Source of the DNA: a bacterium
GTDB taxonomy: Bacteria; UBA9089; CG2-30-40-21; SBAY01
Length of the DNA stretch: 43,919 nt
Assembly (NCBI GenBank): GCA_040757115.1
Contig: JBFLYA010000005.1
Location: forward strand, 1-43,919
Direction: 5' to 3'
Each line of letters begins with the position of its first letter. The first letter of the stretch is position 1. The translations under genes were made by a program, and so were the position numbers. The notes below the pieces were generated by a model. The model had not been told where the DNA came from and ran no database searches. It saw only the letters and a list, made by a program, of their open reading frames with translations. Below, in pieces: positions 1 through 43,919 of the stretch.

Positions 1-198
1 CCCTATTCACCTGAATTAAATCCAGTGGAACGGCTTTGGGATTGGATACGGAGATATTATCTTAGTAACCGAATTTATCAGGGTTATGATGAAATAGTGG
101 ATGTTTCTTGCCAGGCTTGGCTGGAAGTAACTAACGACAATGAACGCTTAAATTCTATGTGTTGGTTCTCTTGGATTAAATCGGCAGAAATTAATTAG
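1..198 (+). mobile_element. IS630-family transposase, C-terminal part (cut by window start), followed by probable right end (~199-209, ending in TA)
   Basis: Frame 1 reads PYSPELNPVERLWDWIRRYYLSNRIYQGYDEIVDVSCQAWLE...WIKSAEIN*; PYSPELNPxERLW is the IS630 DDE_3 signature. Confidence 0.9.
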
Positions 199-213
199 AA
201 TTGATATTACTTG

Positions 214-1101
214 TTAATTATCAGGTTTTGTTGCCCAGCGGTTGTGAAACCAGAGCCATTGGTCAGGATACTGATGAATATATGATTCTAACCTCTTTGT
301 TAATCTTTGTGTATTTTCCACAATAGCGGTTTTTATATTTGGGGTAGTGGTTAATTGACAGGGAGGTTCGATAATAATCTGATGTTGATTATTTTTTATT
401 CGAATATCAAAGATAGGGATTAATTCTGCCCCAGTCCGCATGGCAAAAACTACAGGCCCTGGAGGAGTTGATGCAGGTCTGCCAAAAAAATCAACGAATA
501 CTCCACCTTTCCCGCCATCCTGGTCACCAATTATCGTTATAATCTCATTATTTTTGAGAATTTGAAAAATCTCTTTTGGAGCGACTGTGTGAAATATAGT
601 TTTAGTTTTGAACTTAGTTCGTTTCTGTTGAATTAGTTTTTCGACGAACACATTTTTTTGACGACGAATCATAAGATTCAAATTATAGCCTTTAAGTATT
701 AAGGCTTCAGTCATAAGTTCCCAATTTCCTATATGTCCGCTATAAATAATGACCCCCTTACCTTTTTTTTTAGCCCTCTCTAAATTTTCTAATCCTTTAA
801 TACGCACAAAGTTATTCACATTATCTTTATTAAGTCTGGGGAATAAGATAAATTCAATCAGGCTTTTGCTCATATTTCTAAAGGCATTAATCGCCAATCG
901 CTTAATTTGCTTTTTATCATATTGGTCTTTAAATGCATGAGTGAGATTATCAATCGCCAGTTTTCTTCTTTTAGCATCCAAAATATAACCAATTTCCCCT
1001 AACCGATTAGCTAACCAATAATTTATCCGCCAGGGTAATGAAGTAATTAAATCAGATAATATCTTTACGGCGATAAATTCAAGGTAATGTTTTACTTGCA
1101 T
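214..1101 (-). CDS. lpxL: Lipid A biosynthesis lauroyl/acyltransferase (LpxL/HtrB family)
   Basis: GHIGNWE (HxxxxE), DQD, FFGRPAST and PDQWLWFHNRW motifs. Confidence 0.85.
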   Translation of the reverse strand: MQVKHYLEFIAVKILSDLITSLPWRINYWLANRLGEIGYILDAKRRKLAIDNLTHAFKDQYDKKQIKRLAINAFRNMSKSLIEFILFPRLNKDNVNNFVRIKGLENLERAKKKGKGVIIYSGHIGNWELMTEALILKGYNLNLMIRRQKNVFVEKLIQQKRTKFKTKTIFHTVAPKEIFQILKNNEIITIIGDQDGGKGGVFVDFFGRPASTPPGPVVFAMRTGAELIPIFDIRIKNNQHQIIIEPPCQLTTTPNIKTAIVENTQRLTKRLESYIHQYPDQWLWFHNRWATKPDN

Positions 1102-1148
1102 TTATTCAATTTAAACCCTTGTAATTATTTATGAACCCTTTTGACCAG

Positions 1149-2033
1149 TTACACAGAAGCCATTTCCAATATCTCTGGCACAATCTCTTCCTTGCCAATA
1201 GCCATGATATGGATGCCTGAACAGATATTTTCTTGTTTTATTTGTTTAATCTGTCTGGCGGCAATTTCTATGCCTTTTTGGAGTGCTTTACCTTTTTCTA
1301 CGCTTGCCATTTCATCAATAAGTTCTTGAGGAACAGTAACGCCCGCAACATTGGCATTAAGATATTTTGCCATACCAACGCCAGTCAGGACTAAAATACC
1401 GGCTAATATCTTCACATCAAATTGTCTGGCATATTCCATAAATTTCTTAAGCATGTCCATATTATAAACGGCTTGCGTCTGGAAAAATTCTGCACCTGCT
1501 TTGATTTTTTTGCGGAATTTTAATAATTGGGAATCCATTCGGTCAGCCTCTGGGGTAGCAGTTGCTCCAATACAAAATTCTACTCCTCCATCAAGTTGTG
1601 TCCCGCCAAGGTCTTTACCCTGGGTTAAAGTTTTAACCGCAGAGATTAACTGCACTGAATCTAAATCAAAAACCTGTTTGGACCCTTTATGGTCACCAAG
1701 ACTAATATGGTCTCCAGTTAAGCAAAGGACATTGTGAACACCCAGCACATAGGCGCTAAGCAAATCTGACTGCAATGCCATTCGATTTCGGTCACGGCAG
1801 GTCATTTGTAAAATTGGTTCACCACCATAATCCTTGATAATATGACAGGCGGCAAGAGAAGAAAGTCGCATTACCGATGATTGATTATCCGTAACATTCA
1901 ACCCATGCACTTTGTCTCTCAACATCTCAATATGATGAACCATCTTCTCAATATTTGTTCCTTTTGGCGGCCCAATCTCCGAAGTAATGATAAATTCGCC
2001 TGATTTAAGGGCATCTTTAAATGGCTGTTTCAT
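1149..2033 (-). CDS. metF: Methylenetetrahydrofolate reductase (acetogen-type MetF)
   Basis: EIGPPKG, NVTDNQ, QMTCRDRNRMALQSDLL, LTGDH and FFQTQ motifs. Confidence 0.92.
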   Translation of the reverse strand: MKQPFKDALKSGEFIITSEIGPPKGTNIEKMVHHIEMLRDKVHGLNVTDNQSSVMRLSSLAACHIIKDYGGEPILQMTCRDRNRMALQSDLLSAYVLGVHNVLCLTGDHISLGDHKGSKQVFDLDSVQLISAVKTLTQGKDLGGTQLDGGVEFCIGATATPEADRMDSQLLKFRKKIKAGAEFFQTQAVYNMDMLKKFMEYARQFDVKILAGILVLTGVGMAKYLNANVAGVTVPQELIDEMASVEKGKALQKGIEIAARQIKQIKQENICSGIHIMAIGKEEIVPEILEMASV

Positions 2034-2378
2034 TATTTTCCCTCCTTAAGTCTGGTAAATGGTAACTGGTGAATGGTAATTAGTTATCAATTACCGATTT
2101 CCTGCTTTTTAATTTCGTGAAATTCTATTAATAGAAATTTCTTTCACTTTTGGTCATTTATAGTTTTGCTGTCTTTAATGACTTCATTAAAGTAGTTAAT
2201 ATATCTGAATTTTTTAGCTCATGATTGTTTCTTTGGACTACACATTTGCCCTTGTCGTTAATATAAGTTTGTGTATGTGTTGATATTGATTCAACATCTC
2301 CAAGCAATTTAAAGCCTCTGCAAATTTCTTCAATTATACGCATAATTATCAATTTTGTCAAGATTTTTCTACTGAAAC

Positions 2379-2584
2379 CAGCAATTCTCGGTGAATTTTA
2401 TGGAGTGCGGTGGCAAGCCACCGCTTTCAGAGTCCGTCTAAAGCAAGCGTTATCTACTGAAGAGAAACAAAGCGAAAGCAATCTTTCGCACTCCATAAAA
2501 TAAAAATCTCAGCGAAAAATATTTTCCCTCATCCCCCTCAAAACCCCATTAAATCACGGTTCTTCCATTCACCGAGAATTGCTG
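2379..2584. mobile_element. 206-bp MITE with perfect 18-bp terminal inverted repeats and 9-bp target duplication, carrying a REP-like palindrome pair
   Basis: CAGCAATTCTCGGTGAAT (2379-2396) and its reverse complement (2567-2584); TACTGAAAC at 2370-2378 and 2585-2593; internal GGAGTGCG...CGCACTCC. Confidence 0.85.
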
Positions 2585-2715
2585 TACTGAAACCTGTGAT
2601 TCAGACACTGGACATCAGACACAAGGCTATAGACTCTATTTATGCAGGAAATTACTGACATTTGGGAAACCATCCTCAAAACTTCACTCCCTGAATTTTT
2701 CCCTACTCCTTAGCC

Positions 2716-2845
2716 TGGAAAGAAATTGCAGGACTCAGAGATATTCTCTCACATGAATATTTTGGAATAGATATAGATGAAGTGTGGAAAAATAGTTAAT
2801 GATGACATTCCTGAATTAAAAACCCAAATCGAAAATATTAGACTG
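2716..2845 (+). pseudogene. HEPN (DUF86/HepT-like) ribonuclease toxin remnant
   Basis: WKEIAGLRDILSHEYFGIDIDEVW, then after a frameshift IVNDDIPELKTQIENI; RxxxxH HEPN motif; no start codon. Confidence 0.8.
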
Positions 2846-2920
2846 TTGGAGGAACTTTTTTAGAATCTGATAGAACCAATCCTTGATACTCAATGTTCAA
2901 GTTTTTTAAAGGTATAAAGA

Positions 2921-3407
2921 TTTAACCGCAAAGAGCGCAAAGGAAGATTTCGCAAAGGACGCAAAGGAAGGGAAATAGGTCTATGAACGAAAACGAACTT
3001 TCAAATATCGTTATTGGTATGGCTATAAAAGTTCATGATGCATTAGGTCCTGGATTGCTTGAATCAGCTTATAAAGAATGTTTAGCATACAAAATTGCGG
3101 AACAAGGATTATTGGTTGAAAAAGAAAAAACATTACCATTGACATTTGAACAGGTTAAACTTGAATGTGGTTATAGAGTAGATTTGTTGGTTGAAAAGAA
3201 ATTAATCATAGAAGTTAAATCTCTTGAGGCATTAACAGAGATACATTTAGCTCAGATATTAACTTATTTAAAATTGTCAAATTGTAAATTAGGATTGCTT
3301 ATAAATTTCAATGTATTAAGACTCAAGGAAGGAATTAAAAGGGTGGTGAACAACCTATAATCTTTGCGTTCTTTGCGGTTAATTTCTTTGCGTTCTTTGC
3401 GGTTAAA
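2921..3407. repeat. Tandem CGCAAAG-type inverted arms flanking the GxxExxY gene
   Basis: TTAACCGCAAAGAGCGCAAAGG...CGCAAAGGACGCAAAGG (2921-2967) mirrored by two CTTTGCGTTCTTTGCGGTTAA copies (3362-3407). Confidence 0.85.
2983..3360 (+). CDS. GxxExxY protein (PD-(D/E)XK nuclease-like)
   Basis: GPGLLESAY, YRVDLLVE...EVKS, HLAQILTYLK, GLLINF. Confidence 0.95.
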   Translation: MNENELSNIVIGMAIKVHDALGPGLLESAYKECLAYKIAEQGLLVEKEKTLPLTFEQVKLECGYRVDLLVEKKLIIEVKSLEALTEIHLAQILTYLKLSNCKLGLLINFNVLRLKEGIKRVVNNL

Positions 3408-3640
3408 AAAGGATAAACCACTTAATCTTAAAAAATTTGATAATTCACTACAAGTAGTTATCCGTCATTTAATTTTAAGTAAAGTTTTGACTAATAACTG
3501 CTATAGTTACAAAAAACTCAACCACGATTTGCGAAGACTTTTTCAAAAGTAAGTCTTTTAAAATCAAGAAGTTCTCATTTGCGAGGTAGCAAATGGATAG
3601 GTTTTTGGATTTAAAAATTGATGGATTTGCGAAAAAATAC

Positions 3641-3669
3641 TTGACAGAGGTGGTAAAGTGGTGTATTAT
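3641..3669 (+). promoter_or_regulatory. Sigma70-like promoter with no downstream plus-strand ORF
   Basis: TTGACA-17 nt-TATTAT. Confidence 0.45.
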
Positions 3670-3718
3670 CTAATAAAAGGTAGGAAGAAGTTAATTTTTT
3701 TAAGATGGCTTTCTGACA

Positions 3719-3850
3719 ATTTAACGATAGAGTTCAGGTGCGGCGGGGAGAATTACCACTAAAGTTTGATAGCCAGATAAAACTTTGAGAGACCACAAAA
3801 CTCTGACCACGGCACAGTCCCCCGCCGTCAACTGCAACGCAGGGTTAGAC
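3719..3850 (-). other. Integron attC-like recombination site (132 bp)
   Basis: Minus strand: R'' GTCTAAC, L'' GTTGCAG-TTGACGGCGGGG ... CCCCGCCGCAC-CTGAAC L', R' GTTAAAT; two unpaired bases in the left arm; lies ~90 bp past the stop of ORF 3939-4514. Confidence 0.7.
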
Positions 3851-3938
3851 AAAAGCTTTGATTCGCTGTCTTTTCCTTTTCCTCTGCCTCACCGAATTAT
3901 TGTGCATTCCACATTCACGGTTTGACCCCCATCTCCCC

Positions 3939-4514
3939 CTAACTTTCTGATAGTCTCTCTATAATTTGAAAAAGCAATTTCCTATCAGTCAAAAATATAG
4001 CAATAAGAGTTATTACCCACAGTATCATAAAATATATTGCCGCAGCTTTCCAGTTGGTTAACTTCCTTTCTAACTTTCTGATAGTCTCTCTATAATTTAA
4101 ACGAATATAATTGATATGTTCATTCATTTCGTCTTCATTCACTTCCTTTTTTGTCCAGGCAATCCAGTCATTTCTTTCTTTTTCTTCCTCTTTCCGCTTT
4201 TTTTCTTCTTCTTTAGCCCGTCTATATTCTTCACGCTTCCGCTCTTGCTTTCGCTCTCGCTCTAGCGTTTGCTCTGCAAGAGTATGAATGTGAACTTCAT
4301 AACCCATTTGCTTCAAAGCCTGAATTCCCTCTAGGGTAATCCGCCAACCCGGTTTTGTCCCAAAGAAGTATTCCTCCACAAGTTTCTCACTCCAATGTTT
4401 AACTAATCTCTCTGCTTTCAATTTCTCAAAATCTGAAGAATAGATTCTCCCTTCTTCTATCAGGAATCCGCTTAATTCTGAATCTATTTCTTCACTTACT
4501 TTTACTTTTTCCAT
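3939..4514 (-). CDS. Hypothetical protein with coiled coil and C-terminal transmembrane helix
   Basis: 191-aa ORF with an E/K/R-rich central helix and hydrophobic AAAIYFMILWVITLIAIFL. Confidence 0.7.
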   Translation of the reverse strand: MEKVKVSEEIDSELSGFLIEEGRIYSSDFEKLKAERLVKHWSEKLVEEYFFGTKPGWRITLEGIQALKQMGYEVHIHTLAEQTLERERKQERKREEYRRAKEEEKKRKEEEKERNDWIAWTKKEVNEDEMNEHINYIRLNYRETIRKLERKLTNWKAAAIYFMILWVITLIAIFLTDRKLLFQIIERLSES

Positions 4515-4744
4515 TTTATTTTCCGCCTTATTTCCCTGCCTGCCTGTTAAAGTTGTTTCAATCCTTGTTTTTAATGGAAGTTGGGTTGTTACTCGTTTTT
4601 TAACAAGAGATTATACAGTTCTGTATATCATTCCATTTGGGATGTTATCCAGAAAACGGATATTACCACATTCATAAACAAAACATCAGCACTATCAGAT
4701 TTGAGATTATGTTAGCCACCCACCGGTACGAAAAACACACCAAA

Positions 4745-5089
4745 CTAATACTCAATCACTGCGGCAATCGCTACGACAATTGATTTCATAACTACTGGGG
4801 AAATGATGCCCAGTTTCTGAACAAATCGTTGAGTATCAACACCACGTAGTTGTAAGGTGTCAACAGCTGATGTCTTTGTTAAGCCGTTTATGCTATCTGG
4901 CATCAGTTTAACATGCCAGACATTTTGTGCGAAGTAATCCTTCCACTCAGTTAGTGGAGCAACCAACCTAATGGGCAACATACCAACGGAATCAGAACTG
5001 ACAACAACAACTGGACGAGTCTTTCGGATTTCCGCACCAATGGTTGGGTCGAGACTTACTAACCAAATCTCACCACGATTAATGCTCAT
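4745..5089 (-). CDS. mazF: Type II toxin, MazF/PemK family endoribonuclease
   Basis: RGEIWLVSLDPTIGAEIRKTRPVVVVSSD; QLRGVDTQRF. Confidence 0.92.
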   Translation of the reverse strand: MSINRGEIWLVSLDPTIGAEIRKTRPVVVVSSDSVGMLPIRLVAPLTEWKDYFAQNVWHVKLMPDSINGLTKTSAVDTLQLRGVDTQRFVQKLGIISPVVMKSIVVAIAAVIEY

Positions 5090-5339
5090 AAATAAAATCT
5101 CCTGCTTGCCATTTTTGACGTTCGTTTGCTGTTTGCTCGTAGTGAGCTACCATCTTCTCAGCTTGTTGTGCCATAAGTTGACGTCGTTCATTCAAAGGAA
5201 GCTGCATAAAATCGATTTGAGATGACACATCTGTTTCTTTATCAGCCAATTCAAGCAACAAACTGTATGCACATTGAAGATTTGTTGTTGGGATTTGTTT
5301 AACTAATTTTTGAATCTTAGAGTAAGTAATCGTTTCCAT
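5079..5339 (-). CDS. Putative antitoxin of the MazF toxin
   Basis: Small ORF overlapping the toxin start; AGGAG RBS upstream. Confidence 0.7.
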   Translation of the reverse strand: METITYSKIQKLVKQIPTTNLQCAYSLLLELADKETDVSSQIDFMQLPLNERRQLMAQQAEKMVAHYEQTANERQKWQAGDFIYEH

Positions 5340-5412
5340 GTTTATTTCTCCTTTCTGCTCTATATCTTATTTAGATTTTCTTACAAATAGGGTTGTTATG
5401 GGCTAACCTTAG

Positions 5413-5590
5413 ATTATCCTGCCTATTGGCAGTTTTTATTTTACTGCATTATAAGTTAGGCTATTTATAGAGTAGCATAAATAAAATATTCTGTCAAGAA
5501 GAATTTTAATATCAAAATTAGAAAATACTGAAAAATAACATCCTAAGTATTATCCTGCCTATTAGCGGTTTTTATTTTACTGCATTATAA
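5413..5590. repeat. 42-bp direct repeat (40/42 identical) at 5413-5454 and 5549-5590
   Basis: ATTATCCTGCCTATTrGCrGTTTTTATTTTACTGCATTATAA occurs twice. Confidence 0.85.
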
Positions 5591-5595
5591 ATTTT

Positions 5596-5786
5596 TTCGA
5601 CCTGTGCAGGTAGAAAATTAAGGAAGCAGATTTTTAATAGTAAGCGGGTGGATTTAGTAAGCGGATTTAACGGATTTAGCGGAAAAAGAAATAAAAAAAA
5701 TCCGCTCAATCCGTTTAATCCGCTTACAATAAAAAATGTAATCTGTTTAATCAATTATCCTTTTATTTCTAACTGCACAGGTGGAA
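5596..5786. mobile_element. MITE-like element with ~21-bp terminal inverted repeats and internal CGGATTTA nonamer inverted arms
   Basis: TTCGACCTGTGCAGGTAGAAA ... TTTCTAACTGCACAGGTGGAA; inner TAAGCGGATTTAACGGATTTAGCGGA / TCCGCTCAATCCGTTTAATCCGCTTA. Confidence 0.7.
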
Positions 5787-5822
5787 ACTTATTTACGGCT
5801 GTGGACTACGGTTGATGGAATG

Positions 5823-6050
5823 TATAGCGGTTATTAACTGGAAGTTTACATAGGATAATACCCATAAATAAGGCATGAGAATAATCGTTCCGTTAGGAAC
5901 ATAATATCGGTAGGAATAGATAGACAAATCAATCAGTTCCGTAGGAACGATATATTGGTAGAAAATTTATGGAAAGCCATTTACCGATATATTGTCCCTA
6001 TGGGACATTATTTGTATTTCTAAGTAAAGTTTTGAATAATAACTGCTATA
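5823..6050. mobile_element. TA-ended MITE carrying three REP-like hairpins; a truncated right end also at 3476-3505
   Basis: TATAGCGGTTATT ... AATAACTGCTATA; internal GTTCCGTTAGGAAC, GTTCCGTAGGAAC, GTCCCTATGGGAC. Confidence 0.75.
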
Positions 6051-6064
6051 ATTTCAGAGACCAT

Positions 6065-6949
6065 TTAATTTTCTTCGTGTCCTTTGTGTTCTTCGTGGTG
6101 AATAGTTATCTCTATTTTACTCCGTGTTCGTAGACCAAAATCGTGGCTAACCCTATCATCTGAAAGCCCAGGCTGATAATGTTCAACAAAGTAACCTGTG
6201 ATTACTTCGTTATCCCCTTCTTCGATAAAAAAGCAAGCAAAACCTACTACTTTGACCATTGAAGGGATAGGTTTAAAAATTTCGACAACCGGTATTTTTA
6301 ATAATTTAGGACATTGTGCTGAGAAATTATTTATACGACAATCACTTTTACAAGCACCAGTAAAAAGGCTGACTAATTCTTCCAATTCATTCTCTTTTAG
6401 TTCACGCAGGTTAAAGATATTACCTACTTTAAGTGTTTTAGAAAATGCAGACCCAAAATCCAGCCCGACTAATTTTTCTTCCAACAAATTCGTTTCTGGC
6501 TGTCTGGCAAGTTTATACAAAAAACCAAAGTTTAACCCCGAAGGTCGAATAATTCCCAGAGAAATAGTTTCTAATTCAGTAATAGGGCAAATCGTTCTTA
6601 AAATCTCTGCCTGTTTTTGGAGAAATAATGTAATTGTTTTCTTACCAACAAGCCAGGCAAAATAAGTATTGATGGATAAGGATTTATTAATGGTTATCTT
6701 ATTTAGGGAGGGACTGATAATTATTTCCTCATCATTTAACAAAATACCATAATTTTTTGCCATTTGTTTTATCTTTTTATTAGTCGCCCGGGGTGTATCG
6801 ATTAAAATAGCCCCTTCTTTAATTATCTCCTCCAAATATCCTTCTACTCTGTTTTTTATCAAATGTAGCCGGATGACATCCGTAATTAATCCGACTAAAA
6901 AAAGACCCAGGATAATGGCAACTATTATTAAAATCTTATTTAACATCAT
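6065..6949 (-). CDS. Membrane-anchored protein with weak Tad/Flp TadG-like features
   Basis: N-terminal TM helix; C-terminal IPVV...VKVVGFACFFIE resembles TadG-type tails. Confidence 0.55.
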   Translation of the reverse strand: MMLNKILIIVAIILGLFLVGLITDVIRLHLIKNRVEGYLEEIIKEGAILIDTPRATNKKIKQMAKNYGILLNDEEIIISPSLNKITINKSLSINTYFAWLVGKKTITLFLQKQAEILRTICPITELETISLGIIRPSGLNFGFLYKLARQPETNLLEEKLVGLDFGSAFSKTLKVGNIFNLRELKENELEELVSLFTGACKSDCRINNFSAQCPKLLKIPVVEIFKPIPSMVKVVGFACFFIEEGDNEVITGYFVEHYQPGLSDDRVSHDFGLRTRSKIEITIHHEEHKGHEEN

Positions 6950-6952
6950 ACC

Positions 6953-7300
6953 TTACTCACCTTCATCTTCCTCAGGTTGAAGCCCATAGGTTACATTTGG
7001 AATTAAAGGTATTTCTTTTTTATCCGAGAGAGATTCAATGTGTTGCGACCTATCTTTAGTTAATACCGCTTGTAATTCTGAGAACTCTTTAGCCAATTTA
7101 TACCCTATTTTGCCTTTTTTCACCAGGGTATCAGGCAATACCCTTCCCTCTTCACACCAGAGTTTAAGTTCCTTTAGCTCTATTGGACCATATTCCTTAT
7201 CGACGAAAATATACCATTTATCCTCAATAACTTCTTTATTATCAAAGGATTTACTACATCCTGAAGAAATTACGATAGAGAGAATAATTAACCATCTCAT
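6953..7300 (-). CDS. Lipoprotein with GYF_2 (DUF4339)-like domain
   Basis: Lipobox ISSGC; WYIFVDKEYGPIELKELKLWCEEGRVLPDTLVKK. Confidence 0.75.
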   Translation of the reverse strand: MRWLIILSIVISSGCSKSFDNKEVIEDKWYIFVDKEYGPIELKELKLWCEEGRVLPDTLVKKGKIGYKLAKEFSELQAVLTKDRSQHIESLSDKKEIPLIPNVTYGLQPEEDEGE

Positions 7301-7345
7301 AATAACCTCCAGAAAAGTAACCAGTAGGCAGTCAAGTTAATAGGA

Positions 7346-7496
7346 CGCAGATTTTCGCAGATTATCAGGATAATAAAAACTAAAATGATACTATAAAGAC
7401 ACAAAGATTAATTACTCGGTAGTGTTAAATAACTAAAAGTTTAATTGTATCCTGGTAACTAAAAAATCTTGAAAATCTGCGTTTATCTGCGTTCCC
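7346..7496. repeat. Inverted-arm element of GGACGCAGATT type; related copy at 41337-41484
   Basis: GGACGCAGATTTTCGCAGATTATCAGGA ... TCTTGAAAATCTGCGTTTATCTGCGTTCC. Confidence 0.7.
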
Positions 7497-7497
7497 A

Positions 7498-9036
7498 TTA
7501 TTCCATTTTAATTGCCTGAATACAGAAATCACAGCCACCAAAATATAAAATCTGATTATGAATTGTCGGCGTTGAACGAAGGTTATTTTTAATGTAATAT
7601 TTTTGCAGGATAGTGCCATCCAGCGAACTTAAGGCAAATAAACATCCTTTATCCTGACCAGATTTGACTCCATAATAAATTATCCCATCTGAGATAACCG
7701 GGGAAGATTCTATTTTAACTCCTAAATTTCGTCTCCATTTCAGTTCAACTTCATTATTATCTTCTTTTAAGCAAATTGCAACACCTTCTCCAGTGCCAAA
7801 GTGGATAAGTTTTTCTCCGTTAAAAGTTACTTGAATTACTGGCGAAGAAAGAATATCAAAATGGCTAATATTTATCTCTGATGTATCATAAGCCCAGGAT
7901 AATTCCTCAGATTGAATATCTACCGCATAGATATAATATTTTCCAGCGGTGAAATATACCTTGTTGGCAAATATAGTTGGTTTGCATCTAATTGGTTCTA
8001 AAGAGCCTGTCCAGGGATATGCCCATTTTAATTCCAATTTTCCTGATCTGAGTATCTTAAGTGCCCTTAATTTACCGTCATTTGAGCCAAAGTAAATAAT
8101 TTCATCTTTAATCAATGGTGATGAAATAATCGAGCCAGAAGTAGAATAATTATCAATTATCTTACCGCTGTCAATATTTATGGCATAAAGTTTTCCCTCC
8201 ACACTGCCTACATAACAAGTATCTTTGAAAATCACTGGAGAAGAATTACACCAGATATAATCTTCTCGACCATAGCCATCGCTAATCAAGGTAGGCGAAA
8301 GCCCTTGCGGAGAACCAGTCATAGTATCTAATCTATAAAGATAGGTAAATCTCTGTGGATTGTTTTCAGCATTAACTACAGTGAAGTAAAGGCAATTATT
8401 ACTTATTACGGGATTAGATTGAATACAACAGCCACCTCGATTAAGTTTATAATTTTCATATTCTACTGCCACGCCATTTTTATCATAGAGGATGCCGGAA
8501 GATGTATCGAAACTCCACAATCTTCTGCCCGTCGTTATATCAAGTGCATACATAAATCCTGAAGTCACTCCGCAATATAAAATATCCTCCTGGATAACAG
8601 GCGAAGAATGAATATGAGACCTGGTATCAAATTCCCATATTTTTTGCATAGGTTGATGATAGGCGACAGCCCGTGTATTTATCTTTTGGTGACTAAAACC
8701 GAATATTACCCCAGAGATAAGCCTTATTTTTTTAGTTAAAAGGATTTCTATCTTCAAATCTTCTGTTTTAATCAAAATATTATCTATCTCAAAACCACTT
8801 TTTTTAATAAAATCATTTACAATCAAATTTACCCTGGAAATTCCTTCTAAAAGATAAAAAGCACCTTTAGAGGCTGACTGCTCACAGATTGTTATCATTC
8901 CTGATTTCAATTGATAGATTCTTTTTAAATCAATATTCAGGAGTATAATTTCCATCAAGAAAAATAAAATTAAAGATGATAGAGATAGTGCCTGGATAAA
9001 AATATTATCTTTTTTTGCCAACGATATATTCTTCAC
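7498..9036 (-). CDS. Membrane-anchored PQQ-like beta-propeller protein with possible Tad-like N-terminus
   Basis: Repeated W.F...I.SSP.I....Y.G...G.LYA motifs; N-terminal TM helix. Confidence 0.8.
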   Translation of the reverse strand: MKNISLAKKDNIFIQALSLSSLILFFLMEIILLNIDLKRIYQLKSGMITICEQSASKGAFYLLEGISRVNLIVNDFIKKSGFEIDNILIKTEDLKIEILLTKKIRLISGVIFGFSHQKINTRAVAYHQPMQKIWEFDTRSHIHSSPVIQEDILYCGVTSGFMYALDITTGRRLWSFDTSSGILYDKNGVAVEYENYKLNRGGCCIQSNPVISNNCLYFTVVNAENNPQRFTYLYRLDTMTGSPQGLSPTLISDGYGREDYIWCNSSPVIFKDTCYVGSVEGKLYAINIDSGKIIDNYSTSGSIISSPLIKDEIIYFGSNDGKLRALKILRSGKLELKWAYPWTGSLEPIRCKPTIFANKVYFTAGKYYIYAVDIQSEELSWAYDTSEINISHFDILSSPVIQVTFNGEKLIHFGTGEGVAICLKEDNNEVELKWRRNLGVKIESSPVISDGIIYYGVKSGQDKGCLFALSSLDGTILQKYYIKNNLRSTPTIHNQILYFGGCDFCIQAIKME

Positions 9037-9094
9037 TCTTCTACCCTCTAATATCTATTTTAATAAAATATATCATTTAAGTCAATAAAAAAGG

Positions 9095-9128
9095 TTGACA
9101 ATTTTTAAAAAATAATGTATTATATAAT
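9095..9128 (+). promoter_or_regulatory. Sigma70 promoter upstream of the putative 6S RNA and rny
   Basis: TTGACA-17 nt-TATTAT, overlapping TATAAT. Confidence 0.7.
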
Positions 9129-9149
9129 TACTTGAATTTTAAAAATTTC

Positions 9150-9304
9150 GGGTAGTGTTCGATTAAGTGTTAGGAGATAAACAAAATGTATATAAATAAA
9201 ACCATTACAGGAAAAAAATATAAAAATATTTATCAAATCAAATTTCCCACCTTTGTTTCTTCCTGGGGTTTGACATAAAAACACACTTCAATAGAACATC
9301 ACCC
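9150..9304 (+). ncRNA. Putative 6S RNA-like rod structure (or rny leader)
   Basis: GGGTAGTGTTCGATTAAGTGT pairs with ACACTTCAATAGAACATCACCC; inner AAACC..CAGGAA / TTCCTG..GGTTT stem around an A-rich bubble; location upstream of rny. Confidence 0.5.
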
Positions 9305-9326
9305 ATTTTAAGGGGGTGTAAAGATA

Positions 9327-10868
9327 GTGGAGCAAGGTAATATTATCTTACCTGTCCTTATTACAGGGCTTCTGTGTGCTATTTTGGGTTATCTGGGTCG
9401 TAAATATCTCGAAAAGGTTAAAACCTCTTCGGCTGAAGAAATAAGTAGACAGATACTTGCTGAGGCAGAAGAAGATGCGCAAAGAGTAAAAAAAGAAGCA
9501 CTTCTTGAAGCAAAAGATGAGTTGTATAAGGAAAAGACTGAATTTGAACGGGAAACTCGAAACAGACGACTTGAACTTGAAAAATTAGAGACAAGACTTA
9601 GACAGAAAGAAGAAAGTTTAGAACAAAAATTGGGTAAATTAGAGAGAAAAGAAAAAGAAAACCAAAATCTACAAGATATACTTCAGCAGGAAAAAAAGGA
9701 AATAGAAAGGTTAAAATCAAACCAGATTAAACAATTAGAAAGTATTTCAGGATTAACTTGTGATGAAGCCAAAAAGATGTTGATTCAAAGTATTGAAAGC
9801 GAGATTAGACATGAAGCGAATAAAATGATAAAAGAGATAGAGGATGATGCAAAGAACACTGCGGAAAAGAAGGCTAAATGGATAATTTCTCAGGCTATTC
9901 AAAGATGCGCGGCTGAACAGGTAGTTGAAACTACAGTCTCTGTAGTTGCATTACCAAGTGATGAAATGAAAGGAAGAATAATTGGTCGCGAAGGACGGAA
10001 TATAAGAACCATTGAGAATTTGACTGGTGTGGATTTGATTATTGATGATACGCCAGAAGCAGTTATACTCTCGGGCTTTGACCCCATAAAAAGGGAGATT
10101 GCTAAAATTTCATTAGAACGATTGATTACAGATGGAAGGATTCATCCCGCAAGAATTGAAGAGGTAATTGCAAAAGTAGAAAAGGATGTAGAACAATCAC
10201 TAAAAGAGGAAGGCGAGAAGGCTACTTTTGATCTCGGTGTTCATGGATTTAACAAGGAAATGCTGTATTTACTGGGTAAATTGAAATTCCGTACCAGTTT
10301 TGGTCAAAATGTCTTACAACACAGTATCGAAGTTGCTCAATTAGCCGCTCTTATGGCCGCAGAACTAAATGTAGATGTCCCTTTAGTTAAACGAGCCGGA
10401 TTACTCCATGACCTTGGCAAATCAATCGATTCTACCGTAGAAGGTTCACATGCTTCTATTGGCGCCGATTTATGCCGTAAATATGGTGAATCACCTGAAA
10501 TAATACACGCTATCGCCGCTCATCATGGAGAGGTTGAACCAAAAACCGTAGAAGCAGTCTTAATTCAAGCCGCAGATGCTGTCTCGGCCGCAAGACCTGG
10601 TGTCCGAAAAGAAAGCCTGGAAAATTATATCCGCCGATTAGAAAAATTAGAACAAATTGCTACTTCTTTTCGTGGTGTAGAAAAATCTTACGCAATCCAG
10701 GCTGGTAGAGAACTACGGGTTATCGTCTCATCTAACGAAATAGATGAAGCAGAATTATTTGCTCTGGGAAGAGAAATTGCTAAAAAGATTGAAGAAGAAT
10801 TAGAATATCCAGGTCAGGTTAAAGTAACCATAATTAGAGAAACCCGTGAAGTAGTTTATGCAAAATAA
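9327..10868 (+). CDS. rny: Ribonuclease Y
   Basis: N-terminal TM, coiled coil, KH motif [15 protein letters not shown] domain LLHDLGK. Confidence 0.97.
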
Positions 10869-10929
10869 AAAGTAATCGGTGACGAAAAAACCTTTTACCG
10901 ATTACCTGAAGGAGGGGACAGAATATATC

Positions 10930-11715
10930 TTGAGAGTTTTAGTTATAGGTGATATTGTCGGAAAAAAAGGAAGACAGGTAATTAAGGCATTATTACCTAA
11001 GATTAAACAAGAATATCAAATTGACCTCTGTGTAGCCAATGGTGAAAATCTTGCTGGCGGATTTGGATTAACTCAAAAAACAGCAAATGAAGTCTTTACT
11101 GCGGGCGTAGATGTTCTAACCAGTGGTAACCATGTCTGGAGTAAAAAAGAAGTCTATGAAATAATAGAAAATGAAAATATCTTAAGACCCCTTAATTATC
11201 CCACTGGAGTTCCCGGAAGAGGATATAATCTTTATAAAGTCCAAAATGACTTGTTATGTGTGATAAATTTAGCCGGAAGAGTTTTCATTGATGAATTAGA
11301 TTGTCCATTCCGGGTCGTCCTACCTGAAATTACTAAAATAAGAGAAAAGACAAAAAACATAATTGTAGATATGCACGCTGAGGCTACTTCGGAAAAAGTA
11401 GCTATGGGCTGGTATTTAGACGGAAGGGTAAGTGCAGTCATTGGCACACATACCCATGTTCAAACCGCAGATGAAAGAATATTGCCTGAAGGAACCGCAT
11501 ATATTACTGATGCCGGAATGACTGGTCCTCGAGACTCAATTATTGGTATAAAAAAGGAAATAGTTTTAAAAAAATTCCTGACTCAAATACCATTAAGATT
11601 CGAAGTGGCTAAAGGTATAGGTCAAATTGGCGGCGTAATCGTTGAAATTGATACCTCTACGGGCAAAGCAAAAAGTATTATCAGAATACAACAATTTCTT
11701 GAGGAAGAAAATTAA
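10930..11715 (+). CDS. ymdB: YmdB-like metallophosphoesterase (start probably TTG 10930)
   Basis: GDIVG, NGEN, TSGNH, DMHAEATSEK, GTHTHVQTAD; follows rny; RBS AAGGAGG upstream of 10930. Confidence 0.93.
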   Translation: MRVLVIGDIVGKKGRQVIKALLPKIKQEYQIDLCVANGENLAGGFGLTQKTANEVFTAGVDVLTSGNHVWSKKEVYEIIENENILRPLNYPTGVPGRGYNLYKVQNDLLCVINLAGRVFIDELDCPFRVVLPEITKIREKTKNIIVDMHAEATSEKVAMGWYLDGRVSAVIGTHTHVQTADERILPEGTAYITDAGMTGPRDSIIGIKKEIVLKKFLTQIPLRFEVAKGIGQIGGVIVEIDTSTGKAKSIIRIQQFLEEEN

Positions 11716-11717
11716 AT

Positions 11718-11957
11718 GTAAGCGTTCAGCCACAGAGGCACAGACTTCACAGAGAATTAAGGAAATTAGCCACAAATGGATACGAATTAACCTCTGACAT
11801 CCCATAAATGTAGTGCGAACCTTTAAGTTCGCCTTTTGGCTTGCCAGAAGCGAATCTAACGCCTCGCACTACAAATCTTTTTGTATTTGTGTTCATTCGT
11901 GGTTATATATTCCCTCTGTGTTCTCTGTGACTCTGTGGCTATATCCTGAACGGTTAC
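11718..11957. mobile_element. IS66-like MITE with 8-bp target duplication AATTAAAT
   Basis: GTAAGCGTTCAG ... CTGAACGGTTAC; AATTAAAT at 11710-11717 and 11958-11965; inner CACAGAG arms and GTAGTGCG...CGCACTAC. Confidence 0.85.
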
Positions 11958-11984
11958 AATTAAATTATTAGTCATTAGTATTTA

Positions 11985-12194
11985 GTAAGGCGTCAGTGAT
12001 TTGGGGGGATGAACATTAACCTCCGGAGGACAGAGCAATGAAAATAGTAGGCAAGTAGGTAGTAGGTAAGTAGGAAAGGGATAAAGGATGTGCACGGTAT
12101 TCCTCTTCTGGGGGCAATGTCTCCCCCTTTCCTACTTTCCTACTCTCCTACTTCCTACTTTCCAGGGGAATCCCTCATTTCAGTGACGCATTAC
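11985..12194. mobile_element. GTAA...TTAC MITE with 8-bp target duplication AGTATTTA
   Basis: GTAAGGCGTCAGTGA ... TCAGTGACGCATTAC; AGTATTTA at 11977-11984 and 12195-12202; inner AGTAGG/CCTACT arms also seen at 31807-31895. Confidence 0.85.
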
Positions 12195-12265
12195 AGTATT
12201 TATTAAATTTTTCTTGACAGTTAGATTAGATTATTGTAAAATAATAAACTGGAGGGAAAAAAGAT

Positions 12266-12634
12266 TTGCCTACAGAAATAGATTATAACAGGATAAAAGA
12301 GATTGTCAAAGAAGTCTTAAGTGAAGAATTGTCATTAAAAGAGGCAGAAATCGAATTTGGGGAAAAATGGACAGGTGGAGAATTAATCATACGACCTAAA
12401 AATACAAACCTTGCACCAAAACATATCCCTTTAGAAGTATTTTTTCACAAAATAGTTATGATTCGCGACCGACTGAGAGTCCTGGAACAAAAAATTAACT
12501 CAAACACTAAATTCACCGATGAAGAAAAGCTAGAAATGCAACAATATATTACTCGTATTTATGGTAGTTTGACGACTTTTAATCTGTTGTTTAAACGCAA
12601 ATCAAGTTATTTTGTCGGAGAGGGAGGAAAATGA
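12266..12634 (+). CDS. Conserved hypothetical protein
   Basis: FFHKIVMIRDRLRVLEQKIN...QQYITRIYGSLTTFN looks like a conserved family; GGAGG RBS and TTGACA upstream. Confidence 0.75.
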   Translation: MPTEIDYNRIKEIVKEVLSEELSLKEAEIEFGEKWTGGELIIRPKNTNLAPKHIPLEVFFHKIVMIRDRLRVLEQKINSNTKFTDEEKLEMQQYITRIYGSLTTFNLLFKRKSSYFVGEGGK

Positions 12635-12669
12635 ATAAGCGTTCAGGTAAATAGTTACCAATTACCAAA

Positions 12670-13073
12670 TAGGGTTCTGCAAAATAGGATTTGGGAGAGA
12701 CAACAAATAAATATCAAATATTAAATATCAAAATGCAAAATTACAAATCAAATTTCAAAAAGGAAGTAGCAGGGTTTCTCAAAGAGTTGGAGGAATTTGG
12801 TAATATCTTTGCTTCAAGTATTTTAACGCTGAAAGGAAAGAGATAATTTTACTGAACTTTGGCAAAGATAGTTGATAGTTGATAGTTTATAGTTGATAGT
12901 AGATAGTTGAAGGACTATAGACTATAAACTATAAACCATAAACTATAAACTATACACTATACACTATAAACTATAAACGAGTTTTGCATTTTGCTCTTTG
13001 GAGGAAATTGATAAAAATAGAGGTTTTAAATACCCGCTTAAAAACTACAGTTTCTTAGTTTTGCAGAACTCTA
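12670..13073. mobile_element. MITE with 15-bp terminal inverted repeats, 13-bp target duplication, a four-helix-bundle gene tail and nested heptamer arms
   Basis: TAGGGTTCTGCAAAA / TTTTGCAGAACTCTA; ACCAATTACCAAA at 12657-12669 and 13074-13086; ~12759-12846 encodes KEVAGFLKELEEFGNIFASSILTLKGKR*; (GATAGTT)n/(AACTATA)n at ~12866-12978. Confidence 0.85.
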
Positions 13074-13104
13074 ACCAATTACCAAAAAAGAGGAGGGAAA
13101 AATA

Positions 13105-13197
13105 ATGGGGCAAAAAAGTAAGGTGAAGAAAAAGGCACAAAAATCTATCGAAGAAAAGCGTAAAGAGAAAAAGGAAAAGAAAGATAAGAAAAAATAA
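13105..13197 (+). CDS. 30-aa lysine-rich small protein
   Basis: MGQKSKVKKKAQKSIEEKRKEKKEKKDKKK* with strong GAGGAGG RBS; below the ORF-track cutoff. Confidence 0.6.
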   Translation: MGQKSKVKKKAQKSIEEKRKEKKEKKDKKK

Positions 13198-13298
13198 GAT
13201 GTGTCCGTAAGTGAAATCAGGTAATCGGTTATCGGTAATCAGGTAATCAGTAGCTCAGATAAGGTGTTAAAAAACCGCTTACCGATAACTGATTACTG

Positions 13299-13340
13299 GT
13301 ATAGCGTTCTATAAGTAGATATAACAATATAAAGTTTTTG
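13299..13340. repeat. 42-bp sequence identical to 24577-24618 (IS630-like left end)
   Basis: GTATAGCGTTCTATAAGTAGATATAACAATATAAAGTTTTTG. Confidence 0.85.
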
Positions 13341-13556
13341 GTAACCGTTGAGGTAATCCTTTACCGCAGAGACGCAGAGAAACAGAGAGGAAGATATCTT
13401 TTTTTTTCGCGTTTTTCGGTGTTTAAAAAGACTGAAAGTAAGTATTAAAAGATTAATAAACAACGAAAGACCTGAAATGCACACAAAAAAGGAAATTTCT
13501 GTCTCTGGTGAATAGATTTTAATTTTTTCTCTGTGTCTGTGCGTCTGTGCGGTGAA
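13341..13556. mobile_element. MITE-like element with ACCGCAGAGACGCAGAG arms; right end unclear
   Basis: GTAACCGTTGAG...ACCGCAGAGACGCAGAGAAACAGAG ... CTCTGTGTCTGTGCGTCTGTGCGGTGAA. Confidence 0.7.
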
Positions 13557-13575
13557 AAAAAGGAAAACTATTCAC

Positions 13576-16500
13576 ATGAAAAAGATTCTTAAATATTTAA
13601 CAGTAGGTATTATTTTAGGTATAAATATAGGGGTTTATGCGGCTGATTTGTATGTGCCAGGGTCATATACAACTATCCAGTCTGCAGTAAATACCGCAAC
13701 AACTGGGGATACCATTTATGTTGGAACTGGAACTTACAATGAGGCACTCTATATCAACAAAAGTATTGCCCTGGTTGGAGCAGGAGCGGATGTTTGTACA
13801 ATTACCACAACTGGGCTGGGATATGTAAATGTAGTAACCTTTGACGGTACGGGTGGAACAATAACAGGCTTCACCATCAGAGAAACATATATGTATGGAA
13901 TATATTGCATAAATAATGCAAATCCTGTAATCACCAACAACACAATATCAGGAAATAATTATGATGGTATTTTCTGTTTCGATTCTTCTCCAACCATTAC
14001 CAACAACATAATCTCAGGAAATCGTTATAAGGGTATCTATTGCGATTCTTCCTCCCCATTCATCACAAACAACATCATTGTCCGAAATAGATCTCATGGC
14101 ATCTACTGTGATAATTCTTCCCCATCTACTATGAACAATATTATTACAGAAAATGGAATAAGTAAGGATTCCTATGGTATCTATGTCCGCTCTGGTAATC
14201 CTACTGTTGATTACAACTGTGTCTGGGGAAATGGTTCTAATACTACCAATAATTACTACAATTGTGTTGTTGGATTATACAATATATCCCTTGACCCTCA
14301 ATTTATAGGGCAAGATGATTATCACCTTAGTTCTAATTCTCTCTGTATTGATGCAGGTTCAAACACAGCCCCAGGGATTCCAGAAAAAGATAAGGATGGA
14401 AACACAAGGATAGTCAATGACAGGGTTGACATAGGTGCCTATGAATATCAAGGAAGCCCTACAGGTCTATATTCTCTCTCGGGAACAGTTACTGATACAA
14501 ATGGCAATCCCATTTCCAATGCATTGGTAAAAGTAATCTCTGAGATTTTAATAAAGAGTCCAGCAAAGAGTCCAGGTAGAGGAGAGGCAATTACAGACAA
14601 TAATGGTAGTTTTACAATTAGCAATCTTCCTTTTGGAACATATACCATTCGGGCATCATCTGTAGGTTATTACCAATCTTACAGGAATCTTCTTATAAAT
14701 GGCCAAATCTCTAATATAGAATTTAAAATGGTTTCTACCCAATCACTTACCATTTATGTGAATAGGGACAATACTTCAGGGACAGAGAATGGTTCATTAG
14801 AATTTCCTTACACGACTATTAATAGAGGTGTTGATAATTGCTTTAAAGGAGGAACAGTTTTTGTTTCTTCTGGAATTTATAATGAGGCAATTTATATTAA
14901 CAAAAGTATTAGTTTAATTGGACAAGGGGCAAATGTTTGTACAATTACCACAACCGGGCTGGGATATGTAAATGCAGTAACCTTTGATGGCGCAGGTGGA
15001 ACAATAACCGGTTTCACCATCAGAGAAGCAGGCTGGGATGGAATATATTGCATAAATAATGCAAATCCAACCATTACCAACAACACAATTTCAGAAAGTA
15101 GATTGCTGGGTGTTCACTGCAACAATTCTTCTCCAACCATTACCAATAACACAATCTCAAAGAATGGGGGTAATGGTGGTATCAGATGCTGCAACAATTC
15201 TTCTCCAACCATTACCAATAATATAATATCGGGGAATGGCAGGCATGGCATCTCCTGCGAATACTCCTCCCCAACCATCACCAATAATACAATTTCAGAG
15301 AATGTGGAGGATGGTATTCTCTGTTTCAATTCTTCTCCAACCATCACCAACAATACAATCTTAAAGAATTTGAATTATGGTATCCACTGCAAATATAATT
15401 CTTTTCCAACCATCACCAACAACATAATATCAGGAAATCGTTATGCGGGCATCTATTGCGATTATTCCTCCTCCCCATTCATCACAAACAACATCATCGT
15501 CCGAAATAGATATCATGGCATCTACTGTAATAATTCTTCCCCATCTATTATGAACAATATTATTACAGAAAATGGAACAAGTACGGATTCCTATGGTATC
15601 TATGTCTGCTCTGGTAATCCTTCTGTTGATTACAACTGTGTCTGGGGAAATGGTTCTACTACTACCAATAATTACTACAATTGTGTTGTTGGATTATACA
15701 ATATATCCTTTGACCCTCAATTTATAGGGCAAGATGATTATCACCTTAGTTCTAAATCTCTCTGTATTGATGCAGGTTCAAACACAGCCCCAGGGATTCC
15801 AGAAAAAGATAAGGATGGAAACCCAAGGATAATCAATGACAGGGTTGACATAGGTGCCTATGAATATCAAGGAAGCCCTACAGGTCTATATTCTATCTCG
15901 GGAACACTTACTGATACAAATGGCAATCCAATTTCCAATGCATTGGTAAAAGTAATCTCTGATATTTTAATAAAGAGTCCAGTAAAGAGTCCATGTAGAG
16001 GAGAGGCAATTACAGACAATAATGGTAGTTTTACAATTAGCAATCTTCCTTTTGGAACATACACCATTCGGGCATCATCTGTAGGTTATTACCAATTTTA
16101 CAGGAACCTTCTTATAAATGGCCAAATCTCTAATATAGAATTTAAAATGGTTTCTACCCAATCACTTACCATTTATGTGAATAAGGATAATACTTCAGGG
16201 ACAGAGAATGGTTCATTAGAATCTCCTTACACGAGTATTAATAGAGGTGTCGATAGTTGCTTTGAAGGAGGAACAATTCTTGTTCCTCCTGGAATTTATA
16301 ATGAGTCAGTTTATATCAACAAAAGTATTAGTTTAATTGGAGCAGGGGCAAATGTTTGTACAATTACCACAACTGGGCTGGGATATGTAAGTGCAGTAAT
16401 CTTTGATGGCGCAGGTGGAACAATAACCGGTTTCACCATCAGAGAAGCAGGCTGGGATGGAATATATTGCATAAATAATGCAAATCCAACCATTACCAAC

Positions 16501-18057
16501 AACACAATTTCAAAAAGTAGCATGGTGGGTGTCTACTGCTACAATTCTTCTCCAACCATCACCAATAACAGAATTTCAGAGAATTGGGATGATGGTATCT
16601 TGTGCTACAATAATTCCTCTCCAACCATTACCAATAACACAATTTCAGAAAATAAATGGGAGGGTATCAGGTGCAATAATTCCTCTCCAACTATCACTAA
16701 CAACATCATCGTCCGAACTGGAACAACAAGTTTAAACTCTTATGGTATCTATGTAATATCTGGCAGTCCAATCATTGATTATAACAATCTCTGGAATAAT
16801 GGGTTAACTGGTAGCCAAAATTATTGCAATTGCTCTCCTGGGACCCATGACATCTCTGAGAATCCTCGATTTATAAGTGAAACAGATTTCCATCTTACCC
16901 CATATTCACTTTGTATAGATGCAGGCTCAAATACCGCTCCAGGAATTCAAGAAAAAGACAAGGATGGCAATCCAAGAATAGTAAATGGAATAGTTGACAT
17001 TGGTGCTTATGAGTATCAAGGAACATTTACCGTGATTATCTCCTTTACCGGCTCATCTACATATTCAAACGAAAAGACCTTAACAGAAACAATAGAAGAA
17101 AGGAATTTAATGCTAACCAGTGAGGATTCAAATATAGTTTTCAATGAATTTAAGAGGATAAATATAAAGACAGGTGGATTCACAGATAGGGGGTTTTTCA
17201 AAGGAACCCTTACGATGGATAATAACAATTGCTTGTTTAAAGGTATGTCTTATCAAAAAGGAACAGTCTCATTCCTTAATGGTGTGATAGAGGGATATGC
17301 ATCAGGAATAATGGAATTAGTCTTTGAGGACTCAAGTTATACTGGCACCCTTACTTTAACCCAGATGGGGGATGAAGTCTTTTTAAGCACAAGGGCAATA
17401 AAGGGAAGTATAGAATCTTCTGAACCTGATGCATCAAATAAAACCGTAACATTAGAGCAGAAAATGATAGAAGGGGAAATTACTCTTACCTTAACTATAG
17501 TCAGGATAGAAAACGAAGGTTTTTGTGTTATTTCATATAATTCTGAAGAGGGCACGGGCGAGGGTTATGCCTATGTCAAAGAAAAGACTCTTGATGGTTT
17601 CCTTAAGAATCCAATCTATGGCTACATCTTAGCAATCCTTGAGGACCCTCCAGAGGTAACGATAACAAGGATTGACCCCCTTATGCCACCTATGGCCGAT
17701 CTGGATGTTAGAATTTGTGGTCCTGATGGGGCAAGTCCAGGCCAGATAATAACCTATGTGATTGTTCTAAGAAATGGTGGGTTAAAGGAGGCTTTTAATA
17801 GGTCTGTTGTAGCAGTTTTACCCGATGTTGAGTTTATCTCTACTTCCCCAGGTGGGATATATAGTTATCCATTCCATACCGTCCGTTGGAATCCTACTAA
17901 TATCCCTGCTAAAAGTATTATCAACTTTAATTTTCAGGTAAGAATTCCGTGGGGACTTCCTCTAGGAACTCAGATTGCCCCCACAGTCCAGATTGTTCGG
18001 ACGGATGAAAATGAAGCCTTTTATGAGGAGATGGAACTACAATGGTCAGAATATTAA
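13576..18057 (+). CDS. Large secreted protein: three parallel beta-helix modules with DIGAYE caps, carboxypeptidase-regulatory-like domains and a C-terminal DUF11-like domain (start probably ATG 13576)
   Basis: Signal peptide; many SSPTITNNTIS repeats; CIDAG...DIGAYE; SGTVTDTNGNPISNA; GPDGASPGQIITYVIVLRN. Confidence 0.85.
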   Translation: MKKILKYLTVGIILGINIGVYAADLYVPGSYTTIQSAVNTATTGDTIYVGTGTYNEALYINKSIALVGAGADVCTITTTGLGYVNVVTFDGTGGTITGFTIRETYMYGIYCINNANPVITNNTISGNNYDGIFCFDSSPTITNNIISGNRYKGIYCDSSSPFITNNIIVRNRSHGIYCDNSSPSTMNNIITENGISKDSYGIYVRSGNPTVDYNCVWGNGSNTTNNYYNCVVGLYNISLDPQFIGQDDYHLSSNSLCIDAGSNTAPGIPEKDKDGNTRIVNDRVDIGAYEYQGSPTGLYSLSGTVTDTNGNPISNALVKVISEILIKSPAKSPGRGEAITDNNGSFTISNLPFGTYTIRASSVGYYQSYRNLLINGQISNIEFKMVSTQSLTIYVNRDNTSGTENGSLEFPYTTINRGVDNCFKGGTVFVSSGIYNEAIYINKSISLIGQGANVCTITTTGLGYVNAVTFDGAGGTITGFTIREAGWDGIYCINNANPTITNNTISESRLLGVHCNNSSPTITNNTISKNGGNGGIRCCNNSSPTITNNIISGNGRHGISCEYSSPTITNNTISENVEDGILCFNSSPTITNNTILKNLNYGIHCKYNSFPTITNNIISGNRYAGIYCDYSSSPFITNNIIVRNRYHGIYCNNSSPSIMNNIITENGTSTDSYGIYVCSGNPSVDYNCVWGNGSTTTNNYYNCVVGLYNISFDPQFIGQDDYHLSSKSLCIDAGSNTAPGIPEKDKDGNPRIINDRVDIGAYEYQGSPTGLYSISGTLTDTNGNPISNALVKVISDILIKSPVKSPCRGEAITDNNGSFTISNLPFGTYTIRASSVGYYQFYRNLLINGQISNIEFKMVSTQSLTIYVNKDNTSGTENGSLESPYTSINRGVDSCFEGGTILVPPGIYNESVYINKSISLIGAGANVCTITTTGLGYVSAVIFDGAGGTITGFTIREAGWDGIYCINNANPTITNNTISKSSMVGVYCYNSSPTITNNRISENWDDGILCYNNSSPTITNNTISENKWEGIRCNNSSPTITNNIIVRTGTTSLNSYGIYVISGSPIIDYNNLWNNGLTGSQNYCNCSPGTHDISENPRFISETDFHLTPYSLCIDAGSNTAPGIQEKDKDGNPRIVNGIVDIGAYEYQGTFTVIISFTGSSTYSNEKTLTETIEERNLMLTSEDSNIVFNEFKRINIKTGGFTDRGFFKGTLTMDNNNCLFKGMSYQKGTVSFLNGVIEGYASGIMELVFEDSSYTGTLTLTQMGDEVFLSTRAIKGSIESSEPDASNKTVTLEQKMIEGEITLTLTIVRIENEGFCVISYNSEEGTGEGYAYVKEKTLDGFLKNPIYGYILAILEDPPEVTITRIDPLMPPMADLDVRICGPDGASPGQIITYVIVLRNGGLKEAFNRSVVAVLPDVEFISTSPGGIYSYPFHTVRWNPTNIPAKSIINFNFQVRIPWGLPLGTQIAPTVQIVRTDENEAFYEEMELQWSEY
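14051..16512 (+). repeat. Near-identical in-frame internal duplication (14051-15093 vs 15470-16512; offset 1419 bp)
   Basis: Long runs match almost base for base; duplicated shadow ORFs are offset by 1419. Confidence 0.9.
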
Positions 18058-19189
18058 AGGTTTTTCTATTAACACTCATTTTTATTGTTTTTGAATTACA
18101 AAATCTTAACCTTTTTGCAAATGAGATAGAAGGATTTAAACATATTCTTTCTGGAGAACTTCCTAAAGAAATGCCGAATAATTATTATGGTTTTGTTGCT
18201 GATATTTATGGTAATGAGCACGAATTTATTGTTTTTCAAGCAGGTAATTTTATTATGACGGCACAGTTTGAAAATAACAATTTAAATATTGTTCATCAAA
18301 TTCCATTTCAAGAAATAAATTTATGGGTATGTGGTGATTTAAACAAAGATAAAAAGGATGAAATAATTTTTATAAAAAGTCCTTCTATTCAAACTTATGA
18401 GTGGGGAGAGGGTAAATTTTTAAAAAAAGAGTATAACTTGCCTCAACTATCAAATTACGAAATACATCAAGCAATAGTAGGAGACATTGATAATGACGAT
18501 ATTAATGAGATTATATTATTTGCAAAGAATACACAAGAAAATTCACAAGGTGAAGAAGATGAAGGATTTAAGTTATATTTATTTATTTTGAAACGGCAAA
18601 AAGAAAAAATAAAAATAATTTGGTCAGATAAAGGGAAAATGGGATTTTATGATCCTCGTGTTGTTCCACCTCCAACACTCGTTTGCGTTGGAGATATATT
18701 TAATAGAAGTAAAAATCAACTTGTAATAATGGAAACCCAGTCAGATGTAAGTCCAAGTGGATTTAATCTTCTAATGTGGTCCAAAAATCGTCTCAAACTT
18801 GATCAAACAGTTATGTTTGCTAATAACAAAATATGGTCTTCTGAAGAATGGGAAAGTGAGCATCCTGAAGAAAAGATAACATCTTTTGTTTGGTATACAT
18901 TTGATATATTTAAAATAAACAATCAAATACGAATTTTAGCTCCTATTTATGATGGGAAAAGTATCCCCTCTGATACATATCAAGGATTAATAAAAATATC
19001 AGGGAATAGATTTGAAGTAGAAGAAATATTAAAACCTGTTGAACTTAAGGAAAGGGGACAAATTCTCCCTAATATCGTGCATTGTATAAATATAGATGGG
19101 AAAGGCAAAGGTCTCCTTCACATAACAGCTGATGACAAATATCATTTTTATAGATGAGGAGATGAAAATCCAATGGTCAGAATATTAAA
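18023..19189 (+). repeat. 36-bp direct repeat (33/36) at 18023-18058 and 19154-19189 bracketing one gene
   Basis: ATGAGGAGATGgAAcTaCAATGGTCAGAATATTAAA vs ATGAGGAGATGaAAaTcCAATGGTCAGAATATTAAA. Confidence 0.9.
18042..19157 (+). CDS. Exported protein with FG-GAP/VCBS-like repeats
   Basis: Signal peptide; GDLNKDKKDEII, GDIDNDDINEII, GDIFNRSKNQLV. Confidence 0.75.
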   Translation: MVRILKVFLLTLIFIVFELQNLNLFANEIEGFKHILSGELPKEMPNNYYGFVADIYGNEHEFIVFQAGNFIMTAQFENNNLNIVHQIPFQEINLWVCGDLNKDKKDEIIFIKSPSIQTYEWGEGKFLKKEYNLPQLSNYEIHQAIVGDIDNDDINEIILFAKNTQENSQGEEDEGFKLYLFILKRQKEKIKIIWSDKGKMGFYDPRVVPPPTLVCVGDIFNRSKNQLVIMETQSDVSPSGFNLLMWSKNRLKLDQTVMFANNKIWSSEEWESEHPEEKITSFVWYTFDIFKINNQIRILAPIYDGKSIPSDTYQGLIKISGNRFEVEEILKPVELKERGQILPNIVHCINIDGKGKGLLHITADDKYHFYR

Positions 19190-20165
19190 TAAAATTATCT
19201 TGGTTTTGACAATGTTATTAATCTGGTTTAGGATGGCAGATGCTAATCCATGGGAAGTTAAGCCATGGAAAGAAGGTATGCTAATAGAAGAAACAGAATG
19301 GGGTCAAAAAGATGACCTTGAATACTTCCAGAAATTGGGTGATTTAGAAATGAGAGAGAAACTTATTGGGCAATATGAAAAAGAAGGTGGAAAACAGATT
19401 GGTTTTATAGGGATGCTCCTTTTAGAAAAAGATCCTACTAGCAGAACAATGGCTGCAGAGATATTAGGAGGGGGTGGCGAGGATTGGCTTGCCCGAGAGA
19501 ATACACCAGACCCAATTGCCGTCCCCCAGCTTATATATGCCTTAGAGAAAGACCCTTCTTGGGAGGTAAGAACTACAGTTGCATATTGGATATATTATAA
19601 ATTTCCCAAAGACCCACGGATTATTCCAGCACTAAGGAAGGCATTGAATGATGAATCTATTTATGTTAAACATTATGCCGCAACCAGTTTATTGGGATTG
19701 AAAGAAAAGGACATTTTAGTTATAAAGACTTGGGCAAATACCTATTTCTCATTAGATTCAAAGCCAGTAGGAGACTTTAGGCCTAGAGGGTCAAGTGCTT
19801 TGGTTGATATACCTTTAGCAAGGCCATATCTTCTTAAAGCAATGATGTATCATAAAGATATAGAGATGCGTATAATCATAGCTATGGGTTATTACTCCAA
19901 TAAGAAGGCAGACAAGACACTAAGAGAGGTTGCTTTAGTTACCCTACTTGAGGCTCTAAAAATCCCTCCTTACACACCTCCGTATAATGTAAGTGAATGG
20001 TTAGCAGTTAAAATAGCCCAAACATTAGGAGAAAACATAGATGATCTTATAGGTAATCAATTTGCAATAGATGCATTAAAAGAAGCAATGAAGATTACTA
20101 TACGTAAGCAAAGGATTGAAGAGCTATTGAACAAGATTGAGGGAAGAAATGAGAATAATAATTAG
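19173..20165 (+). CDS. Exported HEAT-repeat protein
   Basis: Signal peptide; LEKDPSWEVRTTVA and ALNDESIYVKHYAATSL. Confidence 0.75.
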   Translation: MVRILNKIILVLTMLLIWFRMADANPWEVKPWKEGMLIEETEWGQKDDLEYFQKLGDLEMREKLIGQYEKEGGKQIGFIGMLLLEKDPTSRTMAAEILGGGGEDWLARENTPDPIAVPQLIYALEKDPSWEVRTTVAYWIYYKFPKDPRIIPALRKALNDESIYVKHYAATSLLGLKEKDILVIKTWANTYFSLDSKPVGDFRPRGSSALVDIPLARPYLLKAMMYHKDIEMRIIIAMGYYSNKKADKTLREVALVTLLEALKIPPYTPPYNVSEWLAVKIAQTLGENIDDLIGNQFAIDALKEAMKITIRKQRIEELLNKIEGRNENNN

Positions 20166-22383
20166 TTTAATAATTGCTTTATTATCTATATCACAAGATG
20201 GACTTGCATATAATAGAGATTCAGCAAGTGAATACATACAAGACTGGGCAGTGGATCCCAACAACACACAACACAATGGCTGGAATTCGGATTACAACTT
20301 TTATGGAAATCCTCAAGGAAGAGGGGCAGATTGTGCAAACTTTGTCTCCCAAGTACTTAGAAGTGGATGTTATAGCCAGGAGATAGATAATTCGGGGATG
20401 GGAGACAATAGAGGTGGTATCCCTTCCTGTGAGGATTTAGATAATTTTTTAACCACAGGAGATAGATCAGATCATAATGAACTTACACGAATAAATGGTA
20501 GATTTGCTGCTCCACCTAATGATCTAGAAGTAGGTGATGTAATAATTTGGGGTTCTCCTCAAACAGGACAAAGCCACCATGCGGTAGTAGTTGCGTCAGT
20601 TACTACAAACCAGCAAGGTGCAATAACCAGAATTGGATATGCCGCTCATACAAACCCTCATGATAATGCAACCCTGTATAACAATGGTAATTGGAGAGGA
20701 ATATCAACTTATCCCGAACTCAATATCTATCACATTAATCCCTCACCTTCGCAAGATCCACATCCTGATGACCGTCCAGGAGAAGGAAGAGTTATATCAA
20801 CAACAGGTAGGGAAGGAGATGAAGTGTTTGCACCACCAACAATAATCGTTGTAGCCCATGACCCAAATGCAAAGTATGGAAAGCAGGGGATGGTAAATCC
20901 TGGAGAAATTTTAGAATACACCATAGAGTTTGAAAATGAGGGCGAGGGAATTGCTTATGGGGTTTATATCACAGATATATTAGACAAAGACTTTGATGAT
21001 TCTTCTCTTTGGGTAGGTGACGTTAAGAGAATAGATGAAAATGGAAATGAAACAGAGGCAAACTTTGCATACAGATATGACCCTAAAACAAGGATGATTA
21101 CTGTATTTGTTGATAATGGAGGAGAGGTTTTGTCAAAGAATGGAGGGAAGTTTAACATAAGGGTCCCGGTAAGGGCTGATGCAACGGAAGGAATGGTTAT
21201 TGAAAACTATGCTACGGTATATTTCCCAAGTGTTCCTGAAGAGACAAAAACAAATGCCATTGTTTCTGTAGTCCCTTATGAAACAAGAATGCTCTTAGAA
21301 TCTCCTTCTGTTCAATACTCTGACTCAATAATCCTTCAAGCAAGCATTACTACTACAACAGGAGAAAAGCCTGTGCCTTATGGAGAGGTGAAATTTGCCT
21401 GGGAAAAAGGAAACCAGACTACAAGGACAGATAAACAAGGAAATTGCTTTGGCTATTTTGATGAAGATATTAGTCCTGGAACCTATGCCGCAACCTCTAT
21501 CTTTGCAGGTGATGGATTCTATTACCTTCCAGCAACAGATACAAAAGGGATAAAGGTATTAAAGGAAAATACCTCAATATCTCTCTTAAGTTCAGATATA
21601 AAAGAGGAAGGAACAAGCAATATAACCATAAAGATGGTGGATGATGACGAATCAGAGATTTTACATCAAGAAGACGAGCCAAAGATAATATACCTTGAAT
21701 ACTACAATGATGGTTGGCAGACCATTAAACAAGGGACATTAACAGGCAAAGAAATAAATTTTGAATTTACACTTCCTGTATTAACAAATCCAATAACTTT
21801 AAGAGCAAGATTTCAAGGGGATACAAGATATAATTCTTGCTCTGAAATAATAACACTTGAATCTTCAACAATTAAAGTATTCCCGGAACAAGGAGAGGCA
21901 GGACAGGAAGTAACATTAGAAGGTAGTGGATTTGGCACCAATTCCATTATTTATATTGATTTTGGAACGCATCTGACCATTGCGACAACTACCTCAAATG
22001 AATTTGGCACATTCCAGACTACATTTATTTTAGATAAGCAGTCACAAGGGACAAAGACAATTAGAGCAAGAGATGCCTATGGAAATTATGCAATAACGAT
22101 ATTTAAACTTATAAATATCCTTATATTTGCACCAAATAATAATAACGCCTTTGCCTATCCAAATCCATGGAGGGGTGAAGGCGATATTTACTTTGCCAAT
22201 GTAAGTGAGGGTTCAACAATAAAAATTTACACCATAGCCGGTGAGGAAATAGACAGGATTGATGTAACTAAAAATCCTCAAAGATGGGATGTCAAAAGCA
22301 AAAGAATTGCCTCAGGTATCTATATCTATTGCATTACAGGCAAAGGCGGCAAGAAAATAGGAAAGATAGGGGTGATAAAGTAG
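20149..22383 (+). CDS. Secreted protein: Amidase_6 (NlpC/P60-like) domain, Ig-like domains and FlgD/T9SS-like C-terminal domain (start probably ATG 20149)
   Basis: YNRDSA..Y, DCANFVSQVL, GDVIIW, HHAVVV, YAAHT; VAHDPNAKYG...YTIEFENEG; YPNPW...IKIYTIAGE...WD...ASGIYIY. Confidence 0.8.
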   Translation: MRIIISLIIALLSISQDGLAYNRDSASEYIQDWAVDPNNTQHNGWNSDYNFYGNPQGRGADCANFVSQVLRSGCYSQEIDNSGMGDNRGGIPSCEDLDNFLTTGDRSDHNELTRINGRFAAPPNDLEVGDVIIWGSPQTGQSHHAVVVASVTTNQQGAITRIGYAAHTNPHDNATLYNNGNWRGISTYPELNIYHINPSPSQDPHPDDRPGEGRVISTTGREGDEVFAPPTIIVVAHDPNAKYGKQGMVNPGEILEYTIEFENEGEGIAYGVYITDILDKDFDDSSLWVGDVKRIDENGNETEANFAYRYDPKTRMITVFVDNGGEVLSKNGGKFNIRVPVRADATEGMVIENYATVYFPSVPEETKTNAIVSVVPYETRMLLESPSVQYSDSIILQASITTTTGEKPVPYGEVKFAWEKGNQTTRTDKQGNCFGYFDEDISPGTYAATSIFAGDGFYYLPATDTKGIKVLKENTSISLLSSDIKEEGTSNITIKMVDDDESEILHQEDEPKIIYLEYYNDGWQTIKQGTLTGKEINFEFTLPVLTNPITLRARFQGDTRYNSCSEIITLESSTIKVFPEQGEAGQEVTLEGSGFGTNSIIYIDFGTHLTIATTTSNEFGTFQTTFILDKQSQGTKTIRARDAYGNYAITIFKLINILIFAPNNNNAFAYPNPWRGEGDIYFANVSEGSTIKIYTIAGEEIDRIDVTKNPQRWDVKSKRIASGIYIYCITGKGGKKIGKIGVIK

Positions 22384-22485
22384 AGGACAGAAGACAGATT
22401 ACTAATCTCGCAAAGGCGCCAGGTTGTAACCTTTGCGAGCTTTGCGCCTTTGCGAGAAATATAATATCATAAAGGTATTTTTCAG

Positions 22486-23664
22486 ATGAAAAAGATGTTT
22501 AAATATTTAATACTATCGATTTTTTTAGGTATAAGTATAGGGGCTTATGCTGCAGATTTATATGTCCCCAGCCAATACAAAACTATCCAGAAGGCAGTGA
22601 ACAAGGCAAAGACAGGGGATAAAATTTATGTTGCCCCGGGCATTTATAAAGAGAGTATTACCATTAAAAAAGGGATTAGCCTGATAGGAATAAACCCGGA
22701 CAAATACATCATAACCTCTTCCCATCTCAAAAATGGAAATACCATTATCTTTGAAGGGAAATCTGCCAATGGGACAATCACCGGCTTTACTATAACCGGG
22801 GCAAAAGGCTTCTTAGATAGAGGTAATGGAATACTCTGTTGCGACGGAGCAAGTCCTGTGATTATGAAAAATAGGATAAAGGGGAATGAGAATGGTGGTA
22901 TTTTCTCCTGGCACTCTTCTCCGAATATTATAAAAAATATCATTTCGAAGAATAGATGTGCTGTTGACTTTTCCGATTCTGATTCAATTATTTCAAATAA
23001 TATGCTCTTGGATAACAGATTTGGAATTACTTGCTCAGAATCTTCTTTAACCATTACTAATAATACAATATCAAGAAATAGTTTGAATATTGGTAGTGAT
23101 GACTCTTCTTATATAACCATTACCAACAATCTCATCTCAGAAGGAAAGAATGGCATAGGAGGCAATAAATCTTATCTTACCATCACAAATAATACAATTG
23201 TAGGAAATAAACGAGGAGGGATCAATGTTGGAAATTCTCAGATAATCATTATGAACAACATCATTGCCAAGAATGGAAAGAACATTGCACAGAATGGAAA
23301 AGGGGAAAGAAAGACAAGATGTGGAATTGATTGCCGAAATTCAGATATTAAAGGAGATTTCAACTGTTTTTTTGACAATGGTCCAGGGATTAGAGGGACA
23401 CAGAATTATTGTTTGGCTCCTCCTAAACCCCCACAGCCTCCAGACGAGCCAGAACACTACATCTACAAATCCCATTTAGGGGCAAATGAGATTCAAAAAG
23501 ACCCAAAGTTTATCAGCGAAACTGATTTCCATCTAAAGCCATTTTCTCCTTGCATAGACAGAGGTTCAAACAAAGCCCCAAAACTTCCCAGGAAAGACAA
23601 AGATGGGAAGGAAAGGATAATCAATAAGAGGGTTGACATAGGTGCGTATGAATATTCAAAGTAA
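22486..23664 (+). CDS. Secreted single-module beta-helix protein, paralog of the N-terminus of the 13576 gene
   Basis: MKKMFKYL...AADLYVPSQYKTIQKAVN; ITNN repeats; CIDRG...VDIGAYE. Confidence 0.85.
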   Translation: MKKMFKYLILSIFLGISIGAYAADLYVPSQYKTIQKAVNKAKTGDKIYVAPGIYKESITIKKGISLIGINPDKYIITSSHLKNGNTIIFEGKSANGTITGFTITGAKGFLDRGNGILCCDGASPVIMKNRIKGNENGGIFSWHSSPNIIKNIISKNRCAVDFSDSDSIISNNMLLDNRFGITCSESSLTITNNTISRNSLNIGSDDSSYITITNNLISEGKNGIGGNKSYLTITNNTIVGNKRGGINVGNSQIIIMNNIIAKNGKNIAQNGKGERKTRCGIDCRNSDIKGDFNCFFDNGPGIRGTQNYCLAPPKPPQPPDEPEHYIYKSHLGANEIQKDPKFISETDFHLKPFSPCIDRGSNKAPKLPRKDKDGKERIINKRVDIGAYEYSK

Positions 23665-23926
23665 TTATTCAGCCACTGATTAACACGGATTAGCACGGAT
23701 AAATAGAATGAGTTTAAAATATGAAAAAATAACAGAGGATATTATCGGAGGAGCCTATGAAGTTTACAATGTTCAAAGGTTTTATGGCTTTCTGGAAAAA
23801 GTTTATCAAAAAGCATTGCAGGTTGAATTATTGTAACGAAAACATTTAGCAGAATTAGAATATCCAATTAAACTAAAATACAAAGAAGTTATTGGTGGTG
23901 AATTATTTGTAGATGAAAAAGTTATT
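23661..23926 (+). pseudogene. GxxExxY pseudogene (5' part) behind CACGGATT arms, cut by a MITE
   Basis: From 23708: MSLKYEKITEDIIGGAYEVYNV / YGFLEKVYQKALQVELL* ... FVDEKVI with frameshift and stop. Confidence 0.85.
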
Positions 23927-24117
23927 GTAACCGTTCACCGCAGAGACAAAAGAGTTCGCAGAGAAAAAATTAAAATCTATGGACGAGACGCTTAACATCC
24001 CTGATTTTCATCAGGGCAAGCTCTTGAGTACAACAACATTAAACTGTTAGCTGATTTATTTCTATGTCTTCTCTGTTCCTCTGCGTCTCTGCGGTAAATT
24101 ACCACCTGAACAGTTAC
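23927..24117. mobile_element. IS66-like-ended MITE, shorter homolog of 33596-33894
   Basis: GTAACCGTTCACCGCAGAG ... CTCTGCGTCTCTGCGGT...CTGAACAGTTAC; shared internal CATCCCTGATTTTCATCA. Confidence 0.8.
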
Positions 24118-24192
24118 AGGAAAAATTTTACTTTGACAAAAAACAAGATTTATGGTATAATTTAAAAAGAATGATACGAGGGGATTTAAAAA

Positions 24193-24573
24193 ATGAATAA
24201 AAAATTAGCCTTAGCAGAAGAGTTTTTGGAAGAAGGGAAACTTGAACTTAAAAGATATGAGGCGACAAAGAAGGAAACATCTTTATGGCAAGCTTGCGAA
24301 AAGGGGTGGGCTACAGCTGCCTGTGCTCTAAAGGTAGTGAATCCAAAGATTAGGCGTCATGCTGACTTCGGAAAGACCGCTACACAATTGGCTAAAGAAT
24401 ACGGCAATCTTGATTTAATGCATGGTGAAGCCTGTGGTGAAATGCTTCATCGTAGCGGTTTCTATGAACATGCGTTGGATAAAGAGGTTGTAAAAGAAGG
24501 GCTTTTTTCTATTGAAAGTTTTTTAAATTTAATAGATAACATTCTATTAAATGGAAAAAAAGAAAAAACCTAA
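24193..24573 (+). CDS. PaREP1-like HEPN-superfamily protein
   Basis: QACEKGWATAACALK and LHRSGFYE; TTGACA and TATAAT upstream. Confidence 0.65.
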   Translation: MNKKLALAEEFLEEGKLELKRYEATKKETSLWQACEKGWATAACALKVVNPKIRRHADFGKTATQLAKEYGNLDLMHGEACGEMLHRSGFYEHALDKEVVKEGLFSIESFLNLIDNILLNGKKEKT

Positions 24574-24576
24574 CGA

Positions 24577-24740
24577 GTATAGCGTTCTATAAGTAGATAT
24601 AACAATATAAAGTTTTTGTGTATAATACCGATAATAATATAGACTTTAGAAGGAGATATTATATGGCGAGGCAAGCGAAGCGAGGAATGATTAAGTTAAC
24701 GAGGGAAGAGATGTCCGAGCTCTGGAGATGTTGAGAGAGC
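24577..24740 (+). pseudogene. IS630-like left end with truncated transposase N-terminus
   Basis: TA-initiated end, RBS AAGGAG, ORF from 24663 MARQAKRGMIKLTREE then frameshift. Confidence 0.6.
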
Positions 24741-24767
24741 TCAAAAGGAGAAAGGGGGAAGAAAAAA

Positions 24768-25793
24768 ATGGCTGTATTCTCACAATCTTTAGTTCTTGAA
24801 AAAGCTAATCTTCCGAAAATAAAGAAAGCACTCCATAGACTTCATTCAGGCACAGGAGAAGAAACAATTGCATCTACAGGATTCTTGATTCGTGAACTAT
24901 CCAGACAAGCCGCAACACCAGAAGTTCAGGAAATCATGAAACAACTTATTAATAGATTAATTCGCGATTCACATAGTATATGTGTGAGTATTAGAGACAG
25001 AGCGATTAAAGAATTAGGAAAGTTAATCAATGAATTAGTTAAATCGAAAGATTTAGAAGGATTAAGATATGTGGCAAGGGCAAGTTATTTTAGTGATAAT
25101 AGAAATAAAGCCCTTAAGGAATTAGTTAGATTTGAAGACCTCAAAGGATTAAGATATATCGCCCAGTGGGGAAGATTTAGAGATATTAGAAACAAATCAG
25201 TTGCAGAATTGGCTAAATTTAAAGATACAGAGGGACTGCGATTTGTTGCTCAGTGGAATATGTATCGGGATACGGCTAATCGCGCGGTTAAAGAACTTGA
25301 AAAATTAACTGAAAAATTGGTTAGATTTAAAGATAGAGATGGTCTGAAATGCTTGATAATCTTCAGTAAAGATAGAGAGGCTCAACGCAAAGCAATAGAC
25401 GGATTAGAAAAATTGTTAGATGAGTTAATCAAATCTAAAGACTTAGACTCTTTACGATATGTCGCCGCATTAGGTAGTAATAGAATAAAACGAAATAGGG
25501 CGGTAGAAGAAATTAATGATTTAAAATCTCTCAAATATGTAGTCAGGTCTACTAAAGGTGTTTATAAAGATACTTGCCTTAAGGCGGTGCAAGAGTTAGA
25601 AAAATATATTGATGAAATGATGAAAACTAAAGATAGAGAAGGATTGGAGTACTTAGCAGAATTTAGTTCTAATGAATCTATATGGAAACAAGCAATTGAA
25701 GAAATACATAAGATAAGAGAGGTAAGTCAGGAAGATAAAGTTACCGAATCTTTACAAAAAATCCTTCTACCAAGAAAAATTGGGGGTGAATAG
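24768..25793 (+). CDS. Alpha-helical repeat protein (HEAT-like)
   Basis: Recurring K-D-x-E-G-L-R-Y-V-A ... R-N-K-A-V-x-E-L units. Confidence 0.75.
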   Translation: MAVFSQSLVLEKANLPKIKKALHRLHSGTGEETIASTGFLIRELSRQAATPEVQEIMKQLINRLIRDSHSICVSIRDRAIKELGKLINELVKSKDLEGLRYVARASYFSDNRNKALKELVRFEDLKGLRYIAQWGRFRDIRNKSVAELAKFKDTEGLRFVAQWNMYRDTANRAVKELEKLTEKLVRFKDRDGLKCLIIFSKDREAQRKAIDGLEKLLDELIKSKDLDSLRYVAALGSNRIKRNRAVEEINDLKSLKYVVRSTKGVYKDTCLKAVQELEKYIDEMMKTKDREGLEYLAEFSSNESIWKQAIEEIHKIREVSQEDKVTESLQKILLPRKIGGE

Positions 25794-25851
25794 AATCTTA
25801 GTAATCAGTAAAGAAGTTCTCGCTAAACGGTAAAGGTCAACTTCATTTTCT

Positions 25852-26322
25852 GTAACCGTTCAGGAATATAGTCACAGAGAACACAGAGGGAATATATAAT
25901 CACGAATGAACACGAATAATAAAAAGATTTGTAGTGCGAGGCTTTAGCCTCGCTTCTGGCAAGCAGGAAAGCGAACCTAATTGCTTTTTCATAAATAGGT
26001 TCCTCTTTTGGGGAGAGCGATAGCAAGAAGAACTTTAATGTAAATATCAAAATGCAAATATCAAAATTACAATGCAAAATGCAAAAATACTTGTAAATTA
26101 ACAAAGTAGCTGGAGAATATTTTGATTTTTGATTTGTAATTTTACATTTTGATGTTTGATTTTTAATTTATTTTATGGTATTCCAGAAAAGTGGAAGTTA
26201 ATTTTGCAAAAACCATAAGGTTCGCACTACATTTATCGAATGTCACAGGTTAATTCGTGTCCATTTGTGGCTAATTTCTCTAATTCTCTGTGAACTCTGT
26301 GCCTCTGTGGCTGAACGGTTAC
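25852..26322. mobile_element. Inverted copy of the 11718-11957 MITE with a nested ~235-bp insertion (~25981-26215)
   Basis: GTAACCGTTCAGG ... CTGAACGGTTAC; both halves match the reverse complement of 11718-11957; insert has CAAAAT/TTTTGA heptamer arms. Confidence 0.85.
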
Positions 26323-26710
26323 GGAAGTAGAAAGTAAAGAAAACATCACTCCTCACGCCTATCTCCTTACCTCCCACCTTCTATCTCCTACCACTATTTT
26401 CATCCTCCTTGTGTCCACCCTGTGGACATGTCCGTTTCTCCTGAAAATAGTTAATTAGAGATTAGAGAATTAGTGAATTAGAACCTGCACTCTTGCTAAT
26501 CTCTAATCTCCAATCTCTAATCTCTATGCCCGATTTTCATCCTCCTTTGTGCCCACTCCCTGTGGGCATGAGCGTTTCTTCTGAAAATAGTTTTTTCACG
26601 CAAAGGTAATTTTTCCCTTATTTCCCTTTGCGTTCTTTGCGTGCTTGGCGTGAAACTTCCTTTCCCCTGAAAATATCCGCAGATTTCGCCGATTACACAG
26701 ATTTTTCTCC
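26323..26710. repeat. Array of ATTTTCA...TGAAAAT hairpin sites (26396-26448, 26533-26588, half-site 26667-26674) separated by distinct repeat-arm cargos
   Basis: Unit ATTTTCATCCTCCTTTGTGCCCACTCCCTGTGGGCATGAGCGTTTCT(C/T)CTGAAAAT. Confidence 0.85.
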
Positions 26711-26735
26711 TTAATTTATCCTCTACTGCTGATTC

Positions 26736-26810
<75 letters not shown>

Positions 26811-26938
26811 ATTAAGTTGATTGGTCATTGAAATTTATTTGTAATTTGGTATTTGTGATTTGGAATTTTGTGATTTTCAATTGATTTAACCGTTACTTCA
26901 GACGGCTAAATAGTTACATAACTTATTTCCTTGTTTCC

Positions 26939-27328
26939 TTAACACTTTATTGTCTGATTTTTTTCTTGTTTTTTAATCTCCTTCCAATGAGCAATGACCT
27001 CTTGTGAATTATTAAACTTCAAATCGCCAAATACATGTGGATGTCTGCGTGTAAGTTTTTCACAGATGCCGGTTAAAACATCCTGAATGTCAAACAGCCC
27101 TTTTTCTTTTGCCAATTGAGCCTGCATCACAATTTGCAACATCAAATCGCCCAGTTCTTCTTTTAATCCATCAGGTTCTTCATTCTCAATCGCTTCGAGC
27201 ACTTCATAAGTTTCTTCAAGTAAATAAGGTTTAAGGGATTGAGAGGTTTGTTCTTTATCCCACGGACAACCGTTTTCACCACGTAATCTGGCAATTATCT
27301 CAACTAATTGTGTAAATTGCTCTTTCAT
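26939..27328 (-). CDS. mazG: MazG nucleotide pyrophosphohydrolase (single domain)
   Basis: LRGENGCPWDKEQT, EETYEV, EELGDL, RRHPHVF. Confidence 0.92.
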   Translation of the reverse strand: MKEQFTQLVEIIARLRGENGCPWDKEQTSQSLKPYLLEETYEVLEAIENEEPDGLKEELGDLMLQIVMQAQLAKEKGLFDIQDVLTGICEKLTRRHPHVFGDLKFNNSQEVIAHWKEIKKQEKNQTIKC

Positions 27329-27432
27329 TTTATTCGGTAAAACAACTATTTTTTATCAGTGGGTCTAATTTCTTCAATTATCCCATAGACAGAGACATAA
27401 AGTACTGCAATTCCAGCAATTGTAAAATAAAT

Positions 27433-27724
27433 GTAACTATTCACCGCAGAGACGCGGAGACACAGAGAAAAAATTAAAATCTATTGGCTATACGCTTAAT
27501 TCCATCTCTTAGAACAGAAACATTAAAATTGATCAATAAACCTATCCTTTTATTCATCATTTTTAGATAGGTTAAAAGTTGAGCTTCGTGAATCGGAAGT
27601 AGTTGCTCGACTGCTTTTAATTCTACGATAACTTTTTCTTCAACTAAAAGATCTATCCGGTATCCACAATCTAATTTAAATCCTTTTTTCTTTGTTCCTC
27701 TGCGTCTCTGCGGTGAATAGTTAC
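27433..27724. mobile_element. MITE with perfect 23-bp terminal inverted repeats carrying the C-terminal half of a GxxExxY gene (minus strand, ~27474-27686)
   Basis: GTAACTATTCACCGCAGAGACGC / GCGTCTCTGCGGTGAATAGTTAC; KGFKLDCGYRIDLLVEEKVIVELKAVEQLLPIHEAQLLTYLK...GLLINFNVSVLRDGIKRIANRF*. Confidence 0.9.
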
Positions 27725-27725
27725 C

Positions 27726-28304
27726 TCATTTTTTACCTTCTTCCTTTTTACTACTTCCTAACAAAGTCAAATTCTTAGTAATCTTTGCCTCTTTTTTCAA
27801 TCCTTCTATCCATGTCTGAAACATCAATCGCGTTTTTGTCTCATCTTTTCGCATCATCATCCGTTTAATATCTTGTTTAATCTCATCAAATCCTTTTCCT
27901 GGGAACGCTTGAGATAATTGTGTTTGGTGAGTTTCGTAAAACTCTTTTGCCTCGTCATCGCTTATCTTGATTTTATCAAAGACCTTAACCTTAATTAACT
28001 CCTCAATCAGCATTTGATTTTTAAGCAGAGTTAATCGTTCTTGAACTTCCTTTTTGCGAGGCAAGCCTTCTTTTATTGCCTCTTGAATCATCAACTTTTC
28101 CGTAATCATCTGGTCTAAAAGTTTCTCCTTCATCGCTGGTGTAGTAAGCATAGATTGATAAGCAGGAGGAAGATTACGAAATTGGTCTTCAAACTCTTTA
28201 AGTGTAATTTTTTCTCCTCTCACCGTAGCTAAAGTTGGGGATTTAGTCCCACAACCTGTTACAAGAAAACTCAAACAAATCAACACAATAAAATATTTGG
28301 ACAT
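27726..28304 (-). CDS. SurA/PrsA-like chaperone lipoprotein apparently lacking the parvulin domain
   Basis: Lipobox LVTGC; LATVRGEKITLKEF, LLDQMITEKL, KEFYETH, WIEGLKKEAKI. Confidence 0.75.
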   Translation of the reverse strand: MSKYFIVLICLSFLVTGCGTKSPTLATVRGEKITLKEFEDQFRNLPPAYQSMLTTPAMKEKLLDQMITEKLMIQEAIKEGLPRKKEVQERLTLLKNQMLIEELIKVKVFDKIKISDDEAKEFYETHQTQLSQAFPGKGFDEIKQDIKRMMMRKDETKTRLMFQTWIEGLKKEAKITKNLTLLGSSKKEEGKK

Positions 28305-28363
28305 CTTTTTTACCTCCTGTTGATAAATTGTATCACATTAGTTATAAAAAAGCAAGTATTTTT

Positions 28364-29710
28364 TTATTTCAAAACCTTTTCTTTTAAATTAATTGCTTCA
28401 TATACCTCGATTGGTTCTTCTAATCCTTTAATCATAATAGGTTCTAATTTAAGGAGATTTACTAAACTTGCTATTTTAAGATAAGTATTTTTATCAAGTA
28501 ATATTTGGTCTTTTTGGGCTAAGTTTTGAAGTCGAGCGGCTAAATTTACCCGCATTCCAATCGCCGTATATTCCATCCGTCTCTCAGAACCAATATTGCC
28601 TACTACTACCTCACCAGAAGTAATGCCTGCTCCAATATGAATAGATTCTTTCAGATTCTTATTAAATTCATTTAACATCTCTTTCATTTCTATCGCCGTC
28701 TTAACAGCTCGTAAAGCGTCATCTTCATGTTTAATTGGTGCACCATAAATAGCCATCAGCCCATCGCCCATAAACTTATCTACTGTCCCTTCATATTTAA
28801 AAACTACCTCAACCATCATCGTAAAAAACTCATTTAATAAATGCACTATTTTTTCTGCCGATAACTTTTCTGACACTTGAGTAAAACCACGAATATCAAC
28901 AAAGAGTGTCGTAACCTCTCTATACTCACCACCTAACCGAACACCTTCTATATTCTGTAAGATAGTATCTGCTACTTCTTTAGTTACATATCGTTCAAAG
29001 GTATGTTTCATCAATTGCTTTTCCTTCAAACTTCTTGCCATACGATTAAAGCTAAAAGTTAACTCACCCAGCTCATCTTTACTTTTAATAGGCAGGATAA
29101 TATCAAAATTCTCGTTACTAATTTCTTGTGCCCCTTTTGCTAATGTCGTGATTGGTTTAATAATAAATTTAACCAGGAAAATAGTGCCAATTATTCCAAT
29201 TAAAAGAATAATTAATGTCATCAAAATAATCCTATTTCGGGTTGCAAATAATATCTTATTAATCCCCTCCTTTGAAAAGCCAAGATAAACCGTGCCTATC
29301 TTTATGTCTTTTTGATAAATAGGGGTGCTAACATGAAATAGGTGGTTAGAGACTAAATTCTTATCCTCCTCATACAGCGTGTCTATTTTCATCATATCCT
29401 GATGTCCCTTAATTTTATCCTTTGCATCTACCACCACTATGTATAAAATATCCTTATCTTCTTCCATAGTGCGTTTAATTAAAGGGGAAAGGAAAAATTC
29501 AGGCTCTGGTTGGAGGAGTAATTTTTGGCTACTTTGGGCAATGAGTTTTAGTTGTGTCAAAATGCGTTTTTGTGTTTCGTCGGTAAGTGCCTTTTTCTGA
29601 TAGTCTAAGACACCCTTACCGATTAAAAGATAAATCCCAACAATGAGTAGACTAACGGCGAGGGTAAATTTAAGTTGTATTGATGTTTTTTTCTTAAATT
29701 TTGCTTCCAT
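28364..29710 (-). CDS. Membrane adenylate/guanylate cyclase (two TM, HAMP, class III cyclase)
   Basis: DELGELTFSFNRM; FVDIRGFT, DKFMGDG, EYTAIGMRVNLAARL. Confidence 0.93.
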   Translation of the reverse strand: MEAKFKKKTSIQLKFTLAVSLLIVGIYLLIGKGVLDYQKKALTDETQKRILTQLKLIAQSSQKLLLQPEPEFFLSPLIKRTMEEDKDILYIVVVDAKDKIKGHQDMMKIDTLYEEDKNLVSNHLFHVSTPIYQKDIKIGTVYLGFSKEGINKILFATRNRIILMTLIILLIGIIGTIFLVKFIIKPITTLAKGAQEISNENFDIILPIKSKDELGELTFSFNRMARSLKEKQLMKHTFERYVTKEVADTILQNIEGVRLGGEYREVTTLFVDIRGFTQVSEKLSAEKIVHLLNEFFTMMVEVVFKYEGTVDKFMGDGLMAIYGAPIKHEDDALRAVKTAIEMKEMLNEFNKNLKESIHIGAGITSGEVVVGNIGSERRMEYTAIGMRVNLAARLQNLAQKDQILLDKNTYLKIASLVNLLKLEPIMIKGLEEPIEVYEAINLKEKVLK

Positions 29711-29750
29711 TTTTAACTATTCATTCTTCACTGACTTCTTCTCTATTTTG

Positions 29751-30004
29751 GTAACTATTCAGCCGCGGATGGACACGGATGAAACACTGAAAATTCGTGA
29801 ATCGTATCCTGTATCCGTGTCCGTAATCAGGCTGAAGGCTGAAGGGCTTTTCTCCTTCTAACTTCCACCCCCTTAATCCCCGCCAGCGGGGGACAACCCG
29901 CCTCTGACCTCTGTCTTTTGTCCTCTGCCTTCTGCCCTCTGCCCTCTGTATTTATCCGTGCTAATCCGTGTTAATCAGTGGCTAAATAATTACTGAATAG
30001 TTAC
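29751..30004. mobile_element. GTAA...TTAC composite MITE with 8-bp target duplication CTATTTTG at the leuA stop
   Basis: GTAACTATTCAG ... CTGAATAGTTAC; CTATTTTG at 29743-29750 and 30005-30012; CACGGAT, GGCTGAA and CCTCTG repeat tracts. Confidence 0.85.
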
Positions 30005-31513
30005 CTATTTTGTTTGCATTAAGCGATTGATGGCATTAAGATATGCTTTAGCCGAAGCAACAATAATATCTGTGTCTGCCCCACGACCGACGAATATCCT
30101 TCCCTCTTTTTCAATACGAATAGTTACTTCACCCATCGCATCCATTCCACCTGTAACTGATTGGACTGCGAATTCAACTAATTTACAATTGGGATTGACT
30201 ATTTTATCAATGGCTTCGTAACTCGCATCTACCGGTCCTGAGCCAGCTGATTCTGTTTCTAATATTTGCCCTTTTGAAGTAATCAATTTTACCTTAGCCG
30301 TTGGTGTAATTTTATTTCCACACCACACCTCTAAAGAATCAAGTGAATAGGATTCTTCGACTATTGAAATTTCATCATTAATGATTGCCTCAATATCACT
30401 ATCTGTAATTTCTTTCTTTTTATCCGCCGTCTTTTTGAATACTTCAAATGCCTTTTCAAATTCATTCTCACTAATCTCATAACCTAATTCTTCTAATCTA
30501 TGTTTAAAGGCATGTCTTCCAGAAAGTTTTCCTAAGACAATTTTACTTGATGGAAGTCCAATACTTTGCGGGGTCATAATTTCATAAGTTGTTCGCTCTT
30601 TGAGGAAACCATCCTGGTGGATTCCGGATTCATGAGCAAAGGCATTTGCTCCGACGATAGCCTTATTGGGCTGAACTGGTATTCCTGTGTAGTGACTCAC
30701 CATTTTAGATGTTTTATAGATTTGGGTTGTATCCACATCGGTTTTAAGCCTAAAGAAGTCGGGTCTGGTTTTAACTCCCATCACGATTTCTTCTAAAGAG
30801 GCATTACCAGCCCGTTCACCAATGCCATTTATGGTGCATTCGATCTGTCGGACGCCCGCACGAATTGCGGCTAATGAATTAGCCACAGCCAATCCTAAAT
30901 CATTATGACAATGAACACTTAAAATCGCTTTAGAGATATTTGGGACATTGACGATGATATTTTTGATGAGATTGCCAAATTCTTCGGGAATAGTATAACC
31001 AACAGTATCCGGGATATTGATTGTTGTTGCCCCTGCAGAAATAGCTGATTCAATCATCTCGTATAAATATTCTACATCAGCCCTTGTCGCATCCATTGGT
31101 GAAAATTCAACATCATCGGTATAACTTTTAGCCAGGGCAACCATTTCTTTCACAATTTCGATTACCTCAGCCGGGGATTTGTGAAGTTGGTGTTCTATTT
31201 GTATGTTGGAGGCAGAGATAAAGGTGTGTATCCTGGGTTTTTTAGCGCCAGAGATTGCTTCCCATGCCCTATCTATATCTCCTTTTCGGGCACGAGCTAA
31301 GGCACAGATAGTTGGTCCTTCAATTGTTTGAGCAATTAGCCGAACTGCCTCAAAGTCACCAGGGGATGAAATTGGAAAACCAGCCTCAATAATATCTACC
31401 TGCAACCTGGCTAATTGTTTGGCAATCTCAAGTTTTTCTTTTATCTCCAGACTTGCTCCTGGCGATTGTTCGCCATCTCGTAATGTCGTATCAAATATGT
31501 ATATCTTCTCCAT
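30005..31513 (-). CDS. leuA: 2-isopropylmalate synthase (start ATG 31513)
   Basis: [44 protein letters not shown]-terminal regulatory domain. Confidence 0.96.
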
Positions 31514-31519
31514 TTTATT

Positions 31520-31790
31520 CTCCTGAAAATAGGAAGTAGAGAGTAGAGAGTAGAGAGTAGAAAGTAAAGAAAACATCACTCCCCACGCTTATCTCCTCAT
31601 CTCCCACCTTCTATCTCCTACCACTATTTTCATCCTCCTTTGTGCCCACTCCCTGTGGGCATGAGCGTTCTCCTGAAAATAGGCTGAAGGCGAAAGGCTT
31701 AAGGCTGAAGATTTTTTATCCTATGTCCTTCAGCCCTCAGCCTATTTTCATCGCTCTTTCTTCCACAGGTTAATGTTTGTTTCCCCAAAT
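31520..31790. repeat. Second ATTTTCA...TGAAAAT site array (half-site 31520-31530, full 31626-31680, degenerate ~31744-31790)
   Basis: Same unit as at 26533; first cargo 31531-31625 is homologous to 26323-26395. Confidence 0.85.
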
Positions 31791-31925
31791 GACTGACCCA
31801 TTACAAGTAGGAGAGTAAGAAAGTAAGAGAGGGAATAAGTAATTTTGGAAAAAACGATTTCCCTTGCCTACTTGCCTACTATCTACTTCCCTACTTTTTG
31901 GTGTTATGTTCGCCGAATTCCCAAT

Positions 31926-32783
31926 TTATAAATACCCACCTTTACCCCTTTTAGGAGAGAGGCTGACGGTTAATAAAAAGATAAGTCCAGCAATAATAAC
32001 CATCACCGCACCTGTTGGCACGTTTAGTCCCTTGTTTAGATTAAGATAATATGAAATCCAGATACCCAGAAATGATGAGGTAACACCAAATATAGCCGAT
32101 AAAATAACGGCTTTGCGAATATTATAGGTCAGCTGACAGGCAGAGGCTGCCGGGATAATAATCATTGCCACAACTAATAACTCCCCAACTGCCTTTAAAG
32201 AAGAAACAATTGTGCCGGCGACTAAACAAAGGAGAAAATAGAAGAGGAAAGTAGCCGGAAGACCAGAGGCATCAGCTAAATCCTGATTATAAGTAATAAA
32301 ATAAAATTCTTTAAAAAATAGGAGAATAACAAGAATGACAATTATCGTCGTGACGATAAGTAATTGAATTTCAAAAGCAGATGGAAGAATAAGCGTGCCA
32401 AAGATATAATGGCGTAATTCTTCTGCTTGCTCAGGTAAAACACCCATCAAAAAAAAGCCAATGGCCATAGTAAAAGCAAAGAAAATACCGATGGAGGCAT
32501 CTAATTTTAGTTCTGCTCGTTTGCTAATATGTCCAATGAGTAATGCCGTGCAAAGGCTGATGATAAGTGCCAGTGCAATTGGGCTGATGTTCAGAATGAA
32601 TCCAAGAGCAACACCTGCAAAAGCCGCATTGGCAATCCCTACTCCCATAAAAGAAAGCCCTCGCAAAATAACAAATACCCCAACCAGAGAACAGCTTAAT
32701 CCTACCAACATTGCAATCAGTAAAGATTTTTGCACAAAACTATATTTTAGAAATCCATATAGTTCAAATCCAGACAGGTCCAT
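31926..32783 (-). CDS. Mn/Zn-type metal ABC transporter permease (ZnuB/MntB family)
   Basis: GVFVILRGLSFMG.GIANAAFAG, YIFG, KAVGELLVVAMIIIPAASA; multiple TM helices. Confidence 0.9.
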   Translation of the reverse strand: MDLSGFELYGFLKYSFVQKSLLIAMLVGLSCSLVGVFVILRGLSFMGVGIANAAFAGVALGFILNISPIALALIISLCTALLIGHISKRAELKLDASIGIFFAFTMAIGFFLMGVLPEQAEELRHYIFGTLILPSAFEIQLLIVTTIIVILVILLFFKEFYFITYNQDLADASGLPATFLFYFLLCLVAGTIVSSLKAVGELLVVAMIIIPAASACQLTYNIRKAVILSAIFGVTSSFLGIWISYYLNLNKGLNVPTGAVMVIIAGLIFLLTVSLSPKRGKGGYL

Positions 32784-32784
32784 A

Positions 32785-33570
32785 TTACTCTCCCCCTTCG
32801 TCAACTAAAAAGAAATAGTGATTATTATGAGAAAATATTGTTACTTTTACTTTATATAAATCACCTAAAACCTGTTCATTTAAGATTTCCTTAGGCGTCC
32901 CAATTTTATAGATAGACTGATTCAAACAAATTATCCTATCTAGCGATTTACTTAAAAGATTGATTTCATGGGCAACATAAAATGTGGTTATTTGTTGAGT
33001 TTGATGGATTTCGTTTATTAAGTTAATAATAACATTTTGAGTGCCAATATCGATGTTTGCAGTAGGCTCATCTAAAAGAAGCATTTCAGGTTGTTGAGCT
33101 AATACTCTGGCAACCGCAACTCGTTGTTGTTGGCCCGAGGATAGATGTCCAAATGGTGTATTCACATATTCTTTCATCCCTACTTTTTCTAATGATTCAA
33201 GCACTATTTTTTTATCTTCTTTAGCAGGGTTCTTGAAAAAGCCTATTCTGGCAAATCTCCCCATCATTACGACATCTCTGACTTTAATAGGGAAGTAACG
33301 GTCTATTTCTGGATTTTGAGGGATATAGCCAATTTTATTTCTAATTCTGCCTCTTAACCTGCCCTGTTTTCCCCAGATCTTAATTTTGCCCGAACTGGGT
33401 TTTAATAAGCCTAAAATGAGTTTCAGAAGGGTAGTTTTACCTGAACCATTAGGACCAATTATGCCGACAAACTCTCCTTTAAAAATACTCAAGTCTATAT
33501 TAGATAGTGCAATTTTTTCCCCATATTTAACTGTAATATTTGATAATTCAATTATTGTTTCTTTTCCCAA
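32785..33570 (-). CDS. Metal ABC transporter ATP-binding protein (ZnuC/MntA family)
   Basis: GPNGSGKTT, LSSGQQQR, LLLDEPT. Confidence 0.92.
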   Translation of the reverse strand: MGKETIIELSNITVKYGEKIALSNIDLSIFKGEFVGIIGPNGSGKTTLLKLILGLLKPSSGKIKIWGKQGRLRGRIRNKIGYIPQNPEIDRYFPIKVRDVVMMGRFARIGFFKNPAKEDKKIVLESLEKVGMKEYVNTPFGHLSSGQQQRVAVARVLAQQPEMLLLDEPTANIDIGTQNVIINLINEIHQTQQITTFYVAHEINLLSKSLDRIICLNQSIYKIGTPKEILNEQVLGDLYKVKVTIFSHNNHYFFLVDEGGE

Positions 33571-33595
33571 CTTTTTCTCCTGAAAATACTTTTTG

Positions 33596-33894
33596 GTAAC
33601 TGTTCACCGCAGAGACACAGAGACGCAGAGAAAAATACACCCCTACCCCCTCTCAAGAGGGGAAAATCTATGGACAATACGCAGAAATTCCATCCCTGAT
33701 TTTCATCACGGCAAGATTTTGAGTACAACAACATCAAAATTGATTAACAAATCTGACTTGCCTGCTGAACATTCGACAAGCAGGTCCTATGTATTTCAAT
33801 AGATGCACCAATAATCTTTTCTGTTATCTGATTTATTTCTATATCTTCTCTGTTTCTCTGCGTCTCTGCGGTGAATTACTATCTGAACGCTTAC
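33596..33894. mobile_element. IS66-like-ended MITE containing an internally deleted GxxExxY gene (minus strand)
   Basis: GTAACTGTTCACCGCAGAG ... CTCTGCGGTGAA...CTGAACGCTTAC; minus strand reads EINQITEKIIGASIEIHRT ... LLINFDVVVLK. Confidence 0.85.
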
Positions 33895-33896
33895 TC

Positions 33897-34505
33897 TTAA
33901 TGAGTATGAGTATGCGAATGAGTTTCTTCTTCTTGTTTCTTTCCAGGGATAATTTTCATACTTTCAATCATTTTCACGACCTTAGGTAGATCCTCTTCTT
34001 TATTTTGAAAGAAAACCGTAATCTGTAAATTCCTATTCTTAGGAAATGCCTCAATCCTTGTGCGATAAAATTCAGTAAAGAGTTTTTTATGTTTTGTTTG
34101 AAAATAATATGCATCAACATCTTTTATATCCATTTTTTCAACCTTGATTGGTTCGCCTAAAACACCTAATTCCTCAAGTATAAGTAAGGAGGCGGCACTC
34201 TGAAAATCCTCAGGATTTTCAAATGCCTTTTTATATTCCTTATGAACAGCATAAACATTTTCTCTCCAGAAAATTACTGCACATCTTGTTATTTTTTCGG
34301 AAGAAAAGCAAACGGCTTTGTTTTTATCCTCATTAACCTTTTCATATTCCGGAAATAACCTGATAGAAAATCCATTATTTGGACTTGTATAAAGTTGTCC
34401 CTCTTCTTCCAGATTAACTAATTTTTGATTAGTCTGTGGAGTAGGTTTATTACAACCTGCTCCAACTATTAACAAACATAGCACACTTAAAAAAATTTTT
34501 TTCAT
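33897..34505 (-). CDS. Lipoprotein with His-rich C-terminal tail
   Basis: Lipobox GAGC; ends ETHSHTHTH. Confidence 0.75.
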   Translation of the reverse strand: MKKIFLSVLCLLIVGAGCNKPTPQTNQKLVNLEEEGQLYTSPNNGFSIRLFPEYEKVNEDKNKAVCFSSEKITRCAVIFWRENVYAVHKEYKKAFENPEDFQSAASLLILEELGVLGEPIKVEKMDIKDVDAYYFQTKHKKLFTEFYRTRIEAFPKNRNLQITVFFQNKEEDLPKVVKMIESMKIIPGKKQEEETHSHTHTH

Positions 34506-34550
34506 TTCTTTTATTTTCCTCCTTTTTTATCACAGAGCAGAAAACAAAGG

Positions 34551-34916
34551 TTAGAAATCTGACCTCGTCCCTCTATCCTCAGTCTTCTTTTCCTTATCCA
34601 GTTGCAATGCCTTAACAAATGCCTCAACAGACTCTTTATCTTTACCCAATTGCTCATAGAGGTCGCCGAGTGTATAATACAATGAGGCATCCGTCGGGTC
34701 TAAGTCGATGGCTTTATTTAATTCCAAAACCGCTTTTTCGTAATCTTTCTTTTCAATATAATCGTCTACTTTTTTAAGGATTTGTTGTTTTTGAATACCT
34801 GCATCCTCTTGTAATTCCTGCATACTGGTAATAATCTTTGGTTGTTCTACTTCTTTTTTGGCGGGACAACCACTCAATATAAATCCTATTAATATAAAAA
34901 TTACCCATTTATTCAT
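34551..34916 (-). CDS. TPR-repeat lipoprotein
   Basis: Lipobox LSGC; YEKAVLELNKAIDLDPTDASLYYTLGDLY. Confidence 0.85.
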   Translation of the reverse strand: MNKWVIFILIGFILSGCPAKKEVEQPKIITSMQELQEDAGIQKQQILKKVDDYIEKKDYEKAVLELNKAIDLDPTDASLYYTLGDLYEQLGKDKESVEAFVKALQLDKEKKTEDRGTRSDF

Positions 34917-35005
34917 AATTGATTAATTATACATTAAATATTTTTACCTGTCAACTTTTTTTCTTCTTGACTTTTTATAAAATTTATGATAATGTAGTAA
35001 TCGAA

Positions 35006-38000
35006 ATGGTTATTGATTTAGAACAAAAGGATAGTTTAAGATTTATACTTAAACAGAAATCCAGAGATTATTATTTTAAATTCTTTTCTATTCTTAATGA
35101 ACTTAATAAGATTCAGACAGGCGGAGATGTAGTCTATCATGCTCAACATGGAGTTAAACATTGTGAAATCGTAGAACAAAACCTAAATGACCTACTCCCG
35201 GCTACCCTCAAGCGTAAAATGAATCATAAGGAGATATTTTGTATGCTATTGGCGGTTTGGTTTCATGATGTTGGAGAAATATTTGATGAAAAAGGTAAAG
35301 GATATACGCATATCAGAAGTCATGATTATATTTATAAACATTATGAAGATTGGAAACTTGATGAATCTAATGCACATTTCATTACACAAATTTTAAAGGA
35401 ATCCGCAAAAGAAACAGAAGAAAAAATAATATTAGAAGATGACCGAACTTTAGTTAGGTTTTTAGCTTATTTACTTCGGCTATCAGATAAATTAGATATT
35501 GGAAATAGCAGTGTGCCTCGCGAACTTCTTACCCCCTGGAAAAGGTCATTTAAAGACCACACCGTGCTATCTCTTTTAAAGGAAAGATTTGATGTTGATT
35601 TGAAAATTGATTCAGAACACTGGATAATTTGTGCCTATTTAAACCCAAAATCAGAACTACTTGCTAACACAGAACTTATAAATGATATTTATGATAAGAT
35701 ACAAATAAGATTAAATAAAGACCTTGATTCTTTCAAAGAAGTTTTTTATCAAAATGGCCTGGGCTATCAAAAAATTAAACTCATTCTTTCATCAAAAATT
35801 AAAGAAAAGGAAGTTTTGGTGAAAAACAAACCCCTCCAAATTTCCCCTTACAAATTCCTTCATTATTATGAAACTTACGATAAAGATTTATTTTGGGGAC
35901 GAGAAGAGGATATTTCTAAATTTGTAGGTCATATTTTGATTAATAAATTAGTTGTTATCTATGGAGATGCCTTGATAGGAAAGACATCTTTGATTAAAGC
36001 CGGAATTATTCCAAAATTATCCGAAGGGAATATTGCTATTTACATCAATTGTAACCGTGACCCGTTGAATTTGATTAAAGAAGAGGTTGAAAAAGAATTC
36101 AAACGGGAGAGAATCCGAAGCTTCAAATTAGATAAATCATTGTCATTAGTAGATTTTTTCAAAAATATCGATTTACCTTATTCTATTATTATCTTTATTG
36201 ACCATTTTGAGAATTTCTTTAAACAGGTAGGTAAAGAGGCACAGGAAGAATTTATAAATGAAATAGCAACCTGCACTTATGCCGATAAACCTCTAGTTAA
36301 ATTTATATTTGCCATACAAAAAGATCTTTTTGTTCATTTAGGCAGTTTTAAGGATAGATTACCGGAGCTATTTCAGAACGCCTTTGAATTAACAAAACTT
36401 ACTGAATCTCAGGCATTAGAGGCAATTGAATGTCCAGCCAAATTGTTTAATATTGAATATGCCAGAGAACTTTTAGAGGCATTAATCTGGGATATTAGAG
36501 ATGAGCAAGATTTAATCCAGCCAATTCATATTCAAATCGTATGTAATAAATTAGTCCAAACCCTGAATCCTGAGTTGTTAAGGGATATATTACCCCAAAC
36601 AATAAGTTATGAATGGTATGATGACCTGGGTGGAGTTCAAGGGATTTTATCAGATTACCTTGAAGATACATTAAGAAAAATGAACGAGCTATCTGTGGAT
36701 GAAAAAGAGCAGGCAAAAGGTATTTTGAAGGTAATGGTTACTTCTTTTGACTCACATCCAGAAATGAATATCCAGCAAATCTGCTCTTTTATTAAAATTG
36801 AAGAAGATAAATTAAATATGATATTAGATTGTTTAGTAAATTATTCCCTACTGCGAAAAGTAAAAAAGGATACCTATGAATTAATTTCCAATTATTTAAT
36901 TAATAGTATTACTAAAAAGTGGCTAACTCGAAAAGATATAGAATTACGGCAGATTATTGAAAATATCAATAAGGCATTAGATGATTGGCGGGCACATCAT
37001 TGGCGAATGGATATTAACTTATTGAGTAAGGCATATCTATATCGAGAAGATTTACCTGCATCAGAAGAAACATTAGAACTTTTACTGCGTAGTTCTCTGG
37101 AACACAATTTCCCGGCGTGGTTCTGGATTCGTAAGATTGAACCTGACGAACTCAAGAAAGTGCTTGTTGATGCTATTAAAACAGCAGATAGTAATGGGAT
37201 AAAGAGAATTATTGATATTTTAGACAAAGATGGCATTTTAGCCTTAGACCATCTTATTCTTAGATTAAATGACCCGGTAACAGAGGTAAGAAAAGCCGTT
37301 ATAGAGGCGTTAGGTTGTCTGAAGGACCCAAGAACAATAGACTATCTTTTGCAAAGATTAAGTGATTCAGATTTAGATGTTCGAGATGGGACGATAAAAG
37401 CCTTATGTAATTTTGGTAGTCCAAGGATATTAGAGATATTTATTTCTCAATTAGAGAATTCAGATTGGCGAGTAAGAAAGGCGGCCGCAGATGGTTTAGG
37501 GATTTTAAAAGCATCTAAATCGTTGGAATTATTATTTACAAAAATCAATGACCCGGACTCTGAGGTTAGAAAATCAGTGGTGACGGCTCTGGGTAAACTG
37601 GGTAATCTCAAAGCCCAAACACCACTTATTCGTCGATTGAAGGATTCTCACGCGGAGGTAAGAGAGGCGGCGGCTAAAGCACTTGGGAATCTAAGTAGTG
37701 TGTCTGCGGTTGATGACCTTTTATTATGTTTTAATGATAAGGTTTGGCGAGTAAGAGAAGCCGCGGCTATTGCCTTAGGTAAATTAAAGGATGAAAAGGC
37801 ATTAGAGCCTTTATTAGAAATGGCGAATGACCCGGATACCGATGTTCGTAAGGCAGTTGCTGAGGCACTCGGTAATTTACAGACACCACGAACGATGCAA
37901 ATCCTGTTTAATATGCTTGCGGAATCTGAATGGTGGAAAAAAGAAATAGCCACTATTGCCCTTGGTAAATCAAAAGATACAAAGGCGTTAGAGCTTTTTC

Positions 38001-38398
38001 TGGAAGGATTAGATGACCCTGATTGGCGAGTTAGAGTGACAATGGCTAATGGATTAAAATTACTAAGTATAACTGATACAAAAATAGAAGATGCTATAAT
38101 TGAAAGACTTCGTGACCCACATGAAGAAGTTCGAAAAATAGCTATTATTGCCTTAGAAAACTTAGGCACAGAAAAGGCTATCACACCAATTATATCCTGT
38201 CTTAATGATTCTTATGAACCTGTCCGAATAGCCTGCGTTCAAACGCTTGGGAGTATTGGCAATTTAGATGTCTTAGAACCTTTGCTGAATGGAATCAATG
38301 ATAGCTCTCCAGAAGTTAAAAATACCTGCCTGGTAGCATTACAAAAAATTGATGAAAAATTCTATCGCAAAAATATTTTGGATAGTAGTGAGGTGTGA
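35006..38398 (+). CDS. HD-domain + nSTAND1-like NTPase + HEAT-repeat protein (start probably ATG 35006)
   Basis: HGVKH...WFHDVG...LRLSDKLD; PYKFL...LFWGRE...YGDALIGKTSLIKAG...FIDHFE; about a dozen L.D....VR..A..ALG repeats. Confidence 0.85.
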   Translation: MVIDLEQKDSLRFILKQKSRDYYFKFFSILNELNKIQTGGDVVYHAQHGVKHCEIVEQNLNDLLPATLKRKMNHKEIFCMLLAVWFHDVGEIFDEKGKGYTHIRSHDYIYKHYEDWKLDESNAHFITQILKESAKETEEKIILEDDRTLVRFLAYLLRLSDKLDIGNSSVPRELLTPWKRSFKDHTVLSLLKERFDVDLKIDSEHWIICAYLNPKSELLANTELINDIYDKIQIRLNKDLDSFKEVFYQNGLGYQKIKLILSSKIKEKEVLVKNKPLQISPYKFLHYYETYDKDLFWGREEDISKFVGHILINKLVVIYGDALIGKTSLIKAGIIPKLSEGNIAIYINCNRDPLNLIKEEVEKEFKRERIRSFKLDKSLSLVDFFKNIDLPYSIIIFIDHFENFFKQVGKEAQEEFINEIATCTYADKPLVKFIFAIQKDLFVHLGSFKDRLPELFQNAFELTKLTESQALEAIECPAKLFNIEYARELLEALIWDIRDEQDLIQPIHIQIVCNKLVQTLNPELLRDILPQTISYEWYDDLGGVQGILSDYLEDTLRKMNELSVDEKEQAKGILKVMVTSFDSHPEMNIQQICSFIKIEEDKLNMILDCLVNYSLLRKVKKDTYELISNYLINSITKKWLTRKDIELRQIIENINKALDDWRAHHWRMDINLLSKAYLYREDLPASEETLELLLRSSLEHNFPAWFWIRKIEPDELKKVLVDAIKTADSNGIKRIIDILDKDGILALDHLILRLNDPVTEVRKAVIEALGCLKDPRTIDYLLQRLSDSDLDVRDGTIKALCNFGSPRILEIFISQLENSDWRVRKAAADGLGILKASKSLELLFTKINDPDSEVRKSVVTALGKLGNLKAQTPLIRRLKDSHAEVREAAAKALGNLSSVSAVDDLLLCFNDKVWRVREAAAIALGKLKDEKALEPLLEMANDPDTDVRKAVAEALGNLQTPRTMQILFNMLAESEWWKKEIATIALGKSKDTKALELFLEGLDDPDWRVRVTMANGLKLLSITDTKIEDAIIERLRDPHEEVRKIAIIALENLGTEKAITPIISCLNDSYEPVRIACVQTLGSIGNLDVLEPLLNGINDSSPEVKNTCLVALQKIDEKFYRKNILDSSEV

Positions 38399-38503
38399 AA
38401 TTAAACATTTTCCAGCAATTCTTTAGCCATCTGAAGATGTAAATAAGGGAAAAATGGAAAAAGTGGGGCAGATTGTCCCACTTAAAAAGGAGGAAAAAAA
38501 TTT

Positions 38504-41215
38504 ATGATAGAATTACCAAAAGAAAAATATACTGGTAAAATTGGTGAAGTCGTTATTGGCAAAGATTTAAAGGTTGGCGGCGAAAATACCTTTCCTTTTT
38601 ATACCTTCGAAGGGGATTTGCCAAATGAACCCAGAATCGCATTGGAAGTCTATGACATCGAGCCAAAAGACTGGCCACAGGCTTGCCTTGAGCCATTTAA
38701 AGAGGTGGTTTCTGACCCGGTTGCCTGGGCAAAAAGATGCGTAGAATACGGGGCGGATATGATTTGTGTTCAATTGATTGGCACTGACCCAACCGCTGAG
38801 AATAAATCCGCGGAAGAAGCCGCAGAACTTTGTAAAAAAATCGCCGAGGCAGTGAATATTCCTATCCTTGTCTGGGGAAGCGGGAAAATAGAAAAGGATG
38901 CAGAGGTATTGAAAAAGGTCGCTGATGCCACTCAAGGTAAAAATCTGGTTTTAGCCCCGGTTCAGGAAAATAATTATAAAACAATCGGTGCGGTCGCCAT
39001 TGGTTATAAAAATAAAATCTCTGCCTCTGCTCCGATGGATGTGAATTTATCCAAACAACTCAATATCCTTCTTTCAAATCTTGGTGTTGCGGATGACCAG
39101 ATTATCATTGACCCCACTGCCGCTTCACTCGGATATGGAATTGAATATGTCTATTCAATTATCGAGCGAGCTAAACAGGCCGCTCTTACCCAAAATGATG
39201 TAAAATTGCAAATGCCCATTGTGGTTAATCTTGGCAAAGAGGCATGGAAGGTAAAAGAAGTAAAAATACCCGAATCTTATGAGACAAAACTGGGCAATAT
39301 TGGAGATGCCAGAGAAAGAGGTATCCTCTGGGAAGCCATCTCGGCTATGGGTTTGCTAATCGCCGGGGCAGATATTATTATCATCCGGCATCCAGAGACT
39401 CTAAAATTAGTTCGCAAGATTACAAATAAATTATTGGGTAAGGAAATAGAAAAAACTGCTGTGGAAAAACCAAAAGAAGAAATTAAACCCACGCCAGAAA
39501 TACCAAAACCTGCACTCCCAACAGATGTGTCTGAAGTGATTTTAAAACTTACGCAAGAGATAGAAATCCTGAAGAAACGATTAGACGAACATAAACCAGC
39601 TACGGTTAAGATTATTATTGAAGGTCCGGCAGAGGTCATAATCGAAAAAGTGGGTGAAGAAAAACCAACCGTTCCCTTTGTTGAGATGCCTGTAAAAAGA
39701 AAATCAGTCATTTCTCTTAAAGAAGTGATTATCGATGGGGTAGTTGAAAAATTTAGCTATGACTACGAGGCACGAGTTGAGGGACAAAAGGTCTCCTGCA
39801 AATTTGGAACAACAGGTGTTTGTTGTCGGCTCTGTGCTATGGGACCCTGCCGAATCTCACCAAAAACCGATAAAGGCTTATGCGGGGCAACTCCAGATAC
39901 GATTGCGGCAAGAAATCTTATCCGAATGATTGCTGTTGGCGCCTCATTATTTACTGATTATACTCGTTCTGCAGTAAAAAGAGTAGAATCAGAAGAGATA
40001 AAAACTTTTGCAGAAGAATTTGGCAGACATTCCGGAGAACCAGGATTTCTTAAATCTGTCCCGAAAAAAATATACAATATCTGGCAAAAAATGGATATTC
40101 TTCCCCGCGGCATCGACCGTGAAATTGTTGAATTGATGCATCGAACCCATATGGGTGTTGACCAGGATTTTAATAATCTCTTGCAGTGTGGTTTGCGAGT
40201 TGCCCTCTCCTCTGGTCTGGGAAGTACATTTATCGGCTCACAGGTTAAAGAGGCATTATCCCCACCAAAACAATTATCCACATTTTCACTTAATTTTATA
40301 GAAAAAGATGCCTTCAATATTATTGTGCCTGTGGAGTCACTCGACGCCTTTTATCAAGCCGCTGAAGAAACTGAGATAAAAACCCTTGCCAGACAATTGG
40401 GCATTCCAAAGATAAAAATTATAAATTTAGAAGATGTCATCAGCCAGGAAATGGCAATGATGACGGGCGCGATTGATGTCATTGTGGCTGATGAAACAAC
40501 ACCAATTTCCGCATTACTCATTGCCTCCTGCTACCATACCCGCGCATTTACACTAACTTCAATAGATATTGCCGGCGTAAAGAAGATGGATAATGCCAGT
40601 TCTATCTTAAAAAAGGCATTAGCCAACATCCAGAATCGCGGGGCAATGAACATCACGGAAAATGAACTGGAAATTACCTCAAAACTCCCGACTAATACAG
40701 ACAAAATAAAGGGAATAGCGATTGTTTTAAACTGCAAAGGAGACTATACGGAAACGATTAAGGAGCTTATTACCAATGATATTCTCGTTTTGCATGCGGG
40801 ATGTGGGAGTTTGGAATTGGCTAAAAACGGTTTGTTCAATAAGTCTGCTGTTCAGTTTGCCGGGAAAAATCTTGCCGCCTTTTGTGAGCAAGAGAATATT
40901 TCACCGTGCATTTATGTAGGCACCTGTATGGACATATCAAAGGTGATAGTGTCAATGATGTCTTTGGAGAATATTTTAGCAATCATCCCGGAATGGATAG
41001 GTGAAAAGGCGATTGCCCAGGCATTTTTTATGCTTGGTTGTGGACTACCAGTTATTCTGGGCAAGGATTTCTGGGTAAGTGGGACTAAAGAATTAGTTAA
41101 TCTCCTTTACAAAGATAACCCACTTGGGACAAGATTTATTTATAAAGAAGATAACATAGCCCAGGAAACATTAAATCTTATAAACCAGGAAACATTAAAT
41201 CTTATAAAAATGTAA
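38504..41215 (+). CDS. acsD: Fusion of corrinoid Fe-S protein small subunit (AcsD/CdhD) with a degenerate CooS/CODH-like domain
   Basis: N-terminal ~310 aa: VGGENTFPFY.FEG, DVNLSKQLN, LGYGIEY, GADIIIIRHP; Pro/Glu linker; then CKFG..GVCCRLCAMGPCRI...GLCGA, PRGIDRE...MHRTHMG, PEW..EKA. Confidence 0.85.
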   Translation: MIELPKEKYTGKIGEVVIGKDLKVGGENTFPFYTFEGDLPNEPRIALEVYDIEPKDWPQACLEPFKEVVSDPVAWAKRCVEYGADMICVQLIGTDPTAENKSAEEAAELCKKIAEAVNIPILVWGSGKIEKDAEVLKKVADATQGKNLVLAPVQENNYKTIGAVAIGYKNKISASAPMDVNLSKQLNILLSNLGVADDQIIIDPTAASLGYGIEYVYSIIERAKQAALTQNDVKLQMPIVVNLGKEAWKVKEVKIPESYETKLGNIGDARERGILWEAISAMGLLIAGADIIIIRHPETLKLVRKITNKLLGKEIEKTAVEKPKEEIKPTPEIPKPALPTDVSEVILKLTQEIEILKKRLDEHKPATVKIIIEGPAEVIIEKVGEEKPTVPFVEMPVKRKSVISLKEVIIDGVVEKFSYDYEARVEGQKVSCKFGTTGVCCRLCAMGPCRISPKTDKGLCGATPDTIAARNLIRMIAVGASLFTDYTRSAVKRVESEEIKTFAEEFGRHSGEPGFLKSVPKKIYNIWQKMDILPRGIDREIVELMHRTHMGVDQDFNNLLQCGLRVALSSGLGSTFIGSQVKEALSPPKQLSTFSLNFIEKDAFNIIVPVESLDAFYQAAEETEIKTLARQLGIPKIKIINLEDVISQEMAMMTGAIDVIVADETTPISALLIASCYHTRAFTLTSIDIAGVKKMDNASSILKKALANIQNRGAMNITENELEITSKLPTNTDKIKGIAIVLNCKGDYTETIKELITNDILVLHAGCGSLELAKNGLFNKSAVQFAGKNLAAFCEQENISPCIYVGTCMDISKVIVSMMSLENILAIIPEWIGEKAIAQAFFMLGCGLPVILGKDFWVSGTKELVNLLYKDNPLGTRFIYKEDNIAQETLNLINQETLNLIKM

Positions 41216-41640
41216 GCGTTCAGGAATCAGCCATCAGTTGTCAGCATTTAGCCATCTTTTAGCTAAAAAAGCGAACTGATTACAGGAGAAACTGGGCATG
41301 TCCCAGGAGTGGACACAAACGACGATGAAAATTAATGGGACGCAGATTTACAGGATTTACAAGATTTTAAAGAAAAACTACTAAGGCACTCTAAAAACAT
41401 CAAGAAACACTAATGGAATAACTATAGAAATACAATAATAAAAAATTAATTTTAATCCTGTTCATCTGCGAAAATCTGCGTCCCAATTTACATTTTCAGG
41501 AGAAACGCTCATGCCCACAGGAAGTGGGCACAAAGAAAGATGAAAAATGGGTTTGAGGGTTTAATGGTTCAGGTGAAATCAGGTTGAAGCCTGCGGCTAC
41601 CAGCCTTCCCGAGTCCCGAACCCCGAGTCCCGATTTTCAG
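41212..41640. repeat. IS66-like left end followed by a third ATTTTCA/TGAAAAT array in opposite orientation (~41279-41332, 41492-41547, half-site 41633-41640)
   Basis: GTAAGCGTTCAG at 41212; ATTTTCAGGAGAAACGCTCATGCCCACAGGAAGTGGGCACAAAGAAAGATGAAAA. Confidence 0.8.
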
Positions 41641-41672
41641 GTAAACATTTAAACTGATTGGAGGTAAAAATA

Positions 41673-43640
41673 GTGGTTGTAACAACAGAAAAAGAAAAAA
41701 AAGTAGAAAAAAAGATTGATGAGTTAACCGTAGATAAAGCATCGATGGAAATGCTACAAAAAGCTAGAACGGCTAACATTGAGACCGTGTGGGATAGACA
41801 CGAGAAGATGAGTCCGAGGTGTAAATTTGGAGAAGGGGGAATATGTTGTCGTGAATGCGGAAAAGGTCCCTGTCGAATTACGCCTAAGGCACCACAGGGT
41901 GTTTGTGGTGCAGATGACGGTTTGATTGCCGCAAGAAATCTGGCTAAAATGACCGTGGGTGGCTCTGCCGCTCACTCAGACCACGGTCGCGCTGTTGCTG
42001 AAATATTCCTCGCCGCGGCTAAAGGGGAAGCCCCTGGCTACCAGATTAAAGATGAAATAAGACTTCATCAGGTCGCAAAATTATTTGGGATAAACACCGT
42101 AGAAAAGACAAATCAGGAAATTGCCATTGAAGTTGGCGAACTTGCCTTATCAGAATTTGGTAAGCAAGATGACGAATTAACATTCATTAAACGAGCTCCG
42201 GAAAAAAGACAGGAAATCTGGAAAAAACTGGGGATTGTCCCAGGAGGTATAGACCGCGAGGTAGTTTATCTAATGCATCAGATTCATACCGGCGTAAGTG
42301 ATGATGTTGAGGATATTTCTTTAGCCAATTTCAGGTGTAGTCTGGCAGATGGTTGGGGAGGGTCAATGATTGCGACTGAACTTCAAGATGTCCTTTTTGG
42401 TGCCCCTGTCCCCGTGAGGTCACGGGCCAACCTGGGTGTGCTTAAAGAAGATGAGGTAAATATCATTGTTCATGGACATGAACCGATATTATCTGAACTG
42501 GTCGTTGCCGTTTCTTCAGAGCCAGAAATGATTCAATTAGCAAAAGAGCAAGGAGCAAAAGGTATAAATATTGCAGGAATGTGTTGCACGGCAAATGAAA
42601 TCCTTATGCGACACGGCATTCTGCTTGCAGGTAATTTCTTACAACAAGAACTGGCAATTATGACTGGCGCGGTGGAGGCGATGATTGTGGATGTCCAATG
42701 TATTATGCAATCCCTGACTCCGGTTGCCTCCTGTTTTCATACCAAAATAATTACCACCTCAAAAAAGGCAAAAATTCCAGGTGCAATCCATATCGAGTTT
42801 GATGAACACGATGCCATAAATACCGCAAAAGAGATTGTTAAACGGGCTGTCTTGAATTTCAAAAATCGCAAAAAAGATGTCGTTATCCCAAAACAATCTA
42901 TGGAATTAATTGCCGGCTTTACCCATGAATATGTCAATTATATGCTTGGTGGAAGGTTTCGGGCTTCTTACCGCCCACTTAATGACAATGTTATCAATGG
43001 TCGGATAAAAGGTGTGGTTGGAATTGTGGGATGTAATAATCCAAAGGTGAAATATGATGCGGTGCATCTTGAAGTTACCAGAGAACTTATTGCCAATGAT
43101 ATTTTAGTTGTGCAGACAGGCTGTGCGGCGATAGCCTGTGCTAAGGAAGGATTATTATTACCAGAGGCCGCGGTGAAATATGCGGGTAAGGGATTAGCTG
43201 AGGTCTGTGAGGCAGTTGGTATGCCACCTGTGCTCCATTGTGGTTCCTGTGTGGATAATTCCCGCATCCTTATTGCCTGCACCGAAATGGTTCGTGAAGG
43301 TGGACTTGGGAATGATATTTCAGAATTACCTGTAGTTGGAATCGCACCAGAATGGATGTCCGAAAAGGCAATCGCCATTGGGCATTATGTTGTTGCCTCT
43401 GGAATTTTTACCATATTTGGCGTCACCTATCCTGTCATTGGCAGTGAATCAGCAAAAAAGATGGTTTTTGAGAAATATGGCGAGCTTGTCGATGGCAAAT
43501 TTGCTTTAGCCGTTACTCCATCAGAGATTGTCAATCTCACGATTGACCACATCAATAAAAAACGCAAGGCACTTGGAATTGATAAACCCAAAGAAAGAAT
43601 ATTGTATGATATGGAGATGAGACGAGAGCTTAAGTTTTAG
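41673..43640 (+). CDS. cooS: Anaerobic Ni-Fe carbon monoxide dehydrogenase, AcsA/CooS type (start probably GTG 41673)
   Basis: CKFG..GICCRECGKGPC...CG, HSDH, HGHEP, GMCC, DVQC, GCNN, TGC, GSCVD, SEKA all present; RBS GGAGGT. Confidence 0.96.
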   Translation: MVVTTEKEKKVEKKIDELTVDKASMEMLQKARTANIETVWDRHEKMSPRCKFGEGGICCRECGKGPCRITPKAPQGVCGADDGLIAARNLAKMTVGGSAAHSDHGRAVAEIFLAAAKGEAPGYQIKDEIRLHQVAKLFGINTVEKTNQEIAIEVGELALSEFGKQDDELTFIKRAPEKRQEIWKKLGIVPGGIDREVVYLMHQIHTGVSDDVEDISLANFRCSLADGWGGSMIATELQDVLFGAPVPVRSRANLGVLKEDEVNIIVHGHEPILSELVVAVSSEPEMIQLAKEQGAKGINIAGMCCTANEILMRHGILLAGNFLQQELAIMTGAVEAMIVDVQCIMQSLTPVASCFHTKIITTSKKAKIPGAIHIEFDEHDAINTAKEIVKRAVLNFKNRKKDVVIPKQSMELIAGFTHEYVNYMLGGRFRASYRPLNDNVINGRIKGVVGIVGCNNPKVKYDAVHLEVTRELIANDILVVQTGCAAIACAKEGLLLPEAAVKYAGKGLAEVCEAVGMPPVLHCGSCVDNSRILIACTEMVREGGLGNDISELPVVGIAPEWMSEKAIAIGHYVVASGIFTIFGVTYPVIGSESAKKMVFEKYGELVDGKFALAVTPSEIVNLTIDHINKKRKALGIDKPKERILYDMEMRRELKF

Positions 43641-43796
43641 TAAAGGGGGCTTTGGGGTCAGACCTCGAAAGCAGAATTAATCAAATTAAGTACCTGTTTA
43701 GCGTGGTCAGAGAACATGAAGGAAAAGTATCGAGTTATTACAAAACTATTTGAAATACAATAAGTTTTGTAATACAAAATTAAAAATTAAATATTA

Positions 43797-43919
43797 GTAA
43801 CCGTTCAGGCTATATATCAAAAGTGTAAGAAAGGGGATAAGGAGATAAGAGTGATATGGAGATAAGATAATAGAAATAGATTGAAATTTATAGAAATAGG
43901 TAGAAATTGATTGTGGAAA
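43797..43919. mobile_element. Left end of another GTAACCGTTCAG MITE running off the window
   Basis: GTAACCGTTCAGG followed by GGAGATAA and TAGAAAT repeat tracts. Confidence 0.65.

Follow-up and report, generated by a model that had tools for sequence, protein, structure and literature searches.

It is a current question in the Wood-Ljungdahl pathway how CFeSP, the carrier of the methyl group, comes together with CODH/ACS: CFeSP is thought to be separate in bacteria, whereas archaea build the megadalton ACDS complex around it. The question bears on a locus in the DNA stretch analysed here (the window; 43,919 nt of contig JBFLYA010000005.1), which stems from an uncultured groundwater bacterium and for which an earlier note, made from the letters alone, had described an AcsD fused to an apparently dead CODH paralog next to an intact cooS gene. 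The genome (G000) is a repeat-rich MAG of 462 contigs with a completeness of 99.87%. It was compared within a set of 25 genomes of its phylum, in which G000 and G001, another species, make up the genus of the window (g1) and g5 and g13 are sister lineages. At the gene level the locus comprises the following elements:

38489–38493, forward strand: Shine-Dalgarno sequence GGAGG, 10 nt 5' of the ATG of the fusion gene, read from the sequence
38504–41215, forward strand: acsD-pseudo-cooS fusion gene, 903 aa plus stop, with the same ORF in G001 and in a Logan contig
41216–41672, no strand: spacer between the fusion gene and cooS, consisting of dispersed genomic repeats
41673–43640, forward strand: canonical cooS with all cluster ligands (ligand table; TIGR01702 641.8 bits, cut-off 478)

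In a fragmented MAG with many repeats, such a fusion could be due to a misassembly or a lost stop codon, or could represent a freshly inactivated cooS duplicate in neutral drift. The ORF listing gives 38504–41215 as one ATG-started ORF of 903 aa, and a contig of 7,391 nt from a second assembler (Logan, depth 283) spans positions 38000–41256 with 0 differences, although the best-matching DNA data set may itself be the source sample, and this assembly hence does not constitute independent data. The search of other genomes that the earlier note had proposed yielded the uninterrupted fusion, at 98% identity, in the second species G001. Thus, an artefact at the junction is not supported. Between G000 and G001 the dN/dS of the dead domain is 0.175 (22 synonymous and 14 non-synonymous changes), near that of the neighbouring CooS (0.224), with 0.121 for the AcsD domain, and nine cysteines are invariant in a 13-sequence alignment of the paralog family (A1), whose members, sister-species copy aside, are 25–32% identical to the window's domain. 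Because of this dN/dS and the invariant cysteines, the dead domain is under purifying selection and not decaying; neutral decay, which had likewise been raised, is not supported. Counting fused and separate copies, the paralog was moreover found in 10 of the phylum's 25 genomes, and its fold is predicted with confidence. An artefact or relic is thus already largely refuted and may be regarded as very improbable, and the acsD-pseudo-cooS fusion gene is real.

The encoded protein is divided as follows:

38504–39439, forward strand: AcsD (CFeSP small subunit) domain, residues 1–312, from Pfam CdhD, NF003376, 2h9a_B and pLDDT
39440–39763, forward strand: flexible Glu/Lys/Pro-rich linker, residues 313–420, from pLDDT and composition
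39527–39589, forward strand: predicted helix within the linker, residues 342–362, from structure prediction
39764–41212, forward strand: pseudo-CooS, a shortened CODH-fold domain, residues 421–903, from Prismane, AF2, Foldseek and a TIGR01702 score below cut-off

The AcsD part is complete, as had been claimed. Pfam CdhD (PF03599) covers residues 18–304 (E 7.5e-44, 150.5 bits against a cut-off of 24.8), the NCBIfam model for the ACDS delta subfamily (NF003376) passed with 391.8 bits (cut-off 280), and residues 2–309 are colinear with residues 3–307 of 310 of 2h9a_B (E 4.9e-92), which corresponds to a complete TIM-barrel subunit; narrower models stay below their cut-offs (NF040759, 326.3 against 430; TIGR00381, 219.8 against 252.9). 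In the structure prediction the pLDDT is mostly above 90 over residues 6–312. As in the stand-alone CFeSP small subunits of C. hydrogenoformans (2h9a_B) and Moorella thermoacetica (4djd_D), the whole subunit is matched and AcsC is present in the genome, but the window protein adds to the ~310 aa of a stand-alone AcsD a C-terminal linker of 110 residues and a CODH-fold domain of 480 residues. A CdhD profile search of the window's own genome retrieved only the fusion gene and AcsC, and the fusion is the only AcsD found there. The partner subunits are located on two short contigs, AcsC on C398 and AcsB on C292, the latter being of the long bacterial type with an open frame of 737 aa.

The linker had been described as Pro/Glu-rich. 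It is indeed present, but this simple label does not hold, as its 108 residues are rich in Glu, Lys, Ile, Val and Pro (18 E, 17 K, 14 I, 13 V, 11 P). The pLDDT lies below 50 at residues 317–339 and 367–431 and the whole-chain pTM is 0.56; the prediction thus gives a disordered linker, and the AcsD and pseudo-CooS domains take no fixed position relative to each other. A separate internal start at Met395 was considered as well but is unsupported, since no GGAGG was seen by eye before this codon.

The HMM scan detected Prismane (PF03063; residues 504–883, E 3.6e-61) besides CdhD within the 903-aa ORF, as expected from the earlier note. With the CODH equivalog model TIGR01702 the pseudo-CooS reaches 218.5 bits, compared to the cut-off of 478 and the 641.8 bits of the neighbouring CooS, with which it shares 29% identity (E 1e-70, 114 gap columns). 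The AF2 model of the domain has a pLDDT of 85.1 and a pTM of 0.86, its top Foldseek match is the D. vulgaris CODH 6b6w_A (E 3.5e-36, TMq 0.82), and no hybrid cluster protein (HCP) is named in the titles of the best 50 Foldseek matches listed. Ligands were called from a 99-sequence MAFFT alignment, in which the alignments cross gapped regions. The catalytic and cluster residues His93 to Lys563 are given in what we take to be the C. hydrogenoformans CODH-II numbering, with which the PDB titles of the CODH-II mutants H93A, C295D and K563A agree for three residues. The relevant positions are:

39797–39886, forward strand: complete D-/B-cluster Cys motif (Cys432, 440, 441, 444, 449 and 460), from alignments
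39950–39961, forward strand: FTDY for HSDH, residues 483–486, His93 being replaced by Phe, followed by a deletion of ~35–45 residues relative to CooS
40319–40339, forward strand: IIVPVES at the lost HGHEP site, residues 606–612, His261 being deleted
40490–40501, forward strand: DETT for DVQC, residues 663–666, Cys333 being replaced by Thr
40727–40933, forward strand: three retained C-cluster cysteines (Cys744, Cys767 and Cys808, equivalent to 446, 476 and 526), invariant in the 13-sequence alignment A1
40988–41011, forward strand: PEWIGEKA, residues 829–836, with Lys835 as the kept equivalent of Lys563, from the alignment
41162–41209, forward strand: 24-nt tandem duplication, not seen in G001, which lengthens the C-terminus by 8 residues (QETLNLIN)

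Every motif that had been named as kept or replaced was recovered in its place. The N-terminal motif CKFG..GVCCRLCAMGPC..LCG (residues 432–461) is the CODH type II D/B motif and keeps all four B-cluster and both D-cluster cysteines, whereas a 16-residue loop bearing Cys294/295 is deleted downstream of IIVPVES. The motifs LNC (742–744), AGC (765–767) and GTCMD (806–810) follow further on. Three of the six C-cluster ligands (His261, Cys295, Cys333, Cys446, Cys476, Cys526) are kept, and of the acid-base pair His93 is changed to Phe while Lys563 is retained. Owing to three deletions, the domain is ~150 residues shorter than CooS. With half of the six C-cluster ligands lost, and His93 as well, the fused domain, judged by its sequence, cannot be a normal CO dehydrogenase and should neither hold a Ni-Fe C-cluster nor oxidise CO. 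The ligand alignment, with His93, His261, Cys295 and Cys333 lost, and the TIGR01702 score below cut-off thus agree with the suspicion of a catalytically dead domain. Canonical CooS/AcsA enzymes (D. vulgaris 6b6w, C. hydrogenoformans CODH-II, M. thermoacetica CODH/ACS 1mjg) have the same fold (TMq 0.78–0.82) and share the type II D-cluster motif, the four cysteines of the B-cluster, the final three of the C-cluster, and Lys563; the window domain differs from them in lacking these four residues, in scoring below the TIGR01702 cut-off and in being fused to AcsD.

It could also be that the domain is a repurposed catalyst, whose altered C-site binds another cluster and performs a chemistry other than that of CO/CO2 beside CFeSP, as CooS-V or hybrid cluster proteins do. 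Deviant CODH paralogs with new clusters or activities are reported with CooS-V (PMC9311411; PDB 7b7q) and clade B RfCODH (PMC13592312), and groups A-4/A-6 of Inoue 2019 (PMC6344411) are deviant paralogs as well; common to them and the window domain are the CODH scaffold and incomplete C-cluster or acid-base motifs, and three C-site cysteines and Lys563 are kept in g1. Those deviant paralogs are stand-alone proteins with one or two substituted ligands, whereas the family of this phylum shows ligand-loop deletions and either an AcsD fusion or matched tails. Arguments against a new catalytic role are that two ligand-bearing loops are deleted outright together with the loss of His93, that the domain is so much shorter than CooS, that all 7 g5/g13 paralogs examined have Arg at the position of Lys563 and that no conserved replacement Cys or His is found in the family alignment, so that this explanation seems improbable. 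Inoue 2019 states that sequences with deletions in cluster motifs were left out (PMC6344411), and the pseudo-CooS family would for this reason have been filtered out there.

The dead domain appears to be part of a conserved paralog family. As a separate gene the paralog is found in 8 of the 23 other genomes of the phylum (6 of 6 in g5, 2 of 3 in g13). The ligand pattern of the window domain is repeated in 7 of 7 g5/g13 paralogs examined, the Arg at the Lys563 position being the sole difference, and the deletion that removes the Cys294/295 loop begins and ends alike in g1 and g5/g13. On the four contigs that carry all three genes (G006, G008, G009, G010) the order is acsD, paralog, cooS. In addition, 7 of 7 AcsD proteins and 7 of 7 paralogs of the g5/g13 lineages carry PDDEXK_3 tails, with 40% identity between the pair in G009 (E 8e-12), whereas AcsD proteins of paralog-free genomes are tail-less (316–348 aa) and the fused g1 proteins lack such tails. 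No PDB relative of the tails was found, the sequence comparison yielded no similarity between the g1 linker and the tail of the G009 AcsD, and when the AcsD and paralog tails of G009 were modelled as a complex, the score was 0.56, with 0.53 for the control. From the fusion, the gene order and the matching tails, the pseudo-CooS is evolutionarily tied to AcsD.

Whether the g1 and g5/g13 paralogs have a single origin was addressed with quick trees, which have long branches. In a 65-row tree they form one 14-row clade (SH-aLRT 96); a 34-row tree does not resolve this grouping. In the AU tests the one-clade tree exceeded the free tree by 3.06 lnL (p-AU 0.64), yet placing the g1 paralog with the canonical CooS clade was not rejected either (p-AU 0.27). 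A related-locus search with the single window domain found no relative. With alignment A1 it returned 80 loci of 28–33% identity from many phyla, their ligand loss unchecked; no locus of this phylum and no paralog context were added by it. In the ESM Atlas only generic Prismane clusters were found. The clusters P0120, P0122, P0134 and P0140 are deviant. A "1150-aa open frame" in G002 was rejected as a further fusion, since it contains 12 stops and is a read-through count.

AcsD is also joined to intact CODHs. Fusions with an intact CooS occur in three genomes of the phylum (G013, G018, G021), in G013 as the only CooS match of the genome, and in G005 AcsD is joined to a CdhA-like CODH. Twelve clusters of public proteins represent AcsD-CooS fusions (P0002, P0003, P0123, P0270–P0275, P0278–P0280), and the CODH domain has all ligands in the four fusions checked (P0002, P0003, P0123, G013). 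These proteins, some of which come from the same phylum, share the order AcsD, linker, CODH with the window protein, but their CODH is of full length, whereas that of the window is dead and lies beside a separate catalytic CooS. The earlier note knew of no described architecture like this. No published description of an AcsD fusion with a dead CODH or an intact CooS was indeed found in the literature searched, to which neither Adam 2018 nor the list of fused Ni-CODHs in Inoue 2019 (Supplementary Table 1; may contain AcsD-CODH fusions) belonged; in PMC12743542 the word "fused" is used solely for a GC column. Fusions of AcsD with intact CooS are already present, unremarked, in public databases.

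The observed anatomy and ligand loss, the selection on the domain, the conservation of its family and its coupling to AcsD are best explained, with a probability of roughly 0.45, by a non-catalytic Fe-S subunit of CODH fold that docks CFeSP onto CODH/ACS and relays electrons, preferably as a dimer with CooS. We infer the cluster content, the dimerisation, the choice of partner and the tethering function as follows. The pseudo-CooS retains the fold of a CODH together with the sites of the bridging D-cluster and of the B-cluster and three former C-cluster cysteines; it would dimerise in CODH fashion via a shared D-cluster, its preferred partner would be the catalytic CooS encoded next to it, and in this heterodimer its B-cluster would serve the C-cluster of CooS. 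The flexible tether of ~110 residues would hold the methyl carrier on the CODH/ACS particle, which would make the arrangement a counterpart, bacterial and covalent, of the ACDS complex of archaea. The earlier note had suggested a pseudo-CODH subunit that could pair with CooS and tether CFeSP; of this, the pseudo-CODH is supported by the ligand loss and the selection, and its tie to AcsD by the fusion, the gene order and the paired tails. The AcsD fusions with intact CODH in relatives fit a tethering role. For the archaeal ACDS, the CdhD-bearing CoFeSP is reported to serve as scaffold, with CODH and ACS tethered by way of disordered termini (PMC13370988, preprint of Zimmer et al. 2026); in the window protein AcsD carries a tether, predicted to be disordered, to a CODH-fold domain. 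By the same source, the archaeal tether is non-covalent and lies in the N-terminal region of CdhD, whereas that of the window is covalent, C-terminal, bacterial and leads to a dead paralog; the resemblance would be functional only.

Against the docking subunit it can be held that a 1:1 heterodimer halves the number of C-clusters per CODH dimer, that the g5/g13 paralog is unfused and has Arg for Lys563, and that the fusion gene and cooS lie 457 nt apart with repeats in between. The spacer has a Logan depth of 3,498–8,584, compared to 283 for the gene, and up to 75 blastn copies in the genome; owing to these repeats co-transcription of the two genes is uncertain. No other Wood-Ljungdahl gene adjoins the pair in g1. 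The likely start of cooS is GTG 41673, behind a GGAGG at 41660–41664, whereas the ORF listing gives TTG 41658.

The spacer would suit a self-contained electron input, in which an (AcsD-pseudoCooS)2 homodimer forms via its own D-cluster without binding CooS. Electrons from ferredoxin would then run through D-cluster, B-cluster and whatever cluster remains at the former C-site until they reach the [4Fe-4S] cluster and cobalt of CFeSP, and cobalt would be kept in or returned to the active Co(I) state. Such a role would fit the invariance of the D-/B-cluster cysteines and the three C-site cysteines in the family, as well as a paralog whose coupling could be demonstrated for AcsD but not for CooS. 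However, RACo (PF14574), the dedicated reactivase, is present in 23 of the 25 phylum genomes including that of the window, and the fusions of AcsD with catalytic CooS suggest a selection for proximity to CODH, which makes a homodimeric electron input possible but rather unlikely. A pseudo-CooS that replaces RACo was ruled out by the same distribution: with RACo in the genome, the domain is no substitute for the ATP-dependent reactivase.

The partner might also be ACS. The long bacterial AcsB binds CODH via its N-terminal domain, and the CO tunnel and ACS contact of CODH/ACS lie around the C-cluster. A pseudo-CooS that takes the place of CooS on the N-terminal domain of AcsB could bring CFeSP to the A-cluster for methyl transfer, which would agree with the kept CODH fold and with the long AcsB of this genome. 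The deletions surround just the former C-cluster, though, so that such a decoy seems improbable.

The docking reading can be carried further to a pseudo-CooS that is the obligate partner of CooS. The CODH dimer would then be asymmetric and have CFeSP on a leash, its single live C-cluster being served by the B-cluster of the dead subunit and by the D-cluster common to both, and the sister lineages would do the same non-covalently via their paired, catalytically degenerate PDDEXK_3 docking tails. We regard this as speculative and, on balance, doubtful. If true, acetyl-CoA would be made in this bacterium by a single particle that includes a pseudoenzyme, and the docking tails would be a new use of the nuclease fold.

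In this small uncultured phylum three genetic ways of attaching AcsD to a CODH fold are seen: AcsD is fused with a live CooS or with a CdhA-like CODH, it is fused with the dead paralog of CooS, or it has a tail that matches that of the paralog. If the docking reading holds, the window protein would provide a naturally occurring construct that can be expressed to trap the assembly of CFeSP with CODH/ACS. It would be, to our knowledge, the first CODH pseudoenzyme kept for its Fe-S clusters and surface, and it would flag a protein family that is misnamed by automated annotation. P0001, a near-identical copy of the fusion (98% identity), is labelled just "subunit delta", and the NCBI label of the g13 paralog is "GxxExxY protein".

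The window corresponds to the entire contig C408 (43,919 bp) of G000, a metagenome-assembled genome of 4.3 Mb in 462 contigs with a completeness of 99.87%, and the public runs in which this stretch is present are groundwater metagenomes. The region of interest contains the following features:

38504..41215, + strand: ORF for AcsD fused to a shortened CODH-like domain (pseudo-CooS), ATG start, 903 aa
41216-41672: spacer between fusion gene and cooS, dispersed repeats, Logan word depth 3,498-8,584 vs 283 for the gene
41658..43640 as listed, + strand: cooS, likely true start GTG 41673, GGAGG at 41660-41664, 655 aa from the GTG
43641-43919: terminal repeat of the contig, >200 blastn genome copies, Logan depth ~120,910

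The earlier note had claimed that AcsD, the CFeSP small subunit, is fused to an apparently catalytically dead CODH paralog beside an intact cooS. The HMM scan bore out the presence of both domains in one 903-aa ORF, which has a GGAGG 10 nt before its ATG: CdhD covers residues 18-304 (E 7.5e-44) and Prismane/CODH residues 504-883 (E 3.6e-61). The N-terminal part scores 391.8 bits on the NCBIfam model NF003376 (ACDS-delta subfamily, cut-off 280) and aligns colinearly with the entire solved CFeSP small subunit from C. hydrogenoformans (2h9a_B, 3-307 of 310, E 4.9e-92). On the CODH equivalog TIGR01702 (cut-off 478) pseudo-CooS yields 218.5 bits, and the downstream gene, a normal CooS, 641.8 bits. 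The full-length model consists of two confident domains (pTM 0.56) and a linker with pLDDT <50 at 317-339 and 367-431 and a lone helix at 342-362, which as modelled describes a long flexible tether.

That the fusion is an artefact or a relic is very improbable. A Logan contig of sequencing run X1 (7,391 nt, depth 283) spans 38000-41256 without a differing letter or gap, whereby X1 is possibly the source sample, so that this contig adds a second assembler but no second data set. The reality of the gene is independently supported by G001, another species-level genome of the same genus (g1), in which the fusion is likewise uninterrupted (98% identity, 895 aa) and has the same neighbours. Only G000 shows a tandem duplication of 24 nt close to the end of the gene (3' end, 41162-41209). 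The codon comparison of the two genomes, which rests on small counts, gave no sign of neutral decay:

Codon comparison of G000 and G001 (dN/dS; synonymous; non-synonymous changes)
AcsD domain: 0.121; 7; 3
Linker: 0.332; 5; 6
CODH-like domain (pseudo-CooS): 0.175; 22; 14
Neighbouring CooS: 0.224; 29; 23

On these small counts, pseudo-CooS is constrained as strongly as the live CooS. The gene upstream of the fusion (34919-38398, 1,159 aa; HD-CE, nSTAND1 NTPase and HEAT-repeat domains) precedes it in G001 too and is unconnected with the pathway.

Pseudo-CooS and the neighbouring CooS share 29% identity in BLASTP (E 1e-70, 114 gap columns). Ligand motifs were mapped from the latter in a 99-sequence alignment and in closer views; the residue numbers, which follow CODH-II, agree in three cases with PDB titles of the CODH-II mutants H93A, C295D and K563A. 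Both D-cluster and all four B-cluster cysteines are kept (Cys432, 440, 441, 444, 449 and 460), as are the last three C-cluster cysteines (Cys744, 767 and 808, equivalent to 446, 476 and 526) and the Lys563 equivalent, Lys835. His93 is replaced by Phe (FTDY) and Cys333 by Thr (DETT), and His261 as well as a 16-residue loop bearing Cys294/295 are deleted. The C-cluster ligands are not all retained (His261, Cys295 and Cys333 are lost, and so is His93), and the motifs named in the earlier note all lie where it had placed them. Two further segments are missing, one of ~35-45 residues that would follow the His93 site and one of ~18 residues ahead of Cys446. AlphaFold2 modelling of residues 422-903 with a 63-row alignment gave a pLDDT of 85.1 and a pTM of 0.86; the model has 103 PDB matches at E <= 0.001, the best being Ni,Fe-CODHs (6b6w_A, E 3.5e-36, TMq 0.82).

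The collection contains just 25 species genomes of the phylum. The fusion protein served as query against all of them, and the key loci were inspected. AcsD and its CODH-type partners occur in these arrangements:

AcsD fused to pseudo-CooS: G000, G001
Separate pseudo-CooS gene, 581-629 codons stop to stop: lineage g5, 6/6 (G006-G011); lineage g13, 2/3 (G022, G024)
AcsD fused to intact CooS, ~1,010 aa: G013, G018, G021
AcsD fused to CdhA-like CODH with ferredoxin insert, 1,131 aa: G005
Short AcsD, 316-348 aa, paralog not found: G002-G004, G012, G014, G015, G017, G019

The search gave no match in G016 and G020, and no paralog in the g13 genome G023, which is only 78% complete. On the contigs that carry the full set (G006, G008, G009, G010), acsD is followed by the paralog and this by cooS; in G009, acsB follows. 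The ligand table took in seven separate g5/g13 paralogs (all but that of G007), and all seven display the pattern of the window's domain save for Lys563 to Arg; the boundaries of the 16-residue loop deletion are identical as well. In a family alignment of 13 rows (two g1 domains, these seven paralogs and four deviant database proteins) the nine cluster cysteines are invariant, at 25-32% identity to the window's domain with the near-identical G001 copy left out.

In g5/g13, all seven AcsD tails and all seven paralog tails carry a C-terminal PDDEXK_3 (GxxExxY) domain, as in G009, with the same genes in G006, G008, G010, G011 and G022-G024:

L020:2252-3664: PDDEXK_3-tailed AcsD of G009
L020:4179-5936: PDDEXK_3-tailed pseudo-CooS of G009

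Between the two tails of G009, identity is 40% over 63 residues (E 8e-12). Such tails are absent from the fused g1 proteins, and where the paralog was not found AcsD is short and tail-less. AcsD and the paralog are thus either fused or bear matching tails, from which we infer two means of keeping this pair of proteins joined. By eye, the acidic residue of the usual (D/E)xK motif appears replaced in the g5/g13 tails (IGCK / CIGK), so the nuclease fold may serve there as a docking module. In the G005 fusion (L027:890-4282, 1,131 aa) the CdhA-like part carries a 4Fe-4S ferredoxin insert and all C-cluster ligands, and its D-cluster motif is incomplete (first Cys to Ala).

In a 65-row quick tree, pseudo-CooS of g1 and of g5/g13 fell into one 14-row clade (SH-aLRT 96) together with the deviant proteins P0120, P0122, P0134 and P0140; the sister of this clade is the canonical CooS clade linked to ACS. 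P0130 and P0132 are likewise deviant CooS clusters. In a 34-row tree the two sets, on long branches, were placed without resolution. AU tests rejected neither grouping: joining g1 and g5/g13 in one clade improved lnL by 3.06 over the free tree (p 0.64), and joining g1 to nine canonical CooS lowered it by 7.67 (p 0.27). Since the deletion boundaries are shared, a single old paralog is tentatively favoured. A third CODH-family gene of G000, at C51:4805-6463 (L002; 619 codons, Prismane 278.7 bits), is a second deviant CODH paralog, judged by a 5-sequence alignment, with His93 replaced by Ser and the Ni ligand Cys526 by Met.

AcsD-CODH fusion is a recurring theme. Among public proteins, 12 clusters (90% identity) join AcsD to a full-length CooS (P0002, P0003, P0123, P0270-P0275, P0278-P0280), and the ligands are complete in the four intact fusions checked (P0002, P0003, P0123 and G013, where the fusion is the genome's sole AcsD and CooS match). 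The dead version forms only one public cluster of two sequences, and an exhaustive HMMER search of 1.84 billion representatives yielded top full-length matches of no more than 37-40% identity. At NCBI the near-identical copy P0001 (98% identity) is named 'subunit delta' and a g13 paralog 'GxxExxY protein'. In 25 further clusters, some named from Desulfobulbus (P0029-P0053, 868-921 aa), MetF (PF02219) is fused to AcsD, so that here too AcsD is tied to a partner from the pathway. Another 25 AcsD clusters of 500-560 aa stem from Desulfobacterota-type MAGs (P0004-P0028); in the three that were read, P0004, P0005 and P0022, the C-terminus extends into a long tail rich in Lys, Ala and Glu, and a short conserved segment lies at its end or close to it. 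CODH is also fused to other partners in the representatives P0144, P0162, P0197 and P0191, as CooS-AcsB (1,375 aa), PilZ-CooS (844 and 861 aa) and DUF166-CooS (878 aa).

The fusion is the sole AcsD found in G000, where every CFeSP molecule must therefore carry the dead CODH domain; the remainder of the pathway is present as well (AcsB, AcsC, RACo, FTHFS and a pterin-binding protein). In CODH, the electron path runs from the C-cluster through the partner subunit's B-cluster to the shared D-cluster, and the sites relevant to such a dimer and its electron path are exactly those kept in pseudo-CooS. The reading we favour, at a probability of roughly 45%, is that of pseudo-CooS as a docking and relay pseudo-subunit that would pair with CooS and, by this pairing, leash CFeSP to CODH/ACS. 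The proposed leash matches what is achieved in relatives with AcsD fused to a live CODH. It also resembles the scaffold role that PMC13370988 reports for the CdhD-bearing CoFeSP of the archaeal ACDS complex. The kept cluster sites would likewise suit a self-dimerising electron-input module for CFeSP, but RACo, the ATP-dependent reactivase, occurs in 23 of the 25 phylum genomes (no match in G005), and we regard this alternative as unlikely. The same distribution, G000 included, rules out pseudo-CooS as a replacement of the reactivase. CODH scaffolds can be repurposed, as CooS-V (PMC9311411) and clade B RfCODH (PMC13592312) show; a repurposed catalytic site in pseudo-CooS, with its lost C-cluster ligands, is improbable, and we deem an AcsB-docking decoy just as improbable.

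According to Inoue et al. 2019 (PMC6344411), CODH groups A-4 and A-6 have incomplete C-cluster motifs and adjoin ACS genes, and the C-terminal three cysteines are almost always retained; sequences with deletions in cluster motifs were left out, and fused CODHs are listed only in the supplement. Among the full texts searched, neither AcsD fused to any CODH nor a CODH pseudo-subunit of CFeSP was found. The domains and the pathway are known; new are the conserved architecture and the likely pseudoenzyme role, the mechanism being a proposed one. A CODH/ACS specialist would find the architecture surprising, and the idea is open to direct test by co-expression.

For cooS, GTG 41673 is the better start because TTG 41658 overlaps the gene's own GGAGG. 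The spacer before it has <=75 genome copies (blastn) and contains small hairpin-forming units that recur in the window at 26397-26588 and 31627-31680. The terminal repeat accounts for the assembly break directly after cooS and for acsB and acsC lying on short contigs (2.9 kb and 1.0 kb).
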